Assembly: GCA_903864915.1 (NCBI GenBank) | Contig: CAIPHS010000007.1 | Location: 15,146 to 79,145, forward strand | Length of the DNA: 64,000 nt | Source: an uncultured Candidatus Woesearchaeota archaeon | GTDB taxonomy: Archaea; Nanobdellota; Nanobdellia; UBA10117 | Direction: 5' to 3' | In this document: piece after piece, positions 1 to 64,000 of the stretch | Numbering within the stretch: position 1 is the stretch's first letter | Layout of the letters: every line of letters starts with the position of its first letter | The notes under the pieces: generated by a model | Database searches by the model: none | The model's input: the letters and a program-made list of their open reading frames with translations, nothing else | Told to the model about the DNA's origin: nothing | Position numbers and translations under genes: made by a program

Positions 1-490
1 AGCTTTCGGAATTGTCTGTAGCGCTGCAACTGAAATCTGCAGACGTCAATGTGTCTCCAACATAAATTGTGCTGGTTCTTGTGCTTACAAATGAAACTAT
101 TACTGGAGCAGTATTATCTATATGAAAAGCTACTGTGTTGTTACCACGCATGCCAAACCGGTTTGAAGCATTAACCAGCAGCGTATAATTTCCATCAGCT
201 AGTGAGGATATATCAAAACTTTTGGACCAAATACCGTTGCTGGCATGGGTCATGTTCACGTAAGAACCATTTGCACTTGAATTTCTCCATTGATAGGTGG
301 CTGTGTGTGCTGTGCCGCTAATGTTTGCAGTTACAGTAAGGGCTGAACTGTACCAGCCATTTAGAATTGGAATATTTATGGCAACTATTGGTGGCGAGGC
401 TATGGAAACCCTGCCTGCTATGGTATCTCCTGTCGCATATGCTGCTGTAAAAAGCAACAGGCATGCCGCAATTAAAACTAGAACTTTCAT
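1..490 (-). CDS. secreted S/T/N-rich surface protein (partial; C-terminal part lies beyond window start)
   Basis: ATG at 490..488 (minus) opens MKVLVLIAACLLLFTAAYATG signal peptide, then N-x-S/T-rich sequence open to the window edge. 4-nt ATGA overlap with the upstream gene. Not in the ORF track because it is truncated. Confidence 0.5.
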   Translation of the reverse strand, partial: MKVLVLIAACLLLFTAAYATGDTIAGRVSIASPPIVAINIPILNGWYSSALTVTANISGTAHTATYQWRNSSANGSYVNMTHASNGIWSKSFDISSLADGNYTLLVNASNRFGMRGNNTVAFHIDNTAPVIVSFVSTRTSTIYVGDTLTSADFSCSATDNSES

Positions 491-1305
491 CCTTCCGCCG
501 CCGAAAATGTAATAGCATTTGAACAGAAACCGCCAACTCCGCTGTCTGGGAGCTTTATTTTCCAATAAACATATTTGCTGGAAACTTCGCCATCTGATTT
601 TGCAACATTTAGATCCAGAGTTGTTTCATCTGCGGTAAGCTCGGTCATGCTGCTGTAAGACTGACCTGAACTTGAACTATAACGTGCCGCTTCAGGGGAT
701 ATAACGCCTGAAGAGCAGGTAAAAGCAGTTCCAGACAGGTTTGCATCAATCTTCACATTTCCCACATTTCGTACTGTTGTATTGACGTCATCCGAAGATG
801 TATTACCTAATGCCAATGTCCCAAAATCCACTTCACTCTCCACCACATCCAATGCGATAAGCGACTTTACGTTTGCATTATCCGAGTTGCTGGCTGCGTC
901 ATTTGTTGCATTATAACTATAAATTTTGCAAGTCCACTGGCTAGGATTTGCATAATACTGCAGGGGAAAACTACATGTTACTGGACGTTCTGTCGAAGAG
1001 GTATTATCACCTAAACTGCAGGATGTATTCGTATAATGGTTGGAACCATTGTTTTCCGAAGATTCATTATAATCCAATGCATCCCAAAACACAGCACTAA
1101 CATTGCTTATGTTTTCCCAACTATTAGAATCTGATATTGTCGCTGAGCATTCAACTGTTTTGGTGCTATCTAGCTTCAAATCAATCGGGCTTGGGTTTAT
1201 TGTTACGCTGCCAACAGTCTGGCTGCCTGCATGCGCAATAGGTATCACTAGCAGCAGCAAGATTGCCAAAAGCAATCTCACTTTTTCCTTCTTAAGAAAA
1301 CCCAT
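487..1305 (-). CDS. secreted S/T/N-rich surface (glyco)protein, paralog of 1925..2788
   Basis: N-terminal signal peptide (LLLAILLLLVIPIAHA). Many N-x-S/T sequons. Shares the 'VTCSF' motif region with 1925..2788. Confidence 0.6.
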   Translation of the reverse strand: MGFLKKEKVRLLLAILLLLVIPIAHAGSQTVGSVTINPSPIDLKLDSTKTVECSATISDSNSWENISNVSAVFWDALDYNESSENNGSNHYTNTSCSLGDNTSSTERPVTCSFPLQYYANPSQWTCKIYSYNATNDAASNSDNANVKSLIALDVVESEVDFGTLALGNTSSDDVNTTVRNVGNVKIDANLSGTAFTCSSGVISPEAARYSSSSGQSYSSMTELTADETTLDLNVAKSDGEVSSKYVYWKIKLPDSGVGGFCSNAITFSAAEG

Positions 1306-1805
1306 GCCACACCAATTAATGCAATAATAGCAATTACAATGATAACTCCAACGCTGCTAATTCCGCTGGAGATTGCAGGTAAAACAGTAATAGCCACCTT
1401 AACCGAAACACCTGTTGAAATTACGCTGCCAGAACCTCCGCTTACACTTCCAGTTCCAGTCGTTTTTACAGAAATCGTGCCGCTGTAGTTTCCTAATGCT
1501 GTTTTTCTGGGCACAGACACCTTTATGGTAAGATCATAAGGCTCGCCAGATTTCATTTGACCAGTGTCAGATGATAATGTAACATAATTCGCTATGCTTG
1601 ATGATGCCTGAAGCGTAAATCCTACAGAAGTTCCGGAATTCGTGCTTATTTGCAATGTTTTTTCAACAGTGCTTCCTTTGGGAACTTCAAAGCTCAGGGT
1701 CGCAGGGCTTGCGCCTATCGCAACTGCCTGCACTGCTGGAATAAGCAATAGGATTAATGCTGCAATTATCAGTAAAACAGGTAGTTTTTTTATCATTTCA
1801 AGCAC
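1278..1805 (-). CDS. secreted protein with C-terminal transmembrane anchor (signal peptide plus TM-RRKK tail)
   Basis: N-terminal hydrophobic signal. C-terminal VGVIIVIAIIALIGVAWVFLRRKK. G/S/T-rich. Start uncertain because of a 28-nt overlap with 487..1305. Confidence 0.55.
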   Translation of the reverse strand: MLEMIKKLPVLLIIAALILLLIPAVQAVAIGASPATLSFEVPKGSTVEKTLQISTNSGTSVGFTLQASSSIANYVTLSSDTGQMKSGEPYDLTIKVSVPRKTALGNYSGTISVKTTGTGSVSGGSGSVISTGVSVKVAITVLPAISSGISSVGVIIVIAIIALIGVAWVFLRRKK

Positions 1806-1832
1806 CTAAATATGCACATATTCAATTATTTA

Positions 1833-1851
1833 TAGAATTTTTTTATTCTCT
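1833..1851 (-). promoter_or_regulatory. conserved A/T promoter element (tagaRtttttttattMtct) upstream of surface-protein gene; second copy at 2833..2851
   Basis: Near-identical 19-nt motif exactly 1000 bp apart, each about 30-70 nt upstream of a minus-strand surface-protein start. Archaeal TATA-like. Confidence 0.35.
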
Positions 1852-1924
1852 AACAGATAATAAAACGATAAACGCCACAAGCTAAATAATTAAAAATGAA
1901 AAGAAAAAGAAAAAAGTTTCTTCA

Positions 1925-2788
1925 CTATGCCGTTGCGGCAATGGTTACGGTATTATTACAGGCTCCAACAGCTCCACTACTTGGTGTCAAGATAGTGAAG
2001 AATTCTTGATCTGTAATATTCGTACCACTACTTACAGCTAAGCTAAAGCCTGTATCTTTCGTTGCGGTTGCGTTCAGCACATTACTAGACATCGAGTCAT
2101 AGTTTCCAGTATTAGCGCTGTATCTTGTGTTGTTAACATCTATGCTTCCGACGTCACAGGTATAATCATCGCCTTTGTACGTTGTTCCTAGCACTAAATT
2201 ACCTAAGTTTTGTATGGTTACATTTGCCGGATCAGTGCTATTTGTACCGGGTGCCATGTCGCCAAACTCTATGGTGCTATCCAGTACATCAAAAGCCAAC
2301 AATATGCTCACATCCCGATTAGCTGTTGCGTCCGAAGCGCTATGTGTACCATCTGTTGCAGTTATGTTTGCTGTCCATGTTCCTGGCATAGCCATGTATC
2401 CAATTGTAAATGAACAAGTAACAGTTTTATTGTAGTCACCCGTACCATTTGTTATAACACAATCACTGTCGGATGTGTGGTTGTTCGCATTATCGGATTC
2501 GCTATCAGAGCCGGTAAGATATAATGTTGCACTTGCGCCAGTGATATCTGCACCGCCGTCATAGTCTGTTACAGTTGCATTTGCCGTCACTACTGCGCCG
2601 GTTTGGCCTGTTTCCATAGTTATATTCGCATCTGCACCATGCTCGTTCCATACCATCACGTCAGCAATTGTAGGCGCGAAACCGCTTATTGTAACCTTGC
2701 CCGCAGGTGTTGTTGTTGCATATGCTCCAGCCGTAAAAATTGCTATAGCTAAAGCTAAAATCACAAAACTTATTGCTATTTTTTTCAT
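1925..2788 (-). CDS. secreted S/T/N-rich surface (glyco)protein, paralog of 487..1305
   Basis: Signal peptide MKKIAISFVILALAIAIFTAGAYA. N-x-S/T rich. Shared 'VTCSF' block. Confidence 0.6.
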   Translation of the reverse strand: MKKIAISFVILALAIAIFTAGAYATTTPAGKVTISGFAPTIADVMVWNEHGADANITMETGQTGAVVTANATVTDYDGGADITGASATLYLTGSDSESDNANNHTSDSDCVITNGTGDYNKTVTCSFTIGYMAMPGTWTANITATDGTHSASDATANRDVSILLAFDVLDSTIEFGDMAPGTNSTDPANVTIQNLGNLVLGTTYKGDDYTCDVGSIDVNNTRYSANTGNYDSMSSNVLNATATKDTGFSLAVSSGTNITDQEFFTILTPSSGAVGACNNTVTIAATA

Positions 2789-2887
2789 GTTATTTTTTGC
2801 CTCCTTTGAAATTTAAAATAATAAAATAAATATAGAGTTTTTTTATTATCTGCTAGAAGATGTAACTATACTCTGTGGCAAGGATAA

Positions 2888-3529
2888 TCAGGCCTTGAAC
2901 TCGCCCCAATCTTCAAAGCCGTCGAGTCCTTTTGCTTTGACGAAAAGTTTCCCATTCTCGCGCTTGACGAAGACAATGTAATCCATCATGTGCTCCATCA
3001 TGACTATGACATCAGGGGTATGCATACCTTCTTCCAATGTAAAGAAGGCGGAGCCGCCAGCCTTCTTGATCTTGGCTATGACCACCTGTACAAAACGACC
3101 TATGGCTTGCGGGTTTGAATACATCAGCATGGTGGAAAGGGAGTTGAAAACTATGCAGTGTTTCGGGCTTTTCCTGAAAAACTCCTTCTCTATGTCTGAA
3201 AGCGCCACTGAAATCTCATTTAATGCCAAAGGACCAGGCACCCGCTTGATAGAAGAAGTGTTCTTCACAGCCTCGCCAACATGCATGGAATAGCAGTCTA
3301 TAAACGCCAGCAAGCCCTTTGATTCTGCGTCACCGAAGAAAATCTTTTCCTTTACCAGTTCGTTCTTGAAATCTTCTGCGGACTTGTCGGTGGAAATTAT
3401 CAGCACAGGCACTTTTTCTTTCAAATCATCCTTTATGCTGCTACTTACGAGAACTTCTTTGCCCTCCAGCGGCGGGCTTATCACAACCACTGCCGAGTTT
3501 TGCGGTATTTTTTCAAGTATCATCGTCAC
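2888..3529 (-). CDS. KaiC/RecA-like domain protein with degenerate P-loop (no Walker A)
   Basis: Shares blocks with the N-domain of 5132..6409 (LAFIDCYS vs FAFFDAYS; CIVFNSLSTM vs LIFDALSTL). No GxxxxGKT. 4-nt overlap with the PAS gene. Confidence 0.5.
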   Translation of the reverse strand: MTMILEKIPQNSAVVVISPPLEGKEVLVSSSIKDDLKEKVPVLIISTDKSAEDFKNELVKEKIFFGDAESKGLLAFIDCYSMHVGEAVKNTSSIKRVPGPLALNEISVALSDIEKEFFRKSPKHCIVFNSLSTMLMYSNPQAIGRFVQVVIAKIKKAGGSAFFTLEEGMHTPDVIVMMEHMMDYIVFVKRENGKLFVKAKGLDGFEDWGEFKA

Positions 3530-4764
3530 CTTTTTGTTTTTTCAGCTGTGATGTCACGGACTGTTGCCTGAAGGAGTTTTTTGCCGCCGATTTCCAGCCG
3601 AGTCAGCAGAACTGTGGCTAGGAAATCTTCGCCACCAAGTCTCTTGTGCATCCATTCAAAGAAATTCCTGCCAGTCTTCATCGCCTTGAGTATCATCTTC
3701 TTTGCCTTGACAGAAGAAAGCTGCCCATCAAGCTGGTATTTTGGGGAGAATTCCCAGGGCGCTCTTGAAGCAAAATCTTTTTCGTTTTTTGCCCCGAACA
3801 TGTTTATTGCAGCAGGATTTCCCTCAGTAAATTTCCAAGTTGGAGGAGCCAGCGTCATGATTGCATCGCTTGACGACTCAAACAAGGCGCGGTATTTTTC
3901 CTCGCCTTCATGGATATACCTCTCAGCCATCTTTTCTTTGGTAATGTCCCTTACTATCCCCATAACTGCTACAACTTTTCCTTCACTATTTTTGACTGGG
4001 TTCAAGCTGGTGCTGTTATAGAACATCTTTCCACCAACAGCCATTTCTTCTTTTAGGAACTTGCTCTTGCCAGTTTTGATAACTGCATTAATGTTTTTTG
4101 CGAACCTAGTAAAAGTCTCTTTTGGGAATGTGCTCGCTATAGGTTTACCAATTACTTCATTAGGCGATACGTGCGACATTTTTGCTGCAGCCATGTTCAG
4201 AGAAATATATCTCAATTTTGTATCCAGCAAAAATATCTGATCTGATGCGCTTTCTACAATAGTTCTGTATTTTTCCGCGCTTTCTTTCAAAGCTTCTTCA
4301 GCTTTCTTTAGTTCAGTCACGTCCCTGAAGACGCCCGCAAGATACTTTTTCCCATTTAGCATAAGAGGGAAAGAATTTACATCTGCGTAAAAAACGGAAC
4401 CATCCTTTCTTTTGACGGGTAATCCAGGTGCAATTCCTATCTCTTTTCTGGCCTGCTTCTCAAACTGGCGTATAACATACGGCAAATCTTTCTTAGGATG
4501 TATGTCAGTCACACCAAGTTTCTTCAGTTCATCTAGGGTATAGCCCAACATACGTAATATTGCCTCATTGCCGATGCTAAATTTCATAGTGCTTGTATCT
4601 GCCAAAATAACACCATCTGGAATACTTTCAAAAATTGTCTCGAATTTTTCCTCGCTTTCCTTAAGCGCTTCGATTTTCTTTTTTAAAGTATGCACTAATG
4701 TTACGTTCAAACCAAGGTATCCTTCCTTTGCTCTGTCTTCTTCGTGTTTTTCCATGTTCATCAT
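3526..4764 (-). CDS. multi-PAS-domain sensor protein (no output domain)
   Basis: Repeated PAS/PAC-like blocks across 412 aa. Operonic overlaps on both sides. Confidence 0.65.
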   Translation of the reverse strand: MMNMEKHEEDRAKEGYLGLNVTLVHTLKKKIEALKESEEKFETIFESIPDGVILADTSTMKFSIGNEAILRMLGYTLDELKKLGVTDIHPKKDLPYVIRQFEKQARKEIGIAPGLPVKRKDGSVFYADVNSFPLMLNGKKYLAGVFRDVTELKKAEEALKESAEKYRTIVESASDQIFLLDTKLRYISLNMAAAKMSHVSPNEVIGKPIASTFPKETFTRFAKNINAVIKTGKSKFLKEEMAVGGKMFYNSTSLNPVKNSEGKVVAVMGIVRDITKEKMAERYIHEGEEKYRALFESSSDAIMTLAPPTWKFTEGNPAAINMFGAKNEKDFASRAPWEFSPKYQLDGQLSSVKAKKMILKAMKTGRNFFEWMHKRLGGEDFLATVLLTRLEIGGKKLLQATVRDITAEKTKR

Positions 4765-5132
4765 CCAAGCAAGTGCTCAGCCTGCTTAGCTGCCTTGTTC
4801 AGCTCTAATCTCATCAAACCAAGATTGACACTGCGTTTTGCCAGACATACGAGAATTGCAAGCTCGCCAGCCCCGATAGAAACTATTTTACCTCTTTCAG
4901 CATCAAGTGTTATTTCATTTAATTTGCCACAACCAAGCTCAGATACAGCAGTCTCTGCTGCGCCCTGCATGGCTGCAGACATGGCGGCAAATGTCTCTTC
5001 ATCCACTTCTTTCGATATGTCTGCTGCAATTATTAGGCCGTCCCGGCTGACTACCGCAGAACTTTGAATGTCGCTGACTTTTCTCAGCCCTTTTAGAATC
5101 TCAACCAGCTTGTCTTGTTTTGTTTCTGCCAT
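4761..5132 (-). CDS. Roadblock/LC7 (MglB-like) domain protein
   Basis: SAVVSRDGLIIAADI...ETFAAMSAAMQGAAE is the classic Roadblock fold sequence. Start taken at MAETKQ (5132..5130), which overlaps the upstream stop by ATGA. Confidence 0.7.
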   Translation of the reverse strand: MAETKQDKLVEILKGLRKVSDIQSSAVVSRDGLIIAADISKEVDEETFAAMSAAMQGAAETAVSELGCGKLNEITLDAERGKIVSIGAGELAILVCLAKRSVNLGLMRLELNKAAKQAEHLLG

Positions 5133-6409
5133 CACACAACAACCTCTAACAATGCGCTGAACACTTTTTGCACGTCTTCGCTTTTCAATTGGCAAGGCTT
5201 GCCTTCCTTTACATCTGCCATATTTTCTGCAACAACAGGAATTACTGGAACATTTGCAGGCAACTTCATTTGCTTCCGGATTGCATCAACAGTCAATGCA
5301 CCTTTCATGTTGGCTTTATTCGCCACCACAACAACAGGCAAGTCTACGGTATTTGACAACTTCACCATCTCCTTAGCCCTGCCAAAATCTTTGGGCATGG
5401 TGCTGTCAATTACAACAACGACACCAAGGGATTCCCCACCCAGAAGTTCAAGTATCGGATCAAATCTTTCCTGCCCCGGCGTGCCAAACAGGTCCACTTC
5501 ATAGCCTTTGTACTCCACATGGCCGTGGTCCAAGGCAACAGTAGTGCCGAGCCTGTTGACTGATACTGCTTTAGTGGATGCAGAATGCACAAAAGAAGTC
5601 TTGCCTGCGTGATATGGCCCAGTTACCAGAATTTTAGGAATAAAGACCCTGACGCCGCCAGGTTTTATGATTTTGAAAGGTATGTCCTTCCGCTCAAAAG
5701 CCTGTGGGGCCTTGACGACGCTGAAATATTTCTGCAAAATCACGCTTCTTTCAAGCGCCTTTATCTCGATAACACATTCGAAAAGAGATTTTATCTTGTT
5801 TGTCAGCGACTTTGGATAAAGCCATTCGGTAAACAGGAAAAAGGATATGGTGTTGTATTTGCGCACCTCGCTTAGGAATTTCTTTATTCCAGCCAGAACT
5901 TCATCTTCGTTTTTTGTGCTGTCAATAAGTGTGGATAGGGCATCAAAAATCAGGATTATATTATCATTCTCCAGTTTTGCAAGCACTTCAGGCATAACCT
6001 CGCTCAGCTGCTGCATATTCTGCGGCTCGCTGGAGTAATATTCTGTGCCAGACTTCAAGGAAAGCATGGCTGAATAAGCATCAAAGAACGCGAACGTGCC
6101 CTGCCGCTGGTAATCTCCCAAATCCCAGCCATATTCTTCAGCAAGCAACTTTACAGAATTAGGCAATTTATTATTCACTAAATAAACACCATGGTCGCCT
6201 GCTTTCAGCCTGTTGAAAAGCGTCTGTAAAGCGAATTCCACATTCTCCACCCCTGGTTGAGAACAGAGCAGCACTGTGCTTTGCGGCTTTAACCCACCAC
6301 AAAGAACATCATCCAGTTTTGGGACGCCAGTAGCAACCATATTATACTTTTTCCCTTCCGTAAAATCTAATTTATGCTTTCTTGCTATTTTTTCTTTGGA
6401 GAATGCCAT
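5132..6409 (-). CDS. fusion protein: degenerate KaiC/RecA-like N-domain plus C-terminal Ras-like small GTPase domain
   Basis: C-terminal P-loop VTGPYHAGKTSF, DLFGTPGQERF (DxxG-Q), ANKAN (NKxD-like). N-terminal GVPKLDDVLCGGL...CSQPGVENVEF (KaiC-like, Walker A lost). 5' end overlaps 6385..7515 by 25 nt, so the start may be internal. Confidence 0.65.
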   Translation of the reverse strand: MAFSKEKIARKHKLDFTEGKKYNMVATGVPKLDDVLCGGLKPQSTVLLCSQPGVENVEFALQTLFNRLKAGDHGVYLVNNKLPNSVKLLAEEYGWDLGDYQRQGTFAFFDAYSAMLSLKSGTEYYSSEPQNMQQLSEVMPEVLAKLENDNIILIFDALSTLIDSTKNEDEVLAGIKKFLSEVRKYNTISFFLFTEWLYPKSLTNKIKSLFECVIEIKALERSVILQKYFSVVKAPQAFERKDIPFKIIKPGGVRVFIPKILVTGPYHAGKTSFVHSASTKAVSVNRLGTTVALDHGHVEYKGYEVDLFGTPGQERFDPILELLGGESLGVVVVIDSTMPKDFGRAKEMVKLSNTVDLPVVVVANKANMKGALTVDAIRKQMKLPANVPVIPVVAENMADVKEGKPCQLKSEDVQKVFSALLEVVV

Positions 6410-7515
6410 CTTCCCCCACGAGTGGATAGCTTGCGCTTAGGTCGCTTTGCAACGAAAAACAAAACCAGACCGATAACAGCAAAAAGCAGCAGGGATATTG
6501 CGCTTAATGAAAGCGGCACTGCTTTCTGCGCTTCTACATTGATTTGCTGCTCCGCTGTTGCTGATTTGTCAAATATGACATAACCCCTAATCTCATAATT
6601 TCCAGATGCAGATGTTGTAAAGTATGTTGTCAGATTTGCAGTCTGGCCTGAAGCCACAATAACCTTATCACTTTCCACTTGTTCAGTTTGCAAATCATTT
6701 TTTACATTGGCTTTAAGTTGTGCTAGCACAGCATTTGCGCCCGTATTTTCAAAAACTGCGGTAATTATTGCTGGCTTGCCAACTTCCAAGCTTGAAATTT
6801 GAAGATTTTGCAGTTTGCCATCAGAAGATTTTCCTAGGCTTACAGGTATGCTTTCCTGCCTCAAAAGCTCGTTTCCAACATAAACTGAAGCTTTTACAGT
6901 GTAAACGTTACTAGATAATGAGTTTGCTGGAAGTTTGGTCTCTATCGTTGCAGTTCTGCTAGGTAAGATTTCAACATCAGTCGTATCGGCGCTTAGTTGC
7001 GCATCTTGCAATTCGAGAGATAACTTTGGAGTTATGTTTAAATTGCCAGTATTCTCAACATCTGCCAGGCCAACAATCTTGCCATCTTGCTCAAAAACTT
7101 CTATGCTATTGACTTGTGCCTGAATAATCTGCTTTTGAGTAACTTCGATTAGAACTTTTGTTGTCTGCGCAGGCCCGATATAGCCTGTTGCGCTATCAGA
7201 ATTTGGCTGGTCTGTAATTACGTACGCGATGTAAGTTCCGGGCAAGGCTTCTGCAGGAGGCTTCACCATGACTCTGGCCTTTAGCGGGAAGTTGGCATTT
7301 GCATAACCTTGCGACGGACTTACAACAATCCATTTTGCTGCGGGACCTGCGGTTGACAGAATAATAGCGGTAGACTCGTTAGAAGTTATTGGAAGTGTGA
7401 TTTCTGAAAATCCACCAGGCAAAACATTCTCAAATCTCAAGTCCACCGGAGCTGTTAAGGCGTAACTGCTGCCAAAAATAAAAAGGAGAGCTAGCAATGC
7501 CCAGTACTTTTGCAT
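6385..7515 (-). CDS. cell-surface protein with signal peptide and C-terminal TM anchor (S-layer-like)
   Basis: N-terminal MQKYWALLALLFIFGSSYALTA. C-terminal LSAISLLLFAVIGLVLFFVAKRPKRK. Confidence 0.55.
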   Translation of the reverse strand: MQKYWALLALLFIFGSSYALTAPVDLRFENVLPGGFSEITLPITSNESTAIILSTAGPAAKWIVVSPSQGYANANFPLKARVMVKPPAEALPGTYIAYVITDQPNSDSATGYIGPAQTTKVLIEVTQKQIIQAQVNSIEVFEQDGKIVGLADVENTGNLNITPKLSLELQDAQLSADTTDVEILPSRTATIETKLPANSLSSNVYTVKASVYVGNELLRQESIPVSLGKSSDGKLQNLQISSLEVGKPAIITAVFENTGANAVLAQLKANVKNDLQTEQVESDKVIVASGQTANLTTYFTTSASGNYEIRGYVIFDKSATAEQQINVEAQKAVPLSLSAISLLLFAVIGLVLFFVAKRPKRKLSTRGGRWHSPKKK

Positions 7516-7731
7516 ACAACTAATTTTTTCTAAAATATTATATGGGTTTTTTGCGAACTATGTTAGGATTAAGCCATTATTCTCCTTAAACAGAGAGAAA
7601 AAAGCGTTTAATAAAAACAGAAAAAAACTCTTCTTGATGGCTACAATAGTACCTTTGACGGATATTGCGAGTGTCGTCATTGGCGTGATTTTGCTTCTTT
7701 ACGTCTGGAAAACCAGATCGAAATTGAAAAA

Positions 7732-8340
7732 ATGGATATTGAGAGGTTCTGCCAAATGGACAAAGTAAAGAAGTATGCAATCATGGGATTCGTAGGGGCC
7801 CTGATTTTGATTTATGTAATGGTTTTTAATTTTCCGGACCAGATGGCAAGATTTGCGCTGTTTCCTGAAAAGCTTGCATCCGGCGAATACTGGCGCATCC
7901 TGACGTTCCAATTTTCACATCTCAACAGCACACACCTGCTCGAGAACATTGCAGGTGCAGGGCTTGCAGCTGGGATTGCCACGCAACTGAAAATGCGGGT
8001 AAAAGTCTTCTCATGGACATATCTTCTTGCTGGAGTTCTTGCAGTGATACCTGTTTACCTTGTTGCGCCATTTGTAGCGTTGGGCGCATCCGGTGCAATT
8101 TACGGCGTATTTGGCGCAGTATCTATGGATGCAAAAAAATTTGGCATGGACAGCAGAATCCTGATTGGCCTGCTTGCTGCAGCAATACTTACTCCAATCC
8201 TATTCGTCAAAGACATAGCAAACATACAGCAAGGTGCTGCACACTTTGCCGGCCTGGTCATAGGCATTGTGCTATTTTTGTCTTATGATAAAGTAATGGG
8301 AGCATTCACGAAAAAAAGGAGGCGCGTATTGCGAGGTTAA
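7732..8340 (+). CDS. rhomboid family intramembrane serine protease
   Basis: Multiple TM segments. GASGAIYGVFGA (GxSG) and downstream AHFAGLVIG (catalytic His helix). Confidence 0.75.
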   Translation: MDIERFCQMDKVKKYAIMGFVGALILIYVMVFNFPDQMARFALFPEKLASGEYWRILTFQFSHLNSTHLLENIAGAGLAAGIATQLKMRVKVFSWTYLLAGVLAVIPVYLVAPFVALGASGAIYGVFGAVSMDAKKFGMDSRILIGLLAAAILTPILFVKDIANIQQGAAHFAGLVIGIVLFLSYDKVMGAFTKKRRRVLRG

Positions 8341-8341
8341 C

Positions 8342-9061
8342 ATGGAACGTGTAAAAACAGGTATAATTGGTTTGGACAAGATGTTAAACGGCGGATTTTT
8401 GCAGGGCAGGAATATTTTGCTTTCAGGGCCTGCCGGCACCGGCAAGACAACATTCGCTGCACAATTTCTGTATAATGGTGTCATGAAATTCAAGGAGCCC
8501 AGCCTTTACGTAACTCTTGAAGAATCCGGCGACAAGATCTTCGAGGACATGGCCAAGTTTGGTTTCAACCTGAAAAAGGCGGAGAAAAAAGGATTTTATG
8601 TGATAGGTGGGCCAATCGCCAACCTCACATCATACATGGAGAAAGTTGACGCCAAGGTTTCTGACATAATTGCAGAGATAAAAGAAGTCATAGAGCAGAA
8701 GAAAATAAAGCGTGTTGTAATAGATTCGATAAACTTGTTTACAATGCTGCTTGAAAAAGAATCTAACAGAAGGCGTGCGCTTGCCGCTCTGGGAAACATG
8801 CTTTCTTCATCGGGCTGCACATCAATCATGACTTCAGAAACCAAGGAAGGCAGCATGGCGCTTTCCAGATACGGAATAGAGGAGTTTGTTGTTGACGGCG
8901 TCATAGTATTATATCTGGCAAGGCAAGGCCCACAATTTGTGCCTGGCGTCGCCATCAGGAAGATGCGTGGCACCGCGCATGAAAAAGACATCAAGCTGTA
9001 CAGAATCACAGATAAGGGCATAGTTGTATATCCAGATGAAACCCTGTTCACAGGAATCTAA
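8342..9061 (+). CDS. KaiC-like RecA-superfamily ATPase (single domain)
   Basis: GIIGLDKMLNGGF...SGPAGTGKTTFAAQF (Walker A). RVVIDSIN (Walker B). Confidence 0.8.
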   Translation: MERVKTGIIGLDKMLNGGFLQGRNILLSGPAGTGKTTFAAQFLYNGVMKFKEPSLYVTLEESGDKIFEDMAKFGFNLKKAEKKGFYVIGGPIANLTSYMEKVDAKVSDIIAEIKEVIEQKKIKRVVIDSINLFTMLLEKESNRRRALAALGNMLSSSGCTSIMTSETKEGSMALSRYGIEEFVVDGVIVLYLARQGPQFVPGVAIRKMRGTAHEKDIKLYRITDKGIVVYPDETLFTGI

Positions 9062-9843
9062 TGCATACCTAAATTATAAAGAGCCTCAAGTGACTTCACA
9101 AAACTCTTGTTAGCTATCCAGATTCCCAAGTCTCTGCCATAATGCATGCTGTCATCATCAGGCACAGGCTCAATAAACAATGCATTCTTGTCATCTGCCA
9201 CAATCAAAGTGCTGTGTGCCTTGTCCACATGCTTGCAAGTGCAGCCATTCAGATGCGGGAAAGACTTGTCAACTCCGAACGGAGCCATGATATTTACTTT
9301 TACACCACGGGATTTGGCAGCCTGGATGTGCTGTGCCATGAGCTGCAATCTGTCAAGCCCTGCGGCAGTCGTGACTATGCAAACTTTTTTCTGGGCATTC
9401 TCTATAATTTCCTGAGCTTTCTGATTTACCGCAGACCTGCCGTTCAGTATCCAAAAATTATTTTGCGGCTCGTTGAATTTCTTGTGCTTGCTGAACAAAG
9501 GCTCCAGCTGGTCAATCAGCAATGATTCTATTTTTGAAAGCTTGTCCTGCGTAGTTTTCTTGATTCGCACCAGGCTCTCCTTCGGAGAAATTGCAGAATA
9601 TTTTGCAGGCTTGGTGGGCAAGATTTGAACAAAACCTTTTCTCGCCAAGCTGTCGATAACCTCATACACCTTGCCGTAAGGTATGCTCGTTATACTACTG
9701 ATGGTTTTTGCAGTTGTCACACCTTCAGAAATCAATGATAAGTAAACCCTGGCCTCATAGCGATTCAATCCCAATTCTAATAATGTGGATTCTACCGCCT
9801 GCTGGCCAGATTTGACGCCAATCTCAGATAAGTTCTGGGCCAT
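9058..9843 (-). CDS. TrmB family transcriptional regulator
   Basis: N-terminal LGLNRYEARVYLSLISEGVTTAKTISSITSIPYGKVYEVIDSLARKGFV is the TrmB winged HTH. Confidence 0.8.
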   Translation of the reverse strand: MAQNLSEIGVKSGQQAVESTLLELGLNRYEARVYLSLISEGVTTAKTISSITSIPYGKVYEVIDSLARKGFVQILPTKPAKYSAISPKESLVRIKKTTQDKLSKIESLLIDQLEPLFSKHKKFNEPQNNFWILNGRSAVNQKAQEIIENAQKKVCIVTTAAGLDRLQLMAQHIQAAKSRGVKVNIMAPFGVDKSFPHLNGCTCKHVDKAHSTLIVADDKNALFIEPVPDDDSMHYGRDLGIWIANKSFVKSLEALYNLGMH

Positions 9844-9903
9844 TTTACCTCCAAGGATTAGCTGCGAGTGGATAAACTTTTTTTCAAGACTGAGGAGTGT
9901 TGT

Positions 9904-9933
9904 AGGTATTACCTCCTATTAGAAGGTAATACG
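9904..9933. promoter_or_regulatory. inverted repeat AGGTATTACC-N11-GGTAATACG upstream of trmB (candidate operator)
   Basis: 8/9 complementary arms about 60-90 nt upstream of the minus-strand TrmB start at 9843. Confidence 0.3.
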
Positions 9934-9991
9934 CGATTTTATAGTGATAGTGTCATGCAACGACAAAATTTGTCATTAAGAAAAAGAAAAT

Positions 9992-10009
9992 AAGCTGCCC
10001 AATGGCAGC
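9992..10009 (-). terminator. perfect palindrome AGCTGCC-CAAT-GGCAGCT followed (minus strand) by a T-rich tract; terminator-like
   Basis: Lies immediately after the stop of the 10021..10506 gene on the minus strand. Confidence 0.35.
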
Positions 10010-10020
10010 TTCACAAGCAC

Positions 10021-10506
10021 TTACTCAGCGTCAGCTGCTACAACCGGTAATAACATATTGCAAACCGGCACGGCAAAGGCTGTGCATGATTGAGCTGTTA
10101 CAACATTTACTCTCGCAACATCGCCGAATTGCAGGTCACAGGAATAACTTGCTGCGCCAGTAACCGTCAATTCCGCGCCACTTATGTCCATATATTTGGT
10201 ACCTTGGTAACTAGATATAGTTTGTACTCTCATTCTCAGCTGGTTTACGTAAATTGTGTCTGTCGCGCTATTTATTTGGCTTGGATTCACGTATGGCTTA
10301 TCAACGTTAACGAGGCCGTTATAGCTTACTGTGGTGAAACCGTCTGTTAAATAAAATGTGCCAACTACTACATTTCCATTAAATAACACTTCGCCTCCGC
10401 CACCGTCACAAGCAAGCACTGGCGCTGCACTAAATGCAAAAACAAGCGCCATGACTAAACTTCCCAATAAAATTTTTCTCTTTTCCATAGCAAAGAAAGT
10501 ATTCAT
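10021..10506 (-). CDS. secreted hypothetical protein
   Basis: Signal peptide ...LGSLVMALVFAFSAAPVLA. Confidence 0.5.
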   Translation of the reverse strand: MNTFFAMEKRKILLGSLVMALVFAFSAAPVLACDGGGGEVLFNGNVVVGTFYLTDGFTTVSYNGLVNVDKPYVNPSQINSATDTIYVNQLRMRVQTISSYQGTKYMDISGAELTVTGAASYSCDLQFGDVARVNVVTAQSCTAFAVPVCNMLLPVVAADAE

Positions 10507-10549
10507 AAGAACAAAATAAGCTTGCTTTATAAAACAAAAAAAGAGAAAA

Positions 10550-11767
10550 CTATTCTCTACTTTTCACAGATAATCTATCTAATTCTTGTAAATATTTTCT
10601 AGAATCATATTTCCAGGAAGTTGTTTTTGGGTCAAAAAGCTTGTGGTAATGTTGTTTAAGCCAGCCTTTAGTTTTGCCTTCCCAAAAATTCGAAGAATCT
10701 GCGTAGTCAAATAATATTGCCCTATTTACCCTCGTTTTTAACATGGCTTTGCTTATGTCCATAAATACATCTGCAACTAGTTTGCCGTTAGTAACTAATT
10801 CTATCGTAAAAAGATTACGAGGGTCTAAGCAATAAACTACAACGTGCAGAGATTTTTTTGAAATGGTTCTAATCAACTCTAATAAAGTCTGCTCATCTTT
10901 AAGTTTCAATATAAACTGCAAATTGATATTTTCGCGGTATAATGGCCCATAAGCAATACGTATCTGCTGAAGAAAATCTTCAGAGTTTTCGTGTAAATAC
11001 TTCAAAACTTGCTGAATACAACTTACACCTACACCTATCGTGTTTTTCCGTATTTTCAAGCCCTTAACAGATGGGCATTTTTTTGGCAAATAACATACAT
11101 CTTCTCCGAATTTCTCGTTCAATCTTTCCCAAATCTTACGCGGAGATGCAAAGTCTTTCAAGTATTCTGCAGCTGTTAAAACTACGAAAGGTGCGCTAAA
11201 CTTTGTTTTGCGCTCATTGTGCAAATTATCTTTTAGTAAATTTATGAAGCGATCATCGCATGTTTTGATAGCTTTAATGGTGCCGTTTGACGAAATCATT
11301 TCATGAAAAGGTGAATATAAAGCAGTTACGTGCTTAACTTTAAACACTGTGAAATCTTCTATGAGTTTTCTGCTTTTGGCGTCTCTCCAAAAATTACAGA
11401 ACTCTTGAAACATTTCATTAGGTATCTTATAATTAACAAAAAAGCATTCTTGGTGTGTTCTAAAATCAACACCTTTCATCAAGTATATTTTGTACGGGAT
11501 CACATCTAAAAGGGCAGGATTACGTAAGCCGTATACTGTTAAAGCCACACTACTCAAACCTAGCCGCTCAAATTTGATGCTTAGATGATATGTAAAATAA
11601 TGGTTTTCCCTTAGATGTTTGAGCCAACGTTTAATCGTTCTTTCAGAAACTTTTTTGCCCCGTATTGTTATGTTCTGGGCCATCTCCCGCGAATTCATCA
11701 GCTTTTTGTGTAAAGTCAGCCGGTAGATAAATTCGAGAAGTCGCTTATCAAATGCGTGAAGCACCAT
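10550..11767 (-). CDS. hypothetical protein with N-terminal HTH; markedly low-GC gene
   Basis: 405-aa intact ORF. MAQNITIRGKKVSERTIKRWLKHL is HTH-like. About 35% GC versus 42-45% in the flanks. Confidence 0.5.
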   Translation of the reverse strand: MVLHAFDKRLLEFIYRLTLHKKLMNSREMAQNITIRGKKVSERTIKRWLKHLRENHYFTYHLSIKFERLGLSSVALTVYGLRNPALLDVIPYKIYLMKGVDFRTHQECFFVNYKIPNEMFQEFCNFWRDAKSRKLIEDFTVFKVKHVTALYSPFHEMISSNGTIKAIKTCDDRFINLLKDNLHNERKTKFSAPFVVLTAAEYLKDFASPRKIWERLNEKFGEDVCYLPKKCPSVKGLKIRKNTIGVGVSCIQQVLKYLHENSEDFLQQIRIAYGPLYRENINLQFILKLKDEQTLLELIRTISKKSLHVVVYCLDPRNLFTIELVTNGKLVADVFMDISKAMLKTRVNRAILFDYADSSNFWEGKTKGWLKQHYHKLFDPKTTSWKYDSRKYLQELDRLSVKSRE

Positions 11768-11856
11768 CCCTCCATTACTAGCATGTACGGCGATTTAAGC
11801 CTTTAGTTTAGTCTTGCAAATAAATTCTTATATATGTGTTCTAGGAGAGTAGCAGC

Positions 11857-12288
11857 ATGATGTTTGATTCATTCAGAGCGAGAGTAGGCATAATTCTGAT
11901 ACAAGGCAGGGATATTCTCCTGCTTAGGGATACAAAAGGAACGCCTCCGACGTTTTTCCTGCCTGGCGGAGTTGTAAAGCTTGGGGAAACTCTGGAAGCT
12001 GCTGCCAAGAGAGAAACCAAAACGCAAACGGGCGTGGACATAGAACTGTCAAAACTTCTGTATATTTATGACAACATCAAGGAAGACGGCAAGCACAGGC
12101 TAGATATTTTCTTTTTGGGAAAAGTTGCTGAAGAACAGCTGGTCGTGCCGGGCATCCAGAACACAAAACTGGACTGGGTGCGCATAGATTTGCTGCCATC
12201 AATGAATCTGAACCCGCTGATTTTGCGCGAGCAGATCCTGAAAGACTGGAAAAACAAGTTCAAAACCGAATCGGTTTACTTAAAATAA
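11857..12288 (+). CDS. NUDIX hydrolase
   Basis: Nudix box GGVVKLGETLEAAAKRETKTQTGV. Confidence 0.8.
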   Translation: MMFDSFRARVGIILIQGRDILLLRDTKGTPPTFFLPGGVVKLGETLEAAAKRETKTQTGVDIELSKLLYIYDNIKEDGKHRLDIFFLGKVAEEQLVVPGIQNTKLDWVRIDLLPSMNLNPLILREQILKDWKNKFKTESVYLK

Positions 12289-12312
12289 CTCAAACTTAAT
12301 CGTAAGTTTGAG
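12289..12312 (+). terminator. 10-bp perfect stem-loop CTCAAACTTA-ATCG-TAAGTTTGAG directly after the NUDIX stop
   Basis: Perfect inverted repeat. No strong U-tract follows. Confidence 0.25.
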
Positions 12313-12433
12313 GGATAGAAAAATACGAATTATCGGCTTATAATTTTTCCATAATCAGATTTTACATCCGTAATTTCAAGACGTAAAAGTTTATATACTT
12401 CTATTTGTAGAAACACTTATGGAGGTCTTGTAA

Positions 12434-12583
12434 ATGGCAACAAAAAGAAAACCCTTTGGTGGAATGTTAATCAAGCCAGACAGCAAGCTAGCTGCGGTGA
12501 TTGGTAGCGGAGCAGTCGCCCCGTCCCAGATGACAAAGAAGATTTGGATATACATCAAGAAGAACAAATTACTGAAGAAGTAA
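12434..12583 (+). CDS. small basic protein (49 aa) resembling the N-terminal half of a SWIB/MDM2 domain
   Basis: GGAGGT 7 nt upstream. MATKRKPFGGMLIKPDSKLAAVIGSGAVAPSQMTKKIWIYIKKNKLLKK. TATA-like TTTATATA about 40 nt upstream. Oligo-T after the stop. Absent from the ORF track (<60 aa). Confidence 0.5.
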   Translation: MATKRKPFGGMLIKPDSKLAAVIGSGAVAPSQMTKKIWIYIKKNKLLKK

Positions 12584-12683
12584 GCAGACAGAATTTTTAC
12601 TTTTCTTTTTATTTTAATTTTCAACTCTTAGAATAAGAAACTTTAAATACAACTTGTCATAGATGTAAATGGAGGTCTTAATA

Positions 12684-12842
12684 ATGGCAACAAAGAAAAA
12701 AAGATTACCATTCGGTGGAATGGTTATGTGGTGTGATTGCGACTGCCCAATGTGTGATGTTTTCGGAAAGAAATTACCACCATCGGCACAGACAAAAGCA
12801 ATGTGGGTACACTTCAAGAAACACGGACACATTAAGAAGTAA
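12684..12842 (+). CDS. small basic protein (52 aa), paralog of 12434..12583 with CxCxC..C insert
   Basis: Same upstream GGAGGTCTTA-ATAATG context. MATKKKRLPFGGM...C-D-C-D-C-P-M-C...AMWVHFKKHGHIKK. Oligo-T after the stop. Confidence 0.5.
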   Translation: MATKKKRLPFGGMVMWCDCDCPMCDVFGKKLPPSAQTKAMWVHFKKHGHIKK

Positions 12843-12902
12843 ATTAGTTTTTTAGTTTATTCTTCTTTTTATTATATTTTTAAAATCAATATAAAAAAGA
12901 AA

Positions 12903-13292
12903 TCAGTATTTTCTTACTGCTGAAACTACATTATCACTGAAGGCAATCTGCCAAGTGCCATCTTTTTGATAGTACCAGTATTCTACGATGTTGCCCTTTG
13001 GTGTAGTTATGGTCTGCTTGTCAACAGGCTCACCAGCAAGTTCTTTGACCTTGTCCGCAGTCATGCCTTCCAAAATCTGGTCCGGGTAACCGTTGGTTTC
13101 AGCTTGTGGTTCTGCAACCTGTTGTGCTGTTTCATTTGGATTTATAACAGTCAGGTTGACTTCCGCACCTTTGGTGTCCAGAACTGCGCCTGTTGCCAGG
13201 TCCTTCTCGGCTGGCAAAAACTTGAAAGCCAAAAATGTTGCAGATAACCCTATTGTAACGACAATAATTCCTAGCAAAAGCAATTTGTTCAT
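12903..13292 (-). CDS. membrane-anchored/secreted hypothetical protein
   Basis: N-terminal TM/signal LLLLGIIVVTIGLSATFLAF. Confidence 0.5.
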   Translation of the reverse strand: MNKLLLLGIIVVTIGLSATFLAFKFLPAEKDLATGAVLDTKGAEVNLTVINPNETAQQVAEPQAETNGYPDQILEGMTADKVKELAGEPVDKQTITTPKGNIVEYWYYQKDGTWQIAFSDNVVSAVRKY

Positions 13293-13624
13293 ATTTCCTC
13301 CTTCATACGCTCATATAGCTGTACCGCACGCTCGCTCTTGTTAATTATAAATTTTGTGCCACTTGGCAATACAAATGCAAGTTCGGAAAATGTGGGGCAG
13401 GAATTCAGGAATTTTTTCAAATCTACTGCCAATTGCAATGTAATTTCCGGCACGTCCCATTCCAGATAAAATTTGTATGGGTCAATCTCATGCATCAGCC
13501 CTTCAACCCATTGCGGCTTTATCCTTTTGCCGCCCCTGTAGCCATATTTCTGGAAAAATTCTTTCAGGACCATCATATTCAGCTGGAATTTTTGACTGTC
13601 TGGAATGTCAAAACGAAGTAACAT
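13289..13624 (-). CDS. hypothetical protein
   Basis: Intact ORF with ATGA overlap with the downstream gene. Confidence 0.45.
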   Translation of the reverse strand: MLLRFDIPDSQKFQLNMMVLKEFFQKYGYRGGKRIKPQWVEGLMHEIDPYKFYLEWDVPEITLQLAVDLKKFLNSCPTFSELAFVLPSGTKFIINKSERAVQLYERMKEEI

Positions 13625-13674
13625 ATACTATTATAGGGTAGAAAAAGAATTTAACTCTGTCGCTATTACCATAT

Positions 13675-13745
13675 TGCTAACAGCAGTTAGCAATCGCCAA
13701 ACATGGTTTGGCATATAGTATATTTAATAAACAGGGTTGCTAACT
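13675..13745. promoter_or_regulatory. palindrome TTGCTAAC-AGCA-GTTAGCAA plus a third GTTGCTAAC half-site upstream of the aminotransferase gene
   Basis: Perfect 8-bp inverted repeat at 13675..13694. Extra copy at 13737..13745. 50-120 nt upstream of the ATG at 13796. Confidence 0.4.
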
Positions 13746-13795
13746 GCCCCAGGGTATAACAAAGCTATTATAGTTTAGCGTCCTTCCAAAACGCA

Positions 13796-15031
13796 ATGGC
13801 AATCAGGCTAAAGCAGGTGCCAGGCCCAAAATCTTCTAAGTTGTCTGAGTTCTACAGACGGTATAATGCCCTCTCGACACACGAATATCCTCTTGCAATA
13901 AAAGACGGCCAGGGCGCATACCTGCAAGATGTTGATGGCAACTGGTTCCTCGATTTCAACTCACAAATAGCATCTGCAGCCCTTGGCTACAAGCATCCGG
14001 AAATCATGCGCACCATAAAAGAACATTCCGAAAATGGCGCAATGAAGATTGCTGGGCAGTTCTTCTATTGCGAGGAAGCTGCAGAGCTCACAAGAAACAT
14101 CTTATCTATTGCGCCGAAAAAATTGCGGCGTGTTTTCCTGGCAAATTCCGGCACAGAGGCTATTGAAAACTGCCTGAAACTTATTTGGAGAAAAGTGGGC
14201 CCGTTGCCTGGCGTCTCCTGCAGCGGCGCATTTCATGGTTCAACCATCGGCGCATTATCAATCACACATGCAAAAGCCGCGTACAAGAAAAATTATCCGG
14301 AAATCAACCACCATAGCATAAAGTTCTGCACAAGGGATGATGACGCTGAGATTGATGAACTAGAAAAATTCATCTTGACCGGCGGCAAGCCATCATTCGT
14401 GATTGTTGAACCTGTGCAGGGGAACAGCGGCTATTACCCCGCGAGCAAGAAATTCATGCAAGTTCTAAGCAAAATTACAAAGATAAACAAAGTTCCCCTG
14501 ATTTGCGATGAAGTGCAGTCCGGAATGGGCAGGACTGGCAAATGGTGGGCATTCCAGAATTACAATATCGAGCCAGACTTCATAGCGGCAGGAAAGCATT
14601 TGCAGGTCGGAGCGGTGATTTTCCCCAGCGAATTTAATCCTACTGAAAAAGGTGCTGTGCTTGGCACATGGAATGGCGGACACAGGCTTGACATGGCGAT
14701 TGCATCAACTGTGATAAGAACTATAAGAAAACAGAAATTACTGGATAATGCTGTAAATATCGGCGAGCACATAAGGAAAAGATTGCGGGACTTGGCGAAA
14801 GAAATGCCAAAATTCATCATAGACACGAGAGGTATCGGCCTGATGCAGGCCATCGAATTTCCAAGTGCTGAGATCCGCGACAGGATAATACAACAGGCTT
14901 TCAGGAACGGATTGTGCCTGCTGCCTGCGGGCGAGCGAACCATCCGCATAGCACCCCCTCTGATAATAAAAAAAGAGGAAGCTGAGGAAGGACTTAATGT
15001 CTTAGAGAAAGTTATAAAAAATTCAAAATAA
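13796..15031 (+). CDS. class-III (omega) aminotransferase, PLP-dependent
   Basis: DEVQSGMGRTGKWWA PLP-lysine region. Overall AcOAT/GABA-AT-like architecture. Confidence 0.8.
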   Translation: MAIRLKQVPGPKSSKLSEFYRRYNALSTHEYPLAIKDGQGAYLQDVDGNWFLDFNSQIASAALGYKHPEIMRTIKEHSENGAMKIAGQFFYCEEAAELTRNILSIAPKKLRRVFLANSGTEAIENCLKLIWRKVGPLPGVSCSGAFHGSTIGALSITHAKAAYKKNYPEINHHSIKFCTRDDDAEIDELEKFILTGGKPSFVIVEPVQGNSGYYPASKKFMQVLSKITKINKVPLICDEVQSGMGRTGKWWAFQNYNIEPDFIAAGKHLQVGAVIFPSEFNPTEKGAVLGTWNGGHRLDMAIASTVIRTIRKQKLLDNAVNIGEHIRKRLRDLAKEMPKFIIDTRGIGLMQAIEFPSAEIRDRIIQQAFRNGLCLLPAGERTIRIAPPLIIKKEEAEEGLNVLEKVIKNSK

Positions 15032-15115
15032 GCAAAAAAATCTGAATTTTCTAAAACTGACGTTATTAAAAATTCAAAGTAGAAAACAAAACTTTTTATA
15101 CCCCTGATTTTTTTA

Positions 15116-15364
15116 ATGAGTTGCATGGCCAAGAAGGTTAAAATATATTCAACGCCCTACTGCACATACTGCAAGCTTGCCAAAAATTTCTTTACCAAAA
15201 ACAGCGTGGCTTTTACAGAAGTTGACGTCTCTGAAGACGAGAAAGAACTTAATAGCATGGTGAAGAAGAGCGGGCAGATGGGTGTCCCCGTAATTGAGAT
15301 TGACGATAAGGTCATTGTAGGCTACAACGAGGCGAAGATAAAAAAACTTCTTGGGCTAAAATGA
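15116..15364 (+). CDS. glutaredoxin/NrdH-like thioredoxin-fold protein
   Basis: CTYC (CxxC) at the N-terminus. 82 aa. ATGA overlap with trxB. Confidence 0.7.
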   Translation: MSCMAKKVKIYSTPYCTYCKLAKNFFTKNSVAFTEVDVSEDEKELNSMVKKSGQMGVPVIEIDDKVIVGYNEAKIKKLLGLK

Positions 15365-16305
15365 TTTATGACATAATTATCATTGGTGCTGGCCCCGCAG
15401 GCCTCACTGCTGCAATCTATGCTTGCAGGCGCGAGCTCAAGACACTGATTATTAGCAAGGACCTGGGCGGGCAGATTGCAAAAGCCCCAGATGTCAGGAA
15501 TTTTCCAGGCTTTGAAGAAATCTCAGGTGCAGAACTAACTCAGAAAATGATGGACCAGGCGCAGAAGCTTGGTGCCGAAGTTGTTTTTGAAGGAATAAAA
15601 TCTGTCACAAAGGAAGGAAAAAACTTTGAAGTGCAGGCTTCTGCAGGAAAATACAAAGGCAAAGCCCTGATACTCGCATACGGCAAGACACCCCGAAGTC
15701 TGGGTGTGGATGGGGAGGAAAAATTTGCCGGCAAGGGCGTCAGCTATTGCGCGACTTGCGACATGCCTGTCTTCAGGAACAAAACGGTTGCAATCCTTGG
15801 TGGAGGAAACTCCGCATTGGATGCTGCAATCTATGGCTCAAAGATTGCAAAACAAATCTACATAATTCACAGACGGGATGAATTTAGGGCTGATGAAATT
15901 GAATTAAAAAATGCAAAGAAGGCAAAAAACATTGAGTTCGTACTGAATTCAATCCCAAAGGAAATCAAAGGAGACAAATTTGTAAAATCCCTAATTATAG
16001 AGGATGTAAACACCAAAAAAACAAGAGATATTCCTGTTGATGGAATATTTGTCGAAATAGGCTACGAAGTCAAGACAGACATTGTTGCGCATCTGGTGAA
16101 ATTAGACGAATTGAAGCAAATTATAATTGACAACACCTGCTCGACATCCCAGCCAGGAATTTTTGCTGCCGGCGATATTACAAACACGCCGATGAAACAA
16201 TCCATAGTTGCAGCTGGCGAAGGTGCAAAAGCTGCATTGTCCGCATACCATTATCTGCAAGGATCCAAGCCCACAGTTATGGTGGATTGGGGCAAGAAAA
16301 CTTAA
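15361..16305 (+). CDS. trxB: thioredoxin-disulfide reductase
   Basis: IIIGAGPAGLTAAIYA FAD motif. CATCD redox-active CxxC. Second NAD(P)H Rossmann GGGNSALD. Confidence 0.85.
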   Translation: MIYDIIIIGAGPAGLTAAIYACRRELKTLIISKDLGGQIAKAPDVRNFPGFEEISGAELTQKMMDQAQKLGAEVVFEGIKSVTKEGKNFEVQASAGKYKGKALILAYGKTPRSLGVDGEEKFAGKGVSYCATCDMPVFRNKTVAILGGGNSALDAAIYGSKIAKQIYIIHRRDEFRADEIELKNAKKAKNIEFVLNSIPKEIKGDKFVKSLIIEDVNTKKTRDIPVDGIFVEIGYEVKTDIVAHLVKLDELKQIIIDNTCSTSQPGIFAAGDITNTPMKQSIVAAGEGAKAALSAYHYLQGSKPTVMVDWGKKT

Positions 16306-16329
16306 TAGCTTAACTTCTCATTAAATCAT

Positions 16330-16662
16330 ATGCCTATTACGCAAGAGGGGGTAACCCCTGAATACGAGCTGGGTAATCTCGTAATAACCGCGTGGCCAGA
16401 CAATACTTATTCTTTTGAGAACATAAACCTAACAATCGCGCGATGCGCTGACGGCGGGATAAAGGACATCTATGATGCTCAATGGAAGCGCTCCGACCTA
16501 ATCGCAAAGCTGAAGGGCGGCAGCATAGAGGATGTCCTGAAGGGCCTGTCGAAGGAAGATATCGCTCTGCTAGAAACAGAAAAGACAGACATAATAAAGT
16601 ACGTTGAAGACGTTAAGGATTTGTATGAATGTAGTAAAAAAACTGAGTCACCTGCGCCTTAG
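16330..16662 (+). CDS. hypothetical protein
   Basis: Intact ORF. Confidence 0.4.
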   Translation: MPITQEGVTPEYELGNLVITAWPDNTYSFENINLTIARCADGGIKDIYDAQWKRSDLIAKLKGGSIEDVLKGLSKEDIALLETEKTDIIKYVEDVKDLYECSKKTESPAP

Positions 16663-16959
16663 CAGCTTCTTTTCAGCCTTTTTTACTTCTCTTTCTGTTT
16701 TTGCAAACCTGCGTGGGATGTAAACCCAGTTAGTGACTGCCAGAACGGCTACGATTATGCCAAGAACAATGAATATCATCTCTCGGTTATGCAGGAATTG
16801 CAATATGCATAAAGTTACTGAGCCGAGCATGAACAGCAAAGTCGCTAACGGGTCTGTGGTGCTTTTGCCCTGGTAAATATCCTTTGCAACAATTACGCAC
16901 CATGCGGCCAGGAAAAATATTGTGGCTAGCAAATCAAGATAATCTATGAACGCAGCCAT
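16648..16959 (-). CDS. small membrane protein
   Basis: Three predicted TM helices. Basic C-terminus. Confidence 0.45.
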   Translation of the reverse strand: MAAFIDYLDLLATIFFLAAWCVIVAKDIYQGKSTTDPLATLLFMLGSVTLCILQFLHNREMIFIVLGIIVAVLAVTNWVYIPRRFAKTEREVKKAEKKLLRRR

Positions 16960-17034
16960 GCCAGCTCTTTATTTTCCAGCTATTAAAATCTTTCCGGGCA
17001 CAAGGCTTTAAAGAATAACGGATTTTACCAGAAC

Positions 17035-17583
17035 ATGTTCACGTTTACGCTCTGGGAAATTATCCAGATAATAATAACCATACTTGCTGTCGGCGTAATT
17101 TTTTCCGGGCTGGTAAAAAAGCCACAGACTTACGAAGACCTGCTTGAAGGCAAAAATAATGTTTTGCAGGACTTGAAATTTGCAATTGCCGTTGCAGCTC
17201 CTGCAGTAATCTTTCATGAGCTTGCTCATAAATTCCTTGCTTTGTATTACGGTTTCTCTGCAACCTATGTTGCAAGCTGGTGGGGCCTCGGCATAGGCCT
17301 AGTGCTGAGATTCCTTGCGCCAGGCTGGATATTCTTCATTCCCGGCTATGTTTCAATCTCAGGCGCAGGAACCGCTTTACAGTATGGCCTGACAGCCCTT
17401 GCAGGCCCGCTGACAAACCTGATTTTGTTCGGAATTTTCTGGCTCTTATTAAAGAAAGATATCGCGCCAAAGTATTCTGCAATCTGGCAAGTTGCAAAGC
17501 AAATCAACCTCTGGCTCTTTGTATTCAACATGCTGCCAATCCCTGGCCTGGATGGCTTCAAGTTCTACAGCTCATTTTTCTAA
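17035..17583 (+). CDS. M50-family (site-2 protease-like) membrane metalloprotease, minimal form
   Basis: HELAH (HExxH) in a TM helix. NMLPIPGLDG (LDG motif). Confidence 0.6.
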   Translation: MFTFTLWEIIQIIITILAVGVIFSGLVKKPQTYEDLLEGKNNVLQDLKFAIAVAAPAVIFHELAHKFLALYYGFSATYVASWWGLGIGLVLRFLAPGWIFFIPGYVSISGAGTALQYGLTALAGPLTNLILFGIFWLLLKKDIAPKYSAIWQVAKQINLWLFVFNMLPIPGLDGFKFYSSFF

Positions 17584-19208
17584 AGGTGCATGCTGAAAGA
17601 GCCAGAATATACTGGTCCAGAGTACATCGGCAATTTGCTTGGGCTTATTTCAGTTATCGTAAATACGACAAAGTTACCATTATCTTTTTTGGTGTATTTG
17701 ATCGCGTCTTTAAGCAAACTGCTTTCGAGGGAGTTGACGCTCGTAAGATAATCGCCAACTTTCTCGACTGCAACTTCCGCATTTAAAACATATTCACTTT
17801 TTACTGTCACAGAAATAATATACGCGCCGCCATTTCCAGAAGTTGTGACATAATACATATCGCTAACCGGCACAGCGCCAGCATACGTGGAAAACTTGGT
17901 TTCAAATGTTCCTACGCCGCTTTTGTAAATAGATATGCTCTTTTTCAAATCCGTAACGCTGCCAATAAGTAAATATTTATCATCTATGATAGCATAGCCT
18001 GTCAAAGATTCATCCATTTCAGGTGTTGTTGGTGTTGGAGTTTTAATCATCTGAGCCTGGAATGCATCCACTTCAACAATATGAAATCCTTCATTTTTAG
18101 TGTTTCCTTCGCCTGCGTAGCGTATGTAACGAACATCTATCGGGGCAATCATATCAACTTGTCTCCCAGAAACATAAGTGTCTAGCTTATTGACCACTCT
18201 ATTCCAATTAACACCATCTGTTGAAACATCTATCAAATATCCATAGTAATACCTAGCAGTATCATATTGCTGGTTATCGAAATCCCACAAGTATGTATCT
18301 ATCTCATCTAAGTTCGTTCGTACCGTTCCCAAATCAATCGTTATCTGGCATGTACTGCTGCCTGCTGTGCATGCGGTAAACCCTGAAGAGCCGCTAGCAT
18401 AATAAGAATCATCAACAGCGGCATTTGGTGTGCCGTAATCGCATGATTCGCCAGCGCTTTGTATATCGCCTGAATAGCACACTTTTTGTGCAAGGGTTCT
18501 GGCGCCTTGTGAAGTTGATGCAACGTCACCCGGCTTTGGCTCATTAACAATCGGAATAAATTTTTGCTGCCCATGAATTAAAACCCCTTGCGTGCTTGTT
18601 GTTAAGTTTGCGCTGTCGTAAGTATAACCTAAAGCTGCTTCCAAAACAGCAACGCCAGGTGCAGATTTCAACCTCAGAACTCTAACACTATTTGCTTCCG
18701 ATATCCAATTAACTTCGCCAGAAAGCAAGGCGCTTGCCTGATCATTAACTAATAAGAATTTTCTGACATTTTCACTCATTTGCATATAATTCATGCTGGT
18801 CGTATCGAATGAATAGAATTTTGCTGCCTCTTTAGCCCCGCCTCCACCCACATTTACATTTACCCCGCCCATGAGGAATATTGCACTCAAGATGCTAATA
18901 ACCACAGCCACCGCGATGATGATGCCAATCCACAGTAATTTTTTCTGCCCTCCGCCTGCAGGCGCAATTGGCGCAGCCACGGGATTTAATTTACCCAAAA
19001 GCATGATGGCAAATATTATTACCACACCCAAAACTAAAAAGTTTAAATCCAAACCTTGTGAACCTTGTGCAGCTCCGGCAAAACCAGTTATCTGCAATAA
19101 ACCCAATGCAGGTATCGCGACTAAAATCAACAAAAGTATTAGCAATTGTTGAGAAATCAAATTCTTTTGACGTACCATGGTGGCCATTTTTAAATGGCCA
19201 GATATCAT
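17580..19208 (-). CDS. membrane-anchored extracellular protein with discoidin/F5-8 type C-like C-terminal domain
   Basis: N-terminal TM helices. G-rich linker. C-terminal ...WDFDNQQYDTARYYYG...VRYIRY... resembles carbohydrate-binding discoidin. Confidence 0.45.
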   Translation of the reverse strand: MISGHLKMATMVRQKNLISQQLLILLLILVAIPALGLLQITGFAGAAQGSQGLDLNFLVLGVVIIFAIMLLGKLNPVAAPIAPAGGGQKKLLWIGIIIAVAVVISILSAIFLMGGVNVNVGGGGAKEAAKFYSFDTTSMNYMQMSENVRKFLLVNDQASALLSGEVNWISEANSVRVLRLKSAPGVAVLEAALGYTYDSANLTTSTQGVLIHGQQKFIPIVNEPKPGDVASTSQGARTLAQKVCYSGDIQSAGESCDYGTPNAAVDDSYYASGSSGFTACTAGSSTCQITIDLGTVRTNLDEIDTYLWDFDNQQYDTARYYYGYLIDVSTDGVNWNRVVNKLDTYVSGRQVDMIAPIDVRYIRYAGEGNTKNEGFHIVEVDAFQAQMIKTPTPTTPEMDESLTGYAIIDDKYLLIGSVTDLKKSISIYKSGVGTFETKFSTYAGAVPVSDMYYVTTSGNGGAYIISVTVKSEYVLNAEVAVEKVGDYLTSVNSLESSLLKDAIKYTKKDNGNFVVFTITEISPSKLPMYSGPVYSGSFSMHL

Positions 19209-19298
19209 ATATAAACCTTACCGAATGGAGATTACTCTCCACAATTTTCTGAACAAGTTTTAAGAAACTATCAGCCAAAACAAAAGCGGTGCTCAAAC

Positions 19299-19994
19299 AT
19301 GAAACAAGTTCCTCTAAAATTAAAAAAACTTCCAAGCATTCTAGCTTTGAACAAATTTAACAAATATGGACTAGTCAGCGAATGGCTACCCAATAATAAA
19401 GATGACAAAGGAGTGCACGTAGTCCATCTAAAAGAGGGACTTATATTTTCAAGCAATAAATATGATTCTTTTGTACCTGCTTACGTTGCAAGCCAGCTTG
19501 GATTCAACACGCCCGGAAAATACTTCCTGCAAGAATTTTTCTATCCTGCGCTGTTAGAACGCGGCGTTCTGCCATTGTGTCCTTTTGCGGCCTGCGAGGA
19601 ATATCTTGATCAAAAGGTTTTCAACGAGAATTTATCTGTAAAGAAAAACAAGCAATTATGGACAGATTTTAACAAAAACATAGTTCCAGAAGTAAATTAC
19701 AACACTTTAATGCCTAAAGCAAAATTCCTTATTGCAATCCTTGATGGCGGACATGCTGCAGATGATGGCGTTTGCGCGGAAATAGGATATTATGCAAGGG
19801 AATTTCCGATGAGACCAATTATCGGCATAAGGAGCGACTTCAGGCTTTCAGAAAATCCTGCAGCAACAGTTAATCCTGCTGTCAGCCATTTCGTAACACA
19901 ATTATTCGAAGGTCCAGAAGCTTATCAACATGCACTGACTTCGACAAAAACTCTGTCTGAAAAAATCAGGGAGTATGCACGAGTAAGCAAATAA
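19299..19994 (+). CDS. nucleoside 2-deoxyribosyltransferase-like protein (tentative)
   Basis: FLIAILDGGHAADDGVCAEIGYYAREFPMRPIIGI resembles the NDT-family D..G...E.G.A motif. Confidence 0.35.
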   Translation: MKQVPLKLKKLPSILALNKFNKYGLVSEWLPNNKDDKGVHVVHLKEGLIFSSNKYDSFVPAYVASQLGFNTPGKYFLQEFFYPALLERGVLPLCPFAACEEYLDQKVFNENLSVKKNKQLWTDFNKNIVPEVNYNTLMPKAKFLIAILDGGHAADDGVCAEIGYYAREFPMRPIIGIRSDFRLSENPAATVNPAVSHFVTQLFEGPEAYQHALTSTKTLSEKIREYARVSK

Positions 19995-19997
19995 ATC

Positions 19998-20846
19998 TTA
20001 TTTTTTCCTTCCAACCATTAAAATATGGGCTGATTCTGCGACGGCATTTGGATTTGTGCAAAGTTTGTAATGTGCATCAAGCCAATTTTTCCAGGCTTTC
20101 TTGTCTTTTGCCAGCTTGTTTACTGTTCCCTTTGCGCTATAACTGCTAGAACTCTCTAATCCGACTAATTCCAAAACCTTGAAATTTGGTCGCAAGAATT
20201 TATTTCTAAATTCTTCTGGCTCAAAGTAATGAGAGTAGTATTTGCCATGCCACAAGTAATCATCGCCAGTCTCCACAAATCTCCTGAAATGCTTGGTGTT
20301 GCGCACCTCTTTGGGAAGTTCAGGAAATATAGGTAGTACGCCATATTTGCCCATGATAGAAACAAAAACTGGTGCACCTTTCTTTGCAACACGGATTAAT
20401 TCGGAAACCGCTTTTGTCCTGTTTTTCTCGCCTTCGACATGAGATAACGGTCCACCAAGGCAAATCACAGCATCAAACATATTATCTGGAAACATAGGCA
20501 TGTCTGTTATCGAACCGCAGATTATGTCCTTAACATGCTTTTGCACTTTTGCTTTCCGAATTTGCTTTTCTGCAAACTTCAGATTTTCTGGAGTTATGTC
20601 TAACAAAATAATATCATAACCTTGTTTCGCTAATTCAATTGTATATCTCCCAGGACCGCCGCCTGCATCAAGAATCAAACCTTTCTTTGGAAAATATTTT
20701 TTAAGATAACGCAGAGTGGTATTTAGCTCTATGGTATGAAATGGATCTTGAACTAACCGATTCCATTCTTTTTTTACAATCCCACTGTAGCATTTTGAGA
20801 TGTGTTTCATTTCAGTAATTTTGCCTAGCTTTTGCCTCTTGCCCAC
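19998..20846 (-). CDS. class I SAM-dependent methyltransferase
   Basis: LILDAGGGPGRYTIELAKQGYDIILLD (motif I and post-I acidic). Confidence 0.7.
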   Translation of the reverse strand: MGKRQKLGKITEMKHISKCYSGIVKKEWNRLVQDPFHTIELNTTLRYLKKYFPKKGLILDAGGGPGRYTIELAKQGYDIILLDITPENLKFAEKQIRKAKVQKHVKDIICGSITDMPMFPDNMFDAVICLGGPLSHVEGEKNRTKAVSELIRVAKKGAPVFVSIMGKYGVLPIFPELPKEVRNTKHFRRFVETGDDYLWHGKYYSHYFEPEEFRNKFLRPNFKVLELVGLESSSSYSAKGTVNKLAKDKKAWKNWLDAHYKLCTNPNAVAESAHILMVGRKK

Positions 20847-21319
20847 GTATCATCTGACAAGTGGCTGTAAATGCCAAATTCATCTGCCTGCTCTTCTTGT
20901 TTGTCTTTCAGCGCTTCAAAAATGTTACGATAATCCCACACCCAGTAGTGGAGGCTCCAGTTTTTCTGGTACATTCCTCCATCTTTGCCAAATATAAGGA
21001 ATGGACCATCTTCTCTTTCGACCCTCAGCAAGCCAATATCATTCAGACGGACAAAAATAGCCCTGGCATCCACATCACGCTTTAATCGGTTGTCTACAAC
21101 GTGATTATTTGTTCCGAAATACTCAATGAGCAGTCCTGCATTCTTTTTTGCATCTTCGTCAGATATTGCTGCATCCATCTTTGGCATAATATGCGCAAGC
21201 AGGTTTTCAGATAGCACGAGAGAATACTTACTTCTGTAGCCACCTTCTACGAGTTTTACCTGCTCTTTGAACCCGGCAACTTCTTCTTCAATGATTTTTG
21301 CCAGGGATGTCTTTACCAT
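20825..21319 (-). CDS. hypothetical protein
   Basis: Intact ORF. Confidence 0.4.
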   Translation of the reverse strand: MVKTSLAKIIEEEVAGFKEQVKLVEGGYRSKYSLVLSENLLAHIMPKMDAAISDEDAKKNAGLLIEYFGTNNHVVDNRLKRDVDARAIFVRLNDIGLLRVEREDGPFLIFGKDGGMYQKNWSLHYWVWDYRNIFEALKDKQEEQADEFGIYSHLSDDTWARGKS

Positions 21320-21364
21320 AGCTAATATTAGAAAATTAAAGCTATTAAGGCTTTTAGCAGTGTT

Positions 21365-22795
21365 TCATTTTTTCAGCAATTCAATTATTTTCTGGGGGTT
21401 GGCCTTGCCCCTGAACTTGCCTATGGCAACGCCAATTAGCTTGTCTGGCGGGCCTTTGAATTCCTTCTGCAGCTTTGCAATCTCTTTTTTCAATTCTGCA
21501 TCTGACATCAGCTTGTATTTTGAGATTATGGAATCTACATCTTTCTGCTTGCTTTTGGCAAGCTCTTCCATGATTGCAGAAACAGATTCCTTGACAATTG
21601 TTCCCTCGTCCAAAGCAGAAATTACCTTATCCATAATATCTTCATGTAGTTCAAATTCCTGCAACTGCAATTTCCTCTTGACCTCTTTCGGAGTTACAAG
21701 CATGGTTGTTGCAACAAGGTTTGCATTCAATTTAGGATATTTCTTTGTAAATGCCAAGAACATTGGCAGCTCTGCTGATGAGGCCAGCTGATTTACAAGG
21801 TCAGGACTCAGGCCAAGCTCCTGCAACTTACCCTTAACAGATTCTACAGATTCTGGCAATTTAATATTTGAAATGTAATTGCTGTCCAAAAATATCAGAG
21901 GCAAGTCAGTCTCTGGATACATCCTTGCAGCGCCAGCCATCGGGCGCAGGAATTTGCTTGTCAAATCTTCTTTGACATTACGAACTTGTGGCTCAATTTT
22001 CTCGCCTTTCTTTATTACATCCTGCTGTCTTTCAATTTCAATATCAACGATTTTTGGCATGTGTGGCAGTTCCTGCACACCTTTTAATTCAACCCGTGGG
22101 TGTCCTGTTATCGAAACATTGACGTCTTGTCTTATTGTTCCGATTCCGCGCCTTACTTTGCCTGTTGACCTTAACAGCATACCAAGTTTCTCTGCAAGTT
22201 CTTTCACTTGTTCCGGAGTCTTGCAGTCTGGTGCTGTTGCAATTTCAACTTCTGCAATTCCCAACCTGTCAAGTCTGAATGTAACAGATTCGGGAGTTTC
22301 AGCTGTTCGCCTGCCTGCATCTTCCTCGAGATAAATATTTTGTATTCCCACCTTGCCAAAACTTGTTTCAATAAAACCACCATAGCCAATCAAGGCAGTT
22401 CTTTGGAAGCCAGATGTATTGGAACCATTGACTACAGTTTTTCTCATGACCTGCACAATATCTGGAAATTTGCAGTGAAGCATTTTTGCAATGAGCAGGG
22501 CGATGTGAAGAGCTTCCGGATTTATCAAATGAGGCGGCTCTTCATCGAGTTCTACAAGGCATGTCGTGTCATCGTATGCTTCGTAAATGTAATATTTTCT
22601 CTGCTTCCTTTCAAAAATTGCGGCGGGATCAATCTCGCCAAGCTCGCCGGCAAGCGGCCTCAGCTCTCGTTTGACAGTAAAATCTGGCTTGTTTTGCCTA
22701 AGTTCAGAAGGGCAGGGGCAGAACAGTTTGTGTGTTGCAAGATGCTGATGGATTTCAATTCCGGATTTCAAGCCAATTTCCTGATAGTCAGTCAT
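21365..22795 (-). CDS. gatE: glutamyl-tRNA(Gln) amidotransferase subunit E (short form)
   Basis: N-terminal MTDYQEIGLKSGIEIHQHLATHKLFCPCP is the GatE signature. C-terminal YqeY-like tail. Adjacent gatD. Confidence 0.7.
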   Translation of the reverse strand: MTDYQEIGLKSGIEIHQHLATHKLFCPCPSELRQNKPDFTVKRELRPLAGELGEIDPAAIFERKQRKYYIYEAYDDTTCLVELDEEPPHLINPEALHIALLIAKMLHCKFPDIVQVMRKTVVNGSNTSGFQRTALIGYGGFIETSFGKVGIQNIYLEEDAGRRTAETPESVTFRLDRLGIAEVEIATAPDCKTPEQVKELAEKLGMLLRSTGKVRRGIGTIRQDVNVSITGHPRVELKGVQELPHMPKIVDIEIERQQDVIKKGEKIEPQVRNVKEDLTSKFLRPMAGAARMYPETDLPLIFLDSNYISNIKLPESVESVKGKLQELGLSPDLVNQLASSAELPMFLAFTKKYPKLNANLVATTMLVTPKEVKRKLQLQEFELHEDIMDKVISALDEGTIVKESVSAIMEELAKSKQKDVDSIISKYKLMSDAELKKEIAKLQKEFKGPPDKLIGVAIGKFRGKANPQKIIELLKK

Positions 22796-22798
22796 TTC

Positions 22799-23176
22799 TT
22801 AAGTTACATTTGTAGCTTTTTTCATTCCTTTTGCAAGCCACAGTGCGACAAGCGGGTTATCCTTGCTTGTACCTTCCGCTTTCATGATGTTTAACTCCTT
22901 AAATATCACATTTAATCTTTGATGAATATCAAGGGATGTTTTTGATGTCAGCACAGTAACGATATTAGCAATCTTTTGTATGTCTTCGCCTATCCTTTCC
23001 GCAGTAGCATCCTGCCGCGCTCCGTGCTCCAAAAGTGCTACAGATTCATTCAGGTTTTTAATATCTTCAAATAATCGTTTAGCCAATTTTTGCGGTTCAC
23101 CCTCTGTCGACTTGATTATGGCTATAACTTCACTTTCTATTGTTGGAATTTGCTTTTTCATTTCAGATATGGACAT
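22799..23176 (-). CDS. hypothetical protein between gatD and gatE
   Basis: 125-aa ORF tightly packed (4-nt gap to gatE). Confidence 0.4.
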   Translation of the reverse strand: MSISEMKKQIPTIESEVIAIIKSTEGEPQKLAKRLFEDIKNLNESVALLEHGARQDATAERIGEDIQKIANIVTVLTSKTSLDIHQRLNVIFKELNIMKAEGTSKDNPLVALWLAKGMKKATNVT

Positions 23177-23186
23177 TTTTGCCTCC

Positions 23187-24488
23187 TTAATCAGAGAACG
23201 CCTTAGGCAGTATCTGCTCTATCAGCTCGCCAGCCATGTTTGTAAGCATCAGCTTCTTTGTTTCTTCCAGGTTTTTGGAATGTGCAAGAACCCAGCCGAG
23301 CTTTGTATAAGCTGTTTCTGACAGCATGTTGCCAAGATAACAGACGCCTGCCTCGTTAAGTATGCGGCCGGCAGAATAAACAAACGGGTCTATTCTTCCA
23401 TAGATTGTCTGCGGCGTAAAGCCGACAAAAACTCCTGCTTTTATGAGTTTCTTGAGAGTTGGTGTCCAGACTGTCTTTTGTTTCTCGTTTGTTGAAACCT
23501 GCCCCAGGCCCGCAGCCTCTATGATGAGGCCTTTGTACTTCTTTTCCATGAAATATTCCAGGATTGCAGGGTCTGCGCCGGGGAAATATTTTATCAGGGC
23601 TATTTTCGGCTCAAACTTGACATCAGCTTCAACTTTCCCTTTGTCACTCCTCAGATTGAGAATTTTATTCATGCGCTCAATCCTGCCGTCTGGCAGGATT
23701 TTTGCCAAAGGAAGTTCGTTGATTGGCCTGAAAGCATCTCTTCGGGAGGTATGCATCTTCCTTACATTCGTTCCTCGGATAGCATAGCAGAAATTATCCT
23801 GTGTGCTGCCATGCATTACGACAGCAACCTCTGCAATGTTTGATTTCAGATAGTGTGCCGCGCAGATTAAGTTCATTCCCCCATCGAAGCTTCCTCTGTC
23901 AGAACTTCGTTGTCCGCCAACGATTGCAACTGGCTTGTTAAGACCTTTCAGTATGAAAGAAAGTGCAGAAGCAGTGTAGTGCAGGAAGTCTGTGCCATGC
24001 GTCACCATAACGCCCGAAACTTCTGGATCGTTAAGCTCTTTGGCAACTTCTTTTGCAATAACTTGCCACTCTGCTGATGTCATGTCCTCAGACCAGATTG
24101 CAAAAGGCTGCACAATCTTCTTGATATTTACAATATCTAGCAGTTCGGGGGTTGCCAGGAAGACTTCTTCCGGCTTTATCAACGGAGAGACTCCGCCTGT
24201 TGAATAGTCCACTTTTGATGTTATGGTTCCGCCAGTCGTAATTATCGAGATTGACGGCAAATTCTTGCGGAAAGGCGGCTTTATCGAAGGTTGCTTGCCT
24301 TTCTCAGCTTTTCCGACATGTTTGACAGAAACCTCTTTGGTTAATTTGATGCCAAGGTTGTAACCTGAAGCTAATTTTATGATCAAAACGTCTTCCTGCC
24401 CCTCAAGCGTCGGCATGACTATGCCTTCATACTTCGAGCCTTTGGTTTCAACAAGAACTTTGTCATTAACAGAGAACTTCGCAGCCAT
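23187..24488 (-). CDS. gatD: glutamyl-tRNA(Gln) amidotransferase subunit D
   Basis: Asparaginase-type ISIITTGGTITSKVD motif. N-terminal GatD-specific domain. Confidence 0.8.
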   Translation of the reverse strand: MAAKFSVNDKVLVETKGSKYEGIVMPTLEGQEDVLIIKLASGYNLGIKLTKEVSVKHVGKAEKGKQPSIKPPFRKNLPSISIITTGGTITSKVDYSTGGVSPLIKPEEVFLATPELLDIVNIKKIVQPFAIWSEDMTSAEWQVIAKEVAKELNDPEVSGVMVTHGTDFLHYTASALSFILKGLNKPVAIVGGQRSSDRGSFDGGMNLICAAHYLKSNIAEVAVVMHGSTQDNFCYAIRGTNVRKMHTSRRDAFRPINELPLAKILPDGRIERMNKILNLRSDKGKVEADVKFEPKIALIKYFPGADPAILEYFMEKKYKGLIIEAAGLGQVSTNEKQKTVWTPTLKKLIKAGVFVGFTPQTIYGRIDPFVYSAGRILNEAGVCYLGNMLSETAYTKLGWVLAHSKNLEETKKLMLTNMAGELIEQILPKAFSD

Positions 24489-24530
24489 TTCGTTTAAAGT
24501 GCACTATTGGTTTTAAAGCGTTTTGTGCTT

Positions 24531-24893
24531 TCACTTCAACAAAACTTTGAGGTTGCGCGCACCCATAGAATTCCTATGCTCCTCTGCAACTAAAGTCAGA
24601 TCATGAACTATTTTATTGACATCCACTCTGAATTTTTCCATCGGTCCTTTGTAAATGATAAATACCGAATCATCCACGTATCGCGGTGGACCAGATGACT
24701 TTCTATCCAGTAAAACCACTTTAGGCTTGAAGAAACCAGTGTTTAGCGCTAAAATGTATTTAAGTCCCCACATTACCTGTTCAACTATTACTTTAACGCC
24801 GAGCTGCCTTTCAAGATAAGGTGCTAAAACTTTACGAACAAGTTCATCAATGTACTTTTTTTCTCGTTGCATTCCTTCTTGAATTTCATCCAC
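24531..24893 (-). CDS. hypothetical protein
   Basis: Intact ORF. Confidence 0.4.
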   Translation of the reverse strand: MDEIQEGMQREKKYIDELVRKVLAPYLERQLGVKVIVEQVMWGLKYILALNTGFFKPKVVLLDRKSSGPPRYVDDSVFIIYKGPMEKFRVDVNKIVHDLTLVAEEHRNSMGARNLKVLLK

Positions 24894-25214
24894 GTTATTT
24901 CAATAATCGCATCAGTTTTAAAATATTGTGATTAAAAGTTTGGTTGCCATACTGCTTTGTCTGTTACTTCCAGTTGCGATTTGACTTTTGTTACGCTTTC
25001 AATGCGAAATGCTATGGACATAAATTTTTGGGGCTAAACTTCCAAGTGAAACAGTGGTTTCAGTTATGAAAACACTACTCAATCCATAGTTTGCAAAACC
25101 GACCTGCAGAAAAAATTAACATACTCTTCTTATGCAGAGCACATGGAGTTCATTTGCATTTCAACTGGAAAAATCGCACAGCATAGCATTTGTATTCTTG
25201 AGTATACGAAGCCT

Positions 25215-25224
25215 TTTATAAAAG
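25215..25224 (+). promoter_or_regulatory. TATA box (TTTTATAAAA) about 80 nt upstream of ftsZ
   Basis: Sits in a 410-nt non-coding leader. GGAAGGAAGGAGGT SD-like run precedes the ATG. Confidence 0.3.
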
Positions 25225-25303
25225 GCGTTACATAATTGAAACACCAATCCAAAAAGGAAGGAAGGAGGTAAGTGGGTGCTTAAAGCATACTACTTAACTG
25301 GCC

Positions 25304-26371
25304 ATGGAATTTATCGTACAAGACGCATTGAAAAGTGCAGCAACAAGAACTAGTGACGACTTTATCATTGGGAGTGCCAATATAAAAGTAATAGGATGCG
25401 GCGGAGCCGGCATTAATATGGCCGACTGGCTGTACAACAAAGGCATCAAGGGTGCCGAGATCATCGGCATAAACACAGACAAATTACACCTTGATAACAG
25501 AAACGCAGACAAAAAGATTCTAATCGGCCGCGATTTAACAAGAGGCTTAGGCTGTGGTGGAGACCCATCAAAGGGACACGAAGCAGCAAAAGAAAATGCT
25601 TCTGAGATAAAAGAAGTGCTGAAGAACGGAGACATGGTTTTCGTTTGCGCAGGAATGGGCGGAGGAACAGGAACAGGTGCCGCTGCAGTAGTTGCACAAA
25701 TTGCAAAAGAACTGGGCGCAATAGTCATAGGCGTTACAACGATGCCTTGGAACATTGAAAAGGCAAGAATCGACAAAGCTGAATTCGGCCTTAAGCAGTT
25801 AAGGCAAGTGGCTGACACAGTAGTTGTAATAGACAACAACAGGCTGTCAGACATAGCAGGCAACCTGCCAATCCAGCAATCATTCGCTGTTGCCAACGAA
25901 ATAGTTGCAACAATGATCAAATCGATTGTTGAAATTATAGCAGTTCCGAGCCTGATAAACCTGGACTATGCTGATGTAAAGGCAATAATGAGCAAAGGCG
26001 GAGTCTCGGTAATAGGATTCGGCGAATCCGACTCTGAAAACAGAGTTGAAGAATCTGTACATAGAGCATTAAGCAATCCATTGCTTGATGTGAAGTACGA
26101 CGGAGCAACTGGTGCAATCATCCACATAACTGGTGGACCAGACATGACTCTAGACGAAGCTGAAAAGGTAGGCGAGCTGATAACAGCAAGCATGGATCCT
26201 GAAGCAAACGTCATTTGGGGCGCAAGAATCGACCCGAAGATGGCAGGCAAGATCCGAGTAATGACTATAATTGCTGGCGTCAAATCACCATATGTGATCG
26301 GCAAGCAAACGTACTCGGCAGCGAAGTCTTCAGAGTTCAACTCAGAACTCGGAATAGACATACTTAGGTAA
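25304..26371 (+). CDS. ftsZ: cell division GTPase FtsZ
   Basis: GCGGAGINMADWL. GGGTGTGAAAVVAQ tubulin signature. T7 loop NLDYADV. Confidence 0.9.
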   Translation: MEFIVQDALKSAATRTSDDFIIGSANIKVIGCGGAGINMADWLYNKGIKGAEIIGINTDKLHLDNRNADKKILIGRDLTRGLGCGGDPSKGHEAAKENASEIKEVLKNGDMVFVCAGMGGGTGTGAAAVVAQIAKELGAIVIGVTTMPWNIEKARIDKAEFGLKQLRQVADTVVVIDNNRLSDIAGNLPIQQSFAVANEIVATMIKSIVEIIAVPSLINLDYADVKAIMSKGGVSVIGFGESDSENRVEESVHRALSNPLLDVKYDGATGAIIHITGGPDMTLDEAEKVGELITASMDPEANVIWGARIDPKMAGKIRVMTIIAGVKSPYVIGKQTYSAAKSSEFNSELGIDILR

Positions 26372-26391
26372 GGAAGGAGGTAATATCCATA

Positions 26392-26504
26392 CCTGGGGGC
26401 GTTGCCCCCATATTTTACACTCTCCCACAAGCACCTCCACGTTCCCTTCAGGGGACAAAGCGTGGGTTCTGCGGCCCACAATGGGCCGCTTTTCTATTTT
26501 TTTA
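26392..26504 (+). ncRNA. candidate structured small RNA / terminator module downstream of ftsZ
   Basis: TGGGGGC-GTT-GCCCCCA hairpin (26394..26410). CCACG...CGTGG enclosing CCCT/AGGG. GCGGCCC-ACAAT-GGGCCGC hairpin (26471..26489) followed by T-tract TTTTCTATTTTTTTATTT. Confidence 0.3.
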
Positions 26505-26553
26505 TTTCGTTAAGCAAACAAATCCTTATTAAATTGCCACTCTTTCGTAAAAC

Positions 26554-27075
26554 ATGAATGGTCTTAACGGCAATAAGTTTACTTCACCTCAAGAACTTCT
26601 AGACGACTTGATACAACGAGGAGGAGTAAAAGAAGATGAAACTATCACACAAGAAGAGCTTCTTGACAGGTTAAGAAAGGACCTAACTAATCCAACTACT
26701 CAGTATAAAGCTGAAGGCTGGTATGCCTTCCATGGAGAAGGGAACCCTTTCACCGGCTTGCTCGAAATAGATGGAAATGGAAAATTCACTGGCGAAATTA
26801 AAGACCCTGCTTCGGTAATTGCCAGGCACATTGTATGCGGCAGGCAAATTGCTATAAAAACCTACCAAACGCTGCGGTTTGTAAAGATTCCTACGGGCGG
26901 GTTAATGAATATCTATTACACTTACACAAAATCAGACGGCAAAAAAGAGATTGAAGGAAACTACATTGGTTGCTGGGCATTCGGCAACGAAGGCATTCCT
27001 TTCAAGATAGATAGGTGTGAATTTGAAACTGAAAAAACGAACAAGTCAGAAATAACCCTAAAATTAATTAAGTAA
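26554..27075 (+). CDS. hypothetical protein
   Basis: Intact ORF. Confidence 0.4.
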   Translation: MNGLNGNKFTSPQELLDDLIQRGGVKEDETITQEELLDRLRKDLTNPTTQYKAEGWYAFHGEGNPFTGLLEIDGNGKFTGEIKDPASVIARHIVCGRQIAIKTYQTLRFVKIPTGGLMNIYYTYTKSDGKKEIEGNYIGCWAFGNEGIPFKIDRCEFETEKTNKSEITLKLIK

Positions 27076-27106
27076 TCGTTTTAAACAACCTTTTTCTTTT
27101 ATTAAC

Positions 27107-27484
27107 ATGCGCAAATTCTCAATAGACAACTTGAAAGTCCCGAAAGGATTGAAGATAATCATAGCAATCGGCGCAATACTTCTGGTCGTTACCATGGCTG
27201 CATTCCTGCTTGTAAGGGTTATTACAACAACTGCAGACCTTACTGGCTTGAAACAACAAATCGTGACAAATTGCACAGATACTGATAATGGCAAAGTAGC
27301 TATGACGTTTGGAACATGCGCAGATTATACGAGGAAAACTTATTCGGACACTTGTGTACTAACTGGTGTAAGGGAACCGTTGAAGCTGCAGGAATGGTTC
27401 TGTGAAAACAATACCTGCAAATCAGAAATAATTTATTGCGAATCAGGCCAGGCTTGTGTTGCGGGTCAGTGCATTATAGCCTGA
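27107..27484 (+). CDS. small membrane-anchored Cys-rich extracellular protein
   Basis: N-terminal TM. 8 Cys in the C-terminal half. Confidence 0.45.
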   Translation: MRKFSIDNLKVPKGLKIIIAIGAILLVVTMAAFLLVRVITTTADLTGLKQQIVTNCTDTDNGKVAMTFGTCADYTRKTYSDTCVLTGVREPLKLQEWFCENNTCKSEIIYCESGQACVAGQCIIA

Positions 27485-27947
27485 GTTCCTTGAAAGCTTC
27501 GCTGATTAATTCCTGTGGCCATCCTTTTTGCACCAAGGCCATCCAAATCTTTTCCTTGGGCTGTCCTGAAGAATATGAATTCAAGATGTATACCCTAACT
27601 TGTTCTTTGATAAAGCCGACAGGCCACATTGGCTGGGGCATCATCCTTGATTGTGAAAACTGCGGCCTGAAAACTGCCGCTGCAGTCCCTATGATAAAAA
27701 CTCCGGCAATTACCGTTATTATGAGCCATTTTAGCTGCGATGCAAACAACGTCTGCACTCCTACTGCGAACTGAGTCATGCCAGTCAGGCCTGCTTGAGT
27801 TTCATTTGACTCATTTCCGCCGAATATCGCACCGCCTGTCAGAATATTCTGCGATTCAAGCGAAGTCATCGTGATAAAAGCTGTGACAATCATGAAGAAA
27901 ATCGCACTTATGAATACGAACAGCAGGATGCTCTTGTTTTCCGCCAT
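27474..27947 (-). CDS. membrane protein
   Basis: Three or four TM helices. Confidence 0.45.
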   Translation of the reverse strand: MAENKSILLFVFISAIFFMIVTAFITMTSLESQNILTGGAIFGGNESNETQAGLTGMTQFAVGVQTLFASQLKWLIITVIAGVFIIGTAAAVFRPQFSQSRMMPQPMWPVGFIKEQVRVYILNSYSSGQPKEKIWMALVQKGWPQELISEAFKELRL

Positions 27948-27989
27948 GGCCGTATTAATAACATAAAAGGCGTATAAAAAGCTTTCAAA

Positions 27990-28682
27990 TCACTTCTTCT
28001 TTTTGGCCTTTGGAATCCGCTTTTTGACTTCCTTCTTCACTTTTTCAATAACTTTCTTTGTGGTTTCCTCTGCAAGCTCGCCAAACCTGATTTCTTCCTT
28101 TTCAGGGTAAACTAAAGCTGAAATCAATCTTCTTTCTTTTCTTATTTTCTTGTTCCATTCTTCTATATGTGTGCAATCTTCAATGCCTGCTCTCCCCAAA
28201 GGCCTGCTAATCTCTACAGGATAGCCCAGTGGGATTATTGCGTGGATCTTTATTGCTGCAGGTATCTTGAACTCCTTCCTTAATCTTGATTCTGTGAAAC
28301 TGCCGACAAACGTGCTCCCTATGCCCAAATTCCATGCAGCAAGAATTAGGTTTTCAGCAGCCAGCATGGTATTTTGGTTATCATAAGTGTCCCCGACTTT
28401 GTCACCGAACTCTGCCTTAGTCATATTGGGATTTGACAGCAATAAAATAACTGTTGGCGCAGTTGCAATCCAATCCTGCTCCAGGGCGGCTTCTGCAATC
28501 ACTTTCTTCTTGGCCTCATCCTCTACGATCAAAAACTGCCATGTCTGCAGATTTCCGGCACAAGGTGCAAGGTTTGCAGCATCAAGAACTGCATAAAGGG
28601 CTTCCTCAGGAATTTTGGTATGGTGGAATTTCCGGATAGACCTCCTGGTCCTTATGCAATCAAAAGTGTCCATTAACAACAT
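27990..28682 (-). CDS. nitroreductase family protein with Lys-rich C-terminal tail
   Basis: CIRTRRSIRKF N-terminal nitroreductase signature. Confidence 0.75.
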   Translation of the reverse strand: MLLMDTFDCIRTRRSIRKFHHTKIPEEALYAVLDAANLAPCAGNLQTWQFLIVEDEAKKKVIAEAALEQDWIATAPTVILLLSNPNMTKAEFGDKVGDTYDNQNTMLAAENLILAAWNLGIGSTFVGSFTESRLRKEFKIPAAIKIHAIIPLGYPVEISRPLGRAGIEDCTHIEEWNKKIRKERRLISALVYPEKEEIRFGELAEETTKKVIEKVKKEVKKRIPKAKKKK

Positions 28683-28710
28683 TTATATTTGAGGATATAA
28701 AAACCTATTC

Positions 28711-30414
28711 ATGCGTTACGAGCTGCTGGCGGACACTTATGGCGAGCTTGAGTCCACTACAAAGAAGCTTGCAAAGACAGAAATCGTTTCTAAGCTGATA
28801 AAGAAAACACCCATAGAAAATTTAGAGGAGGTTGTCATGCTGTTAACCGGCAAAGTATTCCCGCCATGGGCGGAGCATGAAATCGGTGTTGCAAACCAGA
28901 TGATGATCAAAGCTATCGCAAAAGCGACTGGCGCTTCTGACAAGGAAGTCGTTGATAAGTTCAGAAAAAGCGGCGATTTGGGATTGACAGCTGAAGCCTT
29001 CACAGAAAAGAAAAGGCAAAGGACTCTTGGCAGCGAGGAACTGACAGTTAAGAAAGTCTTTGCCAATTTCAGGGAAATCGCGGAGCAGAGTGGCTCTGGT
29101 TCCCAAGACAGGAAGCTAGGACTTCTTGCAGAATTATTATCATCAGCAAAACCAAAGGAAGCACTTTACATCGCGAGGACTGTTCTGGAACAACTAAGGG
29201 TTGGCGTCGCTGAAGGCTTGATAAGAAACGCCATTGCACAGGCCTTCGAACTGAAACCTGAGGATGTTGAGAATGCCTGGAACTTTTTGCCCGATTATGG
29301 CGAGATTGCAAAGATTGCAAAGGAAAAAGGCGCGAAAGGCCTGCAAAAGATCGATTTGAAACTTGGCACGCCATGCAATGTGCTGCTTGCAGAGAAAGCA
29401 CCTGACCTGAAGACTGCTATCGAGTCTTTTGAGCATGTCCTCCTGCAGTACAAATACGATGGCATGCGCTCATTGATTCACAAGAAAGGTGAAAAGATTT
29501 GGATATTTACGAGGAGGCTGGAAGATGTTACAAAAGCTTTCCCGGAAATCGCTGATTATGCAAAAAAGGCATTGAAAGCAAAAGAAATTATTATTGACGG
29601 GGAAACGCTGGCTCTCGACGCCAAGACCGGCAGGCCAATACCATTCCAAAAGCTTTCTACTAGAATAAAGAGAAAATACGACGTTGAAAAAGCGATGAAA
29701 GAAATTCCAGTCCAGATAAATGTATTTGATATTCTGTATTTGGATGGCAAGACTTTGTTTGACAAGACGCAAAGGGAAAGATTTGAAATTTTGAAGGAAG
29801 AAGTTAAGGAAATCAAGGACAAATTCAGGATTGCTGATTCCCTAATCACAAAAGATTTGGAGAAAGCAGAAAAATACTACAAGGAATCCCTGGCTGCAGG
29901 CCACGAAGGTCTGATTGTAAAGAATCTGGATTCGCTTTACATACCTGGCAGGTCTGTTGCCGGCGGCTGGCTGAAAATCAAACCAGTTATGGAGAACCTC
30001 GATTTAGTCATAGTTGGCGGCATGTGGGGGTCTGGAAAGAGGGCAGGCACAGTCGGCTCACTGATTCTGGGAATACGTGATGCGGATACAGGCAAATTCC
30101 TCGAATGCGGCATGCTGGGCACAGGCCTCAAGGAGAAAGAATCTGAGCAGGAAGGTTCAATTACGCTAAAAGAAATAACAAAGATGCTAAGACCTTTGAT
30201 AATATCGGAAGATGGCAATAACCTGAAGATAAAGCCGAAAATCGTGATTGAGGTTGGCTATCAGGAGATCCAAAAATCACCCACATACGCTTCCAACTAT
30301 GCCTTGAGATTCCCAAGATTTATCAGAATGAGGCCAGACAAGGCAGCTGAAGAAGCTGATGATACTGAGAGACTAAAGAAACTTTACGAAATGCAAAAAA
30401 TAACAAAAAAGTAG
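28711..30414 (+). CDS. lig: ATP-dependent DNA ligase
   Basis: KYDGMR adenylation motif I and downstream ligase motifs. 567 aa. Confidence 0.9.
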   Translation: MRYELLADTYGELESTTKKLAKTEIVSKLIKKTPIENLEEVVMLLTGKVFPPWAEHEIGVANQMMIKAIAKATGASDKEVVDKFRKSGDLGLTAEAFTEKKRQRTLGSEELTVKKVFANFREIAEQSGSGSQDRKLGLLAELLSSAKPKEALYIARTVLEQLRVGVAEGLIRNAIAQAFELKPEDVENAWNFLPDYGEIAKIAKEKGAKGLQKIDLKLGTPCNVLLAEKAPDLKTAIESFEHVLLQYKYDGMRSLIHKKGEKIWIFTRRLEDVTKAFPEIADYAKKALKAKEIIIDGETLALDAKTGRPIPFQKLSTRIKRKYDVEKAMKEIPVQINVFDILYLDGKTLFDKTQRERFEILKEEVKEIKDKFRIADSLITKDLEKAEKYYKESLAAGHEGLIVKNLDSLYIPGRSVAGGWLKIKPVMENLDLVIVGGMWGSGKRAGTVGSLILGIRDADTGKFLECGMLGTGLKEKESEQEGSITLKEITKMLRPLIISEDGNNLKIKPKIVIEVGYQEIQKSPTYASNYALRFPRFIRMRPDKAAEEADDTERLKKLYEMQKITKK

Positions 30415-30903
30415 TTAATATTCATCATTAGCATCCAATCTATTTTCTAAGTTCGGGTCTACTGGGCTTTCCATAAGACGGTTGATATAAAATTCATCCA
30501 GCCCGAGCACGTCCTCTCTTTCAAATTCGCTTAGCTGGTCAATCGTCAAGATTTGCCAGCCATATGTGCGCATTGCTGTTATCGCAGTTCTTTCTAGATG
30601 CTTATCAATTGCCGACAGAGACTTGTAACGGACAAATAAACCAATGATTTCATCAGCACGCTCCTCAGCGTAAAGTCTTCCGATGTCTTTGCTAAATTTA
30701 TTTCTTTTGCCACAAATCGTCAAACCTTTGGCATAATAATGCTTGCTGATTCCATCATCATCCGTGACTGTTAGTTCTTTCAAACAAATAGTTTTTCTCG
30801 GCACGTTTGTCTCTAATTCGCCGATGCCTAAGTGCTTAACTTGCTTACATTTCTTATGCTCGTAATAGAAATTTTCTCTTGTGATTTTATAGTCTGCCAT
30901 CAT
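30415..30903 (-). CDS. hypothetical protein
   Basis: Intact ORF. Confidence 0.4.
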   Translation of the reverse strand: MMADYKITRENFYYEHKKCKQVKHLGIGELETNVPRKTICLKELTVTDDDGISKHYYAKGLTICGKRNKFSKDIGRLYAEERADEIIGLFVRYKSLSAIDKHLERTAITAMRTYGWQILTIDQLSEFEREDVLGLDEFYINRLMESPVDPNLENRLDANDEY

Positions 30904-30935
30904 GCATCAAAAATAAGAAAGTAATATAAAGTGTT

Positions 30936-31610
30936 CTATTTCGCAACTAGTTTGGCTTTTTTAATGATAAAAATGCCCGAATCTTCCTTTGCTTTTATTT
31001 CTGATTCTAAAATCTCAATCTTTTTGTTGAAAAAGGGCGCATCTAACACAGTGGTTTCAATCTCCCCACCCTCTCCTGCAGGATTAATCTTGTATTTTTC
31101 TTTTAATGAAACTAGTTTGTCAATCATTTTCCTGTCAAGCTCTTTTCCAAGCAAACTTTTATCCAAACCGTACGCAAAAACCCCGGAAATTATGACTTTG
31201 AATTTATGTTCAATTAATTCGTTCAGCAATTCTTCCTGGTCTTTATGCCACAACGGATTAACACATTTCAATTTCAAGTCGTCACAGATTTTTTGTATCC
31301 TGTCTGCCTGATATTTTGATTCTATAGCGCCTGTGACGATACCAGCAAGCTTGAATTTTTCTTTCGCCTCTTTTATCACAGTTTTCAAATCTTCCAGCTC
31401 TTTCTCTTTCTCGCCTTCTGTGGTTTTTTGCAGCAATGGCAGGCCAATTGCCTCTGCTTGTAATTCAACCATGTGTATGTTTGGCGTGTGGAACATGAAG
31501 CTCTCTTTATTTTTTGAAATAATAGAAATCAGGCAAACCACATTATGCTTCTCTTTGAGTAAAGCATAGTTAGAATCTTTCCCGCCAGAATACAAAACAC
31601 CAAGCCTCAT
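30936..31610 (-). CDS. PP-loop ATP pyrophosphatase, diphthine-ammonia ligase (Dph6/MJ0570) family
   Basis: LYSGGKDSNYAL PP-loop. EGGEIETTVLD. Confidence 0.7.
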   Translation of the reverse strand: MRLGVLYSGGKDSNYALLKEKHNVVCLISIISKNKESFMFHTPNIHMVELQAEAIGLPLLQKTTEGEKEKELEDLKTVIKEAKEKFKLAGIVTGAIESKYQADRIQKICDDLKLKCVNPLWHKDQEELLNELIEHKFKVIISGVFAYGLDKSLLGKELDRKMIDKLVSLKEKYKINPAGEGGEIETTVLDAPFFNKKIEILESEIKAKEDSGIFIIKKAKLVAK

Positions 31611-32050
31611 TTCTGTTCTAAACTTACGTCTACTTCCTCATATTCCTTTCTAGTCTTTCTGAAAACCCTTGATGTGACTAGCAAATCCAGCTTTTCACCA
31701 ACCATTGTGTCATACAATTGGTAAAGGAAAAAATTAAACTCGCTTTTTGGAAGTTGGATTTCATAAAAAACAGACCCTTTTGCAATATCACTTTGGATAT
31801 TGTGCAGCTTGTCCGTAAGGTCTGCCATTGCCGGCAGCGGCTTGACCTGCTGCTTTCCTTTCTTCAGAAAAAATCTATCTGCATTTACTTGGCCATTGAA
31901 CGTTCCGCCAAGCTCGACTACTATATCCTTTACCCTATTAACAAGAGAAGGGTCCTGTGACAGGTACTCGTTTACCAAGAGGTAAGTTTCTCCATTTTCC
32001 ATTACCAAAGGATTCGCGAAAGCCATAAAAAGCTTATTCTGAAAGTCCAA
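31607..32050 (-). CDS. hypothetical protein
   Basis: ATGA overlap with the downstream gene. Confidence 0.4.
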   Translation of the reverse strand: MDFQNKLFMAFANPLVMENGETYLLVNEYLSQDPSLVNRVKDIVVELGGTFNGQVNADRFFLKKGKQQVKPLPAMADLTDKLHNIQSDIAKGSVFYEIQLPKSEFNFFLYQLYDTMVGEKLDLLVTSRVFRKTRKEYEEVDVSLEQK

Positions 32051-32193
32051 ACATGAAGCTGCTTGAAAAGCTTGGAATCGACAAACAAACCCTCATCGTG
32101 GGCATAATTTTCATAGTTTGCGTGATAGCCATGCTGGCATGGGCCATACATGCTGTTGATATATACAACGGAACTTTCCCATAATTATTTTCT

Positions 32194-32604
32194 ATGACCG
32201 ATACCGAGTATTGGGGCAAGATTAATCCGGAAAATGCCAAAGAGCTAGAAGGTATTCTTGATGATTTAGTTAAAGATGAGGGTCTTTGCTTGAAAATAAA
32301 GGGGAAAAGTTTTGTGCAAAAAGACGGCTCTGAACATGGGCTTTGCGAAGGTTATACGCTTGAATGGGAGCATAATGTCTGCTATTATTTAGGTAAAAAG
32401 AACCCAAAAATCAAGATATTGCTAAACTGGAGCACAATACCTCTTTGTAGTTTCGGTTCAATAGTCATGGATTACAAGGGTAATGTTAGTTATGAAAAGA
32501 AATGGTACCATTTCGGAGATGATTACCGTAAGAATGTCATAAGAACATCTCTTGAGGAGAAAGGCCTGTTGAAGACAAAGAAGCCAAATCTGGCAAAGTT
32601 TTAG
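32194..32604 (+). CDS. hypothetical protein
   Basis: Intact ORF. Confidence 0.4.
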   Translation: MTDTEYWGKINPENAKELEGILDDLVKDEGLCLKIKGKSFVQKDGSEHGLCEGYTLEWEHNVCYYLGKKNPKIKILLNWSTIPLCSFGSIVMDYKGNVSYEKKWYHFGDDYRKNVIRTSLEEKGLLKTKKPNLAKF

Positions 32605-32649
32605 CGCCAGCTGGCAAGATTTTTAAGACTATGTCGAGGGAAATCATTC

Positions 32650-33351
32650 ATGTCAGGAAAAGAGATTGACCTGGAATCTTCATTCAGAGACAGGTATGAT
32701 GTAGCCAGGCAAACATCGCTTGGAGGTTTCATGGTCGGCGTCCATTTTGTGCCCGACAAGTCATTTGATCTCGATTTAGACATACCACTGGCAAACCACA
32801 TCGCAACCATGCTGGATGCGAAAAACGGCAAAACCATAACCAAGAATCTTTCACAGGAGATCTGCGTTTTCAACGGCATAGACTCAAAAGCCATCGAAAA
32901 AAAGCCGCTCGAAATGGTCATCCTGGAAAGCCAGGCTGAAGTCCATTATTTCAGGGAGTTCAAGGAAAACGAACTCACCAAGTACAATCTGTTGGGCTTA
33001 TTTAATGCGGGCAAGGCCTTCACAGCCAGCCTCATGTATCCTGTTCAAAGAGCAAACAAAGACAAAGAGTCCTATCCTCTGGCTTTCAGATATGGCCTGC
33101 ACAACAAAGAAATAGAAGTATACTTCATGGGCGGAACAAAAAAACTGAAAGAGCTGCAAGTTGAGGCGAGAAAGGAAATATTCAGCATGGCTCAGGAACT
33201 TTACAACAAGGTCAACAGCAACGTAGAGCTGGAAATCAAGGAAGACAAAAGGCTCTTCAGGCTGAACGAAAACGAGGTTTATCAAAGCGGCTCATTGAAA
33301 ACAAGAGTTTACCCAAAACGCTGTGATTTGCCCCTTGATGCGCTGGATTAA
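32650..33351 (+). CDS. hypothetical protein
   Basis: Intact ORF. Confidence 0.4.
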   Translation: MSGKEIDLESSFRDRYDVARQTSLGGFMVGVHFVPDKSFDLDLDIPLANHIATMLDAKNGKTITKNLSQEICVFNGIDSKAIEKKPLEMVILESQAEVHYFREFKENELTKYNLLGLFNAGKAFTASLMYPVQRANKDKESYPLAFRYGLHNKEIEVYFMGGTKKLKELQVEARKEIFSMAQELYNKVNSNVELEIKEDKRLFRLNENEVYQSGSLKTRVYPKRCDLPLDALD

Positions 33352-33363
33352 GGAATAAGCACC

Positions 33364-33780
33364 ATGTCAACCCTAGAAGATTTATTTCCCAAAAAATGTT
33401 CTGGCTATGAACATTTTGGATTTGCAAAGGGAGCGAAATTACGCAAGGATACTGAGAGCATCAAAGTAATTGGCTCGCTTAAGGATTTCAAGCTGCCAGA
33501 CAAGCGAATCGAGATTATCATTACAGATACGAATAAGCTGGCAGATGCTGTTGAATATTTGCCCAAAGACATTCTGCTGGTATACGCAAAGCCTTTGCCC
33601 ATCAAGATAAGGGAAGACAAAGCTATTCGCTCTATCATCCGCAAGCCCATAACATATTGTGATGAAGCGGTTTTTGCAGAACCGGAGCAGTTCAAGGATG
33701 GTAGAAGGAATTTTGATCCCGTAACTTACGTTGGCAAAGTATATGTTGCTGTCTGCGCACCCTTAATCATATTGGGTTGA
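33364..33780 (+). CDS. hypothetical protein
   Basis: Intact ORF. Confidence 0.4.
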   Translation: MSTLEDLFPKKCSGYEHFGFAKGAKLRKDTESIKVIGSLKDFKLPDKRIEIIITDTNKLADAVEYLPKDILLVYAKPLPIKIREDKAIRSIIRKPITYCDEAVFAEPEQFKDGRRNFDPVTYVGKVYVAVCAPLIILG

Positions 33781-33820
33781 ATGAGTAAGGCGCAAAGCTT
33801 ATTAGTTTTGATTTTGGGGT

Positions 33821-34150
33821 TTGCTTATGTTATTCAAGAAAAAGGATGAAAAGCAGGAACCGCAGGTCATGCAAATCAACCTAGTTGATGTTGTCAAGCA
33901 GGCAGCTGTGCAGATGAAGTATGAGGAAATAGGCAGCTGGCTTGCAACCCACAAGACACCGTTGTTCTGGTGCCATGAAAAGGGATTTACTATTGTTGAC
34001 AAGGCCTTTATCGACAAGAGGCCCTGGGTAGGCAAGGCCATGAGCAAGCTGGTAAAGGAAATAGAGGATGCCAAGCTGCAGGCTGCGCAGCCACAGACAC
34101 CAGAAAAAACACCTAAAGAAGAGAATTCAGACCACGCTTACATTGGCTGA
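33821..34150 (+). CDS. hypothetical protein
   Basis: Intact ORF. Confidence 0.4.
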   Translation: MLMLFKKKDEKQEPQVMQINLVDVVKQAAVQMKYEEIGSWLATHKTPLFWCHEKGFTIVDKAFIDKRPWVGKAMSKLVKEIEDAKLQAAQPQTPEKTPKEENSDHAYIG

Positions 34151-34153
34151 TTC

Positions 34154-34567
34154 TTAGCGCCATGAATCAACAAGCGACTTATTTTGCTGTATTGCATATT
34201 TGATTTCTTTTACAAAATACACTTTGCCTGTCTCTAAACCTAATGATTTTGCAACGTAGGTATCTGTTCTGCGCTTATCAATGCTTGTATCATCAAAGCA
34301 TGCCGTTTTTCTAAACTCTTCTGTAAAACTAGTACAATTATCACAAATCTGGTCTGGAATATTCTTAACTAACATGATTTTCTGCTCCTCGTTTTTCAAA
34401 ATGCTTTCTAAGAATTTTATGTGCTGGCTTTCTATCGTTAAAGCCAACCTTTCCTGCGTCACTTGAACGCCATCTGAACGTGTGTGGATATAATACTGTG
34501 GGAATACGAGATAACTTAGTAATTTGAGGTGGTGTCCTCTTAGTTTGATTGTTTTTGGTGTTTCCAT
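34154..34567 (-). CDS. hypothetical protein
   Basis: Intact ORF, 2-nt gap to the upstream gene. Confidence 0.4.
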   Translation of the reverse strand: METPKTIKLRGHHLKLLSYLVFPQYYIHTRSDGVQVTQERLALTIESQHIKFLESILKNEEQKIMLVKNIPDQICDNCTSFTEEFRKTACFDDTSIDKRRTDTYVAKSLGLETGKVYFVKEIKYAIQQNKSLVDSWR

Positions 34568-34568
34568 A

Positions 34569-35564
34569 TTACACCGGCTGAGCTGCTTCTTTAGTTCTGT
34601 ACTCTTTCAGTTCTCCAAGTTTCTTGTGCATTTGGTACACGAGACTGATTGTTGCATGCACGCGATCTTTGCCCCATTTTTGCTCACTTCGAAGAAACTC
34701 ATTTGTTGTCTCTATGAGCGCAGTAGTATAATGAATACAAACGTCTTCGAGCGCTTTTCCGTAATCCCAATTTATACATTGTGGATTGAATGATATAGTG
34801 TGCTCTTCTCCTTTAGCATACTTTTCCACATCATCTTTGAAAATTTTCCAGGCACCATCATTCGGGTCAAATAGATTGAATGACACATACTTGTTTCCCT
34901 CGTAGCAATTCCATCTGTTCATTTTCGATATGACTTTATCTGCAAACCATAAATACGGCTCAACAGTGGACAGAAACTGCGCTTCAAATTTCTCGTTGAG
35001 CAATTTTCCACTGATTCTTTCTTTCGTAGCGGAAAGCAACGCTGTCCTAGCTGCTTCCCCATATACCATCTGTGCGCTTGATAGCCAAGAGTCGTAGAGA
35101 CTTTTAATCTCTGCTTGGAAATCAGTTCTATGCTCTCTTATATTGTTCTCAAGTTTTGTAAGCAATTCCCTCGGCTTACCGTTGTATGTTGCATCAAACA
35201 AAGACGTGATATTGGAAAGTAAATTTATTGTGCCAGTATCTTTCAGAAGTTTTGCTTTATCATTAGCCTCATTGAGTCTTTTCCTTTCCGCTTCAAATCC
35301 GTCTAAGCGCGTTATCGCAGTTTCCTGCGATAGTGCAAGCAATATTTCTTCAAGCAACCCAGAGACTTCAAGCTGAACTTTAGGTTTAGGCATGTATTCT
35401 AAATCTCCACCCGCAAGCCAAACGCCCAATTTATCGCAAGCTTTTGGGCTAAGTTTTTCTCCGGTCAGCTCTTCATAAACATCAATTATTTTTTTCTCTA
35501 CCATTTTAGGCAGCCATTGGCACATAATAGGACTTGTTCTGTTCGTCAAAAGAGTACACGCCAA
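34569..35564 (-). CDS. hypothetical protein (331 aa)
   Basis: Intact ORF. Overlaps the upstream HTH gene. Confidence 0.45.
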   Translation of the reverse strand: MACTLLTNRTSPIMCQWLPKMVEKKIIDVYEELTGEKLSPKACDKLGVWLAGGDLEYMPKPKVQLEVSGLLEEILLALSQETAITRLDGFEAERKRLNEANDKAKLLKDTGTINLLSNITSLFDATYNGKPRELLTKLENNIREHRTDFQAEIKSLYDSWLSSAQMVYGEAARTALLSATKERISGKLLNEKFEAQFLSTVEPYLWFADKVISKMNRWNCYEGNKYVSFNLFDPNDGAWKIFKDDVEKYAKGEEHTISFNPQCINWDYGKALEDVCIHYTTALIETTNEFLRSEQKWGKDRVHATISLVYQMHKKLGELKEYRTKEAAQPV

Positions 35565-35874
35565 GTTGAATTAGCAAATCAAGCTTGCCTTGCAAGTCCT
35601 TTGCATCAACGCCATTCAAATCCTGCTCTTCTCTTATTCTCGTGATTAGATTTTCAATAGTAAGCTGCTCGCCAGGCTTGATTACGCCTTTCATGAGGTA
35701 TGGAAGTTTGACTTTGGTCTGGTGACCTTTTGATTTCAAGCCATATTCCATGAAATAATGCATAATTGTTCTCTGGTCTACCCCTGCATACCTGGCAGCT
35801 TCCCTTACTGTCATGTTCTGCAGGCCAGCATCCTTGATTAGGCACTTCTTGGCTTCTGAAAGTTGTCGTGACAT
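35506..35874 (-). CDS. HTH DNA-binding protein (MerR/excisionase-like HTH)
   Basis: MTVREAARYAGVDQRTIMHYF HTH. Confidence 0.45.
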   Translation of the reverse strand: MSRQLSEAKKCLIKDAGLQNMTVREAARYAGVDQRTIMHYFMEYGLKSKGHQTKVKLPYLMKGVIKPGEQLTIENLITRIREEQDLNGVDAKDLQGKLDLLIQLGVYSFDEQNKSYYVPMAA

Positions 35875-36323
35875 GGGTTTCTATTGCCAAAAGGGCAATA
35901 TAAAGCTTGCTATATTGCAAATATAACTTTGGTAATCCGTTGGGATCTTAAGGGTGGAAAAAGGAAAAAATCTAACTGACGAGCGTCATTGTGGTAGTTG
36001 TGGGGTTGTTGGTTGTTGCTCTTGGGTTGGCTGAACTGGCTGTTGTTCAACTTTCTTTTTTCTTGGCATATCAAATCCACCTCCGGAATTTGGGCAAGTT
36101 TGGCAACTTAATAAAGATTTCTTTTGCCATAGTGAAAGTATCAGAAAGGCAAAGTTGGTGGCTTGCAGGTAGGGTCCAACTGCCAAATTGGGCACACTAT
36201 GGCAACTTTTACACTATAGTAAATTGATTTTCGTTTCCAGGTTTGAAACACCACCCCTTTATTTCCTATGGAGGGCGGTTTTTGCATTTCTTGCCATATG
36301 ATTGAAAAGATGTACAGATTTTG

Positions 36324-36351
36324 GAACAGCGTTTCAGGAACAGTGTTTCAT
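36324..36351 (+). repeat. tandem 14-nt direct repeat GGAACAGYGTTTCA x2 upstream of wHTH regulator gene
   Basis: Perfect tandem duplication with one mismatch. GTTTACGAAAC palindrome and a TATA-like run follow. Confidence 0.4.
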
Positions 36352-36437
36352 TTACTAACGAGCGTTCGGTTTACGAAACATTTATATTCAAGTACATCGT
36401 ATGAATAACTATTCCATGGTCAGCCCCGGCGAACGGA

Positions 36438-37001
36438 TTGGTAAGTTTGCCGGGAACCTCTGACCTTTTGTCAGGGCATATGGAAGAAAAAACACAATTA
36501 CTTGCTAGTCTTTTTGACAAGAAAACAGTCGAAGTTCTAAAACGATTAATGGTCAAGCCAGGGAATTTTTACATCAGGGACTTGTCCAAGGAATCTGGCG
36601 TTCCCCTGGCAACAACATTCAGGATCGTCCAGAAGCTTACGGCATTAAACCTAGTGCAGAAAAAGGAAATGGATAAGTTTGTTTTCTATAGCGTCAACAA
36701 AGAGGCATCAATCTACAATGAAGTTCATACGCTGGTCTTCGGGACAAGTTCTGACCCGATAGAACTGTTCAAGAAATCCCTGCACGAAAGATACTCCGGC
36801 GCATTCACAGCTTACCAGGACAAAGACAAAAAGATTTTTGTCGTGTCAGACCTATTGAAAGAAGCGGAAGTCGCCGAACTCGCGACCTTTGTTTACCAAA
36901 AGACAGAGGTAAAACCAAATTATATAATGATAACGCGAGAATTCTTCCAGAAGATGCAGGATATGGGCTTGATCCAGAAGGACAAGCTTCAAATAGGGTA
37001 A
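36438..37001 (+). CDS. winged-HTH transcriptional regulator
   Basis: FYIRDLSKESGVPLATTFRIVQKLTALNLV recognition helix region. Start may be the internal MEEKTQ. Confidence 0.55.
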   Translation: MVSLPGTSDLLSGHMEEKTQLLASLFDKKTVEVLKRLMVKPGNFYIRDLSKESGVPLATTFRIVQKLTALNLVQKKEMDKFVFYSVNKEASIYNEVHTLVFGTSSDPIELFKKSLHERYSGAFTAYQDKDKKIFVVSDLLKEAEVAELATFVYQKTEVKPNYIMITREFFQKMQDMGLIQKDKLQIG

Positions 37002-37365
37002 TAATGCAATAAAGAGAAAATATGTCAACGTTCAATATGCTTTGGCAGACGGTCAGGCACTGGTTAGACCACCAGATGTTCTTCATAGTCAACAAAATCA
37101 GGAAGCCGAAGGAAGTTCTTGTCATCGTTGCAAGGGCTCCGCCGAGACGAATGATGATGAACAAGTCATCAAGGCTTTATTGATAATTTTTGCAATAATC
37201 CTAAAATCAGACTGCTGCGGCATAAATTGTGTAACTAACAAATTACATTCTAGAATTTGACACCCCATAGTCTAAAATCGCACAACGTCGCTATATAGGG
37301 GCAAAACAAACGTAACATATATTAAGTAGTAAACCCCTAATTTTTTTAATAAGGGGGAAGGCCAC

Positions 37366-38172
37366 ATGATTGTAAATGAAGAGTTCTTGAACAAGCTACG
37401 CAGAGCCTTCGGGCTAAATTTGTACGAAGTAAAACTTTGGGCCGCACTTCTTTCCCGTGGTGTCTCGACTGCAGGAGAATTGTCCGACATCGCAGATGTG
37501 CCGCGCTCCAGAACTTACGATGTTCTTGAATCCCTGGAAAGGAAAGGATTCATCATTGTAAAGCCTGAGAAGCCAATAAAATACCTGGCGATTCCGCCGT
37601 CCGAAGTCCTCGACAGGGTCAGGAAGAGACTGACAGAAACAACTGACGAAAGATTGAAGAGACTCGGTGACTTGAAAGAGTCTGATGTCTTGAAAGAGCT
37701 TGGACAATTATACAAGCAGGGCATTGAACCTTTGCAGCCAACTGATTTTTCTGGCGCACTAAAAGGCAGGCATAACTTGTACGACCACATGGCTTACCTG
37801 ATCAAGGAAGCACAGAACCAGGTTTGCATCATGACCAGCGAGGAAGGACTAATCAGAAAAGTGCGTGCTCTGAAACCATTGCTCGAAAAAGCCAAAGGCA
37901 AGGGTGTGAAAATCAGGATTGCAGCACCTATTACTGAAAAGACAAAGGAATCCATTGACAAGCTTGATGGAATTGCTGAAGTCAAGAGCATAAAGGACAT
38001 GGATGCAAGGTTTGCTATTGTAGATGGCAAGCATGTCTTGTTTATGCTGATGGACGACAAGGATGTACACCCGACATATGATTTGGGAATGTGGGTACAT
38101 TCGCCATACTTCGCAACAGCAATGCAGGAAATGTTCGACACAAGCTGGAAGACAAAAGCCAACGGGAAGTAA
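37366..38172 (+). CDS. TrmB family transcriptional regulator
   Basis: LNLYEVKLWAALLSRGVSTAGELSDIADVPRSRTYDVLESLERKGFI. C-terminal TrmB effector domain. Confidence 0.8.
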   Translation: MIVNEEFLNKLRRAFGLNLYEVKLWAALLSRGVSTAGELSDIADVPRSRTYDVLESLERKGFIIVKPEKPIKYLAIPPSEVLDRVRKRLTETTDERLKRLGDLKESDVLKELGQLYKQGIEPLQPTDFSGALKGRHNLYDHMAYLIKEAQNQVCIMTSEEGLIRKVRALKPLLEKAKGKGVKIRIAAPITEKTKESIDKLDGIAEVKSIKDMDARFAIVDGKHVLFMLMDDKDVHPTYDLGMWVHSPYFATAMQEMFDTSWKTKANGK

Positions 38173-38196
38173 TTTCCCGTTTTTTAATTTTTTTAT

Positions 38197-39180
38197 TTAA
38201 TCCAGAAGATTTACTTTTATGCCCTTGTCATGCTTTGTTTTCATGCTTTTCAGAAGGCCCCTGTATTCTGCGCTGACTTCGCTAAGCCTGTAAACAACCC
38301 CTTCTTCAAGATATTCGGGGTCTACAAACCGCCACTTGTTTCTTGAATAAATCTGCGGGTTTTCCTCAACAAATTCATACTTTATTTTCCCCGACAACGT
38401 CTTCAGCAGGCCCAGAATCTCAGCATTCTTGCTTTTTTTCAATTTACTGATGACATAGCTGTCTGTCTCGTAAAAATCCTCTTTTGAAACGATTCTGTTA
38501 TCAAGCGCAATCCTCAAAGCCTGCGCAAACAAGTTCCACCGGATTTTCGGCTCTGGCCCGCTCCAGTGCTCCATCTGGCATTTCATATAACCAAATCCGA
38601 ATTTTTCCGCTGCTTTTTCTGAGGCAAAAATCAGTTTCCCGTCATAGGCAGTCAGATTATCAAGGCAAGGCCGGACCGCGCCCCTGTCAAACACAAAATC
38701 CCGTAGTGCATAATCTATCCTGTCCGCGCACAAGTCCGGGGCGTCCCTTTCCAGAAGCCCAAATTTATGCACATCAATAACACGTCCAGTATCAATGCCA
38801 TTTTTAGACAAAATCCGGGGAATTTCAGAGTTTAGGATGAATTTTTCATGGTTGTTATCCTGGAAATCCTCTTTTTCCATGTTGCCCATAACCAAATCAA
38901 TAAGATGTGAAAACGCGGTATGGGATGCGTCATGAGTGAGGCCTGCAATCTGCTCTTCAAGGCCAGCACCCATCTTTTTCAGCAAAAGCATCACACCTAC
39001 CGAATGAACATATCTGCTGAAACCTTTCATTGCATACAGGTCATCAGGCAAGCCATATTGGGCAATTCCCTTAAGCCTCTGTATCGATTTTGAATTTATC
39101 AACTCAACGAGAACGGGCTCTTCAATAGAACAGCACCCATAAACCGCATCCTTAACCTTCATAAAATTGCAGACTTGCAA
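38197..39180 (-). CDS. HD-domain phosphohydrolase
   Basis: RYVHSVGV...HDASHTAFSH HD motif. Confidence 0.65.
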   Translation of the reverse strand: MQVCNFMKVKDAVYGCCSIEEPVLVELINSKSIQRLKGIAQYGLPDDLYAMKGFSRYVHSVGVMLLLKKMGAGLEEQIAGLTHDASHTAFSHLIDLVMGNMEKEDFQDNNHEKFILNSEIPRILSKNGIDTGRVIDVHKFGLLERDAPDLCADRIDYALRDFVFDRGAVRPCLDNLTAYDGKLIFASEKAAEKFGFGYMKCQMEHWSGPEPKIRWNLFAQALRIALDNRIVSKEDFYETDSYVISKLKKSKNAEILGLLKTLSGKIKYEFVEENPQIYSRNKWRFVDPEYLEEGVVYRLSEVSAEYRGLLKSMKTKHDKGIKVNLLD

Positions 39181-39210
39181 AGTTTAATAAGGCTTTATTT
39201 TCTGCAAGAA

Positions 39211-39651
39211 TCAGCGCCAAATAAAATACCACGATAAAATAGCCACGGCTATGCAGAAAATATAACCCCAAGGAATTATCTTCTTGTTTCCGATTTTTAG
39301 CCAGGGGTAATAATCTGAAAACTTTGTCCAGAACTCTCTTAATTTAACCACAGGGCTCACGACAAACCAGCCAAAATCTTCTATCACCATTCCCGAGAAA
39401 TATGCGCTCACTAAAATTCCAAATAGTTTTGTATCCCATCCGTAAATTACTAGTGGAAGTATGAGGAGAAGAGGCCACATTACACAAAAAACATAAAAAT
39501 GATACGCAGTTAAAACAAAATTTTTCCCAAGTCTTATTTTCCAGCCAAGCGTTCTTCTGGCCCATGGATTTCTACCTTCGACATATGCTTCCCAAAAAGA
39601 CATTGCGAGCATTGCCGCATAAATTACGCAGAATATTAATAACACATTCAT
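39211..39651 (-). CDS. membrane protein
   Basis: Four TM helices. W/Y-rich. Confidence 0.45.
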   Translation of the reverse strand: MNVLLIFCVIYAAMLAMSFWEAYVEGRNPWARRTLGWKIRLGKNFVLTAYHFYVFCVMWPLLLILPLVIYGWDTKLFGILVSAYFSGMVIEDFGWFVVSPVVKLREFWTKFSDYYPWLKIGNKKIIPWGYIFCIAVAILSWYFIWR

Positions 39652-39684
39652 TGTTTACTCACCACAAGCATTTGGGTTCTTCAA

Positions 39685-40611
39685 TTAGGCTGTAACGTCT
39701 GGCAACTTTTGCTGGCTTGCTGTTGAAATAAGCTCTGAGCCTATGCCCTTGCCTGCCCAGTATGCTGCAGAATTGACTGCCGCACCCGTAGTAGCACCAA
39801 ACAAGCTTTGCTGGCCCATGATAACTATGCGCGAATTTTCTATGCCTGCCAGCTGTTCTGCAAGCTTCTGTGCATCAGAGCCTCCGCCCAGGACATCAAC
39901 CATGCCATAATCCTTAGCCTCTGTGCCCAGCCACACACCGCCGTCTGCTAACTTATCAACGTAATCAACAGAAAGGTTGCGGTTCTGGGCTATTGCGTAC
40001 ACAAACATGTTCTTCAGGATGGTTATCTTCTGTAGTAAATATTGCTTCTCGTTTGGCGTTAACTGCGTGTACGGTGATCCAATATCCTTGTATTGCCCGG
40101 TAACTAGTTGATTGTAGGTTATGCCATATTTCTGCATGAGATTTTCAAAACTCAAGTAAGATGCTGTAACGCCGATGCTTCCGGTTATAGATGCAGGGTC
40201 TGCAACAACCTTGTCTGCAGAAGTTGCAATCCAGAATGCGCCGGATGCTCCGACTTCCCGTATTATAGCAACTGTTGGTTTTTTTGCATTCTTGACAGCT
40301 GATGCGATAGTTTCAGATGCAACAACGCCGCCACCTGGCGAATTGATATCGAAAATGATTGCTTTTACTGTTGTTTCTTTTTCAGCATCCTCTATGAGCT
40401 TGCTGATTGTTTGAGGGTCAGCAGGCCCGCCAATTCCAATCTCACCTTTTATCGGTATGACAGCAATTGCTGGGTTGAATAACTTCTGGTTATTTGCGCT
40501 TACAAGCATCCAGCCAACTATTAAAATTAGGAAAATTACGCTCACGCCAATGACAATTCTCGCAGCAATATTCTTTTTAGGCTGCTCTGTTTTGATTTGT
40601 TTAATGGCCAT
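39685..40611 (-). CDS. sppA: signal peptide peptidase SppA (S49 family)
   Basis: DINSPGGGVVASETIASAV. N-terminal TM anchor. Confidence 0.8.
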   Translation of the reverse strand: MAIKQIKTEQPKKNIAARIVIGVSVIFLILIVGWMLVSANNQKLFNPAIAVIPIKGEIGIGGPADPQTISKLIEDAEKETTVKAIIFDINSPGGGVVASETIASAVKNAKKPTVAIIREVGASGAFWIATSADKVVADPASITGSIGVTASYLSFENLMQKYGITYNQLVTGQYKDIGSPYTQLTPNEKQYLLQKITILKNMFVYAIAQNRNLSVDYVDKLADGGVWLGTEAKDYGMVDVLGGGSDAQKLAEQLAGIENSRIVIMGQQSLFGATTGAAVNSAAYWAGKGIGSELISTASQQKLPDVTA

Positions 40612-40688
40612 AACGCATTATTTTGCCGTTGCATTATAAAGCTTGCCCACTATGAAAGCCTTTTAAATCAAATTTATGGTGCTGAAGT

Positions 40689-42254
40689 ATGAAATTCATC
40701 TCTCAGGAAACAATGCCGCAGGAAGCTATCAGGAAGCTGGCATTATCGCTCCTGAAATTAAACAAGCAGACCAAAGATGAAATTGAAAAAGCAAAATTAA
40801 AATGGGCTGCAAAATACGGGGCAAAAATTCCTCTCAACTCTTCCCTCTTATCTGCCGTAAATGAAAAGGAAAGAGAAAAATTGCGGACTATTCTGAAGAT
40901 AAAGCCAACGAGAACTTTGTCAGGCGTTTCAACGATTGCAATCATGACAAGGCCAATGGGCTGTCCCGGCAAGTGCACCTACTGCCCAACATCAAAAATT
41001 GCTGCAAAATCCTACACAGGATTTGAACCTTCTGCGATGAGGGCCAAGTTAAATGGCTGGGATTCTTACAAGATTGTAAAAAACAGGCTTGCTCAGCTGC
41101 AGGCAGTCGGCCATTCCACAGACAAAAATGAAGTTATTATACAGGGCGGAACATTCACATGGCTGCCTTGGAAATACCAATACAATTTCATCAAGAGGGC
41201 TTTTGACGCTTTTAACAACAAAGATGCAAAAGATTTGGTTGAAGCCCAGAAAATCAATGAAACTGCAGACAATAGAGTTGTATCTCTGATAATTGAAACG
41301 AGGCCAGATTTCTGCAGCGAAAAACACATTCAGCAGTTGCTTCAGCTTGGAGCAACGAGAGTTGAACTCGGATTGCAGTCAGTTTACGATGATGTCCTCC
41401 TTGCGATTAGAAGAGGGCACAGCGTGCAGGAATGCAAGAATGCTATCAAAGAACTGAAAGATGCAGGATTCAAAGTTGACCTGCACATCATGATTGGCCT
41501 TCCAAAATCTACAAAGAAAAAAGATATTCAAATGTTTGAAATTCTTTTTGAAGACGAAGCCTTTAGGCCAGATGGCTTGAAGATATACCCTGTTGCATTG
41601 CTAGAAGGCACAGAATTGTACAAGCAATGGAAACGCGGCGAGTACAAGCCAATAAATGAGAAATACATTATTGATGTTTTGTCTGAAGTGAAGGCAAAAT
41701 ACATCCCACCTTACTGTAGAATCAAAAGAATAATGCGGGATATACCTTCAACAAAGATTGCTGCTGGCTATGACCGGTTAAACCTCCGGGAATTCGTGCA
41801 GCAAAACATTCATGGAAAAGGATTAGCATGCAGATGTATTCGCTGCCGGGAAGTAGGCCAGAAATACAAAATCGAAGGCAAGCTGCCAAAAAAAGTCCAG
41901 TTAAAAACAATAGAATACGAGGCTTCCGGAGGAAAAGAATTCTTCATTTCCTTTGAGGATGCAGAACAGGACATTCTGCTTGGTTTTGCAAGGTTAAGAC
42001 TAACTGGAGAAAAAGCATTCCTCAGGGAACTGCATGTCTATGGCGAGTCTGTTCCAATAGAAAGTGCAGAAACAACAAAAGCAGCAATGCAGCACAAGGG
42101 CCTGGGCAAGAAACTGCTTGCCGAAGCAGAGAAAATAGCAAAAAAGCACAAGTACAAAGAGCTCCTTGTCCTGTCAGGTGCAGGTGTAAAGGAATACTAC
42201 AGACACTTAGGGTATAAAGACAAAGATTTTTATGTGGCTAAAGAACTTAGCTGA
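40689..42254 (+). CDS. elp3: Elp3-family radical SAM / GNAT tRNA U34 carboxymethyl-modification enzyme
   Basis: CPGKCTYCPT radical-SAM cluster motif. C-terminal GNAT. Confidence 0.9.
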   Translation: MKFISQETMPQEAIRKLALSLLKLNKQTKDEIEKAKLKWAAKYGAKIPLNSSLLSAVNEKEREKLRTILKIKPTRTLSGVSTIAIMTRPMGCPGKCTYCPTSKIAAKSYTGFEPSAMRAKLNGWDSYKIVKNRLAQLQAVGHSTDKNEVIIQGGTFTWLPWKYQYNFIKRAFDAFNNKDAKDLVEAQKINETADNRVVSLIIETRPDFCSEKHIQQLLQLGATRVELGLQSVYDDVLLAIRRGHSVQECKNAIKELKDAGFKVDLHIMIGLPKSTKKKDIQMFEILFEDEAFRPDGLKIYPVALLEGTELYKQWKRGEYKPINEKYIIDVLSEVKAKYIPPYCRIKRIMRDIPSTKIAAGYDRLNLREFVQQNIHGKGLACRCIRCREVGQKYKIEGKLPKKVQLKTIEYEASGGKEFFISFEDAEQDILLGFARLRLTGEKAFLRELHVYGESVPIESAETTKAAMQHKGLGKKLLAEAEKIAKKHKYKELLVLSGAGVKEYYRHLGYKDKDFYVAKELS

Positions 42255-42257
42255 TTG

Positions 42258-42734
42258 ATGATTAAAATTGAAAAGCTCAAGCGGGCAGATATAACAAACG
42301 CCTACAAGTTTATTCAAAAAAACCTGATGGATTTTCCACTCTCGCCAAAGCACTCGCGAGTTCACTGGGCTGAGCGTTTTAATCCCAAATATGTTGCTGA
42401 TGATTTGTTTTGGAGCGAGGATTATGCCTGCGTTGTTGCCAAAAGCGACGGCAAAATAGTGGGGCTTGTTAATGGCTATCTTGACAGCGGAATTGTCTGG
42501 TTTAGCTGGCTTCTAATTGATAAGAAATTCCGGCGCAAGGGCCTGGGCTCGCAGCTTACGCTTGCCACGGAGCAGATTTACAAGAAAAAGGGCTACCACA
42601 AGGCTGTTGCCGAAACTCTGCCAAACAACACAAGGTCAAACAAGCTTTTGAAAAAAATAGGCTATGTCATTGAAGCAAAACTAAGGAAACATTACGCCAA
42701 GCAAGACTATTTCCAGTGGGCTAAGTGGCTCTAA
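42258..42734 (+). CDS. GNAT family N-acetyltransferase
   Basis: FRRKGLGSQL acetyl-CoA motif A. An alternative TTG start lies at 42255. Confidence 0.7.
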   Translation: MIKIEKLKRADITNAYKFIQKNLMDFPLSPKHSRVHWAERFNPKYVADDLFWSEDYACVVAKSDGKIVGLVNGYLDSGIVWFSWLLIDKKFRRKGLGSQLTLATEQIYKKKGYHKAVAETLPNNTRSNKLLKKIGYVIEAKLRKHYAKQDYFQWAKWL

Positions 42735-42761
42735 GTTAGACTTTTAAACACACAAATTTTG

Positions 42762-42834
42762 ATGGGCTTATAGCCCCATCGTCCAGCGGTCAAGGATACG
42801 AGGCTTTGGACCTCGGGACATCGGTTCGAATCCG
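42762..42834 (+). tRNA. tRNA-Gln (anticodon TTG)
   Basis: Hand-folded: acceptor AGCCCCA/TGGGGCT, D-arm GTCC-AGCGGTCAA-GGAT, anticodon arm CGAGG-CTTTGGA-CCTCG, T-arm ATCGG-TTCGAAT-CCGGT, discriminator A. No encoded CCA. Confidence 0.8.
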
Positions 42835-42844
42835 GTTGGGGCTA

Positions 42845-43531
42845 TTATTTACAAAAGCATACTTTTTGGTAAAGAGGCTCTTCTGCAATTAAGCCCATCA
42901 CCCTTATCCAATCTTCACATATCGCTTTGTAAGCTTCAGCGACCCTCTTATCAACTTTCAAATACGCTGAGTAAATCCTATGGCCTTTTTCCAAAGCCTT
43001 TTCACAATTTGGCTTACATGGCGTGAAGCCCCAAGTAAAATACACCAGCGGGTCTATCTTTCTTCCCGTTTCACGATACAATTTAACATGATCTGTGCCA
43101 CGAACGTCAAAATCGATGCCAGCAAGTGAGTCTTCTGTTGCCGACTTGGCACAGCAAACAGGATAGTCAAGCACTCTAGGGAGCTCCATCATGCCCTGCA
43201 AATCTATGTCAATGTTCTTGATTTTTTCAATTAACGGTTTATTGCTTTTCTCTGTTATAAAATACCAATCAATCTCCGGCCTTCTAAGGTCTTCATTCAT
43301 TGCAGTCCACGGTATCAAAACAAGACCAATTTCTCCAGCAATGCTCTTTTCTTCATTTGATAAACCACAAACATTCTTGCTAAACTCATCAAGCCTGTAT
43401 AAAGCAGCTGGCCTTAATTTTAGTGCAACGGGGAAATAAGCAGTAAGAAGCACATTCATAGTATTATTTGCGTTGTTTTCCCTGCACTCTGTCTCTTTTA
43501 TTATTTTAATAATAAGTTTTGATTCTAGCAT
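42845..43531 (-). CDS. hypothetical Cys-containing protein
   Basis: Intact 228-aa ORF. Confidence 0.45.
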   Translation of the reverse strand: MLESKLIIKIIKETECRENNANNTMNVLLTAYFPVALKLRPAALYRLDEFSKNVCGLSNEEKSIAGEIGLVLIPWTAMNEDLRRPEIDWYFITEKSNKPLIEKIKNIDIDLQGMMELPRVLDYPVCCAKSATEDSLAGIDFDVRGTDHVKLYRETGRKIDPLVYFTWGFTPCKPNCEKALEKGHRIYSAYLKVDKRVAEAYKAICEDWIRVMGLIAEEPLYQKVCFCK

Positions 43532-43561
43532 AAATTAAATCCAAAAAGAAGTCTTAAAAGT

Positions 43562-44092
43562 CTACTTCTTGGCCAGCTTTGCTTCTTCCTTTACCAGCTC
43601 TTTTTCCATCTCTTCAATCTCAGCCCTTAATTTCTTCGCAGTCACAGTTGCCTTCGCTTCTACCAGCGAAGATCCGCAGGTTGGGCACGTGAATTGGGTT
43701 TCAAGAGCATCCTCGTACGAGTATTTGGCATTGCAGGCCTTGCACTCGAAGGCGTAGCGCATCTCTGCCTCTAGTTCCTGCTTCTTCCTCTCTACCTGCT
43801 TGCGCCGGTATTCCAGGAATAGTTCCTGTATCCTTCCCCTGTCAAGGCTCCAGTTGTAAATATACCACCATTTCTTCTTGGGATCTGCTTTCTTCTCATA
43901 TGTGGCTAGCCTCTTCTCATACAATTTGTACAATAATTTCCTGGTGTCATTAATTTTGAATTTCAAAGCCTTGGCAATGCTTTCTTCCATTGCGCTTTTC
44001 TTCTTCTGTAAAATTGTAAGAATCTTTAGTGTTGGCTCATCGAGCTCGAGGCCAATTTCCCCCAGCATTACTTCAAGTTTCGTGGCTGCCAT
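43562..44092 (-). CDS. tfe: transcription factor E (TFIIE alpha homolog)
   Basis: N-terminal winged helix. Zn ribbon CKACN...CPTCG. Confidence 0.8.
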   Translation of the reverse strand: MAATKLEVMLGEIGLELDEPTLKILTILQKKKSAMEESIAKALKFKINDTRKLLYKLYEKRLATYEKKADPKKKWWYIYNWSLDRGRIQELFLEYRRKQVERKKQELEAEMRYAFECKACNAKYSYEDALETQFTCPTCGSSLVEAKATVTAKKLRAEIEEMEKELVKEEAKLAKK

Positions 44093-45268
44093 CTAGAATG
44101 CCATCCTTATGTATGGTCCTATCAAATTTGCCAGTAACAGCAACAGTGATAGGGCTGAGATTATTCCAAAGACCTTTTTAGCCCTTTTCCTGTTTTTAAT
44201 AGCCTGTTCCAGGCCGATTTTAGCCATCCTTCCACCATCAATAGGGCCCAAAGGAAGCACATTCATCAAACCTATTCCAAGGTTTAGCGTGAAAATCCAG
44301 TAAAGAAGCGTCAGGAAGTACCACGTGCACCAAGGCAGGTTGCCATATTTCGCTTTTACTTCTGGCTTGATTTGCATATCCTGCTTTACATTGACACCCA
44401 TATACGCCAAAGAAGCATTCTTCGGATTCGCTATTGTTGTCACAGGATAAATCGTGCTATTCGCCTTTATGTTAACCACGTTGCCTGGCGTAATCGTCTG
44501 CATGTATTTCAGAAAACTTGTTGAGTCATTTATGTTTTGATTATCAATCGCAGTTATAGTGATATCTTTTGACAAGCCAGCAAGCTCTGCAGGCTGGCCT
44601 TTTGTCACGGAATCTATGGTCAGGCCCGATGGTACTATCACCGCACCGACAATAGGGGTTATCAGGAATACTGCAAGTGCCAGAGTAATCGCTGCAGAAA
44701 CGAAATTTGACATTGCTCCTGCACCGAAAATTGCCATCTGGGTCTTCCAGTTCTGCTTTTTCAGTTGCTTCTCATCCGGCTCAACAAAAGCCAGAGGCAA
44801 TAACAGCAGAAGACCAACTCCTGAAGATTTGACTTTGTTCTTGAAAGCTTCAGATACTATTCCGTGCGCACCCTCGTGCACAACTATGACAAAAAAGAGA
44901 GCGATGATCCCATACCAGAACGGAACAAAGATTGAGGAACCGGGCACATGTACACCAGGCAATACTAAAGAAATCGTTGCAACTTCAGGCCTAACAAGAA
45001 TCAGCTTGATTAAAGCATAAGTAAGATAGCTAAAAATGAAAACCATGGCGCCAAAGCCAACTGGAATAGAAGCGTAACCAAACCACTTCCAGAAACGCGG
45101 AGTTTTGTTGGCGATGCGCTTCATCCAACTATTGAACCTCTTGGTTTTGTACAAAAAGAATATCTTGCTTTGAACCTCAACCCTTTTCCTTCTGATGAAA
45201 AGAAACAATGCAATAAGGCTGTAAAACACTACTATTGAGATTAGATTCCAATCTAAGTTCATAGACAT
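44093..45268 (-). CDS. site-2 protease (M50) with PDZ domain
   Basis: HEGAHGIVSEA (HExxH). PDZ segment. LNVLPLGPIDGG (LDG). Confidence 0.8.
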   Translation of the reverse strand: MSMNLDWNLISIVVFYSLIALFLFIRRKRVEVQSKIFFLYKTKRFNSWMKRIANKTPRFWKWFGYASIPVGFGAMVFIFSYLTYALIKLILVRPEVATISLVLPGVHVPGSSIFVPFWYGIIALFFVIVVHEGAHGIVSEAFKNKVKSSGVGLLLLLPLAFVEPDEKQLKKQNWKTQMAIFGAGAMSNFVSAAITLALAVFLITPIVGAVIVPSGLTIDSVTKGQPAELAGLSKDITITAIDNQNINDSTSFLKYMQTITPGNVVNIKANSTIYPVTTIANPKNASLAYMGVNVKQDMQIKPEVKAKYGNLPWCTWYFLTLLYWIFTLNLGIGLMNVLPLGPIDGGRMAKIGLEQAIKNRKRAKKVFGIISALSLLLLLANLIGPYIRMAF

Positions 45269-45269
45269 C

Positions 45270-45467
45270 CTAGTCCTTCTTGTATCGAGCCACGATGTCT
45301 ATTAAGTCTATGTGACCCAAAAACAGTGCTCGGCAGCAGTATCTCTTAATACCTAATTTGTCAAGCACTTCTTTTGCAGGCTCTCCTTTAGCAACTCTTT
45401 CCTTAAATTGCTCCCACAAATGCGCTACTGGTTTTCCGCAACTAAAACAACGAATCGGAATTATCAT
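45270..45467 (-). CDS. rpoN: DNA-directed RNA polymerase subunit N (Rpo10)
   Basis: MIIPIRCFSCGKPV...YCCRALFLGH zinc motif. 65 aa. Confidence 0.85.
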   Translation of the reverse strand: MIIPIRCFSCGKPVAHLWEQFKERVAKGEPAKEVLDKLGIKRYCCRALFLGHIDLIDIVARYKKD

Positions 45468-45509
45468 AATATTGTTGGTAAATTGCTGGCTTTTAAAAGC
45501 TTTGGTTTT

Positions 45510-45526
45510 AGGGGCTTTATAAAGCC
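45510..45526. promoter_or_regulatory. fully palindromic TATA element GGGGCTTTATAAAGCCC between divergent rpoN and cassette gene 1
   Basis: 16-nt perfect palindrome containing TTTATAAA. About 45 nt upstream of rpoN and about 105 nt upstream of the 45629 start. Confidence 0.4.
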
Positions 45527-45628
45527 CTTTTTAAGAGCCAAACCACCGAAACCCTTTTAAACACAATATAGCAATTAATGTATAACTAATACATACAATA
45601 TAGACAACACATCCATATTGAAACTAAA

Positions 45629-45934
45629 ATGGCAAACCCAAAAGACGCTGTAAAAGAAACGCTAAGTGCATTCTTAGCTGGTGCTATGCCTGCCCCACAG
45701 GCTGTTGCAACCATAGACAAAATGATTGGCGGGATTACAGGATTTATCTACAAAGATGGTCTTAAGTTCACTATTCAGAACCTAATGCAGCGTTTTTCTT
45801 GCCCACTCCCTCAAAGCAAATACGAACAGAAACTCTTTGTCGAAGAGCTAGTCCCTGAACTGCAAAGCTACTGCAACGGCATGGGACAGGCCCACATCTC
45901 AAAGTACCAATCAACAAAGCATCATTGCGCTTAG
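45629..45934 (+). CDS. cassette gene 1, hypothetical protein
   Basis: CTAAAATG start context. 101 aa. Confidence 0.45.
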   Translation: MANPKDAVKETLSAFLAGAMPAPQAVATIDKMIGGITGFIYKDGLKFTIQNLMQRFSCPLPQSKYEQKLFVEELVPELQSYCNGMGQAHISKYQSTKHHCA

Positions 45935-45942
45935 GAGAAAAA

Positions 45943-46350
45943 ATGGCAACCTCACAACTTCGAACACTGGAAAATTTGAAAACGCAGGTAGAACGTCCTA
46001 TAAACAGCCCGACTACGGAAGAGACAAAGTATTCTAGCAAGCAGCCTTTTGATCCTGTAAGCGCTGCTGCTTCATTCCACCGCGCTTTGCCTGAAGGTAA
46101 ATATAAAGATGCTACTTACTGCATACTAAAGACCCTTGCCAAAGGCGAGTATGATCTAGAATCTGTCGCAGGTAACTTAATGACGGATTTAGATTCAGCA
46201 GATCCTGGCAAATCTAGACCTGCACTCAACACCTTGCAGCACATTCTATCTTTGTACGATGTGAGCATACCCCCAACCGACCCGGATGGTCCGGTCATTG
46301 AGAAAATGCGTGAGGCTGTAGACATATACCAAATGATAAACGGAGACTAA
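45943..46350 (+). CDS. cassette gene 2, hypothetical protein
   Basis: AGGAG SD then ATG 45943. The ORF-track start 45925 is the alternative. Confidence 0.45.
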   Translation: MATSQLRTLENLKTQVERPINSPTTEETKYSSKQPFDPVSAAASFHRALPEGKYKDATYCILKTLAKGEYDLESVAGNLMTDLDSADPGKSRPALNTLQHILSLYDVSIPPTDPDGPVIEKMREAVDIYQMINGD

Positions 46351-46351
46351 A

Positions 46352-46891
46352 ATGTTAACTATCAAAAAAATCCAGCCAAGGAAAGCAAATAAAGGTGTTT
46401 TGCTAGATGCAAATGTCTTCATCGATGCTGAGCAAGATAAACCTTTAGCCATACAAATATTAAAAGCTGCAGAAGACAATTACTTTTCAGAAAATCCAAA
46501 ATTCGCATTTTACACAACAAATCAAGCCATACAAGAGCTTTATAGGCTAGAACCAAAAATCGAAAGCTTTGGAATTTTTATAACTCCAATAAATATTACT
46601 AATACCGATGCTGTTATTGATAGTATACGTAATGGCGCCAGCTCTACAGATAAGGGCTTGCTTCAAGCCTTAGCAACAAACAAAGACGTTGATACTTTAG
46701 TAACTGAGGATAGACATCTATGGAATCCAGATATTCTAAATTTTGTTAGAACTCATTATCAAAAACCAGTCCAAATTTTTAATCAAAACCGTTTTGTAGA
46801 AAAGTTTCTGCAACCCCAAGAAGTGAATCATCAGGGTTTTGAAAAGATTGAGGCCTATTTGCAGGCCAAAGGCAAATTTGTAGGAGGTTAA
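46352..46891 (+). CDS. cassette gene 3, PIN-domain-like protein
   Basis: VLLDANVFIDAE N-terminal acidic motif. LVTEDRHL. Junction CGGAGACTAAAATG. Confidence 0.45.
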   Translation: MLTIKKIQPRKANKGVLLDANVFIDAEQDKPLAIQILKAAEDNYFSENPKFAFYTTNQAIQELYRLEPKIESFGIFITPINITNTDAVIDSIRNGASSTDKGLLQALATNKDVDTLVTEDRHLWNPDILNFVRTHYQKPVQIFNQNRFVEKFLQPQEVNHQGFEKIEAYLQAKGKFVGG

Positions 46892-46892
46892 A

Positions 46893-47219
46893 ATGACAAC
46901 TGAAATGAAAACTGAAAATAAACAATGGGATGAAACGAGGGACCTTGTCGACAAGGTAACTCGAAATATAAAAGACGGCAAGAAAGACGAAGCCAAAACT
47001 TTGATTGGCGATTTTGCGAAATCTGGCAGTCTTGGCTATTTTACGGCGCACTTATTGAAGCGCGTTGGGGAACATAGATCTGCTGCTGTAAAAGGATTCG
47101 AAGCTGGCACGCCGCGCGACATAGCAAGAGAGATGTACGAAATGCTAGCACAAGAATTAGAACAGGCTGGCAGAACAGAAGACGCCCAGATTTATCGCAA
47201 CGGTTCAACTTACTTGTGA
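46893..47219 (+). CDS. cassette gene 4, hypothetical protein
   Basis: Junction AGGAGGTTAAAATG. Confidence 0.45.
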   Translation: MTTEMKTENKQWDETRDLVDKVTRNIKDGKKDEAKTLIGDFAKSGSLGYFTAHLLKRVGEHRSAAVKGFEAGTPRDIAREMYEMLAQELEQAGRTEDAQIYRNGSTYL

Positions 47220-47226
47220 GTTTGCA

Positions 47227-47568
47227 ATGACTGATTGGAGAGATATCGGGCACGAGTGCATGAAGCACAACGACTACCAGCACGCCATCATAGCCTATGC
47301 GAAAGCTGGTGAAACTAAACTACTCTACAATCTTGGAGATTATCTCATAAAAGAGAGTAATATTGATTTAGCTAAGGTTGCTTATCACTCTGCTCTAAAG
47401 TCAGAACCAGACGAAGTTCTTGAAAAAAAGTTAGAGTTGCTGTTGGATGAGGATGACAAGGTCAAAAACAACGGCCGCGACCCAATAACTCTCACACGCC
47501 TTGACACTTCGATAAATGTTATTCTCAAAATTCTTGACGAGCGCGATGGAATAAAGGAGGCCAGCTAA
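47227..47568 (+). CDS. cassette gene 5, TPR-like helical repeat protein
   Basis: HAIIAYAKAGETKLLYNLGDYLIKESNIDLAKVAYHSAL is TPR-like. Confidence 0.4.
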   Translation: MTDWRDIGHECMKHNDYQHAIIAYAKAGETKLLYNLGDYLIKESNIDLAKVAYHSALKSEPDEVLEKKLELLLDEDDKVKNNGRDPITLTRLDTSINVILKILDERDGIKEAS

Positions 47569-47569
47569 A

Positions 47570-48145
47570 ATGGTACTCGAAGATTTAATGCCTGTCTCTC
47601 GTGATGCTGAAAAATTAGCTCTGGCCAAGCAAGTGCAATCTCAAATAGATAGTATGTCTTATATCCCACATATTCTTAACCCAAAAGCAAAAGATACGAT
47701 GTATCGGTATCTAAGAAACGCTTTAGAAATTAAAAATGACCTGAGAGATGGAAAAAAGTACTCTAACTGTCTTGAAGGTGCTATTTATGCGGCATACCGC
47801 ATGTGGACTGAAGAGGGCATACAGCCAAGACTGTTAGTAATATACAACGATTTGGACCTTAAAGAATCTGCACATGCAGTTTGCATTTTTGAATGCGGTG
47901 GAAAATTTTACAGCGTTGGCCAGTCAAGACATCCAGAATTAAAGGGTAAATTAAAACCGTATGATTCTGTTGAAGAACTAGCTGATGTTTACAAGCAAGA
48001 ATTAACACTAAAAGGTTATCACCCTGTTGGGCACACCATCCGCAATCTCGATGTTAGCAAAAAAGAGATTGGACAGAAAGATACTGAATGCTGGCTAACC
48101 GGCAATGCAGAGAACCTGGTAACTGAAATATTGGAGGCCAGCTAA
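47570..48145 (+). CDS. cassette gene 6, putative papain/transglutaminase-like cysteine peptidase
   Basis: SNCLEGAIYAAYRMW (Cys) ... SAHAVCIFECGGKFY (His). Junction GGAGGCCAGCTAAAATG on both sides. Confidence 0.35.
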   Translation: MVLEDLMPVSRDAEKLALAKQVQSQIDSMSYIPHILNPKAKDTMYRYLRNALEIKNDLRDGKKYSNCLEGAIYAAYRMWTEEGIQPRLLVIYNDLDLKESAHAVCIFECGGKFYSVGQSRHPELKGKLKPYDSVEELADVYKQELTLKGYHPVGHTIRNLDVSKKEIGQKDTECWLTGNAENLVTEILEAS

Positions 48146-48146
48146 A

Positions 48147-48875
48147 ATGACAGTCAGCGGCCTTGAAGACAAGATAAATACTGCTAAGGATTTCCTTGTC
48201 AAGCTCGGCAAAGTCAGGAACCGTAAGTCTCTGACAGACCTAATTAATGATTATTTCAGCAACAGCACTTCGCAAAAAGCCATGCAGTCTGACATCCCTT
48301 ATGCAATTGCAAGGGTGATTGAAGCTTATGCAGATCTTAAGCCCGAAGAAAGAACAGTAAAACTAATAGTCATAGATGACCTAAACAAGCTTTACCTTGA
48401 TGTTATAAAGACAAAAAAATTCCTAGGAGTCAGCGCAGAAGATGTTGCCACGCAGGCAAGTGACGCCTACATTGTTTCGCGCAAGGAAGCCTTAACAGCC
48501 CTTGCAACTGAGGACTTGATGAGAGGCAATGCCCTTTCTGCAATAGAAAAATTCTGTGATGCTTACAAATCATCTAACCCTAAGCGCGAACAGTCAGCAA
48601 ATGACCTGAAAGCCGCTGTAATAGACTTCGAGAAAGACGGAGAAATAGGGATATTTATAAAAAAATACTGCCTTGCGGGCGGTAATGTTATCGATTATTT
48701 CAGCCAGGAGAAAAACAAGGAAATTCTCCAAAAGCTGCGCAAAGAAAGCGGCGATAATGTTGTTGAGGCTTGCCTGCACGACAATCAATTGGTGAATGGC
48801 AAAGCAACGCAATACTGGACAATCCAGCATGGGCTGGCCGACCAGCTTTACGAGCATCTGGAGGCTGCAAAATGA
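48147..48875 (+). CDS. cassette gene 7, hypothetical protein
   Basis: 242 aa. Junction CTGGAGGCTGCAAAATGA. Confidence 0.45.
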   Translation: MTVSGLEDKINTAKDFLVKLGKVRNRKSLTDLINDYFSNSTSQKAMQSDIPYAIARVIEAYADLKPEERTVKLIVIDDLNKLYLDVIKTKKFLGVSAEDVATQASDAYIVSRKEALTALATEDLMRGNALSAIEKFCDAYKSSNPKREQSANDLKAAVIDFEKDGEIGIFIKKYCLAGGNVIDYFSQEKNKEILQKLRKESGDNVVEACLHDNQLVNGKATQYWTIQHGLADQLYEHLEAAK

Positions 48876-49105
48876 TGTCTTCCGAAGATGATTGCAAGGA
48901 AAGTTTTGTAATGCCTTCAAAGAAAGAAGGCATCAGCGTATGTGCCAACAGAGCGATGTGCATATACCAAAGCAAGGACTATGCCGATGCTGAAAAGCCG
49001 CTGGAAGTCAAATACTGGAATGGCCCGATATCATACTCTTCATTGCCAATCTGCAAGATCTACAGCCCAGCCATCCAAAATAGCAACGGGAACGGTGCAA
49101 AATGA
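48872..49105 (+). CDS. cassette gene 8, small Cys-containing protein (77 aa)
   Basis: ATG 48872 overlaps the upstream stop. 4 Cys. The ORF track shows an N-terminally extended version (48770). Confidence 0.4.
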   Translation: MMSSEDDCKESFVMPSKKEGISVCANRAMCIYQSKDYADAEKPLEVKYWNGPISYSSLPICKIYSPAIQNSNGNGAK

Positions 49106-50184
49106 AACATACAAATGGCTTAGAGAACATAGCATCCTGCGCCATAATTGTGCCTGCTTACAACAAAGCACCATACATAGACAGGACATTTGAAAATTTA
49201 TCTGCTCTTGCTAAGCAAGGCTACAAGACAATCATAGTTGATGATGCTTCTACTGATGGTACAAGATCAAAGATACAGCAATATGCTGCAGCTCATCCAG
49301 AAATTCAGGCACTATACATGCAATCCAACGGCAAGAAAGTTGGAGCGCAGAAATATGCCCTTGAAAACTTGCCTGAAGGAATAGACACTGTAATAATGCT
49401 TGACTCAGATTCTTTTATCAAAAACCCAGAAGCCATACCAAGAGTCATCAATGGACTAAATGCAGACAGGAAACTAGCTGGCGGCGTTTTCAAGCTTGAA
49501 CCTGAGGGAAAGGGCTTTTGGAAACAGTTCCAGGACGTAGAATACGCTATGGCTTCCGGCTTCAAGCGCTGGACTTCGCAAATTGGCAAGTTGAGATGCG
49601 CTGCTGGAGCTGGTGCAATTTACAAGAGAAAACCACTGGAAGCTGCCCTGAGAAGCCACACTGGCGAATTCATAGGTGATGATTTCGAATTAACAACTAT
49701 CGTGCAAGACAAAGGTCACAGCATGAGGTATATCCCAAAAGTGAAAGTTGGAACATATGTTCCTGAAACTTACAAGGAAAAAGTCCTGCAACTTGAAAAA
49801 TGGCTCCGTGGCGGTTGGCGCGTATGGGCTGACAAGACCAACGAGCTAACAAAGCAGCTTGCGAGCACAGACAGGCTTTCGCTTACACTGGGCCTGGAAC
49901 TTTTGGCTCCGGCTACATTAAGCTCAACAATATACGGAATTGCTAATGCTGCCCATAACCTGGGCTTCAGCAAGACATACTTAGCATCAATGGCTGGATG
50001 GTCAGCACTTAACGCAGGCATAGCAAAATACGGCGGAGCAGACAACAAGACAATCGCAAAAACTGTTGCATTCACGCCAGTCTGGCCAGTATATGCAATA
50101 ACCACATACCTGCCAGCGGCAATAATGGCTGCAGGCAAGCTGGCAAAAGACAGGCTGTTCAAGCGCAAGAAGGTGGCAACATGA
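49102..50184 (+). CDS. cassette gene 9, membrane-anchored family-2 glycosyltransferase (synthase-like)
   Basis: IIVPAYNKAPYIDRTFENLSALAKQGYKTIIVDDASTDGT. LDSDS (DxD). GFKRW (QxxRW-like). C-terminal TM helices. Confidence 0.75.
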   Translation: MKHTNGLENIASCAIIVPAYNKAPYIDRTFENLSALAKQGYKTIIVDDASTDGTRSKIQQYAAAHPEIQALYMQSNGKKVGAQKYALENLPEGIDTVIMLDSDSFIKNPEAIPRVINGLNADRKLAGGVFKLEPEGKGFWKQFQDVEYAMASGFKRWTSQIGKLRCAAGAGAIYKRKPLEAALRSHTGEFIGDDFELTTIVQDKGHSMRYIPKVKVGTYVPETYKEKVLQLEKWLRGGWRVWADKTNELTKQLASTDRLSLTLGLELLAPATLSSTIYGIANAAHNLGFSKTYLASMAGWSALNAGIAKYGGADNKTIAKTVAFTPVWPVYAITTYLPAAIMAAGKLAKDRLFKRKKVAT

Positions 50185-50567
50185 AACCTACTTACTTCTG
50201 CGGCGTTATTGAAGATGAAAATGGCTGGAAATACATCTGCCCCATGTACAGAAAACTTGGCCCTGTTGCGATATGGATTGGGGAAGAAAAATCCCGCGAA
50301 GTAATCGATGACTTCGAAGACAATTTTACTAATTACAACGTAGAAACACTTCATGTTGACAAATCAAGGGTAAACAAATTCGGAATCATAGGATTTTCCA
50401 GAAACCCTAAAGCAAAACTTGAATTGCCAAAGAGAAATCTGGAAGAACTGATTAGCATGTTCGATGAAAGTGTTGCCCAGCAGGCAACAGGCCCAGACAT
50501 GCCGAGAAAATGGAAGATGCATTTCGAGGGCAGCGCAATAATCCAGGAGCCGAGGTACAAGACATGA
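50181..50567 (+). CDS. cassette gene 10, hypothetical protein
   Basis: ATGA overlaps on both ends. Confidence 0.45.
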   Translation: MKPTYFCGVIEDENGWKYICPMYRKLGPVAIWIGEEKSREVIDDFEDNFTNYNVETLHVDKSRVNKFGIIGFSRNPKAKLELPKRNLEELISMFDESVAQQATGPDMPRKWKMHFEGSAIIQEPRYKT

Positions 50568-50848
50568 TACTTTTTGCAGAACAAAAGCCAACTGTGCGGA
50601 AGCAAAAGAAGCTTGCTAAGTCTGAACTAGAAAAAATCTGCGCGGAAGGCTATGCCGTTCCAAGCTTTAACACCTGGACTAACAAGCCAGGAACATTTTG
50701 CAGAAAAGAAATAGGAACATGCATGGGCCAGTCAACGGAAAATGACAAAATAGTATCCTATGGCGTTGTCATAGACGGCGAACACTACTGCCTACCTCTT
50801 TGCATGTTTGCACCAGATTATCACCAAAGCAAGGGAGCCAAAAAATGA
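50564..50848 (+). CDS. cassette gene 11, small Cys-rich protein (94 aa, 6 Cys)
   Basis: Start at MILFAEQ by GAGGT SD and ATGA overlap. The ORF-track start 50510 is the alternative. Confidence 0.4.
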   Translation: MILFAEQKPTVRKQKKLAKSELEKICAEGYAVPSFNTWTNKPGTFCRKEIGTCMGQSTENDKIVSYGVVIDGEHYCLPLCMFAPDYHQSKGAKK

Positions 50849-51486
50849 CACCTTCTGAAGTAACAAGGCAGGATTTGGAAGCTCTAGTTAGCAAGGCTAA
50901 TGAGCTTGCCAAAGAAATGGGCTTGACTTTACACTTAGACCCATCAAAGATAAATCTTCAACCCGGCGATAATGTACATGGCAATTATAACGAAGATGAC
51001 AATAATATCACTCTAAATTACGACCAAAAAGGCATTTTTGACCAGGACTTAATCAAGATATTAGTACATGAAGGTACTCATGAAAAGTTCGATAAAGAAA
51101 TTGTCCCAAATTGTAAAAATTACATTACTAAATGCTATATTAGCGCGCTTTTTGATGAAAATCTGGCTTACGCAGTACAATTCTTTTTTGATGCTGAAAT
51201 CTATACTCAGGGATTAGGCTCAAAAAATCCCGAAGTATTCAGACAAACTAACTGCCATTACCCACAATTAGGATATGCAATAGCAAAAGCCTGCAAAAAT
51301 GGCATGAAGATGGATGAAATTTTTGACAAAGTAAAGACCATACAGCTTTCTGATGATCCAAAATATCCATCAGCTATTGTAGCCAAATTTATCAGAGATG
51401 ATTTAGGCATAAAGCTGACTGATGTTTTTGAAAAAGAAAATGCAAACAAATATGAGCGCTGTATTGCGGCGGAGGCTGCACAATGA
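50845..51486 (+). CDS. cassette gene 12, putative HExxH metallopeptidase-like protein
   Basis: LVHEGTHEKFD (HExxH). Start at MTPSEV by GGGAG SD. Confidence 0.4.
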   Translation: MTPSEVTRQDLEALVSKANELAKEMGLTLHLDPSKINLQPGDNVHGNYNEDDNNITLNYDQKGIFDQDLIKILVHEGTHEKFDKEIVPNCKNYITKCYISALFDENLAYAVQFFFDAEIYTQGLGSKNPEVFRQTNCHYPQLGYAIAKACKNGMKMDEIFDKVKTIQLSDDPKYPSAIVAKFIRDDLGIKLTDVFEKENANKYERCIAAEAAQ

Positions 51487-51620
51487 CAACCTTCAGGATT
51501 ACCAAGAGGATAGCCAAGCATGGCAAGCAGGCCATCATAGTTATTCCAAAGGTCCTGCAGCAGATGCTCAAGCCAAATACAATTGTCGAGCTGCAGATAA
51601 AGGTCCTGGAGGCCTGCTGA
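51483..51620 (+). CDS. cassette gene 13, AbrB/MazE-type swapped-hairpin DNA-binding protein (45 aa)
   Basis: MTTFRITKRIAKHGKQAIIVIPKVLQQMLKPNTIVELQIKV. Absent from the ORF track (the track lists a different frame, 51422..51625). Confidence 0.5.
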   Translation: MTTFRITKRIAKHGKQAIIVIPKVLQQMLKPNTIVELQIKVLEAC

Positions 51621-51621
51621 A

Positions 51622-52521
51622 ATGACAAAGAAAAAACAAAATAAGGATTTGGAAGAAATGATTGCTGAGCAAAGACCTTTAGATAAATTAGACCTGACAA
51701 TCAAATTACCCAATGATGTTTACCTAAATGTAAAAGACATATTAGAAAATAAAGCTGGATTTTTGTTATCAACAAGGTTGGGACAGCTTGAATATCGTCA
51801 ATTTAGATATGGATTAGGTAATGATGAGATAACATTCCCAGGTCAAACTTACTTAATGATGCCTCACCTGTTTAAAAACCCAAATAATCTGGAAGGCCAT
51901 AACTATAAAAAAATTCCGCCCTTTGACAACGGCGATTTAGCAAAAAAGATTGCACATAGTGATATTGTATTACTTATGAAATTGCCAGAAACAAAAGGCA
52001 ACAAACCATTCGTAGCTGCGTATTATTATCTAGGTCACGATTACAAATCAAGGCAGGCAATGGCAGCAAACATAATGTTTTTGAATGAGAAAGAATTTGG
52101 AGTTATTAGCAAGATTCTGAAAGACAATCCGGAATACGCACATGATATTTTCTATAAGATGCCAATACTGGCTGCCAAAAAATCTTTAGCAACTATGGAT
52201 GAGCAAACATTAAACCAAGTCTATAATGGTTATGGACATAGTGGAGCTAGCTTAGATGACAGAGCTGCACAGCTAGCCGCAATTTATTACGCAGATTACA
52301 AGGAATATGTATCCAAACTAAATCATGACTCAACTGCCGTAAATAAAATTCTTGACGACCCTAAGACGCCTGAATGGATGAAAGAAAGTTTAATGAAAAG
52401 TTATGGCGGCGTCAGGCCATCTATAGACAAAGGTTCACCAAGCCATAATAGAAAAATTACAGTAGTTGAATGGAAAGACGGCAAGCTGAATGTTTATGAG
52501 CAGAAGAAAGAGGGCAGCTGA
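51622..52521 (+). CDS. cassette gene 14, hypothetical protein
   Basis: 299 aa. Junction GGAGGCCTGCTGAAATG upstream. Confidence 0.45.
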   Translation: MTKKKQNKDLEEMIAEQRPLDKLDLTIKLPNDVYLNVKDILENKAGFLLSTRLGQLEYRQFRYGLGNDEITFPGQTYLMMPHLFKNPNNLEGHNYKKIPPFDNGDLAKKIAHSDIVLLMKLPETKGNKPFVAAYYYLGHDYKSRQAMAANIMFLNEKEFGVISKILKDNPEYAHDIFYKMPILAAKKSLATMDEQTLNQVYNGYGHSGASLDDRAAQLAAIYYADYKEYVSKLNHDSTAVNKILDDPKTPEWMKESLMKSYGGVRPSIDKGSPSHNRKITVVEWKDGKLNVYEQKKEGS

Positions 52522-52522
52522 A

Positions 52523-53236
52523 ATGGCACTTGAAGATCATATTCAAAAGGTGGGTACTAACCGAATAGAAATTACCAATATGACTGCTTTTGGTGCAGAG
52601 CTTACAAAAGCTCTATCTGAGTTATTTAACATAAAAGGGAATTACAAAATACCAATTTTAACAGAAGAGGAATATGCCGAACTTGAACCAGATCGTTGTA
52701 TGTACTGTTTAATTCGTTTCACCAGCTGTTTTGATGAGGATTTAAAATCCGTAATGCTTGTAAACACAGACAAACATAATCCGTGCGTATATGGTGAAGA
52801 ATTAACACACGGACTGGTATGTAATGCTAGACCAGGTACAGATTTGAGCGTAGATGAATTTTTTGGTTTTCTTGGACAGAAAGCAACATATAAAATACTA
52901 AGAAATTACCAGCCACAGTTGCACCTGCCATCATTAAACGATATCATAGACTGGTTCAATCGCAGCAAATGCAAATATGAACGTGATGAAATATATAAAA
53001 TTGATTTAGACCGCACAACAGGTGGTTTAGTGGCAGGCATAGCAGCCCCTGTTGCACTAGAAGATAAAAAACTGTTTAGCAGGTCTGACGAGGAAATAAA
53101 GCATATCTACTTTGAGCCGGTACTTAATTGTGATTGGCCAAAATATTGGGAAGGCAAGCCTGACTGGTGGCGTCTCGGAGAAAAGTGCGCAGAAATTAAC
53201 AGAGAGATAAAGAAGAGAATGCAAGAGGCCAGCTGA
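52523..53236 (+). CDS. cassette gene 15, hypothetical Cys/His-containing protein
   Basis: Start MALEDH by GAGGGCAGCTGAAATG junction. The ORF-track start 52490 is the alternative. Confidence 0.45.
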   Translation: MALEDHIQKVGTNRIEITNMTAFGAELTKALSELFNIKGNYKIPILTEEEYAELEPDRCMYCLIRFTSCFDEDLKSVMLVNTDKHNPCVYGEELTHGLVCNARPGTDLSVDEFFGFLGQKATYKILRNYQPQLHLPSLNDIIDWFNRSKCKYERDEIYKIDLDRTTGGLVAGIAAPVALEDKKLFSRSDEEIKHIYFEPVLNCDWPKYWEGKPDWWRLGEKCAEINREIKKRMQEAS

Positions 53237-53237
53237 A

Positions 53238-53711
53238 ATGGCACGAAGGATGACGCCTGTTGAAGAGAAAGAAATCAAGGACTTGAGGCGGCAAAATCTG
53301 TCATACGCTGAAATAGCAAAGCTGACTGGATTTGGCAAAGAAGTAATCCGCTATCATACTGACGAGAAAACGCAATCAAATGCAAAGCATTACGCAAGCA
53401 AATATTTTAGCCAAGAAAAAATCAGATCCAAGGAAAACGCCAGGCAAAAAGCAATTCGTCATCTCGATTCCCACGTAGTAAATCTGCTTGCTTCATGCAG
53501 AAGCGACATGAATATCCCTGAAATGAGGAAAAGCCTCGAGGAAAGGCTGGGCATAAAATTCTCTGAATATTTTGAGAACAAGATTGACGTCATAGTCAAA
53601 GATTTCATCAAATTGGGCAAAAACTCCCCAGTAGTCTGCACTGAAAATTACCGTTATAGGATAAACAGGAATTCCCCATACTACAAGGCATATTTGGAAG
53701 GGAAAAACTAA
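53238..53711 (+). CDS. cassette gene 16, HTH (sigma-70 region-4/LuxR-like) protein, paralog of gene 17
   Basis: RRQNLSYAEIAKLTGFGKEVIRYH. C-terminal YRYRIN block shared with gene 17. Confidence 0.45.
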   Translation: MARRMTPVEEKEIKDLRRQNLSYAEIAKLTGFGKEVIRYHTDEKTQSNAKHYASKYFSQEKIRSKENARQKAIRHLDSHVVNLLASCRSDMNIPEMRKSLEERLGIKFSEYFENKIDVIVKDFIKLGKNSPVVCTENYRYRINRNSPYYKAYLEGKN

Positions 53712-53712
53712 T

Positions 53713-54174
53713 ATGGCAAAGCTAATTGATGATACTTTGATGGAAAGGATACTAGAACTAAGGAAAGAAGGACTATCTGGCATAAAAATAGGTCGCACAT
53801 TGAACGTCAATGAAAAGAGAGTATACTATTACATGAATGCTGGAATGAGGCAGCACATAAGAGAAAGGATGGGCAATTACAATCACAAGTCAGAAGTCGA
53901 AAGGAAAAGAAAAGTCATAAACGATCTTCAGAACAGAATTATCGAAGCATTTGACGACGATTACATGTCAGCGTATCAGATTAGAACAAACATAGAAAAC
54001 AAATATAACCTAAGTCTTTCTGCTGACTTCGAAGATAAAATTGAAGAAGCGATAGTGGATTTCGCGAATGAACTTGGCAGAAACACACCAATAAAAATGT
54101 TAAGACCTTTTGGATATCGCATTAATACGAAATCAACTCATGCGCTCCTTTGTGGTGAGCCTGTTGAGGGCTAA
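53713..54174 (+). CDS. cassette gene 17, HTH protein, paralog of gene 16
   Basis: RKEGLSGIKIGRTLNVNEKRVYYYM. C-terminal FGYRINTKS. Confidence 0.45.
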   Translation: MAKLIDDTLMERILELRKEGLSGIKIGRTLNVNEKRVYYYMNAGMRQHIRERMGNYNHKSEVERKRKVINDLQNRIIEAFDDDYMSAYQIRTNIENKYNLSLSADFEDKIEEAIVDFANELGRNTPIKMLRPFGYRINTKSTHALLCGEPVEG

Positions 54175-54516
54175 ATGGTGATTGAAAACTTCCTTGGTAA
54201 TGCAAAAGTCATTGACGTACGTGATTTTCCGGGTTGGCTAGATGAATTCAGAGCATATGTTGCGAACTTGCCTGATGAAATCAGCAAGCTGAGACAAAGG
54301 GAAAGGGATGCCAGATACGCCCTTGAAATGAACGGCCTTTATGATGCTGTCGAGAACGTAACAGACCGTCAAAAGCGAGAAAGGCTTCAGGGCCTAGCCT
54401 TAATTCTTGGAGATTTGCACTTCAAGAGATGTGATGATAATAAAGCCTGGCAAAAATACGAAACATTCTTGGCAAAATACAAAGAACAGGTAGAAAAAGC
54501 AAAAGTTTATCTGTAA
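54175..54516 (+). CDS. cassette gene 18, hypothetical protein
   Basis: TAAATG junction. 3' end overlaps the convergent rpsI by 10 nt. Confidence 0.45.
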   Translation: MVIENFLGNAKVIDVRDFPGWLDEFRAYVANLPDEISKLRQRERDARYALEMNGLYDAVENVTDRQKRERLQGLALILGDLHFKRCDDNKAWQKYETFLAKYKEQVEKAKVYL

Positions 54517-54917
54517 GACTTCTGCCTCTTGGCCCTTGCTCTTGAGTGTGTGCCTGCCTTCTTTGGTTCTTTCCTTCTTGTGTCTGCAACCATCAAGAAC
54601 CTGTCATAATCAATGAATGTCTTCTTCAGCTGGTCAGAGCCTGTGTAAACAACAAGTGCCTTTGCTATTGCAAGCCGGGCAGCTTCTGCCTGTGAGCTCC
54701 AGCCGCCGCCAACAACATTGATGTCTATGTTAACATCTGCAGCCATCGGGCCTGCTATCAGCAATGGTTCCCTTAATCGCAAGCGCGCAAACTCAGGCTC
54801 GTACAAATCAAGAGGTATTGAATTTATCTTAATTATACCGTTTCCAGGCCTTGCGGTAGCCCTTGCTACTGCTTCCTTCCTCTTGCCTGAAACGTGTACT
54901 ATTTTAGTAGCTGCCAT
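54507..54917 (-). CDS. rps9: 30S ribosomal protein S9
   Basis: C-terminal ...KKAGTHSRARAKRQKSYR. Confidence 0.9.
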   Translation of the reverse strand: MAATKIVHVSGKRKEAVARATARPGNGIIKINSIPLDLYEPEFARLRLREPLLIAGPMAADVNIDINVVGGGWSSQAEAARLAIAKALVVYTGSDQLKKTFIDYDRFLMVADTRRKEPKKAGTHSRARAKRQKSYR

Positions 54918-55344
54918 GTTGTTTCAATAACTGAGATATTTCTCCGACTGTGACATAAAAGTGGGATTTAAGCTTATCTGCAGTAATCTCTGCAAAAGTT
55001 TCAATCTTCTGCGTCTTGTATTCATCAGGCACCCCGAGGAAACATTTCACTCTTCCGAAAGCCTGCCTGCCCCTGCTATCCTCAGTCCATTTGGCGTGAG
55101 GCAGCATGCCCTTGATTACCGAACGAACTATCCTATCAGGCATTCTTTTCTTGAAAGGCCCCTTGAAAGGCTGTACTCTTTTTTCCCTCACCTGGAACTT
55201 CAACAATACAATGTGCTTCTTTCCAGATATGATAGCATTTTCACAATTAAGTATGACAATTTCTTCGCCCATCAAGGCCATCTTTGCAACTCTAGCTGCA
55301 AGCCTTCCGAGCACCAAATCCGTCGCATCTATTATCTTAACCAT
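54904..55344 (-). CDS. rpl13: 50S ribosomal protein L13
   Basis: MVKIIDATDLVLGRLAARVAKMAL. Start chosen at MVKII (TAATG overlap with L18e); the ORF-track N-extension is rejected. Confidence 0.85.
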   Translation of the reverse strand: MVKIIDATDLVLGRLAARVAKMALMGEEIVILNCENAIISGKKHIVLLKFQVREKRVQPFKGPFKKRMPDRIVRSVIKGMLPHAKWTEDSRGRQAFGRVKCFLGVPDEYKTQKIETFAEITADKLKSHFYVTVGEISQLLKQHGSY

Positions 55345-55694
55345 TATCCAATCAACCTTATGCCAGTACCTTTCGGCTGTGCTTTTAATAATTCCTCGAT
55401 TGTCATTGTTTTTCCGCCGGCAGCCTTTATTTTTTCCTTGGCTGCTGCTGAAAAGTTCCAAGCAGCGACTGTGACCTTCTTGCTAAGCATGCCAGTTGAC
55501 AAAACTTTTCCTGGAACAAGCAAAACTTCATTGTTGTTTGCAACTCTTTGAATCCTTGACAGATTGACTTCGCGCCTTTTCCTTGTAACTCTTTCTAGTT
55601 CGTAAGCGACGCGCTTCCAAAGCTTTGCCTTCTGTGCTTTCAGCTGGGCAATCGTCTTCTGCATCACCATATTTGTTGGTCCTGTTCGTTTCAT
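55344..55694 (-). CDS. rpl18e: 50S ribosomal protein L18e
   Basis: 116 aa basic protein in the canonical position upstream of L13. Confidence 0.75.
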   Translation of the reverse strand: MKRTGPTNMVMQKTIAQLKAQKAKLWKRVAYELERVTRKRREVNLSRIQRVANNNEVLLVPGKVLSTGMLSKKVTVAAWNFSAAAKEKIKAAGGKTMTIEELLKAQPKGTGIRLIG

Positions 55695-55772
55695 CTTCGA
55701 CTTTCACCTTTGAAACCAGCGAAATCCGCGAGGATTTCAGCGCGTTTCATCTTCGATTCCTATGAGCTTGAG

Positions 55773-55856
55773 TGCGGGAGACAGGGTTCGAACCTGTGTA
55801 CCCACTAAGGGACACGACCCTCGATCGTGCGAGTTTGACCGCTCCTCCACTCCCGC
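55773..55856 (-). tRNA. tRNA-Leu (anticodon GAG), class II with long variable arm
   Basis: Acceptor GCGGGAG/CTCCCGC. Anticodon arm CACGA-TCGAGGG-TCGTG. Variable arm. T-arm ACAGG-TTCGAAC-CCTGT. Discriminator A. Confidence 0.75.
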
Positions 55857-55911
55857 ATTAGCGGACCAGCAAAGCTCGCCTTTGCGCTGCCCGCGTGAGT
55901 TTTAAGAGCAG

Positions 55912-56673
55912 TTACTTGAGTTTCACTTCTTTGAGCTTCTGCTGTAAGATGCTTACAGCTTCATTCAGTATCTTCTCTGGAGCTACCTGGCCCCAGCTCT
56001 CTATCGTGAGTATGAAATTCTCTTCGCTGTTTGTAATTTTGACTCCGTTCTTCTCGAGGGTTTCCTCGTAAGCAGGCAGCCATTTCGGGTAATCAGTAAT
56101 TTCTATTGTCTTGCCAGTCTTCTTTGCAACATTTGCAGGTATTTTCTCGAAAGCCTTGTCCAAATCTGCATTCTTCGTGTCGAATCCAGGTATTCCTCTG
56201 TAATACACATGACAGCCAGACCATTTCGTGTGCTCCATGCCTTTGCCCAAAACTGCAACGAAATCCAGTTCGATTTCCTGGCCTTCCAGAAGCTTCGTAA
56301 TCATCATCTTAGGGTAAATTGCCTTTACAGTTGGGTCCTTGAACTTCATGTCTTCAGCGTAAACTGTTGCAGGCCCTTTTGCCTTCAATGAGCCTTTGAC
56401 AGAACACTTTGCGCAAAGCTTGCCTTTGCAGCTGCACTCGGAAGGCAAGTTGTAAGATTTCAAGTCAGTCTTCAATGGTATCAAACCAAGCCTGTGTGCA
56501 ATAATTTCATCATAAAGTACTGAGGAGTTTTTCGTGTAGTAAACATCTTCGATTGCAAGTGCAGGCACTTCGTACATGGCTGTTCGTCTCAATGCGTTCA
56601 GGAAACCTGGGTGTGCACCCTCTATCTCGAATGTAACTTCATTATCTTCCTGTTTCAGTACGGATATTTTCAT
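55912..56673 (-). CDS. rpoD: DNA-directed RNA polymerase subunit D (Rpo3)
   Basis: Cys cluster CSCKGKLCAKCSVKG. Start at MKISVLK; the ORF-track start 56718 would overlap S11. Confidence 0.85.
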   Translation of the reverse strand: MKISVLKQEDNEVTFEIEGAHPGFLNALRRTAMYEVPALAIEDVYYTKNSSVLYDEIIAHRLGLIPLKTDLKSYNLPSECSCKGKLCAKCSVKGSLKAKGPATVYAEDMKFKDPTVKAIYPKMMITKLLEGQEIELDFVAVLGKGMEHTKWSGCHVYYRGIPGFDTKNADLDKAFEKIPANVAKKTGKTIEITDYPKWLPAYEETLEKNGVKITNSEENFILTIESWGQVAPEKILNEAVSILQQKLKEVKLK

Positions 56674-56674
56674 T

Positions 56675-57064
56675 TTAAACTCGCCTACCTCGCTTGCCGC
56701 CCTTCTTTCGGCAACCACCGTGAGGAATAGGAGTTACATCTTCTATGCCTATTACCTGCAGGCCAGACCTTGTCAAGGCTCTGATTGCTGGCTGTGCGCC
56801 TGGGCCTGGGAATCTCATTCCATTCTGTCCGCCCTTCGCCCTGACTTTAACATAAATCTTCCTTACGCCCTGTTCCAGGGCGGTTGCTGCAGCTTTTTTT
56901 GCAGCAAGCATCGCGGCAGTCGGGCTTCCTTCCAGCCTGTCAGCCTTGACTACTTGGCCACCTGATGCCAGAGCAATTGTCTCTGTGCCTGTCAGGTCAG
57001 TGATGTGTATGATTGTGTTGTTGTAAGTTGCCTGTATGTGTGCTATTCCTATTCGGTCAGCCAT
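56675..57064 (-). CDS. rps11: 30S ribosomal protein S11
   Basis: [18 protein letters not shown]...[11 protein letters not shown]. Confidence 0.9.
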
Positions 57065-57611
57065 TTGTCTTTACCTCTGCCGCAGGTTTTGCTTCTGCTG
57101 GCTTTTCCTTGACTTCTGTTACTGGCTCTTCAGGCTTTAATTTTGGCGTGAAGCCAGGCACGTAAGAAGCATCTTCGCCAACTTTCATCAGATAAGATGG
57201 TGAGTTCAATTTCTTTCCATTAACCATGATCTTGCCATGAACTATGAACTGTCTGGCCTGCAACGCTGTAAGCGCAAGGCCTTTCTTGAAAACAGCAGTC
57301 TCCAACCTCTTATCCATGACATCTTTCAATGTTATAGATAGAATATCATCAGCGTCTGCTTCTGCACCGGCAACTCCGTATCTCTGCAGCCTTTCTAATA
57401 AGATCTTGAGTACTTCATCTTGCTTTGGCCCGGCACGCATGCTTGTGATTTCCTTGGCCTGCCTGTGCCAGTTTCTGAGTATGGCCTTCATTCTCCAGAT
57501 TTCCCTCATCCTTCTGATGCCATACGCCTTGCCCAAGCCGTGCTCTTCCTCGATTCTCTCAGCACGCCATGGATGCTTTGGACCACTACGTTTCTTCTTT
57601 TGTCGCCACAT
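57057..57611 (-). CDS. rps4: 30S ribosomal protein S4
   Basis: [16 protein letters not shown]4 domain [13 protein letters not shown]. Confidence 0.85.
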
Positions 57612-57613
57612 GG

Positions 57614-58189
57614 TTACTTCTTACCCTCTTTCTTCCCTTCAGTCTTTGGAGCTGCTTTTGGCATCTCCTTCTGTCGGGTTACACCAACAGTAGTACCCTT
57701 TCTACCAGTTGTCCTTGACCTCTGGCCTCGGACTCTCTTACCCTTAATGTGTCTGATGCCTCTGAAACTTCGGATTTTCTTCAGGAACTTTATATCCAGA
57801 CTTTGCTGGAAGGTGAGATTAGAACCAACCAAATGCTTGTCAACGCCCGTTTCCAGGTCCTTTCTCCTGTTCAGCATCCAAATAGGAATGCCATATTTTT
57901 CAGGGTGCTGCATGCAATCTTCAATCTTGGCTATTTCAGGTTCTGACAAATTTCCAACCTTCTCATTCCTAACAAGGCCAAGAACATGGCAGATTGCATT
58001 AGAAAGCATGAAATCGATGCCTTTGACTTTAGTCAAGGCAAGATAAATAGACTCTTCACCATCTACGTCCTTGTCCACGATTCTTAACAGTGACCTGAAT
58101 TCCTTTCCCGGAACCGAAGCTTTGCTTTGGTGAGGCGCAGCTGAACTCTGTTCAGGTTGTGCTTCTTTTGGTTTGACTTCTTCAGCCAT
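57614..58189 (-). CDS. rps13: 30S ribosomal protein S13 (with N-terminal extension)
   Basis: EFRSLLRIVDKDVDG...RGIRHIKGKRVRGQRSRTTGRKG. Confidence 0.85.
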   Translation of the reverse strand: MAEEVKPKEAQPEQSSAAPHQSKASVPGKEFRSLLRIVDKDVDGEESIYLALTKVKGIDFMLSNAICHVLGLVRNEKVGNLSEPEIAKIEDCMQHPEKYGIPIWMLNRRKDLETGVDKHLVGSNLTFQQSLDIKFLKKIRSFRGIRHIKGKRVRGQRSRTTGRKGTTVGVTRQKEMPKAAPKTEGKKEGKK

Positions 58190-58299
58190 TTTGTAAGATA
58201 AAACTGCAAACAGAACACAAAGATTTTGTGCTGCGTTTACAGCAACCTACTGACGTAGGACTTCTAAAGTCAGCTCAAATGGTGGCTTTTTAAAGGTTT

Positions 58300-59316
58300 T
58301 TACTGCAATCCCACCATACTCAAAATTTTGTGGTTGATGTGTGGTATTCGTATTAATGCTGGCATAAGAAGATAACAGAGTTTTGTAAGATACGGTCGTG
58401 TCGCAATTATTTTGCGGGTTTTTTCCTGCGCGGCTTTAATTTTTAATAGCTCTTCGATTTGGGTGAAATCGTATTTAGAACTTAGAATTCCTCGTGCAAC
58501 TTCTTCCCCGCTGATGATTGCAGGGCCTATGCCTTTGCCCGTAAGGTCCATTATAAAACCTGCTGCATCTCCAACCAAAAACACGTTCTTGAACTTAAAA
58601 CCCTCATATGACATATTTAATGGTGCTGCAATCAGTTTCTTTCCTTTGATTTTATATCCTTTTTCAGCGCACCACTCATCTAAATTCGTTCTAATTTCTG
58701 CTGCCGAAATCTCATTTGAATAGCAACCAGCTCCTATCATTGCTGAATTTTTGTAAGGAAAAATCCATGCGAAAAGAGAACCGAAAAGCTTTCTGTTGAA
58801 TATAAATTCCAAGTCTTTAAAGCGACCTTTGACTTCGTACTCCATGCAGATAGCCCATTTATTGGATTTTAGGCCAAGGTATTCGCGAACAATTGACGCA
58901 CTTCCATCTGCGCCTATCAAGAATTTGAAAGGGATTTTTTCTTTTCCAACTTTCACAAAATTTTTGCTAATTTCTGTGACTTTTGCGTTGTATCTGATTT
59001 CAGCGCCTGCTTTTTGTGCTTGTTTCGCTTGAAATTTTCCCAAGTTTGTTCTGCGAACCGTGCACATTATTTTTCCAGAATCTTTTAGCGAGACTTCTGT
59101 GCCCTCAAGATTTAGTAATACTCGATTGAATTGCCGCTCTAGAATGGATTTGGGAATTCCGTAGCTGAGTTCCAAATTAGTTAGACCACCAGCACAAACT
59201 TTCAAGCCTGGAATCTCGTTTTTCTCTAGAACCAAAACGTCTTTTCCTGCTTCTGCCAGCATTTTTGCTGCAGCCAGCCCTCCAGGGCCTGCTCCCACTA
59301 TAACAATTTCTGGCAT
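58300..59316 (-). CDS. geranylgeranyl reductase family flavoprotein
   Basis: IVIVGAGPGGLAAAKMLAEAGKDVLVLEK FAD fold. GGR-like C-terminus. Confidence 0.8.
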   Translation of the reverse strand: MPEIVIVGAGPGGLAAAKMLAEAGKDVLVLEKNEIPGLKVCAGGLTNLELSYGIPKSILERQFNRVLLNLEGTEVSLKDSGKIMCTVRRTNLGKFQAKQAQKAGAEIRYNAKVTEISKNFVKVGKEKIPFKFLIGADGSASIVREYLGLKSNKWAICMEYEVKGRFKDLEFIFNRKLFGSLFAWIFPYKNSAMIGAGCYSNEISAAEIRTNLDEWCAEKGYKIKGKKLIAAPLNMSYEGFKFKNVFLVGDAAGFIMDLTGKGIGPAIISGEEVARGILSSKYDFTQIEELLKIKAAQEKTRKIIATRPYLTKLCYLLMPALIRIPHINHKILSMVGLQ

Positions 59317-59354
59317 ACAACCACAAATTGCAGGACTTTAATAAAAGTTGTGAA

Positions 59355-59480
59355 CGCCGAGGCTGGGATTTGAACCCAGACACCCTTGCGGGAACAAGCT
59401 CTCGAGACCTTATTCCAGGCGTACGCTCGTTTTAATTTCTTAAAAACGATTTGCGCGCTACCAGGTTACGCGACCTCGGC
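59355..59480 (-). tRNA. atypical tRNA-like gene (126 nt; intron-containing or degenerate; anticodon not assignable)
   Basis: Perfect 7-bp acceptor GCCGAGG/CCTCGGC. D-arm GCGT-AACCTGGTA-GCGC. T-arm CTGGG-TTCAAAT-CCCAG. Discriminator G. About 52 extra nt including a CGTTTT-TAAGAAATT-AAAACG hairpin. No contiguous 5-7-5 anticodon arm. Confidence 0.5.
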
Positions 59481-59496
59481 ATGCCTAACGGGTATT

Positions 59497-60225
59497 TTAG
59501 CCAGTTAAAAGACTTTCTTTCAGTCTTAAATATTTAACTTTGTGATTCAAACCTATTTCATTCAGAAATTTCTGTCTGCTCTTTTTCATAGATATTATCA
59601 AGATATGATTAACCGACCATTTTGGATTTTTGGGCGAATAACTATATATTTTAGATTCGATATGAAATAAAGACAAAAGTTTCTGTACATCTCGAATGCC
59701 TTTTTCATTTACGGTTTGCACCCTAATAACTTTACTAGTTATGTACCCTTCGGCATCAAAAAAAGCTCTTAGCCATTCCTTCAGCAATTGCTTACTATTC
59801 ATAATAAAACTCGGTATAGACCAGGTTTTAACACCAAAAGCAGCGTGTTTGAGTAAATCTTCGACCACTATTTTTGAATTAAAACGAACACTATAGAAAT
59901 TATTATGTTCTCTAATTGTTGGGGCTATATTATAAACTGTTTTAAGTGCGGCTATGAACGGCGATAACAATGATGAATGATCTGGATAAAACCCCACCTC
60001 ATTATGAAAACCGCGACCTTTCTCTTCGCGAATACCAACGTGACCATCACCTGCTAAATATCCAAATACTAGAGCTTTAAGACGTAATTTATTTTTAGAA
60101 TTATTATTTATCCGCGCTCGCTCTTTGGCTTGGCGTTTTTGCCAGTATGCAAGAACATTAGCTCTATTCCTCTCTCTAAATCGCATCTGATTATTAGGAA
60201 GGCGCAGTATTTTAATATAGCGCAT
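59497..60225 (-). CDS. double-motif LAGLIDADG homing endonuclease
   Basis: VFGYLAGDG (motif 1) and LRAFFDAEG (motif 2) about 95 aa apart. 242 aa. Confidence 0.65.
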   Translation of the reverse strand: MRYIKILRLPNNQMRFRERNRANVLAYWQKRQAKERARINNNSKNKLRLKALVFGYLAGDGHVGIREEKGRGFHNEVGFYPDHSSLLSPFIAALKTVYNIAPTIREHNNFYSVRFNSKIVVEDLLKHAAFGVKTWSIPSFIMNSKQLLKEWLRAFFDAEGYITSKVIRVQTVNEKGIRDVQKLLSLFHIESKIYSYSPKNPKWSVNHILIISMKKSRQKFLNEIGLNHKVKYLRLKESLLTG

Positions 60226-60265
60226 TACCAGCGAGTTAAGAAATTAATACTCAACAAAGTCGAGA

Positions 60266-60287
60266 TACCAGGTTATGCGACCTCGGC
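60266..60287 (-). repeat. 22-nt partial copy (21/22) of the tRNA-like 5' end (GCCGAGGTCGCATAACCTGGTA)
   Basis: Direct repeat of 59459..59480, flanking the homing-endonuclease gene on its upstream side. Confidence 0.7.
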
Positions 60288-60324
60288 ACAACATTACGTT
60301 CTAAAATCTGTTTAAAAGTCTTAT

Positions 60325-60978
60325 TTACAAAATTTCTGCCTTGGTTATTGTGACATTCGTTGCTGGCCTGTCATTTGCATCTGTCCTGACCTTGCCAATT
60401 TTATCGACAACATCCATGCCTTCTATGACTTTTCCGAAAGCTGGATGTTTTGAGTCGAGGAAATTATTATTCACCAAGTTTATGAAAAACTGGCTTCCAC
60501 CAGTGTTTGGGCCTGCATTCGCCATTGCAATCGTGCCTCTGTCATTCCTATTGTGGTTTGTAAACTCATCTTTGATCGTATAACCTGGGCCGCCCATGCC
60601 AGTTCCTTCAGGGTCTCCGCCCTGTATCATAAAGCCATCAATGACCCTATGGAAAATCACGCCATCATAGAATCCTTCACCTACTAGCTTCTCAAAATTG
60701 CCAGTAGTTATTGGCATGTCGCTATTCAGCTGAATTTTGATGTCGCCCATGTTTGTATGTAATACAACTACTTTTCCAGTAACAGATGTTTCCTTTTTTC
60801 CCATGATCATCCAGGCTCCAAACGCTAATATGATAATTATAATTGCTGCCGCAGCCCAAATAAGCTTGCTCTTGGGCTTGTAGTTTATTTTCCGGTCTTC
60901 TCCGCCTTTATCATTTCCGGCGGGAGCAGGATTGGAATCCCCTCCCGAATCGGGTACGGATACTTGCATGTCTTGCAT
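60325..60978 (-). CDS. membrane-anchored cyclophilin-type peptidyl-prolyl cis-trans isomerase
   Basis: Cyclophilin core [16 protein letters not shown]...GTIAMANAG...GSQFFI. N-terminal low-complexity region plus TM. Confidence 0.8.
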
Positions 60979-61094
60979 GTGAGTGTTTGTTTATCTTTGT
61001 TATAAATTAAATCAGACTTGTCAACAGGGCAGCATATGATTTCCAGCAGCTCCTTTGAAATCTCTTTTGTCATACTTGTCTTGGAAAAATACAA
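60885..61094 (-). CDS. Trm112-like zinc-ribbon protein
   Basis: [14 protein letters not shown]...[20 protein letters not shown]. Overlaps the PPIase N-terminal region by about 90 nt. Confidence 0.5.
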
Positions 61095-61105
61095 TCTTTT
61101 AAGTC

Positions 61106-61813
61106 TTACTTAGTGCCTTTCACGACCCAAAAGCCGCCACTTTTTGCAAGCACTCTTACTTCTGAAAAGAGCTTTTTCATTTCCTCAAACAGGACCTCTC
61201 CGCCTTTGGATTTTCTTGCAACTATCTGCAGGCTTCCGCCTTTATTCAGATGCTCTGGGGCGCCCTTAATCATGCACATCACTATTTCTCTGCCAGCAGT
61301 CATTGGCGGGTTCAGCAAAATCAGGTCAAATTTCTCATCCTTTATTGGTTCATAGGCATTGCCTTGCCTGGCTTTAGCATTCTTTAGCTTGTTAATCTTC
61401 AGGTTTTCAGCTGCAATCATCACAGCTCGCCTGTTGATATCTGTAAGAATCACTGAACAATTCGGGCAGGCTTTCGCGGCAACAACCCCGATCATACCAT
61501 AGCCGCAACCCAAATCAAGAATCTTGCCTTTTTCTGGCAATTCTGCGTTTTCTATCAGAAGTTTTGAAGCTGTGTCCACATCACGTGATGCAAAAATTCC
61601 AGAAGCGGACTTGAGTGTTAAATCAAAATCGCGAATGTGTGCCTTAATGGTACGTTCCCGATATGTAGATTTCGGCTCTTCAGTATAATAATATTCATTT
61701 TCGAATTCTTCATCTTTTGCCATAACGCCCATACAGCTGCTCAAGTATTTGCCTTTCGTATTCCGGCTTAAAAAATTTAAGGGGAAGTCCGATGTAGCCA
61801 TAGCTTCCATCAT
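61106..61813 (-). CDS. class I SAM methyltransferase (MTS/RsmC-type, NPPM motif), likely Trm112 partner
   Basis: [16 protein letters not shown] (motif I). [11 protein letters not shown]. True start probably the internal MAKDEEF (about 61723). Confidence 0.65.
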
Positions 61814-62033
61814 AACCTGTTGCTATTATTCCACTCTCTAGATTCCTCATGTTTTCGCAGTTGAAAAAAAGCGTTTTATCGTCGACAAGAATGTTAACCA
61901 GACTAATAGCGCCGCCGCCCTCTGTCCTGACAAAATCTCTCTTGTCAAGCTTGCTGGTCAGCAGCTTCCTTATTTTGCTAAACTCTGTTACAATCTGCAG
62001 TTTTGCACTTGGATTTGGTTCGTATTTTCGCAT
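61710..62033 (-). CDS. hypothetical protein
   Basis: 107-aa ORF. Overlaps the N-extension of the methyltransferase ORF. Confidence 0.35.
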   Translation of the reverse strand: MRKYEPNPSAKLQIVTEFSKIRKLLTSKLDKRDFVRTEGGGAISLVNILVDDKTLFFNCENMRNLESGIIATGYDGSYGYIGLPLKFFKPEYERQILEQLYGRYGKR

Positions 62034-62034
62034 A

Positions 62035-62976
62035 TTAAATCAGCACCACGTCTGTCTTGACGGCCATACCTTTTTGAGCTTTTTCCATTTCTCTGGCATC
62101 AAGCTGTGCAATCCCTATTGCAAGCAGGTTGCTATTTGTATCAAAGACCGCGACCTCTTTATCCTTGTGTAAATCAGAAGTGTAAGCCAGAACTCCTGGT
62201 GTAAAGACTGGCGAGCCGTGCTTTATTCGTTCTGCAACCCCTACATCCACATAAACTTTTGGCAAGTGTTCAGCACCTCTTTCCAAAGGCAGAATTATTT
62301 TCCTGATGTATGCATCTTTCTTGGTTTGCAGGTATTTACTATAATTTTTCTGCACTTGTTCTAACGTCACGGAACCTTTTATCTTAAATGGGCCTGCCTG
62401 TAGTCTTCGCAGCTCAGCCATATGCCCTCCTGTTTTGAGATATTCGCCCATGTCGTGGCATAATTTCCGAATGTAAGTGCCAGCCTCGCAGCCGACTTCA
62501 AATTCTACATCCTTGCCTTTGAATTTCTTTAAAGTCAGCCAGTAGATTTCCCTAGTGCGCAGCTTTCTGGCAACTGCCGAGATGCGGGGAGGCAATTGTT
62601 CTATCTTTCCGGTAAACTTGGCAAAAGCATCGAGAACTTGCGCTTTTGTAACGGCCTTGTGAATATGCATTCTTCCCTCATAGACCTTGCCTGCTTTTGA
62701 CATTAAAGATAAAACTTTCACACCCTTGCCAACGCCAATTGGCAACACACCTGTGACCATTGGATCAAGAGTGCCTGCATGGCCGACCTTTGGCTGCTCC
62801 AGCAAAGACCGTATCCTGTTGCCAACCTGTATCGATTTAGGTCCGCTTGGCTTGTCAATAATTATCAACCCGGCATTAAGCAACTCAGCTGCAGTTTTTG
62901 CCTTTAGTTTCTTGATTTTTGCCTTCTGCTTGAAAATCAACTTTCGTTCAACCAGCTCAAAAGGCAGTTTATTCAT
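62035..62976 (-). CDS. cbf5: H/ACA RNP pseudouridine synthase Cbf5 (TruB family with PUA)
   Basis: KVGHAGTLDPMVTGVLPIGVGKG TruB catalytic motif. C-terminal PUA. Start at MNKLPFEL; the ORF-track start 63051 is rejected. Confidence 0.85.
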   Translation of the reverse strand: MNKLPFELVERKLIFKQKAKIKKLKAKTAAELLNAGLIIIDKPSGPKSIQVGNRIRSLLEQPKVGHAGTLDPMVTGVLPIGVGKGVKVLSLMSKAGKVYEGRMHIHKAVTKAQVLDAFAKFTGKIEQLPPRISAVARKLRTREIYWLTLKKFKGKDVEFEVGCEAGTYIRKLCHDMGEYLKTGGHMAELRRLQAGPFKIKGSVTLEQVQKNYSKYLQTKKDAYIRKIILPLERGAEHLPKVYVDVGVAERIKHGSPVFTPGVLAYTSDLHKDKEVAVFDTNSNLLAIGIAQLDAREMEKAQKGMAVKTDVVLI

Positions 62977-63069
62977 AAAACCAAAACCAAAATTCCAAAT
63001 TAAAGCTTTGCCTATTGTAACCCAGCAAAAATAAATCATATTTATATGCAAAAAAACTGAGTTTATGCT

Positions 63070-63558
63070 ATGGCTAAGAGAAAAGAGAGAATCGGAGTAT
63101 TTGAGGCGAATCCCGAGAAGGCTTCTGCGAAAGTTAGCATCAATACATTCATGATTGGAAGCTTATTCATGATATTAACTATTGTTTGGACTTTGAACCC
63201 TGAGAAATTCAGCATATTAATAATGGCTCAGCTTGTTTTGGCAATTCCTCTTTTGTTTGTTTCCAGCCTTGCTTATGCAAAGATTGGCTATTGGAAAGAA
63301 CACAAACTCTGGGACACATATGGATGGTTTACTAACAACTTTGGCAATCTTCTTGTTTTAAACGTGGTTGGGCTGATGACTGCAACAATTTTTAGGAGCA
63401 TAGCGCTTGCGTATTTCGCACTGATAATAATGTTAATGTTCACCTACTCCATGATTAACATCAAATATAACCCGCACAAAATGACTGAAAAAATATTAAA
63501 ATTCCTCTTTTTGTTGGCAATAATATTTTTGGGCGGAGTTCTGCCAATATCAATTTGA
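63070..63558 (+). CDS. membrane protein
   Basis: Four TM helices. Confidence 0.45.
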   Translation: MAKRKERIGVFEANPEKASAKVSINTFMIGSLFMILTIVWTLNPEKFSILIMAQLVLAIPLLFVSSLAYAKIGYWKEHKLWDTYGWFTNNFGNLLVLNVVGLMTATIFRSIALAYFALIIMLMFTYSMINIKYNPHKMTEKILKFLFLLAIIFLGGVLPISI

Positions 63559-63562
63559 GAAT

Positions 63563-63913
63563 TTAGGCCTTGGCTTTCTTTGGCTTCTCTGCCTTGTGCT
63601 TGGCTTTTTTCTCTTCCTTCTTTGCAACAGGCTTTGCCGTGGCTTTTGGCTTTGGTGCTTTTGGCGGAGATTTCTTCTCCAGTTTAATGCCAAAGTTTTC
63701 AAGAGCTTTCAAAACTTCTTCGTGAGTCACACCTTTCTTGATGTCTGCCTTGTGCGGCAGGAGTTCAAGATGGGTGATGTTGCACTTCCTTCGCCTTGTG
63801 TTTCCATCAATCATAACAAAGTTCTTGTCTTGGATGTCAACAATTATACACTCTTTTCCGGCATCTCTGCCAGCAATTTTAACACATAATCTTCCAACTT
63901 CAATAGCTGCCAT
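63563..63913 (-). CDS. rpl14e: 50S ribosomal protein L14e (KOW) with Lys/Ala-rich C-terminal tail
   Basis: MAAIEVGRLCVKIAGRDAGKECIIVDI KOW motif. Confidence 0.75.
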   Translation of the reverse strand: MAAIEVGRLCVKIAGRDAGKECIIVDIQDKNFVMIDGNTRRRKCNITHLELLPHKADIKKGVTHEEVLKALENFGIKLEKKSPPKAPKPKATAKPVAKKEEKKAKHKAEKPKKAKA

Positions 63914-64000
63914 TTTACACCTTCACAAATTGTCTGTAATGTATCGGAACATCATCTGCTTTTGCAATCTTGTACTTCACCCGTGCTTTCCAGACCAATA

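What the first reader, a model, noticed from the sequence alone, without database searches (positions are those of the whole stretch)
2888..6409. Operon linking PAS sensor, two degenerate KaiC-like domains, Roadblock/LC7 and a KaiC-GTPase fusion
Four minus-strand genes overlap by 1-4 nt. The first is a KaiC-like domain fused to a Ras-like small GTPase (P-loop GPYHAGKTS, DxxG-Q, NKxN). The next three are a Roadblock/LC7 protein, a multi-PAS sensor, and a second KaiC-like domain lacking Walker A. Roadblock plus small GTPase pairs (MglA/MglB-like) are known in archaea. Fusion of the GTPase to a catalytically dead KaiC/RecA domain, coupled with a PAS sensor and a free dead-KaiC paralog, looks like an undescribed signalling switch. 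It lies next to a surface-protein gene, which hints at a motility, polarity or surface-structure link.
Basis: partly seen in the sequence, partly recalled or inferred. Interest (0 to 1): 0.65.

Follow-up and report, generated by a model that had tools for sequence, protein, structure and literature searches.

The report
Archaeal pseudo-KaiC–GTPase/Roadblock sensor module
This is a real operon and one copy of a gene module found in many archaea, in which a small GTPase fused to a dead KaiC-like domain is always paired with a Roadblock protein, a second dead-KaiC protein and interchangeable sensor proteins; it is probably a G-protein-type signalling switch that nobody has tested experimentally.

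Summary
Four translationally coupled minus-strand genes (6409..2888) encode a KaiC-fold domain fused to a small GTPase, a Roadblock/LC7 protein, a three-PAS protein with no output domain, and a free KaiC-like protein.

AlphaFold and Foldseek confirm both folds. The KaiC domain lacks Walker A and the catalytic glutamates in about 240 homologues. The GTPase motifs are nearly invariant.

This is not a one-off. The fusion forms about 100 clusters at 50% identity, in DPANN archaea, Methanoperedens, ANME-2, Archaeoglobales, Hydrothermarchaeales and Thermofilaceae. In 85 independent loci:
- fusion→Roadblock is tightly adjacent 56 times;
- dead-KaiC→fusion 30 times;
- Roadblock→PAS 12 times;
- PAS→dead-KaiC 7 times.

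Sensors (PAS, dCache-HAMP, V4R) vary between loci. A TrmB regulator and a rhomboid plus active-KaiC pair recur nearby in DPANN.

The GTPase domain carries the TTVAxDxG…LFGTPGQxRF hallmark of actinobacterial conservon GTPases (CvnD type). The Roadblock is closer to CvnB than to MglB.

Best reading: an archaeal analogue of the conservon or MglA/MglB switch, built on a pseudo-KaiC scaffold. The suggested surface or motility link is specific to this lineage and weak. Databases give only generic names. The one paper that might describe the module (Makarova 2017) could not be read.

The parts
5132..6409 (-). Fusion protein, 425 aa: an inactivated KaiC/RecA-like domain followed by an MglA/CvnD-type small GTPase domain
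   Evidence: Pfam and NCBIfam. AF2 pLDDT 86.8, pTM 0.76. More than 1000 full-length homologues. A GGGGG Shine-Dalgarno-like run lies just upstream of the ATG at 6409.
5639..6337 (-). Inactivated KaiC-like domain of the fusion (residues 25-257). The degenerate Walker A QPGVENVEF lies at 6259..6233.
   Evidence: Foldseek to the KaiC-like ATPase PH0284 (2dr3): TM 0.86-0.89 normalised to the target, rmsd 2.3 A, E 8e-21. The Walker A position reads PG[VI][ED]N..F with no GK[ST]. The catalytic EE is replaced by NN or SS, in both the DPANN and the euryarchaeal clade.
5135..5638 (-). Small GTPase domain (residues 258-425). G1 GPYHAGKTS at 5620..5594; G3 DLFGTPGQ at 5494..5471; G4 NKAN at 5320..5309.
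   Evidence: AF2 of the domain alone: pLDDT 90.5 with Ras-like beta/alpha order. Foldseek: Arf/Arl E 4e-11, MglA 3t1o E 9e-10. G1, T289/T290, D306, G309-G312 and N364 are invariant in 120 homologues; Q313 and K365 are present in 119 of 120. Shares TTVAxDxG…LFGTPGQxRF with CvnD-type GTPases.
4761..5132 (-). Roadblock/LC7 protein, 123 aa, starting 1 nt inside the fusion's stop codon. Predicted GAP/GEF-type partner of the GTPase domain.
   Evidence: PF03259 E 5e-15. Best solved relatives: Roadblock/LC7 domain proteins 9jue, 7f8m, 7yh1 (E 3e-13 to 1e-9), CvnB5 3leq (2.5e-6), MglB only 0.04. Fusion→Robl is tightly adjacent in 56 loci.
3526..4764 (-). Cytoplasmic sensor protein with three tandem PAS domains (125-aa period) and no output domain
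   Evidence: TIGR00229 E 3.5e-53 with 3 matched stretches; no other domain. An 18-nt motif repeats at 375-nt spacing, marking the start of each PAS unit. Robl→PAS adjacent 12 times and PAS→iKaiC 7 times in other loci.
2888..3529 (-). Free degenerate KaiC-like protein (DUF7504 type), 213 aa, last gene of the operon
   Evidence: PF24336 E 1.9e-10, PF06745 E 2e-8. P-loop remnant SPPLEGKE; Walker B Asp→Asn. A homologue lies immediately upstream of the fusion in 30 loci, or after the sensor gene in DPANN loci.
6385..7515 (-). Secreted protein, 376 aa, C-terminally membrane-anchored. Overlaps the fusion's start by 25 nt and is probably the first gene of the transcript in this lineage only.
   Evidence: ORF and sequence. 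Only weak Ig-like/BACON hits. Conserved in this position only in close relatives L013, L014, L020, L021. AT-rich TATA-like element at about 7535-7550.
7732..8340 (+). Rhomboid intramembrane protease, divergently transcribed. A recurrent neighbour of the module in DPANN.
   Evidence: PF01694 E 2e-14. A rhomboid plus KaiC pair lies next to the module in L016, L017, L020, L021, L034, L035, L038 and L065.
8342..9061 (+). Canonical single-domain KaiC-like ATPase with an intact Walker A (GPAGTGKT), coupled to the rhomboid gene
   Evidence: PF06745 E 1.3e-66. TIGR03880 E 3e-52. Alignment to the fusion shows what the fusion has lost.
9058..9843 (-). TrmB-family transcription regulator. A candidate output or regulator of the module.
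   Evidence: PF01978 E 4e-21 and PF11495. A TrmB gene lies directly upstream of the fusion, same strand, in at least 7 DPANN loci, and within a few kb in others.

Best explanation
The operon encodes a cytoplasmic G-protein-type signalling module. It is an archaeal analogue of the actinobacterial conservon and of MglA/MglB.

The switch is the C-terminal small GTPase of the fusion protein. Its nucleotide state is set by the Roadblock/LC7 protein encoded immediately downstream, acting as a GAP and/or GEF.

The GTPase is permanently tethered to a KaiC-fold domain that has lost ATPase chemistry. That domain, together with the free degenerate KaiC-like protein, forms a RecA/KaiC-style hetero-oligomeric platform.

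The PAS-only sensor has no output domain of its own. It docks on this platform, or on the Roadblock, and converts ligand, redox or light status into a change in the GTP/GDP state.

The GTP-bound form then acts on an effector. The most recurrent candidates are the nearby TrmB-family transcription regulator and the active KaiC ATPase/rhomboid pair.

Shown here:
- the domain identities and folds;
- the loss of ATPase motifs;
- the strict conservation of the GTPase motifs;
- the conserved gene order and coupling;
- the interchangeability of the sensors.

Inferred:
- all protein-protein contacts;
- the direction of signal flow;
- the GAP/GEF role of the Roadblock;
- the identity of the output.
For: 1. 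Translational coupling: 1-4 nt overlaps.
2. Conserved core in 85 independent loci. Tight same-strand adjacencies: fusion→Robl 56, iKaiC→fusion 30, Robl→PAS 12, PAS→iKaiC 7, dCache-HAMP→iKaiC 3, Robl→V4R 5, TrmB→fusion 7.
3. The module occurs as a bare iKaiC-fusion-Robl(-V4R) unit among housekeeping genes in Methanoperedens and Archaeoglobales, so it is self-contained.
4. The sensors differ between loci (PAS, dCache-HAMP, V4R) and none carries a kinase or another output domain. This fits input modules feeding a common switch.
5. GTPase motifs are invariant or nearly so across 120 homologues, while the KaiC Walker A, catalytic Glu pair and Walker B are degenerate family-wide.
6. Both folds are confirmed.
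7. The GTPase domain's only plasmid-borne relatives are 'ATP/GTP-binding proteins'. Those inspected lie in a Streptomyces conservon (sensor kinase, roadblock, DUF742, GTPase) and in a Deinococcus GTPase-roadblock pair. They share TTVAxDxG…LFGTPGQxRF with the window's protein.
8. Stand-alone archaeal GTPases related to this domain exist; one of the two inspected is followed by a Roadblock gene.
9. The Roadblock protein matches CvnB5 (E 2.5e-6).
Against: - No interaction, GTPase activity or phenotype has been measured, and no multimer prediction could be run.
- In the window the G4 specificity motif is NKAN, not NKxD (N in 84 and D in 35 of 120 DPANN-clade sequences; D in 118 of 120 euryarchaeal-clade sequences). 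Nucleotide specificity may therefore be altered.
- The output is unidentified. TrmB and the KaiC/rhomboid pair are recurrent only in DPANN-type loci and are absent from the Methanoperedens-type loci.
- Of 26 loci with at least 6 kb downstream, 13 had no recognised sensor gene within 8 kb downstream.
- The correlation between the numbers of Roadblock genes and sensor genes per locus is only moderate (r = 0.53, n = 26).
- The free KaiC-like protein keeps a GK remnant and could still bind nucleotide, so 'pure scaffold' may be too simple.
Confidence: 0.55

Rival explanations
1. The module regulates a cell-surface structure (adhesion, pilus or polarity). As MglA/MglB steers type IV pili in Myxococcus, the GTPase here would control export, anchoring or processing of the flanking secreted proteins, perhaps through the rhomboid protease.
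For: - The window's operon is flanked on both sides by genes for secreted or anchored proteins, and the upstream one overlaps the fusion's start.
- A rhomboid plus KaiC pair recurs next to the module in DPANN.
- T2SSE/T2SSF pilus genes lie 4-8 kb away in L015 and L031.
- Roadblock genes were reported to occur often in archaeal type IV pilus loci (PMC4858521).
- Some DPANN loci insert a small 3-TM protein between the fusion and the Roadblock.
Against: - The surface-protein neighbours are shared only by the closest relatives.
- Methanoperedens and Archaeoglobales modules lie among housekeeping genes: ribosomal protein S19e, Cys-tRNA synthetase, gyrase B, TatC.
- Pilus ATPases are near only 2 of about 85 loci.
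- The GTPase is of the CvnD type, not the group-1 MglA type.
Confidence: 0.15
2. The module is an accessory of a KaiC-centred phospho-signalling or timing hub. The dead KaiC domains would co-assemble with, or cap, the active KaiC ATPase encoded nearby. The GTPase, the Roadblock and the PAS protein would serve as input or output adaptors of that hexamer, not as an autonomous G-protein switch.
For: - An intact-Walker-A KaiC lies 2 kb away in the window and within 7 kb in 8 of 26 loci that have at least 5 kb on both sides.
- In L007 and L088 the active KaiC sits in the same gene string as iKaiC and the fusion.
- Inactivated KaiC-like domains (iKaiC, DUF835, MEDS) fused to signalling domains are described in archaea (PMC5847659).
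Against: - Most loci have no active KaiC within reach (18 of 26).
- No KaiB/KaiA-like gene was detected.
- The strongest purifying selection is on the GTPase motifs, which argues that GTP switching is central.
Confidence: 0.15
3. The fusion is not a signalling protein. It would be an assembly or chaperone NTPase, for example one that inserts a cofactor or assembles a complex, and the PAS and Roadblock genes would be unrelated neighbours.
For: - Weak Pfam similarity of the G-domain to PF03029 (the GPN-loop/ATP_bind_1 family).
- Housekeeping neighbours in some lineages.
Against: - Roadblock adjacency is near-universal, and sensor domains recur.
- The relatives inspected in bacterial plasmids lie in a conservon or in a GTPase-Roadblock pair.
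- No metallochaperone or client genes are conserved nearby.
Confidence: 0.05

Closest known systems
Actinobacterial conservon (CvnA-D of Streptomyces; Mfp of Mycobacterium)
   Same: - An operon combining a sensor protein, a Roadblock/LC7 protein and a small GTPase of the same subfamily.
- The window's G-domain is 34% identical to a Streptomyces CvnD-type protein and shares TTVAxDxG…LFGTPGQxRF.
- The Roadblock matches CvnB5 (3leq) at E 2.5e-6, better than any MglB.
- No response regulator is present, so the GTPase is the likely output stage (PMC4316618).
   Different: - The sensor is a soluble PAS-only protein with no histidine-kinase/HATPase domain.
- No DUF742 (CvnC) protein is present.
- The GTPase is fused to a dead KaiC domain, and a second dead-KaiC protein is present.
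- The system is archaeal, not actinobacterial.
MglA/MglB polarity switch (Myxococcus xanthus, Thermus thermophilus)
   Same: - A Ras-superfamily GTPase with a PGQ-type G3 that lacks the Ras Asp57 equivalent.
- It is encoded next to a Roadblock-fold partner. MglB is the cognate GAP and also has GEF-like activity (PMC11016934, PMC6785124).
- Foldseek hit to MglA 3t1o at E 9e-10.
   Different: - MglB matches the window's Roadblock only weakly (E 0.04; NCBIfam MglB 19 bits against a cutoff of 200).
- G3 reads GTPGQ, not the group-1 TxPGQ.
- There is no bacterial G1-G2 insertion.
- The pseudo-KaiC fusion has no counterpart in MglA.
- No conserved link to motility genes was found.
Archaeal KaiC-like ATPases and inactivated KaiC (iKaiC) signalling domains (ArlH, CirA, GvpD; arCOG01175, DUF835, MEDS)
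   Same: - The KaiC/RecA fold (TM 0.86-0.89 to PH0284) and Pfam PF06745 membership.
- Loss of catalytic motifs, as in described iKaiC domains that are fused to REC, PAS or HalOD1 (PMC5847659).
[quoted passage not shown]
   Different: - Here the partner domain is a small GTPase.
- The obligate neighbours are a Roadblock protein and a second iKaiC.
- No accessible paper describes this architecture. The 2017 mBio paper on KaiC hubs could not be read.
Ragulator-Rag and Asgard GTPase-Roadblock/longin architectures
   Same: Small GTPases regulated by, or fused to, Roadblock-fold proteins that act as scaffolds (PMC10933270). The window's Roadblock is most similar to solved Roadblock/LC7 domain proteins 9jue, 7f8m and 7yh1.
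   Different: - Those GTPases are Rag/Arf/Rab-like and are fused to Roadblock or longin domains, not to KaiC.
- Asgard GTPase genes are mostly not in operons with their regulators.
- Here the operon structure is the rule.

Membership tests
Ras-superfamily small GTPase | G1 P-loop GxxxxGK[ST] | tested here: met
   GPYHAGKTS at residues 264-272. G264, G269, K270 and S272 are invariant in 120 homologues.
Ras-superfamily small GTPase | G2 switch-I threonine and G3 DxxGQ | tested here: met
   T289 and T290 are invariant. G3 is the variant D306-L-F-G-T-P-G-Q313. Q313 is present in 119 of 120. The Ras Asp57 position is Gly309, as in MglA/CvnD-type proteins.
Ras-superfamily small GTPase | G4 NKxD guanine-specificity motif | tested here: not met
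   The window has NKAN. The DPANN clade has N in 84 and D in 35 of 120. The euryarchaeal clade has NKxD in 118 of 120. From general knowledge, D→N changes in this motif shift specificity towards xanthine nucleotides. Not testable here.
Ras-superfamily small GTPase | Six-stranded beta-sheet / five-helix G-domain fold | tested here: met
   AF2 of the domain alone: pLDDT 90.5, pTM 0.88. Foldseek against PDB: Arf/Arl E 4e-11, MglA E 9e-10, TM 0.55-0.74.
Ras-superfamily small GTPase | GTP binding and hydrolysis | not testable with these tools
   Needs biochemistry.
MglA family (non-group-1, CvnD/COG2229-like) | PGQ-type G3 without the canonical Asp, plus a switch-I TTVAxDxG signature | tested here: met
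   Alignment A3 with Streptomyces and Deinococcus 'ATP/GTP-binding proteins' and stand-alone archaeal GTPases. T, T, V, D, G, G-T-P-G-Q, R and F are invariant.
MglA family (non-group-1, CvnD/COG2229-like) | Genomic coupling to a Roadblock/MglB homologue | tested here: met
   Overlapping genes in the window. Robl lies immediately downstream in 52 of 66 loci with enough sequence, and within about 2 kb in most of the others.
KaiC/RecA-superfamily ATPase | KaiC-like fold and Pfam PF06745 above threshold | tested here: met
   78.2 bits against a cutoff of 26.6. 2dr3: TM 0.86-0.89, rmsd 2.3 A.
KaiC/RecA-superfamily ATPase | Walker A GxxGxGK[ST], the catalytic Glu pair and the Walker B Asp (active ATPase/autokinase) | tested here: not met
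   Fusion: QPGVENVEF, NN in place of EE, Walker B D (DPANN clade) or G (euryarchaeal clade). Free protein: SPPLEGKE, TD, Walker B N. Both are pseudo-ATPases by motif.
KaiC/RecA-superfamily ATPase | Hexameric ring assembly | not testable with these tools
   No multimer prediction is available.
Conservon (CvnA-CvnB-CvnC-CvnD) | CvnB-type Roadblock and CvnD-type GTPase in one operon | tested here: met
   3leq (CvnB5) E 2.5e-6. 31-34% identity to the Deinococcus and Streptomyces 'ATP/GTP-binding proteins' respectively, with shared motifs.
Conservon (CvnA-CvnB-CvnC-CvnD) | CvnA membrane histidine-kinase-like sensor | tested here: not met
   The sensor has three PAS domains only: no HisKA/HATPase domain and no TM segment.
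Conservon (CvnA-CvnB-CvnC-CvnD) | CvnC DUF742 protein | tested here: not met
   No PF05331 hit in any window protein. It is present in the Streptomyces comparison locus.
Roadblock/LC7 | Pfam PF03259 domain of about 90 residues | tested here: met
   55.5 bits against a cutoff of 23, residues 11-98.
PAS sensor | PAS fold domains | tested here: met
   Three matched stretches, TIGR00229 179 bits. 125-aa periodicity is visible as a 375-nt DNA repeat. The cofactor or ligand is unknown.

The most novel reading that the evidence does not exclude
Archaea may possess a modular, kinase-free G-protein signalling system.

Output-less sensor proteins (PAS, dCache-HAMP, V4R), often each with its own Roadblock adaptor, would plug into one small GTPase. 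That GTPase is covalently tethered to a pseudo-KaiC platform.

This would be a third archaeal signalling architecture, alongside two-component systems and KaiC ATPase hubs. It would also be a prokaryotic counterpart of scaffolded Roadblock-GTPase machines such as Ragulator-Rag.

In genome-reduced DPANN archaea it may be a principal means of coupling environmental or host cues to TrmB-dependent transcription or to envelope remodelling.
Probability: 0.3. Interest if true: 0.75.

Novelty: new variant of a known kind. Interest (0 to 1): 0.55.

Why it matters
Archaeal signal transduction is poorly understood. Two-component systems are sparse, especially in DPANN archaea with tiny genomes.

A conserved, self-contained module joins a Ras-like switch, its Roadblock regulator, two pseudo-ATPase scaffolds and plug-in sensors. 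This gives a concrete system that can be tested biochemically. It links three themes that have so far been treated separately:
- KaiC-like 'hubs' in archaea;
- MglA/MglB and conservon G-protein signalling in bacteria;
- Roadblock-scaffolded GTPases in eukaryotes and Asgard archaea.

It also offers a natural experiment in nucleotide specificity: NKxD in Euryarchaeota against NKxN in most DPANN.

Tried and rejected
- Literature. The paper most likely to mention the fusion (Makarova, Galperin, Koonin 2017, mBio 8:e01959-17, PMC5717392) is not held under its DOI, PMC id or PubMed id. Ten full-text searches found no paper that combines KaiC with MglA/MglB, or KaiC-like, GTPase, archaea and inactivated. 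The V4R paper PMC2253512 mentions neither GTPase nor Roadblock.
- Active KaiC domain in the euryarchaeal fusions. A regex found GxxxxGK[ST] in the first 100 residues of 74 of 120 sequences. It turned out to be the N-terminal 'GGGIPKGKS' turn, not Walker A. The true Walker A position reads QPGVEGE or DPEVEGD. Rejected.
- Deinococcus neighbour. The 234-aa hypothetical protein upstream of the Deinococcus GTPase-Roadblock pair might have been a bacterial iKaiC. It has no Pfam hit. Not supported.
- Anti-phage defence. PADLOC gave nothing meaningful.
- Small proteins. The proteins between the fusion and the Roadblock in some loci might have been DUF742-like. They are about 105-125 aa with hydrophobic segments that look like 3 TM helices and have no Pfam hit.
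- Bacterial sigma-70 promoter and terminator scans were not used, because the organism is archaeal.

Full report
**Observation**

The region 2888-6409 holds four minus-strand ORFs, as described:
- 6409..5132, 425 aa;
- 5132..4761, 123 aa from the ATG that shares one base with the preceding TGA;
- 4764..3526, 412 aa, with an ATGA overlap;
- 3529..2888, 213 aa, with a GTGA overlap. An alternative ATG lies at 3523, behind a GGTGA motif.

The sequence was read directly.

Pfam and NCBIfam assign the domains:
- The first protein has a KaiC domain (PF06745, residues 25-257, 78 bits against a cutoff of 26.6). A small GTP-binding domain follows (TIGR00231, residues 258-400, 52.5 bits against 42.5, with Arf and Ras hits).
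- The second is Roadblock/LC7 (PF03259, E 5e-15).
- The third has three PAS domains and nothing else.
- The fourth matches DUF7504 and KaiC.

Two refinements are needed. The last protein keeps a P-loop remnant, SPPLEGKE, and so does not lack Walker A outright. The upstream 376-aa secreted and anchored protein (7515..6385) overlaps the fusion's start by 25 nt. The only AT-rich promoter-like element lies upstream of that gene. In this lineage the transcript therefore probably has five genes.

**Folds**

AlphaFold2 with a 56-sequence alignment gives the fusion a pLDDT of 86.8 and a pTM of 0.76.

Foldseek matches the N-terminal half to the single-domain KaiC-like ATPase PH0284 (2dr3): TM 0.86-0.89 normalised to the target, rmsd 2.3 A, E 8e-21. 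It also matches cyanobacterial KaiC.

The C-terminal 171 residues modelled alone give a pLDDT of 90.5 and the canonical Ras-like order of strands and helices. Their best PDB matches are Arf/Arl GTPases (E 4e-11), with MglA (3t1o) at E 9e-10.

**Active and dead sites**

Across 120 DPANN-clade homologues the G-domain is nearly invariant at G1, at switch I (SVxRxGTTxALDHG), at G3 (DLFGTPGQERF) and at the NK of G4.

The KaiC domain reads PG[VI][ED]N..F where Walker A should be, and Asn-Asn where the catalytic Glu pair should be. The euryarchaeal clade is equally degenerate: QPGVEGE or DPEVEGD at Walker A, and Gly at the Walker B Asp position. An apparent Walker A found by regex was a false positive from the GGGIPKGKS turn.

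The free KaiC-like family keeps [GS]PP[LM]xGK but mostly replaces the Ser/Thr with E, D or K. Its Walker B is Asp or Asn in equal shares.

G4 is NKxN in 84 of 120 DPANN-clade proteins, including the window's. It is NKxD in 118 of 120 euryarchaeal-clade proteins.

**Distribution**

The fusion is not rare.
- A word-indexed search returned 1180 hits at E ≤ 1e-5. The best 120 are all full-length, about 405 aa, 45-85% identical, and where named are called only 'GTP-binding protein', 'ATPase domain-containing protein' or 'hypothetical' in Nanoarchaeota, Woesearchaeota and Altiarchaeales MAGs.
- An exhaustive profile search of 1.84 billion representatives found 151 clusters at E ≤ 1e-30, about 100 of them full-length fusions. 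It also found stand-alone GTPases of about 160-190 aa that match only the G-domain part of the profile.
- One of the two stand-alone GTPases inspected is followed by a Roadblock gene; the other is not.
- Genome and protein searches add Methanoperedens, Archaeoglobales (including sequences labelled Archaeoglobus veneficus), ANME-2, Methanosarcinales, Hydrothermarchaeales and Thermofilaceae.

**Gene neighbourhood**

I analysed 98 fetched loci with jackhmmer profiles seeded from the window's proteins. Among 85 non-redundant fusion loci:
- A Roadblock gene lies immediately downstream in 52 of 66 loci with enough sequence, and within about 2 kb in most of the rest. The intervening gene is often a 105-125-aa protein with three hydrophobic segments, or a sensor.
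- Tight same-strand adjacencies (gap ≤ 120 nt): fusion→Robl 56, iKaiC→fusion 30, Robl→PAS 12, PAS→iKaiC 7, dCache-HAMP→Robl 5, Robl→V4R 5, dCache-HAMP→iKaiC 3, TrmB→fusion 7.

Two layouts exist.
- Methanoperedens, Archaeoglobales and TACK archaea have iKaiC→fusion→Robl, sometimes followed by V4R, embedded among housekeeping genes.
- DPANN archaea have (TrmB→)fusion→Robl→[sensor cassettes]→iKaiC, often beside a divergent rhomboid plus active-KaiC pair.

The window follows the DPANN layout exactly. TrmB is at 9843..9058, KaiC at 8342-9061 and rhomboid at 7732-8340.

The sensors are interchangeable (PAS, dCache-HAMP, V4R) and none carries a kinase or another output domain. Loci with several sensors tend to have several Roadblock genes, but the correlation is only moderate (r = 0.53, n = 26).

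**Family placement of the switch**

The G-domain's only relatives in 72,556 plasmids are 'ATP/GTP-binding proteins' of Streptomyces, Rhodococcus, Deinococcus and Thermus.

The Streptomyces hit sits in a textbook conservon: ATP-binding sensor kinase, roadblock/LC7, DUF742, ATP/GTP-binding protein. The Deinococcus hit sits in a GTPase-roadblock pair.

The alignment shows the shared hallmark TTVAxDxG…(L/V)(F/Y)GTPGQxRF.

The window's Roadblock matches CvnB5 (3leq, E 2.5e-6) far better than any MglB (E 0.04). Its best matches are solved Roadblock/LC7 domain proteins 9jue, 7f8m and 7yh1.

Wuichet and Søgaard-Andersen classified prokaryotic small GTPases, describing the Ras superfamily as single-domain proteins of typically 160-180 aa. 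[quoted passage not shown] A 400-aa fusion would probably have fallen outside that survey.

**Mechanism**

The best-supported reading is a kinase-free G-protein signalling module.
- The Roadblock sets the nucleotide state of the tethered GTPase.
- The two pseudo-KaiC units form the platform.
- PAS, or another sensor, supplies the input.
- TrmB and/or the active KaiC-rhomboid pair are candidate outputs in DPANN.

Domain identities, motif status and gene coupling are shown. All contacts and the direction of signal flow are inferred.

Three rivals remain open at lower probability: a surface-structure or motility regulator, an accessory of an active-KaiC hub, and a non-signalling assembly NTPase.

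**Novelty**

Each ingredient is known:
- MglA/CvnD-type GTPase with a Roadblock partner;
- inactivated KaiC domains in archaeal signalling (PMC5847659; arCOG01175 in the supplement of PMC4858521);
- PAS sensors.

The specific, widely conserved combination is not described in any paper I could search. That combination is an iKaiC-GTPase fusion with a free iKaiC, a Roadblock and plug-in output-less sensors. Databases carry only generic names for it.

The 2017 mBio paper on KaiC-like hubs could not be read. It may mention the fusion, because the family is found in Archaeoglobales (including sequences labelled Archaeoglobus veneficus), a group with long-sequenced genomes.

I therefore rate the finding as a new variant of a known kind, with moderate interest.

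Noticed in passing
window 7732-9061 (+); also L016, L017, L020, L021, L034, L035, L038, L065: A rhomboid protease gene and an intact-Walker-A single-domain KaiC gene are coupled (the stop and start codons are adjacent). This pair recurs beside the GTPase module in several DPANN lineages. Rhomboid plus KaiC may be a functional pair in its own right, for example regulated intramembrane cleavage of anchored surface proteins.
   Followed up: partly
window 5309-5320 (G4 motif of the fusion): The guanine-specificity motif is NKAN. N replaces the canonical D in 84 of 120 DPANN-clade homologues, while 118 of 120 euryarchaeal-clade homologues keep NKxD. This may be a clade-wide shift in nucleotide specificity or affinity.
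   Followed up: partly
window 5552-5554 (Arg286 of the fusion, switch I): Arg286 is invariant in 120 fusion homologues. Stand-alone archaeal and bacterial relatives have K, S, or another residue there. It sits in the low-pLDDT switch-I loop and could be an intrinsic arginine finger. This is speculative.
   Followed up: no
L024 2323-2664, L031 11262-11636, L034 2456-2767, L035 11238-11558, L045 9109-9486: In a subset of DPANN loci, a conserved 105-125-aa protein lies between the fusion and the Roadblock gene. It has three hydrophobic (apparently transmembrane) segments and no Pfam hit. It is absent from the window. It hints at membrane attachment of the module in those lineages.
   Followed up: partly
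window 1925-2788 (-) and 487-1305 (-): The 287-aa and 272-aa secreted proteins downstream of the operon are paralogues: 31% identity over 221 residues, E 4e-30. Neither has a Pfam family. With the 175-aa (1278-1805) and 376-aa (6385-7515) proteins they form a cluster of surface proteins around the module.
   Followed up: partly
window 3892-4659: An 18-nt motif (GTATTTTTCCTCGCCTTC and variants) recurs at exactly 375-nt spacing inside the PAS gene. It encodes the E-E-K-Y/F-R/E cap at the start of each of the three 125-aa PAS units, which points to tandem duplication of a PAS cassette.
   Followed up: yes
window 10500-11800: GC content dips to 0.33, against about 0.43 in the surroundings. The dip lies over a 405-aa ORF (10550..11767, minus strand) that has only weak winged-helix/HTH hits. 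It may be foreign or mobile DNA.
   Followed up: no
window 42772-42844 (+): This single tRNA gene is the only Rfam match above threshold in the 64-kb window. There is no rRNA, so taxonomy rests on protein hits: the closest named homologue of the fusion is from 'Candidatus Nanoarchaeia' at 64% identity.
   Followed up: no
L102 3782-4486 (Deinococcus radiophilus plasmid pRadio1): A 234-aa hypothetical protein with no Pfam hit lies directly upstream of a bacterial CvnD-like GTPase plus Roadblock pair. It has the same size and position as the archaeal iKaiC, but no similarity was detected.
   Followed up: partly

Follow-up and report, generated by a model that had tools for sequence, protein, structure and literature searches.

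A variable, operon-like gene cassette between the S9 and RpoN genes of a Woesearchaeota lineage

In an uncultured Candidatus Woesearchaeota archaeon, a tiny DPANN archaeon, about 9 kb of plus-strand genes separate the genes for ribosomal protein S9 and RNA polymerase subunit RpoN, and we asked what this block is and how it came to lie there. The window, i.e. the whole stretch of 64,000 nucleotides analysed, carries the minus-strand genes S13-S4-S11-RpoD-tRNALeu-L18e-L13-S9 on one side of the block (identities by Pfam) and RpoN-M50-TFE on the other, with an M50 protease and TFE-alpha downstream of RpoN. The 18 intervening ORFs (45629-54516) described in the initial annotation were confirmed, the public assembly calling the identical 18 genes, and almost all are indeed without recognisable function, as only c09 and c05 exceed Pfam thresholds (Table 1). 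Since both junctions were recovered independently in ENA, NCBI, JGI and Logan assemblies, the locus is not a chimera. Of 17 other Woesearchaeota/Nanoarchaeia loci, 16 have RpoN 5-370 nt past S9, and none of the 17 contains a cassette homolog; because the two genes adjoin there, the 18-gene block is an insertion. This agrees with the earlier proposal that a self-contained same-strand module has entered a normally contiguous linkage.

Table 1. Coordinates of the cassette genes, leader elements and flanking genes in the window (identifiers beginning with L denote relatives).
Feature	Position	Strand	Length (aa)	Description
rpoN	45270..45467	-		RNA polymerase subunit N/Rpb10; Pfam RNA_pol_N E 3e-28; borders cassette 5' side
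GCTTTTAAAAGC	45489..45500	-		palindromic TATA-like element, centred ~27 nt upstream of RpoN ATG
GGGCTTTATAAAGCCC	45512..45527	+		16-nt perfect palindrome, start of conserved cassette leader
CCGAAA-N3-TTTTAAAC	45546..45562	+		BRE/TATA-like motif, conserved at both sites in alignment
ATGTAT-N5-ATACAT	45578..45594	+		inverted repeat between putative TATA and first gene
c01	45629..45934	+	101	orphan; other genes take its place in relatives
c02	45943..46350	+	135	orphan, window only
c03	46352..46891	+	179	PIN-like candidate nuclease
c04	46893..47219	+	108	lineage-A backbone gene; 80% identity to L024/L026, dS near host
c05	47227..47568	+	113	TPR protein, universal core gene; Pfam TPR_2 E 5e-7
c06	47570..48145	+	191	CPR-C4/vasohibin-like transglutaminase-fold cysteine protease (predicted), accessory
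c07	48147..48875	+	242	all-alpha helical-repeat protein, backbone gene
c08	48872..49105	+	77	orphan, 4 Cys
c09	49102..50184	+	360	family-2 glycosyltransferase (GT2; PgaC/NodC-like), window only; Pfam Glycos_transf_2 E 1e-20; NCBIfam PgaC_IcaA E 8e-19, under its cut-off
c10	50181..50567	+	128	orphan; also in L033 and L039
c11	50564..50848	+	94	backbone gene, 5 Cys; 48% identity to L024/L026, dS 0.85-0.97
c12	50845..51486	+	213	HExxH...E gluzincin-fold metallopeptidase, universal core gene
c13	51483..51620	+	45	basic, most conserved cassette protein, universal
c14	51622..52521	+	299	orphan accessory gene; also in L022 and L033; one non-self homolog in 5.8e9 proteins searched
c15	52490..53236	+	248	orphan accessory gene, 8 Cys
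c16	53238..53711	+	157	N-terminal HTH protein; Pfam HTH_38 E 0.002; paralog of c17 (E 1e-7); c16/c17 pair also in L031 and L039
c17	53713..54174	+	153	N-terminal HTH protein; NCBIfam HTH_Cbp1 E 1.8e-4
c18	54175..54516	+	113	conserved terminal gene
rpsI (S9)	54507..54917	-		Pfam Ribosomal_S9 E 1.6e-33; borders cassette 3' side
tRNA-Leu(gag)	55772-55856	-		host flank

The block is not an island confined to one genome. Each of the nine contigs from this species cluster (lineage A) carries a related cassette between RpoN and S9; the flanks are 90-94% identical at the nucleotide level, RpoN is 100% identical, and core proteins are 92-100% identical versus 33-97% for the cassette proteins. This comes near to what the initial annotation named as a refutation, except that the cassettes hold different sets of 12, 13 or 18 genes and that S9 and RpoN do adjoin in the wider clade. 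Collinear relatives of 13-19 genes were found at a second site, with EF-2 on one side and a class II aaRS on the other, in clade B (L032, L033, L039 and L022), and the fetched loci of both sites had no host genes in common; presence in this second host clade may reflect horizontal transfer or translocation. The collinear backbone consists of c05 (found in all full cassettes), c07, c12, c13 and the terminal c18, into which accessory genes are swapped, among them the CPR-C4/vasohibin-like Cys protease, the PIN-like protein, GT2, an ITPase and the HTH pair. The protein families have 2-11 members only among 5.8e9 proteins. We also note that a mosaic, collinear backbone of small orphans at two chromosomal sites is compatible with a virus- or plasmid-derived element as well.

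Alignment of cassettes from both sites revealed a common promoter/leader of ~120 bp. The core of the larger palindrome GGGCTTTATAAAGCCC, CTTATAAAGCC, is invariant across site-A and site-B cassettes, and this conservation at another place in the chromosome assigns GGGCTTTATAAAGCCC to the cassette leader, where it is a candidate upstream TATA-like element or hairpin. The CCGAAA-N3-TTTTAAAC motif fits the archaeal BRE/TATA consensus and is on this ground called the putative cassette promoter. In the inverted repeat that follows, the stem is retained and the loop differs in L032 and L033, suggesting a candidate operator-like element or 5'-UTR hairpin. The RpoN-proximal GCTTTTAAAAGC is conserved in lineage A only and is probably the promoter of RpoN, giving a near-leaderless mRNA. 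As it resembles the TAAGCTTTAAAATGG spacer of the cassette-free relative L004, whose S9-RpoN linkage is uninterrupted, it is probably ancestral. Where the initial annotation named one palindromic TATA element, two exist; the larger one belongs to the cassette, and the idea that RpoN acquired its own element is probably wrong.

Neighbouring genes of the 18-gene block are separated by -32 to +8 nt, gaps within the cassettes stay between -32 and +10 nt, and junctions of the type GGAGG-N(5-8)-stop-A-ATG or ATGA mark the genes, as read from the sequence, as translationally coupled; transcription as a single unit is predicted. At the distal end, c18 overlaps the 3' end of S9 by 10 nt, its homology to other cassettes stops at 54500 and its final codons run on into the S9 3' end, read in antisense, with C-termini KAK(T/V)YL at the S9 site versus ASTS at the aaRS site.

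The cassette genes show dN/dS of 0.05-0.5 and are real genes under purifying selection. Synonymous divergence of c04, c05 and c07 is near flank values, that of c11, c12, c13 and c18 2-4x higher. A composition shift, as expected of foreign DNA, did not appear: the tetranucleotide distance of the cassette (0.0120-0.0125) equals the window mean (0.0120 +/- 0.0017), so that its composition is native to the host. Along the locus, identity changes from segment to segment. Positions 48485-48863 are 98.7% identical to L026 with flanks at 90%, L026 and L027 share a 4.2-kb tract at 100% identity across cassette and S9-L18e, and the dip to 72% between these two is limited to c05, a single-gene allele swap; similarity of c18 is not coupled to host similarity. 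Judged from these identities and from the uneven dS among cassette genes, homologous recombination between co-occurring lineages reshuffles the cassettes, swapping alleles as well as whole genes, and is anchored in the conserved flanks and in conserved internal modules.

Profile and structure searches, as had been suggested, identified two peptidases. The c06 protein matches PDB 7ob6/7pjo (phmmer E 5e-5) and Pfam Vasohibin (E 0.015), and its Cys, His and Leu(H+22) align with the catalytic triad C61/H93/L115 of CPR-C4 (PMC9108980); homology together with a Cys-His-Leu(carbonyl) triad places it among the predicted CPR-C4/vasohibin-like cysteine proteases. With HExxH, a Glu ligand further downstream and a catalytic fold like that of thermolysin, c12 is a gluzincin, but no curated peptidase family was matched by its sequence. 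Models were made of c12 and of c07 (2 of the 18 proteins), and neither fold is capsid-like. For c03, which outside the window occurs in site-B cassettes only (53% identity), sub-threshold matches to Pfam PIN_3 (E 0.099) and the N-terminus of PADLOC PDC-M11A (E 1.2e-4) and the conserved D19, D100 and D120 hint at a PIN-like nuclease; a comparison with PDB gave no match. The sole library match of c13 (mean column identity 90% over both sites) is MazE at a sub-threshold E of 0.1, making it a candidate AbrB/MazE-like DNA-binding regulator with a presumed fold. In a toxin-antitoxin check this MazE match and the PIN_3 match of c03 lay in genes 4.6 kb apart, c13 being universal and c03 accessory. No TM or secreted proteins were predicted among the cassette products, which would all be soluble and cytoplasmic. 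Searches against PADLOC-DB found no known defence system, matches other than that of c03 to PDC-M11A being at noise level. As a tentative guess at function, the cassette may encode a proteolysis-centred intracellular conflict system of defence or addiction type. A single operon of 12-19 genes is unlike typical defence systems.

Therefore, from distribution, gene order, selection and composition, the cassette is old, chromosomally fixed and shared in differing versions by related species, and is best read as a replacement-type, integrase-less flexible genomic island organised as one operon. Among the origins originally listed (island, virus or plasmid, novel operon), the novel operon fits best and an integrated virus or plasmid finds no support. 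We are fairly confident of the evolutionary and architectural part by itself; for the reading as a whole, an accessory operon that is restricted to a lineage, anchored in the chromosome and hypervariable, and that is possibly a proteolysis-centred conflict system, the balance is only slightly favourable. According to this reading, the ancestor of a single species cluster of Woesearchaeota would have received the cassette in its S9-RpoN spacer of 5-40 nt, with vertical inheritance in lineage A since then; a collinear relative would have come to lie between EF-2 and the aaRS gene in the second host clade. The cassette's own ~120-bp leader, which comprises the TATA-like palindrome, the BRE/TATA motif and the operator-like inverted repeat, would drive its expression, and c13 and/or the HTH proteins may autoregulate at this repeat. 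The constant set would comprise the gluzincin c12, the TPR protein c05, c07 as helical-repeat scaffold, the probable DNA-binding regulator c13 and c18, and the variable add-ons the CPR-C4-like Cys protease, PIN-like protein, GT2, ITPase and HTH pairs.

The alternative that survives best, although we consider it rather improbable, is an integrated virus or plasmid that has been domesticated or is decaying: an ancient unidirectional, orphan-rich element of 5-10 kb, like small archaeal viruses, would have integrated at S9/RpoN and EF-2/aaRS, shed the genes for integrase and replication and persisted as a cryptic element, its modules still recombining with an unseen episomal pool. Such an origin would account for the collinear mosaic with its conserved regulatory region and large accessory gene pool, the two integration contexts, some alleles far more divergent than the host, proteins that are almost all orphans, and a content of archaeal-MGE type (small DNA-binding proteins, GT2, PIN-like protein, ITPase). 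The hallmarks of such elements, however, were missing. Profile searches with Pfam, PHROGs and NCBIfam found no integrase or recombinase in the 18 proteins, no Pfam match of this kind was recorded for the cassette genes of relatives, and a repeat search around the cassette found no flanking att direct repeats, in line with the initial annotation. PHROG searches of the cassette proteins gave no structural or replication match (capsid, terminase/packaging ATPase, Rep), and a Walker A motif is absent from every cassette protein in all variants, as are TM or hydrophobic structural proteins. Viral or plasmid relatives were not detected either, in scans of IMG/VR with c14, c15 and the c12, c07 and c18 families, of a phage collection with c07, c12, c14 and c15, or of a plasmid collection with c12 and c07, and none of the contigs showed an episomal form. 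Host-like composition, presence in every lineage-A genome, purifying selection and the host-like dS of the 5' half also speak against this origin.

An active non-autonomous element, mobilised in trans by a host or helper recombinase and targeting spacers beside highly expressed translation operons, is very unlikely. It would explain why there are two distinct sites, each flanked by one divergent and one convergent core translation gene, and why cassette homology at both stops 0-6 nt from the host stop codon. Each host clade, however, uses one site and shows no presence/absence polymorphism, inspection of the junctions at both sites found no target-site duplication and no terminal inverted or direct repeats, and genes that differ at the cassette end, c18 or x7, lie equally close against the host gene, an outcome for which genome compaction is sufficient. 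An integron-like array of promoterless gene cassettes, with which same-orientation, strain-variable orphan genes behind a single promoter region would agree, is scarcely conceivable and was rejected, since an IntI-like tyrosine recombinase is absent, the narrow gaps leave no room for attC sites and backbone order is conserved rather than free. Equally implausible, and rejected on distribution data, is the view that this is a conserved core operon of the ordinary kind or an artefact of assembly: all close relatives have a same-position cassette, but the 17 other S9 loci do not, the families are very small, and the junctions recur in independent assemblies.

Among known systems, the cassette most resembles replacement-type flexible genomic islands ('metagenomic islands') in its fixed position between core genes, with content varying among close relatives, and in exchange by flank-anchored homologous recombination with neither integrase nor tRNA target. 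Unlike these, it is a single operon of translationally coupled genes that all point the same way, with a collinear backbone behind a conserved leader of its own; its cargo is soluble cytoplasmic orphans instead of surface or glycosylation genes (one GT2, in the window version only), and a homologous island occupies a different locus in a second clade. With integron cassette arrays it shares a single promoter region with variable genes behind it, all on one strand and most of them unknown, but no IntI integrase or attC sites were found in it, its genes overlap and their order is conserved. Cryptic integrated elements, such as the class of that name among the Thaumarchaeota iMGEs (PMC6563490), and small archaeal proviruses are similar in size (5-10 kb), richness in orphans and mosaic modular evolution, as well as in carrying small DNA-binding proteins and a glycosyltransferase; the cassette differs from them by its lack of integrase, att sites and replication or structural hallmarks, its native composition, its fixation in the whole clade and purifying selection. 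Finally, in its description from CPR bacteria (PMC9108980) the CPR-C4 gene stands alone and has no relation to the genes around it, whereas its homolog c06 is an accessory module within an archaeal operon.

On the minus strand, the genes run in the order S13, S4, S11, RpoD, tRNA-Leu(gag), L18e, L13 and S9, followed 9 kb further on by RpoN, an M50 protease and TFE-alpha (ORF listing, Pfam and ARAGORN), and the interval 45629-54516 is filled by 18 plus-strand ORFs, here named c01 to c18. As the same 18 genes are also called in the public assembly of this contig, the 9-kb, 18-gene plus-strand block between S9 and RpoN described in the initial annotation was confirmed. Only c09 (GT2) and c05 (a TPR protein) passed Pfam thresholds, the remaining 16 being without family, in agreement with the earlier statement that nearly all cassette genes lack a recognisable function; searches of the cassette proteins against PHROGs, PADLOC and NCBIfam led to no further significant match, and the tRNA-Leu was the sole Rfam match when leader and cassette were searched for ncRNA. 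The locus including both junctions was recovered in independent ENA, NCBI, JGI and Logan assemblies and is therefore not a chimera, which contradicts an assembly artefact. No description of a locus of this type was found in the literature.

Features of the locus and of its cassette proteins
Feature	Position	Strand	Assignment	Basis or remark
S13	57614-58189	minus	ribosomal protein	Pfam/ORF listing
RpoD	55912-56718	minus	RpoD	Pfam/ORF listing
tRNA-Leu(gag)	55772-55856	minus	tRNA	ARAGORN
S9	54507-54917	minus	ribosomal protein	Pfam
RpoN	45270-45467	minus	RpoN	Pfam
GCTTTTAAAAGC	45489-45500		RpoN-proximal element	centred 27 nt from RpoN ATG; specific to lineage A
GGGCTTTATAAAGCCC	45512-45527		palindrome, leader element	conserved at both sites
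CCGAAA...TTTTAAAC	45546-45562		BRE/TATA-like motif, putative promoter	leader
ATGTAT-N5-ATACAT	45578-45594		inverted repeat	leader; stem kept, loop variable
c03		plus	PIN-like	weakly supported
c06	47570-48145	plus	CPR-C4-like cysteine protease	match to CPR-C4 structure, E 5e-5; Cys, His, Leu(H+22) on published triad
c07		plus	all-alpha helical-repeat protein	predicted structure, pLDDT 91.7; generic matches only
c09		plus	PgaC/NodC-like GT2
c13		plus	possible AbrB/MazE-fold DNA binder	45 aa, pI 10.3, 90% mean column identity; only match MazE, E 0.1
c16/c17		plus	paralogous HTH proteins

Scanning for S9 over one genome per GTDB species led to 17 Woesearchaeota/Nanoarchaeia loci, which places the host among the DPANN archaea. 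RpoN follows S9 in 16 of these 17 loci, with S9-RpoN-M50-TFE contiguous in the closest ones, and the spacer between S9 stop and RpoN ATG amounts to 5-37 nt in relatives (370 nt in one, L006). The 9 kb thus occupy an otherwise tiny spacer, with S9 and RpoN both undamaged. As no homolog of any cassette protein was found in the 17 S9 loci, the data support the proposed insertion of a self-contained module and contradict an ordinary core operon. Cassette-free relatives interrupt the neighbourhood too: the long spacer of L006 lies at 10409-10778, about 1.5 kb separates RpoD from L18e in L014 (6292-7785), and in L007 a surface protein of 1270 aa with PQQ-like repeats separates RpoN from M50 (9456-13268). 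As this protein is the whole content of the 4-kb gap, the candidacy of the gap as a related cassette was rejected. A second variable spot was observed just past S13 (window 58300-60225 versus L024 14217-19011 and L026 14260-15983, both loci from relatives in the species cluster of the window, lineage A). In the window, S13 and the PPIase gene are separated by an FAD-oxidoreductase gene and a LAGLIDADG ORF that is free-standing; lineage-A relatives have a radical-SAM/SPASM gene in their place, after which L024 carries several genes without known function as well as one for a CAP-domain protein.

A reading of the cassette as unique to this genome turned out to be wrong. With tblastn and family clustering, a plus-strand cassette was detected at the same RpoN|S9 position (site A) in all contigs of the species cluster, whose core proteins are 92-100% and flanks 90-94% (nt) identical; cassette protein identity ranges from 33 to 97%, and gene number from 18 in the window to 13 (L024/L025) and 12 (L026-L030), L031 differing at the 3' end. 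In a second host clade (L032, L033, L039 and L022), related collinear cassettes of 13-19 genes occupy the interval from EF-2 to a class II aaRS (site B); neither EF-2 nor the aaRS is within the 64-kb window. The cassettes share the backbone x1, (c03), c05, x2, c07, x3, c12, c13, ... c18/x7 (x denoting families from relatives' cassettes), between which at least 30 accessory families are inserted. The cassette is thus an ancient insertion, fixed in one species cluster and with a second site in another clade. Among 5.8 billion proteins, the terminal c18 has ten relatives and c14 one non-self relative, and it was their genomic contexts that revealed the cassettes of other genomes; c07 has six cluster representatives among 1.84 billion. 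The accessory family x5 (L022 1471-2169, L032 5450-6115), a protein of about four internal repeats (...INDEAIKAIQQGY...), takes the place of c15-c17 at site B. Elsewhere in the window, a minus-strand ORF (34569-35504) has its first ~40 residues (MVEKKIIDVYEELTGEKL...) in common with x15 of L032 and diverges thereafter (50% identity over 74 aa, E 1.5e-15). Its neighbours at 1-2 nt distance are a DUF1284 protein (34154-34567) and a TetR/MerR-like HTH protein (35506-35874). The block 34154-35874 may be a second small one using the same domain pool.

Nucleotide homology to the site-B cassettes begins at about 45507-45546 and ends at 54500, which is 6 nt short of the S9 stop codon; in L022, it ends exactly at the aaRS stop. 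The c18 ORF runs out into the antisense of the host gene it abuts, resulting in two C-terminal classes, KAK(T/V)YL and ASTS. A T-rich tract directly after the S9 stop (TAAACTTTTGCTTTTTC on the S9 strand; 54501-54520, minus) is the antisense of conserved c18 codons (...EKAK), so that the ribosomal-protein operon, which converges on the cassette, may owe its oligo-T terminator to c18. The leader of ~120 bp is kept at both chromosomal sites, and its elements would act as promoter and operator. Consequently, the palindromic TATA ascribed to RpoN as an acquisition has to be reassigned to the cassette; the RpoN-proximal GCTTTTAAAAGC resembles the uninterrupted S9-RpoN spacer of L004 and is probably the ancestral RpoN promoter. 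Consecutive genes are separated by -32 to +8 nt, which contradicts an integron, and most are preceded by a GGAGG-type Shine-Dalgarno sequence inside the upstream gene, located in recurrent GGAGGCCAGCT(A/G)AAATG or ATGA-overlap junctions. The former, 17-22 nt in length, recurs in every cassette variant at numerous gene boundaries (window 47555-47576, 48132-48153, 51607-51628, 52508-52529 and 53223-53244; equivalents in L024, L026, L032 and L033), and due to it several unrelated cassette proteins end with -EAS or -EGS. It is longer than a Shine-Dalgarno sequence alone requires and could provide micro-homology by which modules are exchanged.

Tetranucleotide distance of the cassette (0.0120-0.0125; mean 0.0120 +/- 0.0017) equals that of the rest of the window, so that the composition shift for which a check had been suggested was not found and a compositional island was rejected. 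Purifying selection (dN/dS 0.05-0.5 for cassette genes, 0-0.14 for flanks) indicates functional genes. The dS of c04, c05 and c07 is on par with the flanks (0.2-0.3), implying co-divergence with the host, and that of c11, c12, c13 and c18 is 0.7-1.1, 2-4 times the flanks. Identity is also patchy: positions 48485-48863 match L026 at 98.7% identity with flanks at 90%; the host flanks of L031 are the most similar of all (94%), and its c18 is the most divergent (62%), below the site-B copies (64-73%); and L026 and L027, which generally differ by 2-4%, fall to 72% identity within c05 only and are 100% identical over a 4.2-kb tract covering the cassette 3' half and S9-L13-L18e. Together, these sequence comparisons show vertical inheritance with frequent homologous recombination, which swaps cassette alleles and modules. 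Three variants within one metagenome (JGI 3300035701) indicate that the opportunity for exchange exists.

The cassette proteins of all variants are devoid of TM segments and Walker A motifs. PDB profile searches with the families of c12, c07, c13, c16/17, c03 and c18 gave nothing significant; the one significant match was that of c06 to CPR-C4, on whose published Cys-His-Leu triad (PMC9108980) its residues align. The possible AbrB fold of c13 was read by eye, mainly from a beta-beta-alpha-beta pattern. Structures were predicted for two cassette proteins, from rather shallow alignments. Site-B variants additionally encode a Ham1-like ITPase and a CxxCxxCC protein. While c06 significantly resembles vasohibin/CPR-C4, c12 (50845-51486) resembles MATCAP among weak Foldseek matches; these correspond to the two human carboxypeptidases, unrelated to each other, that act on the tubulin C-terminus, and both likenesses hint at C-terminal trimming enzymes, a coincidence that is probably fortuitous.

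The main rival explanation sees the cassette as a provirus or plasmid, domesticated or in decay, as collinear mosaics rich in orphan genes typify archaeal viruses and structural predictions cover just two of the proteins. Nevertheless, mobile-element hallmarks were not detected: the earlier failure to find an integrase or flanking repeat at the window cassette was borne out, with no integrase among the cassette proteins and neither att repeats nor target-site duplications at the junctions of site A or B. No viral relatives were found in PHROGs, IMG/VR (c14 and c15; c12, c07 and c18 families) or by phage tblastn (c07, c12, c14 and c15), and c12 and c07 had no match in a plasmid collection. The suggested virus or plasmid remnant is thus unsupported and, in our view, unlikely. 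The 6-nt AAAAGC common to both window junctions was dropped as a repeat, being missing from the site-B left junction, and an active transposon-like element is contradicted by the lack of flanking repeats.

PADLOC matched no known defence system. With modest probability, the cassette would encode an intracellular conflict system centred on proteolysis, for defence or addiction, which c13 or the HTH proteins might autoregulate at the leader repeat; if true, it would represent a type of system new to archaea. The most far-reaching reading, to which we give a slim chance, is an undescribed archaeal 'plug-and-play' operon: a chromosomally anchored, integrase-less DPANN gene array whose modules pass from lineage to lineage by way of a conserved leader and standardised SD-stop-start junctions, and which forms a diversifying intracellular immune or addiction system around two unrelated proteases (gluzincin and CPR-C4-like) and repeat-protein scaffolds. 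DPANN archaea have minimal genomes, so that a fast-shuffling block of 5-10 kb on which purifying selection acts must be worth its cost, all the more when wedged into the most conserved transcription/translation gene neighbourhood. About 40 protein families are newly defined, among them one of gluzincins and a CPR-C4-like protease from archaea, and the comparable loci (two sites, at least seven variants) offer a set in which to seek the conflict partner, be it virus, host or competitor.

One conserved leader and a collinear backbone with swappable modules, diversified by recombination, fit a flexible genomic island, which in this form is possible in reduced genomes without recognisable mobility machinery. 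Like known islands of this kind, the cassette is of the replacement type and integrase-less; it differs in being built, unusually, as a putative single regulated operon, and what is new are its previously undescribed protein families.

Follow-up and report, generated by a model that had tools for sequence, protein, structure and literature searches.

The genes of a fast-changing block inserted in the chromosome of a DPANN archaeon are joined by a recurrent short linker that is, in our judgement, probably a natural stop-and-restart signal of one long operon and also a source of short homology for recombination. The linker thus appears to be dual, with one role in translation and one in evolution. 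In translation, the final codons of the upstream gene contain a Shine-Dalgarno (SD) core (GGAGG or GAGGG), placed 7-9 nt ahead of an ATG that lies 1 nt past the stop codon or overlaps it; because the core lies in the upstream gene's end and the ATG at or over its stop, a ribosome ending one gene could restart on the next (termination-reinitiation), in a host that seems otherwise to rely mostly on leaderless messages. In evolution, the linker has not been re-invented at each junction but is one homologous unit, whose copies may supply short homology through which recombination deletes, inserts or swaps whole genes, and a linker-bounded exchange would leave every gene translatable.

The window (the whole stretch of 64,000 nt analysed here) carries the block, which we call the cassette, in the following setting:

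45270..45467, minus strand: rpoN (RNA polymerase subunit N; PF01194, E 3e-28), left host flank
45468..45628, no strand: rpoN-g1 intergenic region, with TATA-like TTTTAAAA and CTTTTAAAC boxes
45629..54516, plus strand: cassette of 18 tightly packed same-strand genes (g1-g18), on which ORFs and independent source-contig gene calls agree
54507..54917, minus strand: rps9 (ribosomal protein S9; PF00380), right host flank

The cassette sits inverted between rpoN and rps9 of a Nanoarchaeia-like genome (the best named relatives of rps9 belong to Candidatus Nanoarchaeia archaeon), and g18 and rps9 are convergent, their 3' ends overlapping by 10 nt. In the sister genomes L016 and L018 rpoN directly follows rps9 with no cassette between, and in L009/L010 the related cassette lies in another context, between genes for an EF-Tu-like GTPase and a class II aminoacyl-tRNA synthetase; the cassette is therefore an insertion. 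The rpoN-g1 intergenic region, which includes the palindrome GGGCTTTATAAAGCCC at 45512-45527, is near-identical in the window cassette (W) and the related cassettes L003, L005 and L006 despite their differing first genes, and is likely to be a divergent promoter and leader region. Most of g1-g18 lack homologues in Pfam and PHROGs. Those that can be recognised are g5 (a TPR protein), g9 (a GT2 glycosyltransferase, the sole PHROGs match of the cassette) and g12 (an HExxH-containing protein); in addition, g16 and g17 are weak HTH paralogues arranged in tandem, and the cassette also encodes a weak PIN-like protein.

Five junctions in the window match GGAGGCCAGCTAAAATG with at most 3 mismatches, as against 0.29 expected at random (none of 100 shuffles gave 5 matches), and as family D1 they constitute the top direct-repeat family of the region. 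The upstream proteins at these junctions end in KEAS, LEAS, LEAC, KEGS and QEAS, followed by TAA/TGA, one A and ATG. These five copies and the looser ones are:

47556..47572, plus strand: linker copy 1, g5>g6; GGAGGCCAGCTAAAATG, 0 mismatches; the unit runs on to 47583 (ATGGTACTCGAAGA)
48133..48149, plus strand: linker copy 2, g6>g7; 17-mer identical to copy 1, 0 mismatches
51608..51624, plus strand: linker copy 3, g13>g14; GGAGGCCTGCTGAAATG, 2 mismatches; left border of variable slot 2
52509..52536, plus strand: linker copy 4, g14>g15; AGAGGGCAGCTGAAATG plus GCACTTGAAGA; 17-mer part 52509-52525, 3 mismatches
53224..53240, plus strand: linker copy 5, g15>g16; AGAGGCCAGCTGAAATG, 2 mismatches
46341..46354, plus strand: loose linker, g2>g3; CGGAGACTAAAATG; GGAG only, upstream protein ends NGD
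46882..46895, plus strand: loose linker, g3>g4; AGGAGGTTAAAATG (GGAGGTTAAAATG); upstream protein ends VGG
48860..48875, plus strand: overlap-type linker, g7>g8; GGAGGCTGCAAAATGA; ATGA overlap, protein ends EAAK; direct-repeat family D5
51471..51486, plus strand: overlap-type linker, g12>g13; GGAGGCTGCACAATGA; direct-repeat family D5

An earlier note on this DNA had described eight near-identical junctions. All eight sites exist in the sequence, and the near identity extends to the five above, the sites at 46341, 46882 and 48858 being looser; that at 48858-48874, read there as stop-A-ATG, is in fact an ATGA overlap, and two start positions shift by one nucleotide (46882 for 46883 and, at the eighth site, 53225 for 53226). 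The note took the remaining junctions to be ATGA overlaps, which is true of five (49102, 50181, 50564, 50845 and 51483), and four others have gaps of +8, +7, +1 (TAA-T-ATG) and 0 nt. The g3>g4 sequence also precedes g4 in L003-L007, behind another upstream gene, and the g7>g8 and 51471-51486 junctions make up a second small family, GGAGGCTGCA[A/C]AATGA.

The motif is real and cassette-specific. Confinement was judged on the window, the relatives' flanks and the sister genomes: no 17-mer match (at most 3 mismatches to GGAGGCCAGCTAAAATG) occurs elsewhere in the window, and there is none in ~120 kb of cassette flanks of relatives plus 53 kb of sister genomes (~170 kb). The ten cassettes carry 0-5 copies each, L008 having none. 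The suggestion that the motif might recur genome-wide as a preferred start context fails for the 17-mer in this sample and is borne out in part for its 3' heptamer, TRAAATG. This heptamer is not enriched in the whole window (36 found, 44 expected) and is enriched at gene starts, T[AG]AA preceding the ATG at 6 of 73 host gene starts as against 1.6% of all ATGs; the 3' part of the linker is a milder host-wide start context.

Junction statistics were gathered from 47 distinct junctions in the window cassette and nine related cassettes. The gap is +1 (stop-N-ATG) in 25 of these and -4 (ATGA overlap) in 14, together 39 of the 47, and the -1 overlap class is absent; the start codon is ATG at all 47 and is preceded by A at -1 in 43. 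Among host genes, +1 and -4 gaps each account for 3 of 46 same-strand pairs, and of 69 such genes 19 have A at -1 and 13 an SD-like motif; many have a TATA-like box ~25-30 nt before the ATG. The G-rich core of the junctions peaks at -13 to -8 (0.3-0.86 bit), with GGAGG or GAGGG in most of them. Stop-to-start distances fall within about -8 to +6 nt at 15 of 17 window junctions and 42 of 47 overall; gaps in this range are a sign of coupling, and in leaderless-rich archaea SD motifs serve chiefly to restart translation at a neighbouring gene (PMC6728339, 2019; Huber et al. 2023, PMC10666635). Both this anatomy and the published archaeal work fit translational coupling at the linker. To call the coupling "obligate" and extend it to the "whole cassette", as had been done, exceeds the evidence, because two window junctions, with gaps of +7 and +8 nt, do not belong to the tight class. 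The predominance of +1 without a -1 overlap is unusual among coupled pairs described so far.

Selection for translation could have shaped each junction independently, with no special recombination role for the sequence, and gains and losses would then end at gene borders since other rearrangements destroy genes. We consider this explanation possible but doubtful. It is the standard view of phage mosaic borders (PMC3029335), and it is in keeping with the G-rich SD-like element and A-rich -3..-1 positions of nearly every junction, with the mild host enrichment of TRAAATG at starts, and with the presence of the same 17-mer at one gene junction of an unrelated viral contig of high GC content. However, the linker motif is missing from host coupled junctions (those within the ribosomal protein operon, for example), whose SD motifs are of the GAGGT type, and the likeness among linker copies extends into the genes on either side. 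The unit is 27-34 nt long (roughly GGTYCTGGAGGSCAGCTRAAATGGTGCTTGAAGA), takes in the final 4-6 codons of the upstream gene and as many as 5 opening codons of the downstream one, and recurs across at least twelve different gene pairs. Copy 4 (g14>g15) and the L009 j>k junction are identical at 25 of 27 positions, reaching into the first five codons of unrelated genes, the genes on both sides being unrelated; in general, in-register identity between junctions with different genes on both sides reaches 25/27 (-13..+14) and 22/23 (-20..+3). The best junction-pair score is 21, as against a maximum of 10 in 2,415 host gene-start pairs, and no profile similarity was found between genes that share linker ends (hhalign probability <3%). 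The spacer CCAGC does not extend the canonical anti-SD complement GGAGGTGATC, though the 16S rRNA 3' end of this lineage might conceivably pair further with CCAGC. Linker Ala codons are always GCC (20% of cassette Ala codons) and Ser codons always AGC (29%), against the cassette's own usage, and CTGAAATG survives even in copies whose TGA falls outside the reading frame or within a spacer (L003.12, L003.13, L001.5 and L019). Because synonymous codons are fixed and CTGAAATG is so retained, conservation is at the nucleotide level, and the sequence comparisons show the linker copies to be homologous, not convergent.

These observations also bear on whether the linker reflects protein-level signals, namely C-terminal E-A/G-S and N-terminal M-x-L-E-D peptides used in sorting, processing or assembly. 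At least 7 unrelated families do end in E-[AG]-[SNC], at least 4 (6, 15, k and 18) have M-x-L/F/I-E/D-D/N at their start, and in family 7 four extra codons precede G-L-E-D. Such signals seem highly improbable to us nonetheless, as the synonymous sites are fixed, copies that are out of frame or untranslated still retain the nucleotide motif, and the placement of the SD motif dictates the Glu. Nucleotide-level conservation would also suit an RNA processing or regulator-binding site (short-leader cleavage, or an operator for small DNA-binding proteins); CAGCTG is a palindrome, and the weak HTH proteins and weak PIN-like protein could be its partners. This we find harder still to credit, since the junctions have no excess RNA structure (mean -6.4 vs -6.6 kcal/mol), the TAA-type copies lack the palindrome, and most linker-bearing cassettes have neither the PIN-like nor the HTH genes.

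The linker is where whole genes have been gained, lost or exchanged, and recombination patches have their edges there too. In the nine related cassettes (a comparison base of about six independent cassette types, several loci being near-duplicates) the same linker stands between different genes, and three parts of the window cassette differ in content:

47570..48145, plus strand: variable slot 1; g6 here, and g6+mer, mer alone or g+h+mer in relatives
48872..50567, plus strand: block g8-g9(GT2)-g10, seen in the window cassette only, as read from the sequences
51622..54174, plus strand: variable slot 2; g14-g17 here, between the 45-aa g13 and g18

Linker copies 1 and 2 bracket g6, which is absent from L003/L004; the orders (J = linker) are g5-J-g6-J-g7 in W, g5-J-mer-J-g7 in L003 and g5-J-g6-J-mer-g7 in L005. 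Slot 2 has five contents in all, being empty or filled with g14+k, j+k or 12-like+d+e in relatives, and gene 12 is precisely absent in L001 and L003. With the L003 g7>g11 junction as reference, the g8-g10 block ends on the GGAG of SD cores (CTGGAG/G on the left, CAGGAG/C on the right). L005 and L006 are 97-100% identical, with mismatch clusters at 6614-6827, 6861-7386 and 9229-9332, of which three of five edges lie at most 15 nt from a junction, a pattern that intact-gene selection could also give; per-gene identities between cassettes are heterogeneous relative to the host flanks. Selection alone could likewise place breakpoints at gene borders, as only intact genes survive. The earlier proposal of a shared origin and of module shuffling at a conserved linker is upheld by the nine cassettes, the homologous 27-34-nt unit, the alternative genes and the patch edges, and we infer that recombination exploits the linker and is not simply tolerated at that point. 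The junctions do have a regular, "designed" look, and had been called "engineered", but a synthetic construct or assembly artefact is refuted in practice by independent metagenome assemblies: the locus occurs in naturally diverged versions (62-100% per gene) in ENA, JGI, NCBI and Logan assemblies of different samples, and is embedded in ordinary archaeal core genes.

If recombination does use the linker, the linker could be the site of a dedicated site-specific recombinase, in an integron-like platform whose enzyme would be one of the uncharacterised proteins conserved across cassettes (g4, g7, g11, g12, g13 and g18). Promoterless same-strand genes arrayed downstream of a single conserved promoter region, at one fixed place in the chromosome and with a repeat at the borders of varying content, have that appearance. 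Yet Pfam and PHROGs revealed no integrase or recombinase domain, IntI-type tyrosine recombinases included, in the cassette or flanks; neither inverted repeats nor a non-coding spacer were found at the junctions; breakpoints have no single fixed position (SD core, ATG or ~+14); and the predicted model of g18 is a plain helical bundle with no significant match to known structures. A dedicated enzyme is thus very unlikely. An undescribed DPANN gene-cassette system, in which a 27-34-nt adaptor (stop in two frames, SD and start) would serve both expression and gene capture, loss and exchange, is a speculative and rather unlikely reading; exchange would proceed through host short-homology recombination or an unrecognised enzyme from a conserved gene, and the system, if real, would be functionally analogous to integrons while lacking integrase and attC.

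Under the reading we prefer, a stop-and-restart linker that also lends homology, the locus bears on an old idea, module exchange through short border sequences, for which nature has furnished few clear examples; in this locus the boundary sequence is remarkably explicit, repeated many times and coincident with a translation restart signal. This suggests how a very small genome may keep a plug-and-play slot whose new genes are expressed on arrival, and it offers a defined sequence for termination-reinitiation at +1 spacing in archaea. The block splits L13-S9-RpoN, among the most conserved of archaeal clusters, and, since it is fast-changing and lineage-specific in DPANN organisms thought to live attached to other cells, it is a candidate for host-interaction or conflict functions.

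The cassette resembles several known systems in part. Like known termination-reinitiation pairs, its same-strand genes have stop and start a few nucleotides apart and an SD motif within the upstream gene's 3' end, with SD motifs on internal genes and apparently leaderless first genes. In surveys of prokaryotes, however, the commonest spacing is -4, then -1, whereas here it is +1 (25/47); known pairs share the SD motif alone, whereas these share a near-identical extended sequence, from which coupling is predicted. Integrated archaeal viruses, plasmids and islands are similarly inserted relative to sister genomes (here in two chromosomal contexts), with small, dense, homologue-less genes, ATGA overlaps, putative DNA-binding proteins and a GT2. 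They differ in that the cassette has no integrase, no capsid, replication or packaging gene (Pfam, PHROGs), no convincing flanking att direct repeats (repeat search of the region) and no tRNA target, and in that diverged genomes have kept its site and promoter region; tblastn searches gave no matches either for g7 among phages or for g12 among plasmids. Integron arrays share one promoter region, a fixed site, varied genes in the same orientation and a repeat at their borders, but there is no attC hairpin or attC-like inverted repeat after the genes here (most junctions have +1 or -4 spacing and no excess folding), and the repeat lies inside coding sequence with varying crossover points. Finally, the boundary-sequence model for mosaic phages (Susskind-Botstein; exemplified by mycobacteriophage Island3 gp68; PMC3029335) likewise has short border homologies flanking interchangeable genes, a gene bracketed by a direct repeat of its neighbour's end, and similarity breakpoints at borders. 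In the cassettes, too, the same short sequence recurs at the borders of non-homologous genes, related genomes hold different genes between the same borders, and similarity breaks at those borders. Phages, however, lack such sequences at most mosaic borders, whereas this chromosomal island of a DPANN archaeon has up to five copies per locus, at least twelve different gene pairs, and a boundary sequence that doubles as the stop/SD/start signal. The parts, translational coupling and the "short conserved boundary sequences" of mosaic phage genomes, are known; what is new is the variant of them found here.

The cassette between rpoN and rps9 consists, by ORF calls on the window, of 18 plus strand genes (g1 to g18) in 45629–54516 with near-zero spacing. 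Many of its junctions carry a recurrent linker in which a Shine-Dalgarno (SD) motif is followed by a stop codon, one nucleotide and ATG. The 17-nt form of this linker, GGAGGCCAGCTAAAATG, is matched at 47556, 48133, 51608, 52509 and 53224 with 0, 0, 2, 3 and 2 mismatches, respectively, against 0.29 matches expected by chance, and five matches were attained in 0 shuffles. These five copies also make up the highest-ranking family of direct repeats in the region (D1), and a second small family (D5), GGAGGCTGCA[A/C]AATGA, has members at 48858 and 51471. An earlier note had described eight near-identical junctions; all eight sites are present and five are near-identical, but the other three are looser, as follows.

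Looser junctions of the cassette
46341 (+), loose junction with GGAG only
46882 (+), loose junction, GGAGGTTAAAATG
48858 (+), overlap-type junction with an ATGA (4-nt stop/start) overlap, not stop-A-ATG

Two of the coordinates in that note were shifted by one base, and its description of the remaining junctions as ATGA overlaps holds for five of the nine that it left unlisted; the other four have gaps of +8, +7, +1 and 0 nt. Nor are the junctions "engineered", as it had put it, since this is a natural, diverged locus present in many independent assemblies.

One known relative was found for g14 and ten for g18, and the contigs of the g18 relatives supplied nine further cassettes (L001; L003 and L004; L005, L006 and L007; L008; L009 and L010). 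Scanning metagenome and genome collections with the g18 alignment yielded a single further true locus (L010) besides two spurious ones, and five additional short contigs (L019–L023) hold the cassette end only. Protein clustering gives a common backbone of b, g3, g4 and g5, then g7, g11, c, g12 and g13, and finally g18 (single letters and "mer" are names of gene families). Genes are present or absent as whole genes, at two slots.

Gene content of the two variable slots among the cassettes
Slot 1, between g5 and g7: g6; mer; g6+mer; g+h+mer
Slot 2, between g13 and g18: nothing; g14+g15+g16+g17; g14+k; j+k; 12-like (a g12 relative)+d+e

The block g8-GT2-g10 is private to the window. L003 has, at 7873–8889, a longer (338-amino acid) relative of the HExxH-containing g12 that is placed after g13 rather than before it, so the positions of the g12 family differ among cassettes. 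Genes g16 and g17 (window 53238–54174) form a tandem paralogous pair (22% identity, E 1e-12) whose N termini weakly match HTH_38; the pair is found in L008 as well. In three short contigs a housekeeping-type gene, a Ham1-like nucleoside-triphosphate pyrophosphatase, lies directly before g18; in L021 it occupies 12–389, with the linker-like GAAGAACTAAAATG between the two genes.

Across the cassettes there are 47 distinct junctions, each defined by the gene families on both sides. The genes are separated by a 1-nt gap in 25 of the 47 and overlap by 4 nt in 14, and the 1-nt overlap that is common elsewhere occurs in none. The start codon is ATG in all 47, with A at -1 in 43 and at -2 in 41, and the G-rich core has its maximum at -13 to -8. 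Among host genes in the window the same values are 3/46 same-strand pairs with a +1 gap, 3/46 with a -4 overlap and 19/69 genes with A at -1; an SD-like motif precedes 13/69, and many have a TATA-like box about 25–30 nt upstream of the ATG, as is typical of leaderless messages. In host genes the SD motif is GAGGT(G/A), the form expected from the usual anti-SD, and in the cassette it is GGAGGC or GAGGGC. With up to three mismatches the 17-mer occurs 0–5 times per cassette (zero in L008) and is absent from about 120 kb of cassette flanks and from 53 kb of sister genomes. The full linker is thus not simply the organism's preferred start context, the reading that the earlier note had named as fatal to its own, but that reading is partly right for the final seven bases, which are a mild host-wide start preference: T[AG]AA stands just before the ATG at 6/73 host starts (1796, 9843, 15361, 20810, 56673 and 63913, most of them with no adjacent preceding gene), compared with 1.6% of all ATGs. 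This organism may in general favour a frame-independent stop plus AA just before its ATG. RNA folding at the junctions is in no excess over the rest of the cassette, Rfam returned one tRNA only, and no consistent TATA-like box was seen by eye at the right distance before junctions.

Identity was measured in register between pairs of junctions that have different genes on both sides. It reaches 25/27 over -13 to +14 (GAGG[C/G]CAGCTGA[C/A]ATGGTGCTTGAAGA, g5>g6 of L006 and g14>k of L001) and 22/23 over -20 to +3 (GGT[T/C]CTGGAGGCCAGCTGAAATG, g6>mer of L005 and g13>j of L009), and the best junction pair scores 21 against a maximum of 10 in 2,415 pairs of host gene starts. Repeated paralogues as a source of the shared ends were ruled out, as g16 and g17 are the sole paralogues and the families that share linker ends have no profile similarity to one another (hhalign probabilities <3%). 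Within the linker the choice among synonymous codons is constant and runs counter to the codon usage of the cassette itself, Ala being GCC (20% of Ala codons in the cassette) and Ser AGC (29%). At d>e of L003 and in L019 the upstream gene ends at a TGA overlapping the SD motif, so that the remainder of the linker is untranslated spacer, and CTGAAATG has an out-of-frame TGA at e>18 of L003 and at k>18 of L001 and L009. That the motif is retained where it is untranslated or out of frame speaks for conservation of the DNA or RNA sequence rather than of a protein-level signal. By these alignments the linker is a single homologous DNA unit and not a product of convergence.

In slot 1 the window has g5-J-g6-J-g7, where the linker copies J are two identical 17-mers, L003 has g5-J-mer-J'-g7, and L005 has g5-J-g6-J-mer-g7. 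An ancestor with both g6 and mer would give the window and L003 forms by loss, in each, of one gene and one linker copy. Gene 12 is missing from L001 and L003 exactly from ATG to ATG; between g14>g15 of the window and g14>k of L001 similarity extends 14 nt beyond the ATG into unrelated genes; the g8-GT2-g10 block ends on both sides at the GGAG of an SD core (two cores); and g18 retains its leader [A/G]AACT[G/A]AAATG after various upstream genes, including the Ham1-like gene. L005 and L006 are 97–100% identical with mismatches clustered at 6614–6827 (about 42% divergent), 6861–7386 (about 5%) and 9229–9332, and zero differences in the 1.8 kb separating the last two clusters. Of the five cluster edges, three are no more than 15 nt from a junction (p ~0.003 for random placement, a rough estimate). 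Identity is also uneven from gene to gene: g5 of the window is 95% identical to that of L005 and 77% to that of L006, and g11 is 70% identical between the window and L003, compared with about 90% for the host flanks. The proposal that genes were shuffled at a conserved linker is therefore supported, both by the alternative genes between linker copies and by the L005/L006 patch edges near junctions. Selection for intact genes might by itself confine breakpoints to gene borders, but it leaves the extended identity of the linkers and their constant synonymous sites unexplained. Near-identical linker copies likely serve also as short homology for gene loss, gain and exchange; the idea of short conserved boundary sequences in mosaic phages is old and has seldom been observed in practice (PMC3029335).

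The surroundings of the cassette are archaeal core genes, with an ELP3-like enzyme, TFIIE-alpha, an M50 protease and RNA polymerase subunit N upstream and the ribosomal protein/RNA polymerase cluster S9, L13, L18e, RpoD, S11, S4 and S13 downstream. The nearest named relatives of S9 are Candidatus Nanoarchaeia (identity ≤77%), and one g18 homologue carries the label DPANN group archaeon. Two sister genomes (L016 and L018; S9 77% and 69% identical) have rpoN immediately after rps9, and then the M50 protease and TFIIE genes; therefore the 9-kb cassette has been inserted into the S9-RpoN cluster, which it interrupts in opposite orientation. It adjoins rps9 in L003–L008 and L021 (the loci with a readable flank), the rpoN side being readable in L003–L007, and in L009/L010 it has an EF-Tu-like GTPase gene on one side and a class II aminoacyl-tRNA synthetase gene on the other. 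L017, another sister Nanoarchaeia genome, which shares its sample of origin with L003, has one 440-amino acid gene without a Pfam match in the rps9/rpoN interval, in the same orientation (10478–11800); insertions may have occurred repeatedly at this gap in the group. About 160 nt from rpoN to the first cassette gene are conserved in relatives and contain TATA-like boxes and a palindrome; this stretch is presumably the promoter region. The palindrome, GGGCTTTATAAAGCCC (45512–45527), is a perfect 16-nt one with a TATA-like core, kept in L005 and L006 and with one mismatch in L003 (GGGCCTTATAAAGCCC); it may act as an operator or as a shared bidirectional promoter element. Genes g18 and rps9 are convergent and their 3' ends overlap by 10 nt (54507–54516), with no space for a terminator; in L009/L010 g18 likewise overlaps the synthetase gene, by 14 nt. 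The base composition of the cassette does not differ from that of the host, and searches with Pfam and PHROGs and for repeats turned up neither an integrase or capsid gene nor an att repeat. The tRNA-Gln gene at about 42771–42844 was rejected as an integration site, as it is separated from the cassette by core host genes. ARAGORN predicts an 85-nt tRNA-Leu(GAG) at 55772–55856 (-), between the L18e and RpoD genes, which is absent from the output of Rfam at its gathering threshold, where tRNA-Gln (42772–42844) is the sole tRNA. Farther on, a free-standing LAGLIDADG_3 homing-endonuclease-like gene lies at 59497–60225 (-), between FAD-dependent oxidoreductase and peptidyl-prolyl isomerase genes; the same interval downstream of the S13 operon has other genes (radical SAM/SPASM, CAP-domain) in L003–L006 and is therefore a second variable spot.

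The recognizable cassette proteins are a TPR protein, the GT2 glycosyltransferase, the HExxH-containing protein and the weak HTH paralogues, and no others. The universally conserved g18 is modelled by AlphaFold as a helical bundle (pLDDT 80.6) that has no match in the PDB better than E 1.5; a relationship to the DGR accessory protein Avd was dismissed, the resemblance being weak and non-significant and a reverse transcriptase absent. An AbrB-like identity for g13 was rejected (zero Pfam matches), as was a PIN domain in g3 (PIN_3 matches sub-threshold only, E 0.1, or 0.004 for the L009 homologue). A virus or provirus origin was rejected after searches in which PHROGs matched the GT2 glycosyltransferase alone. 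The search of viral contigs with g14 gave zero matches, scans of viral contigs gave three single unrelated matches to the 17-mer and none to the 27-mer, and tblastn gave no matches for g7 in phages or for g12 in plasmids.

The anatomy of the linker fits termination-reinitiation as described for archaea and bacteria, by which the cassette genes would probably be coupled in translation. SD motifs in leaderless-rich archaea serve chiefly for restarts at adjacent genes (PMC6728339), and coupling requires an overlap or a very short gap, -8 to +6 nt being indicative (PMC10666635). The linker would supply an SD motif, a start and stops in two of three frames (cTGAaaTGA, if the next codon begins with A), so a gene joined at it should end and restart properly in most frames. 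The locus has neither the integrase nor the attC of an integron and is not a recognizable provirus. It resembles a combination of translationally coupled gene pairs and modular exchange mediated by boundary sequences, and we rate it a variant of these already known kinds, new as a variant.
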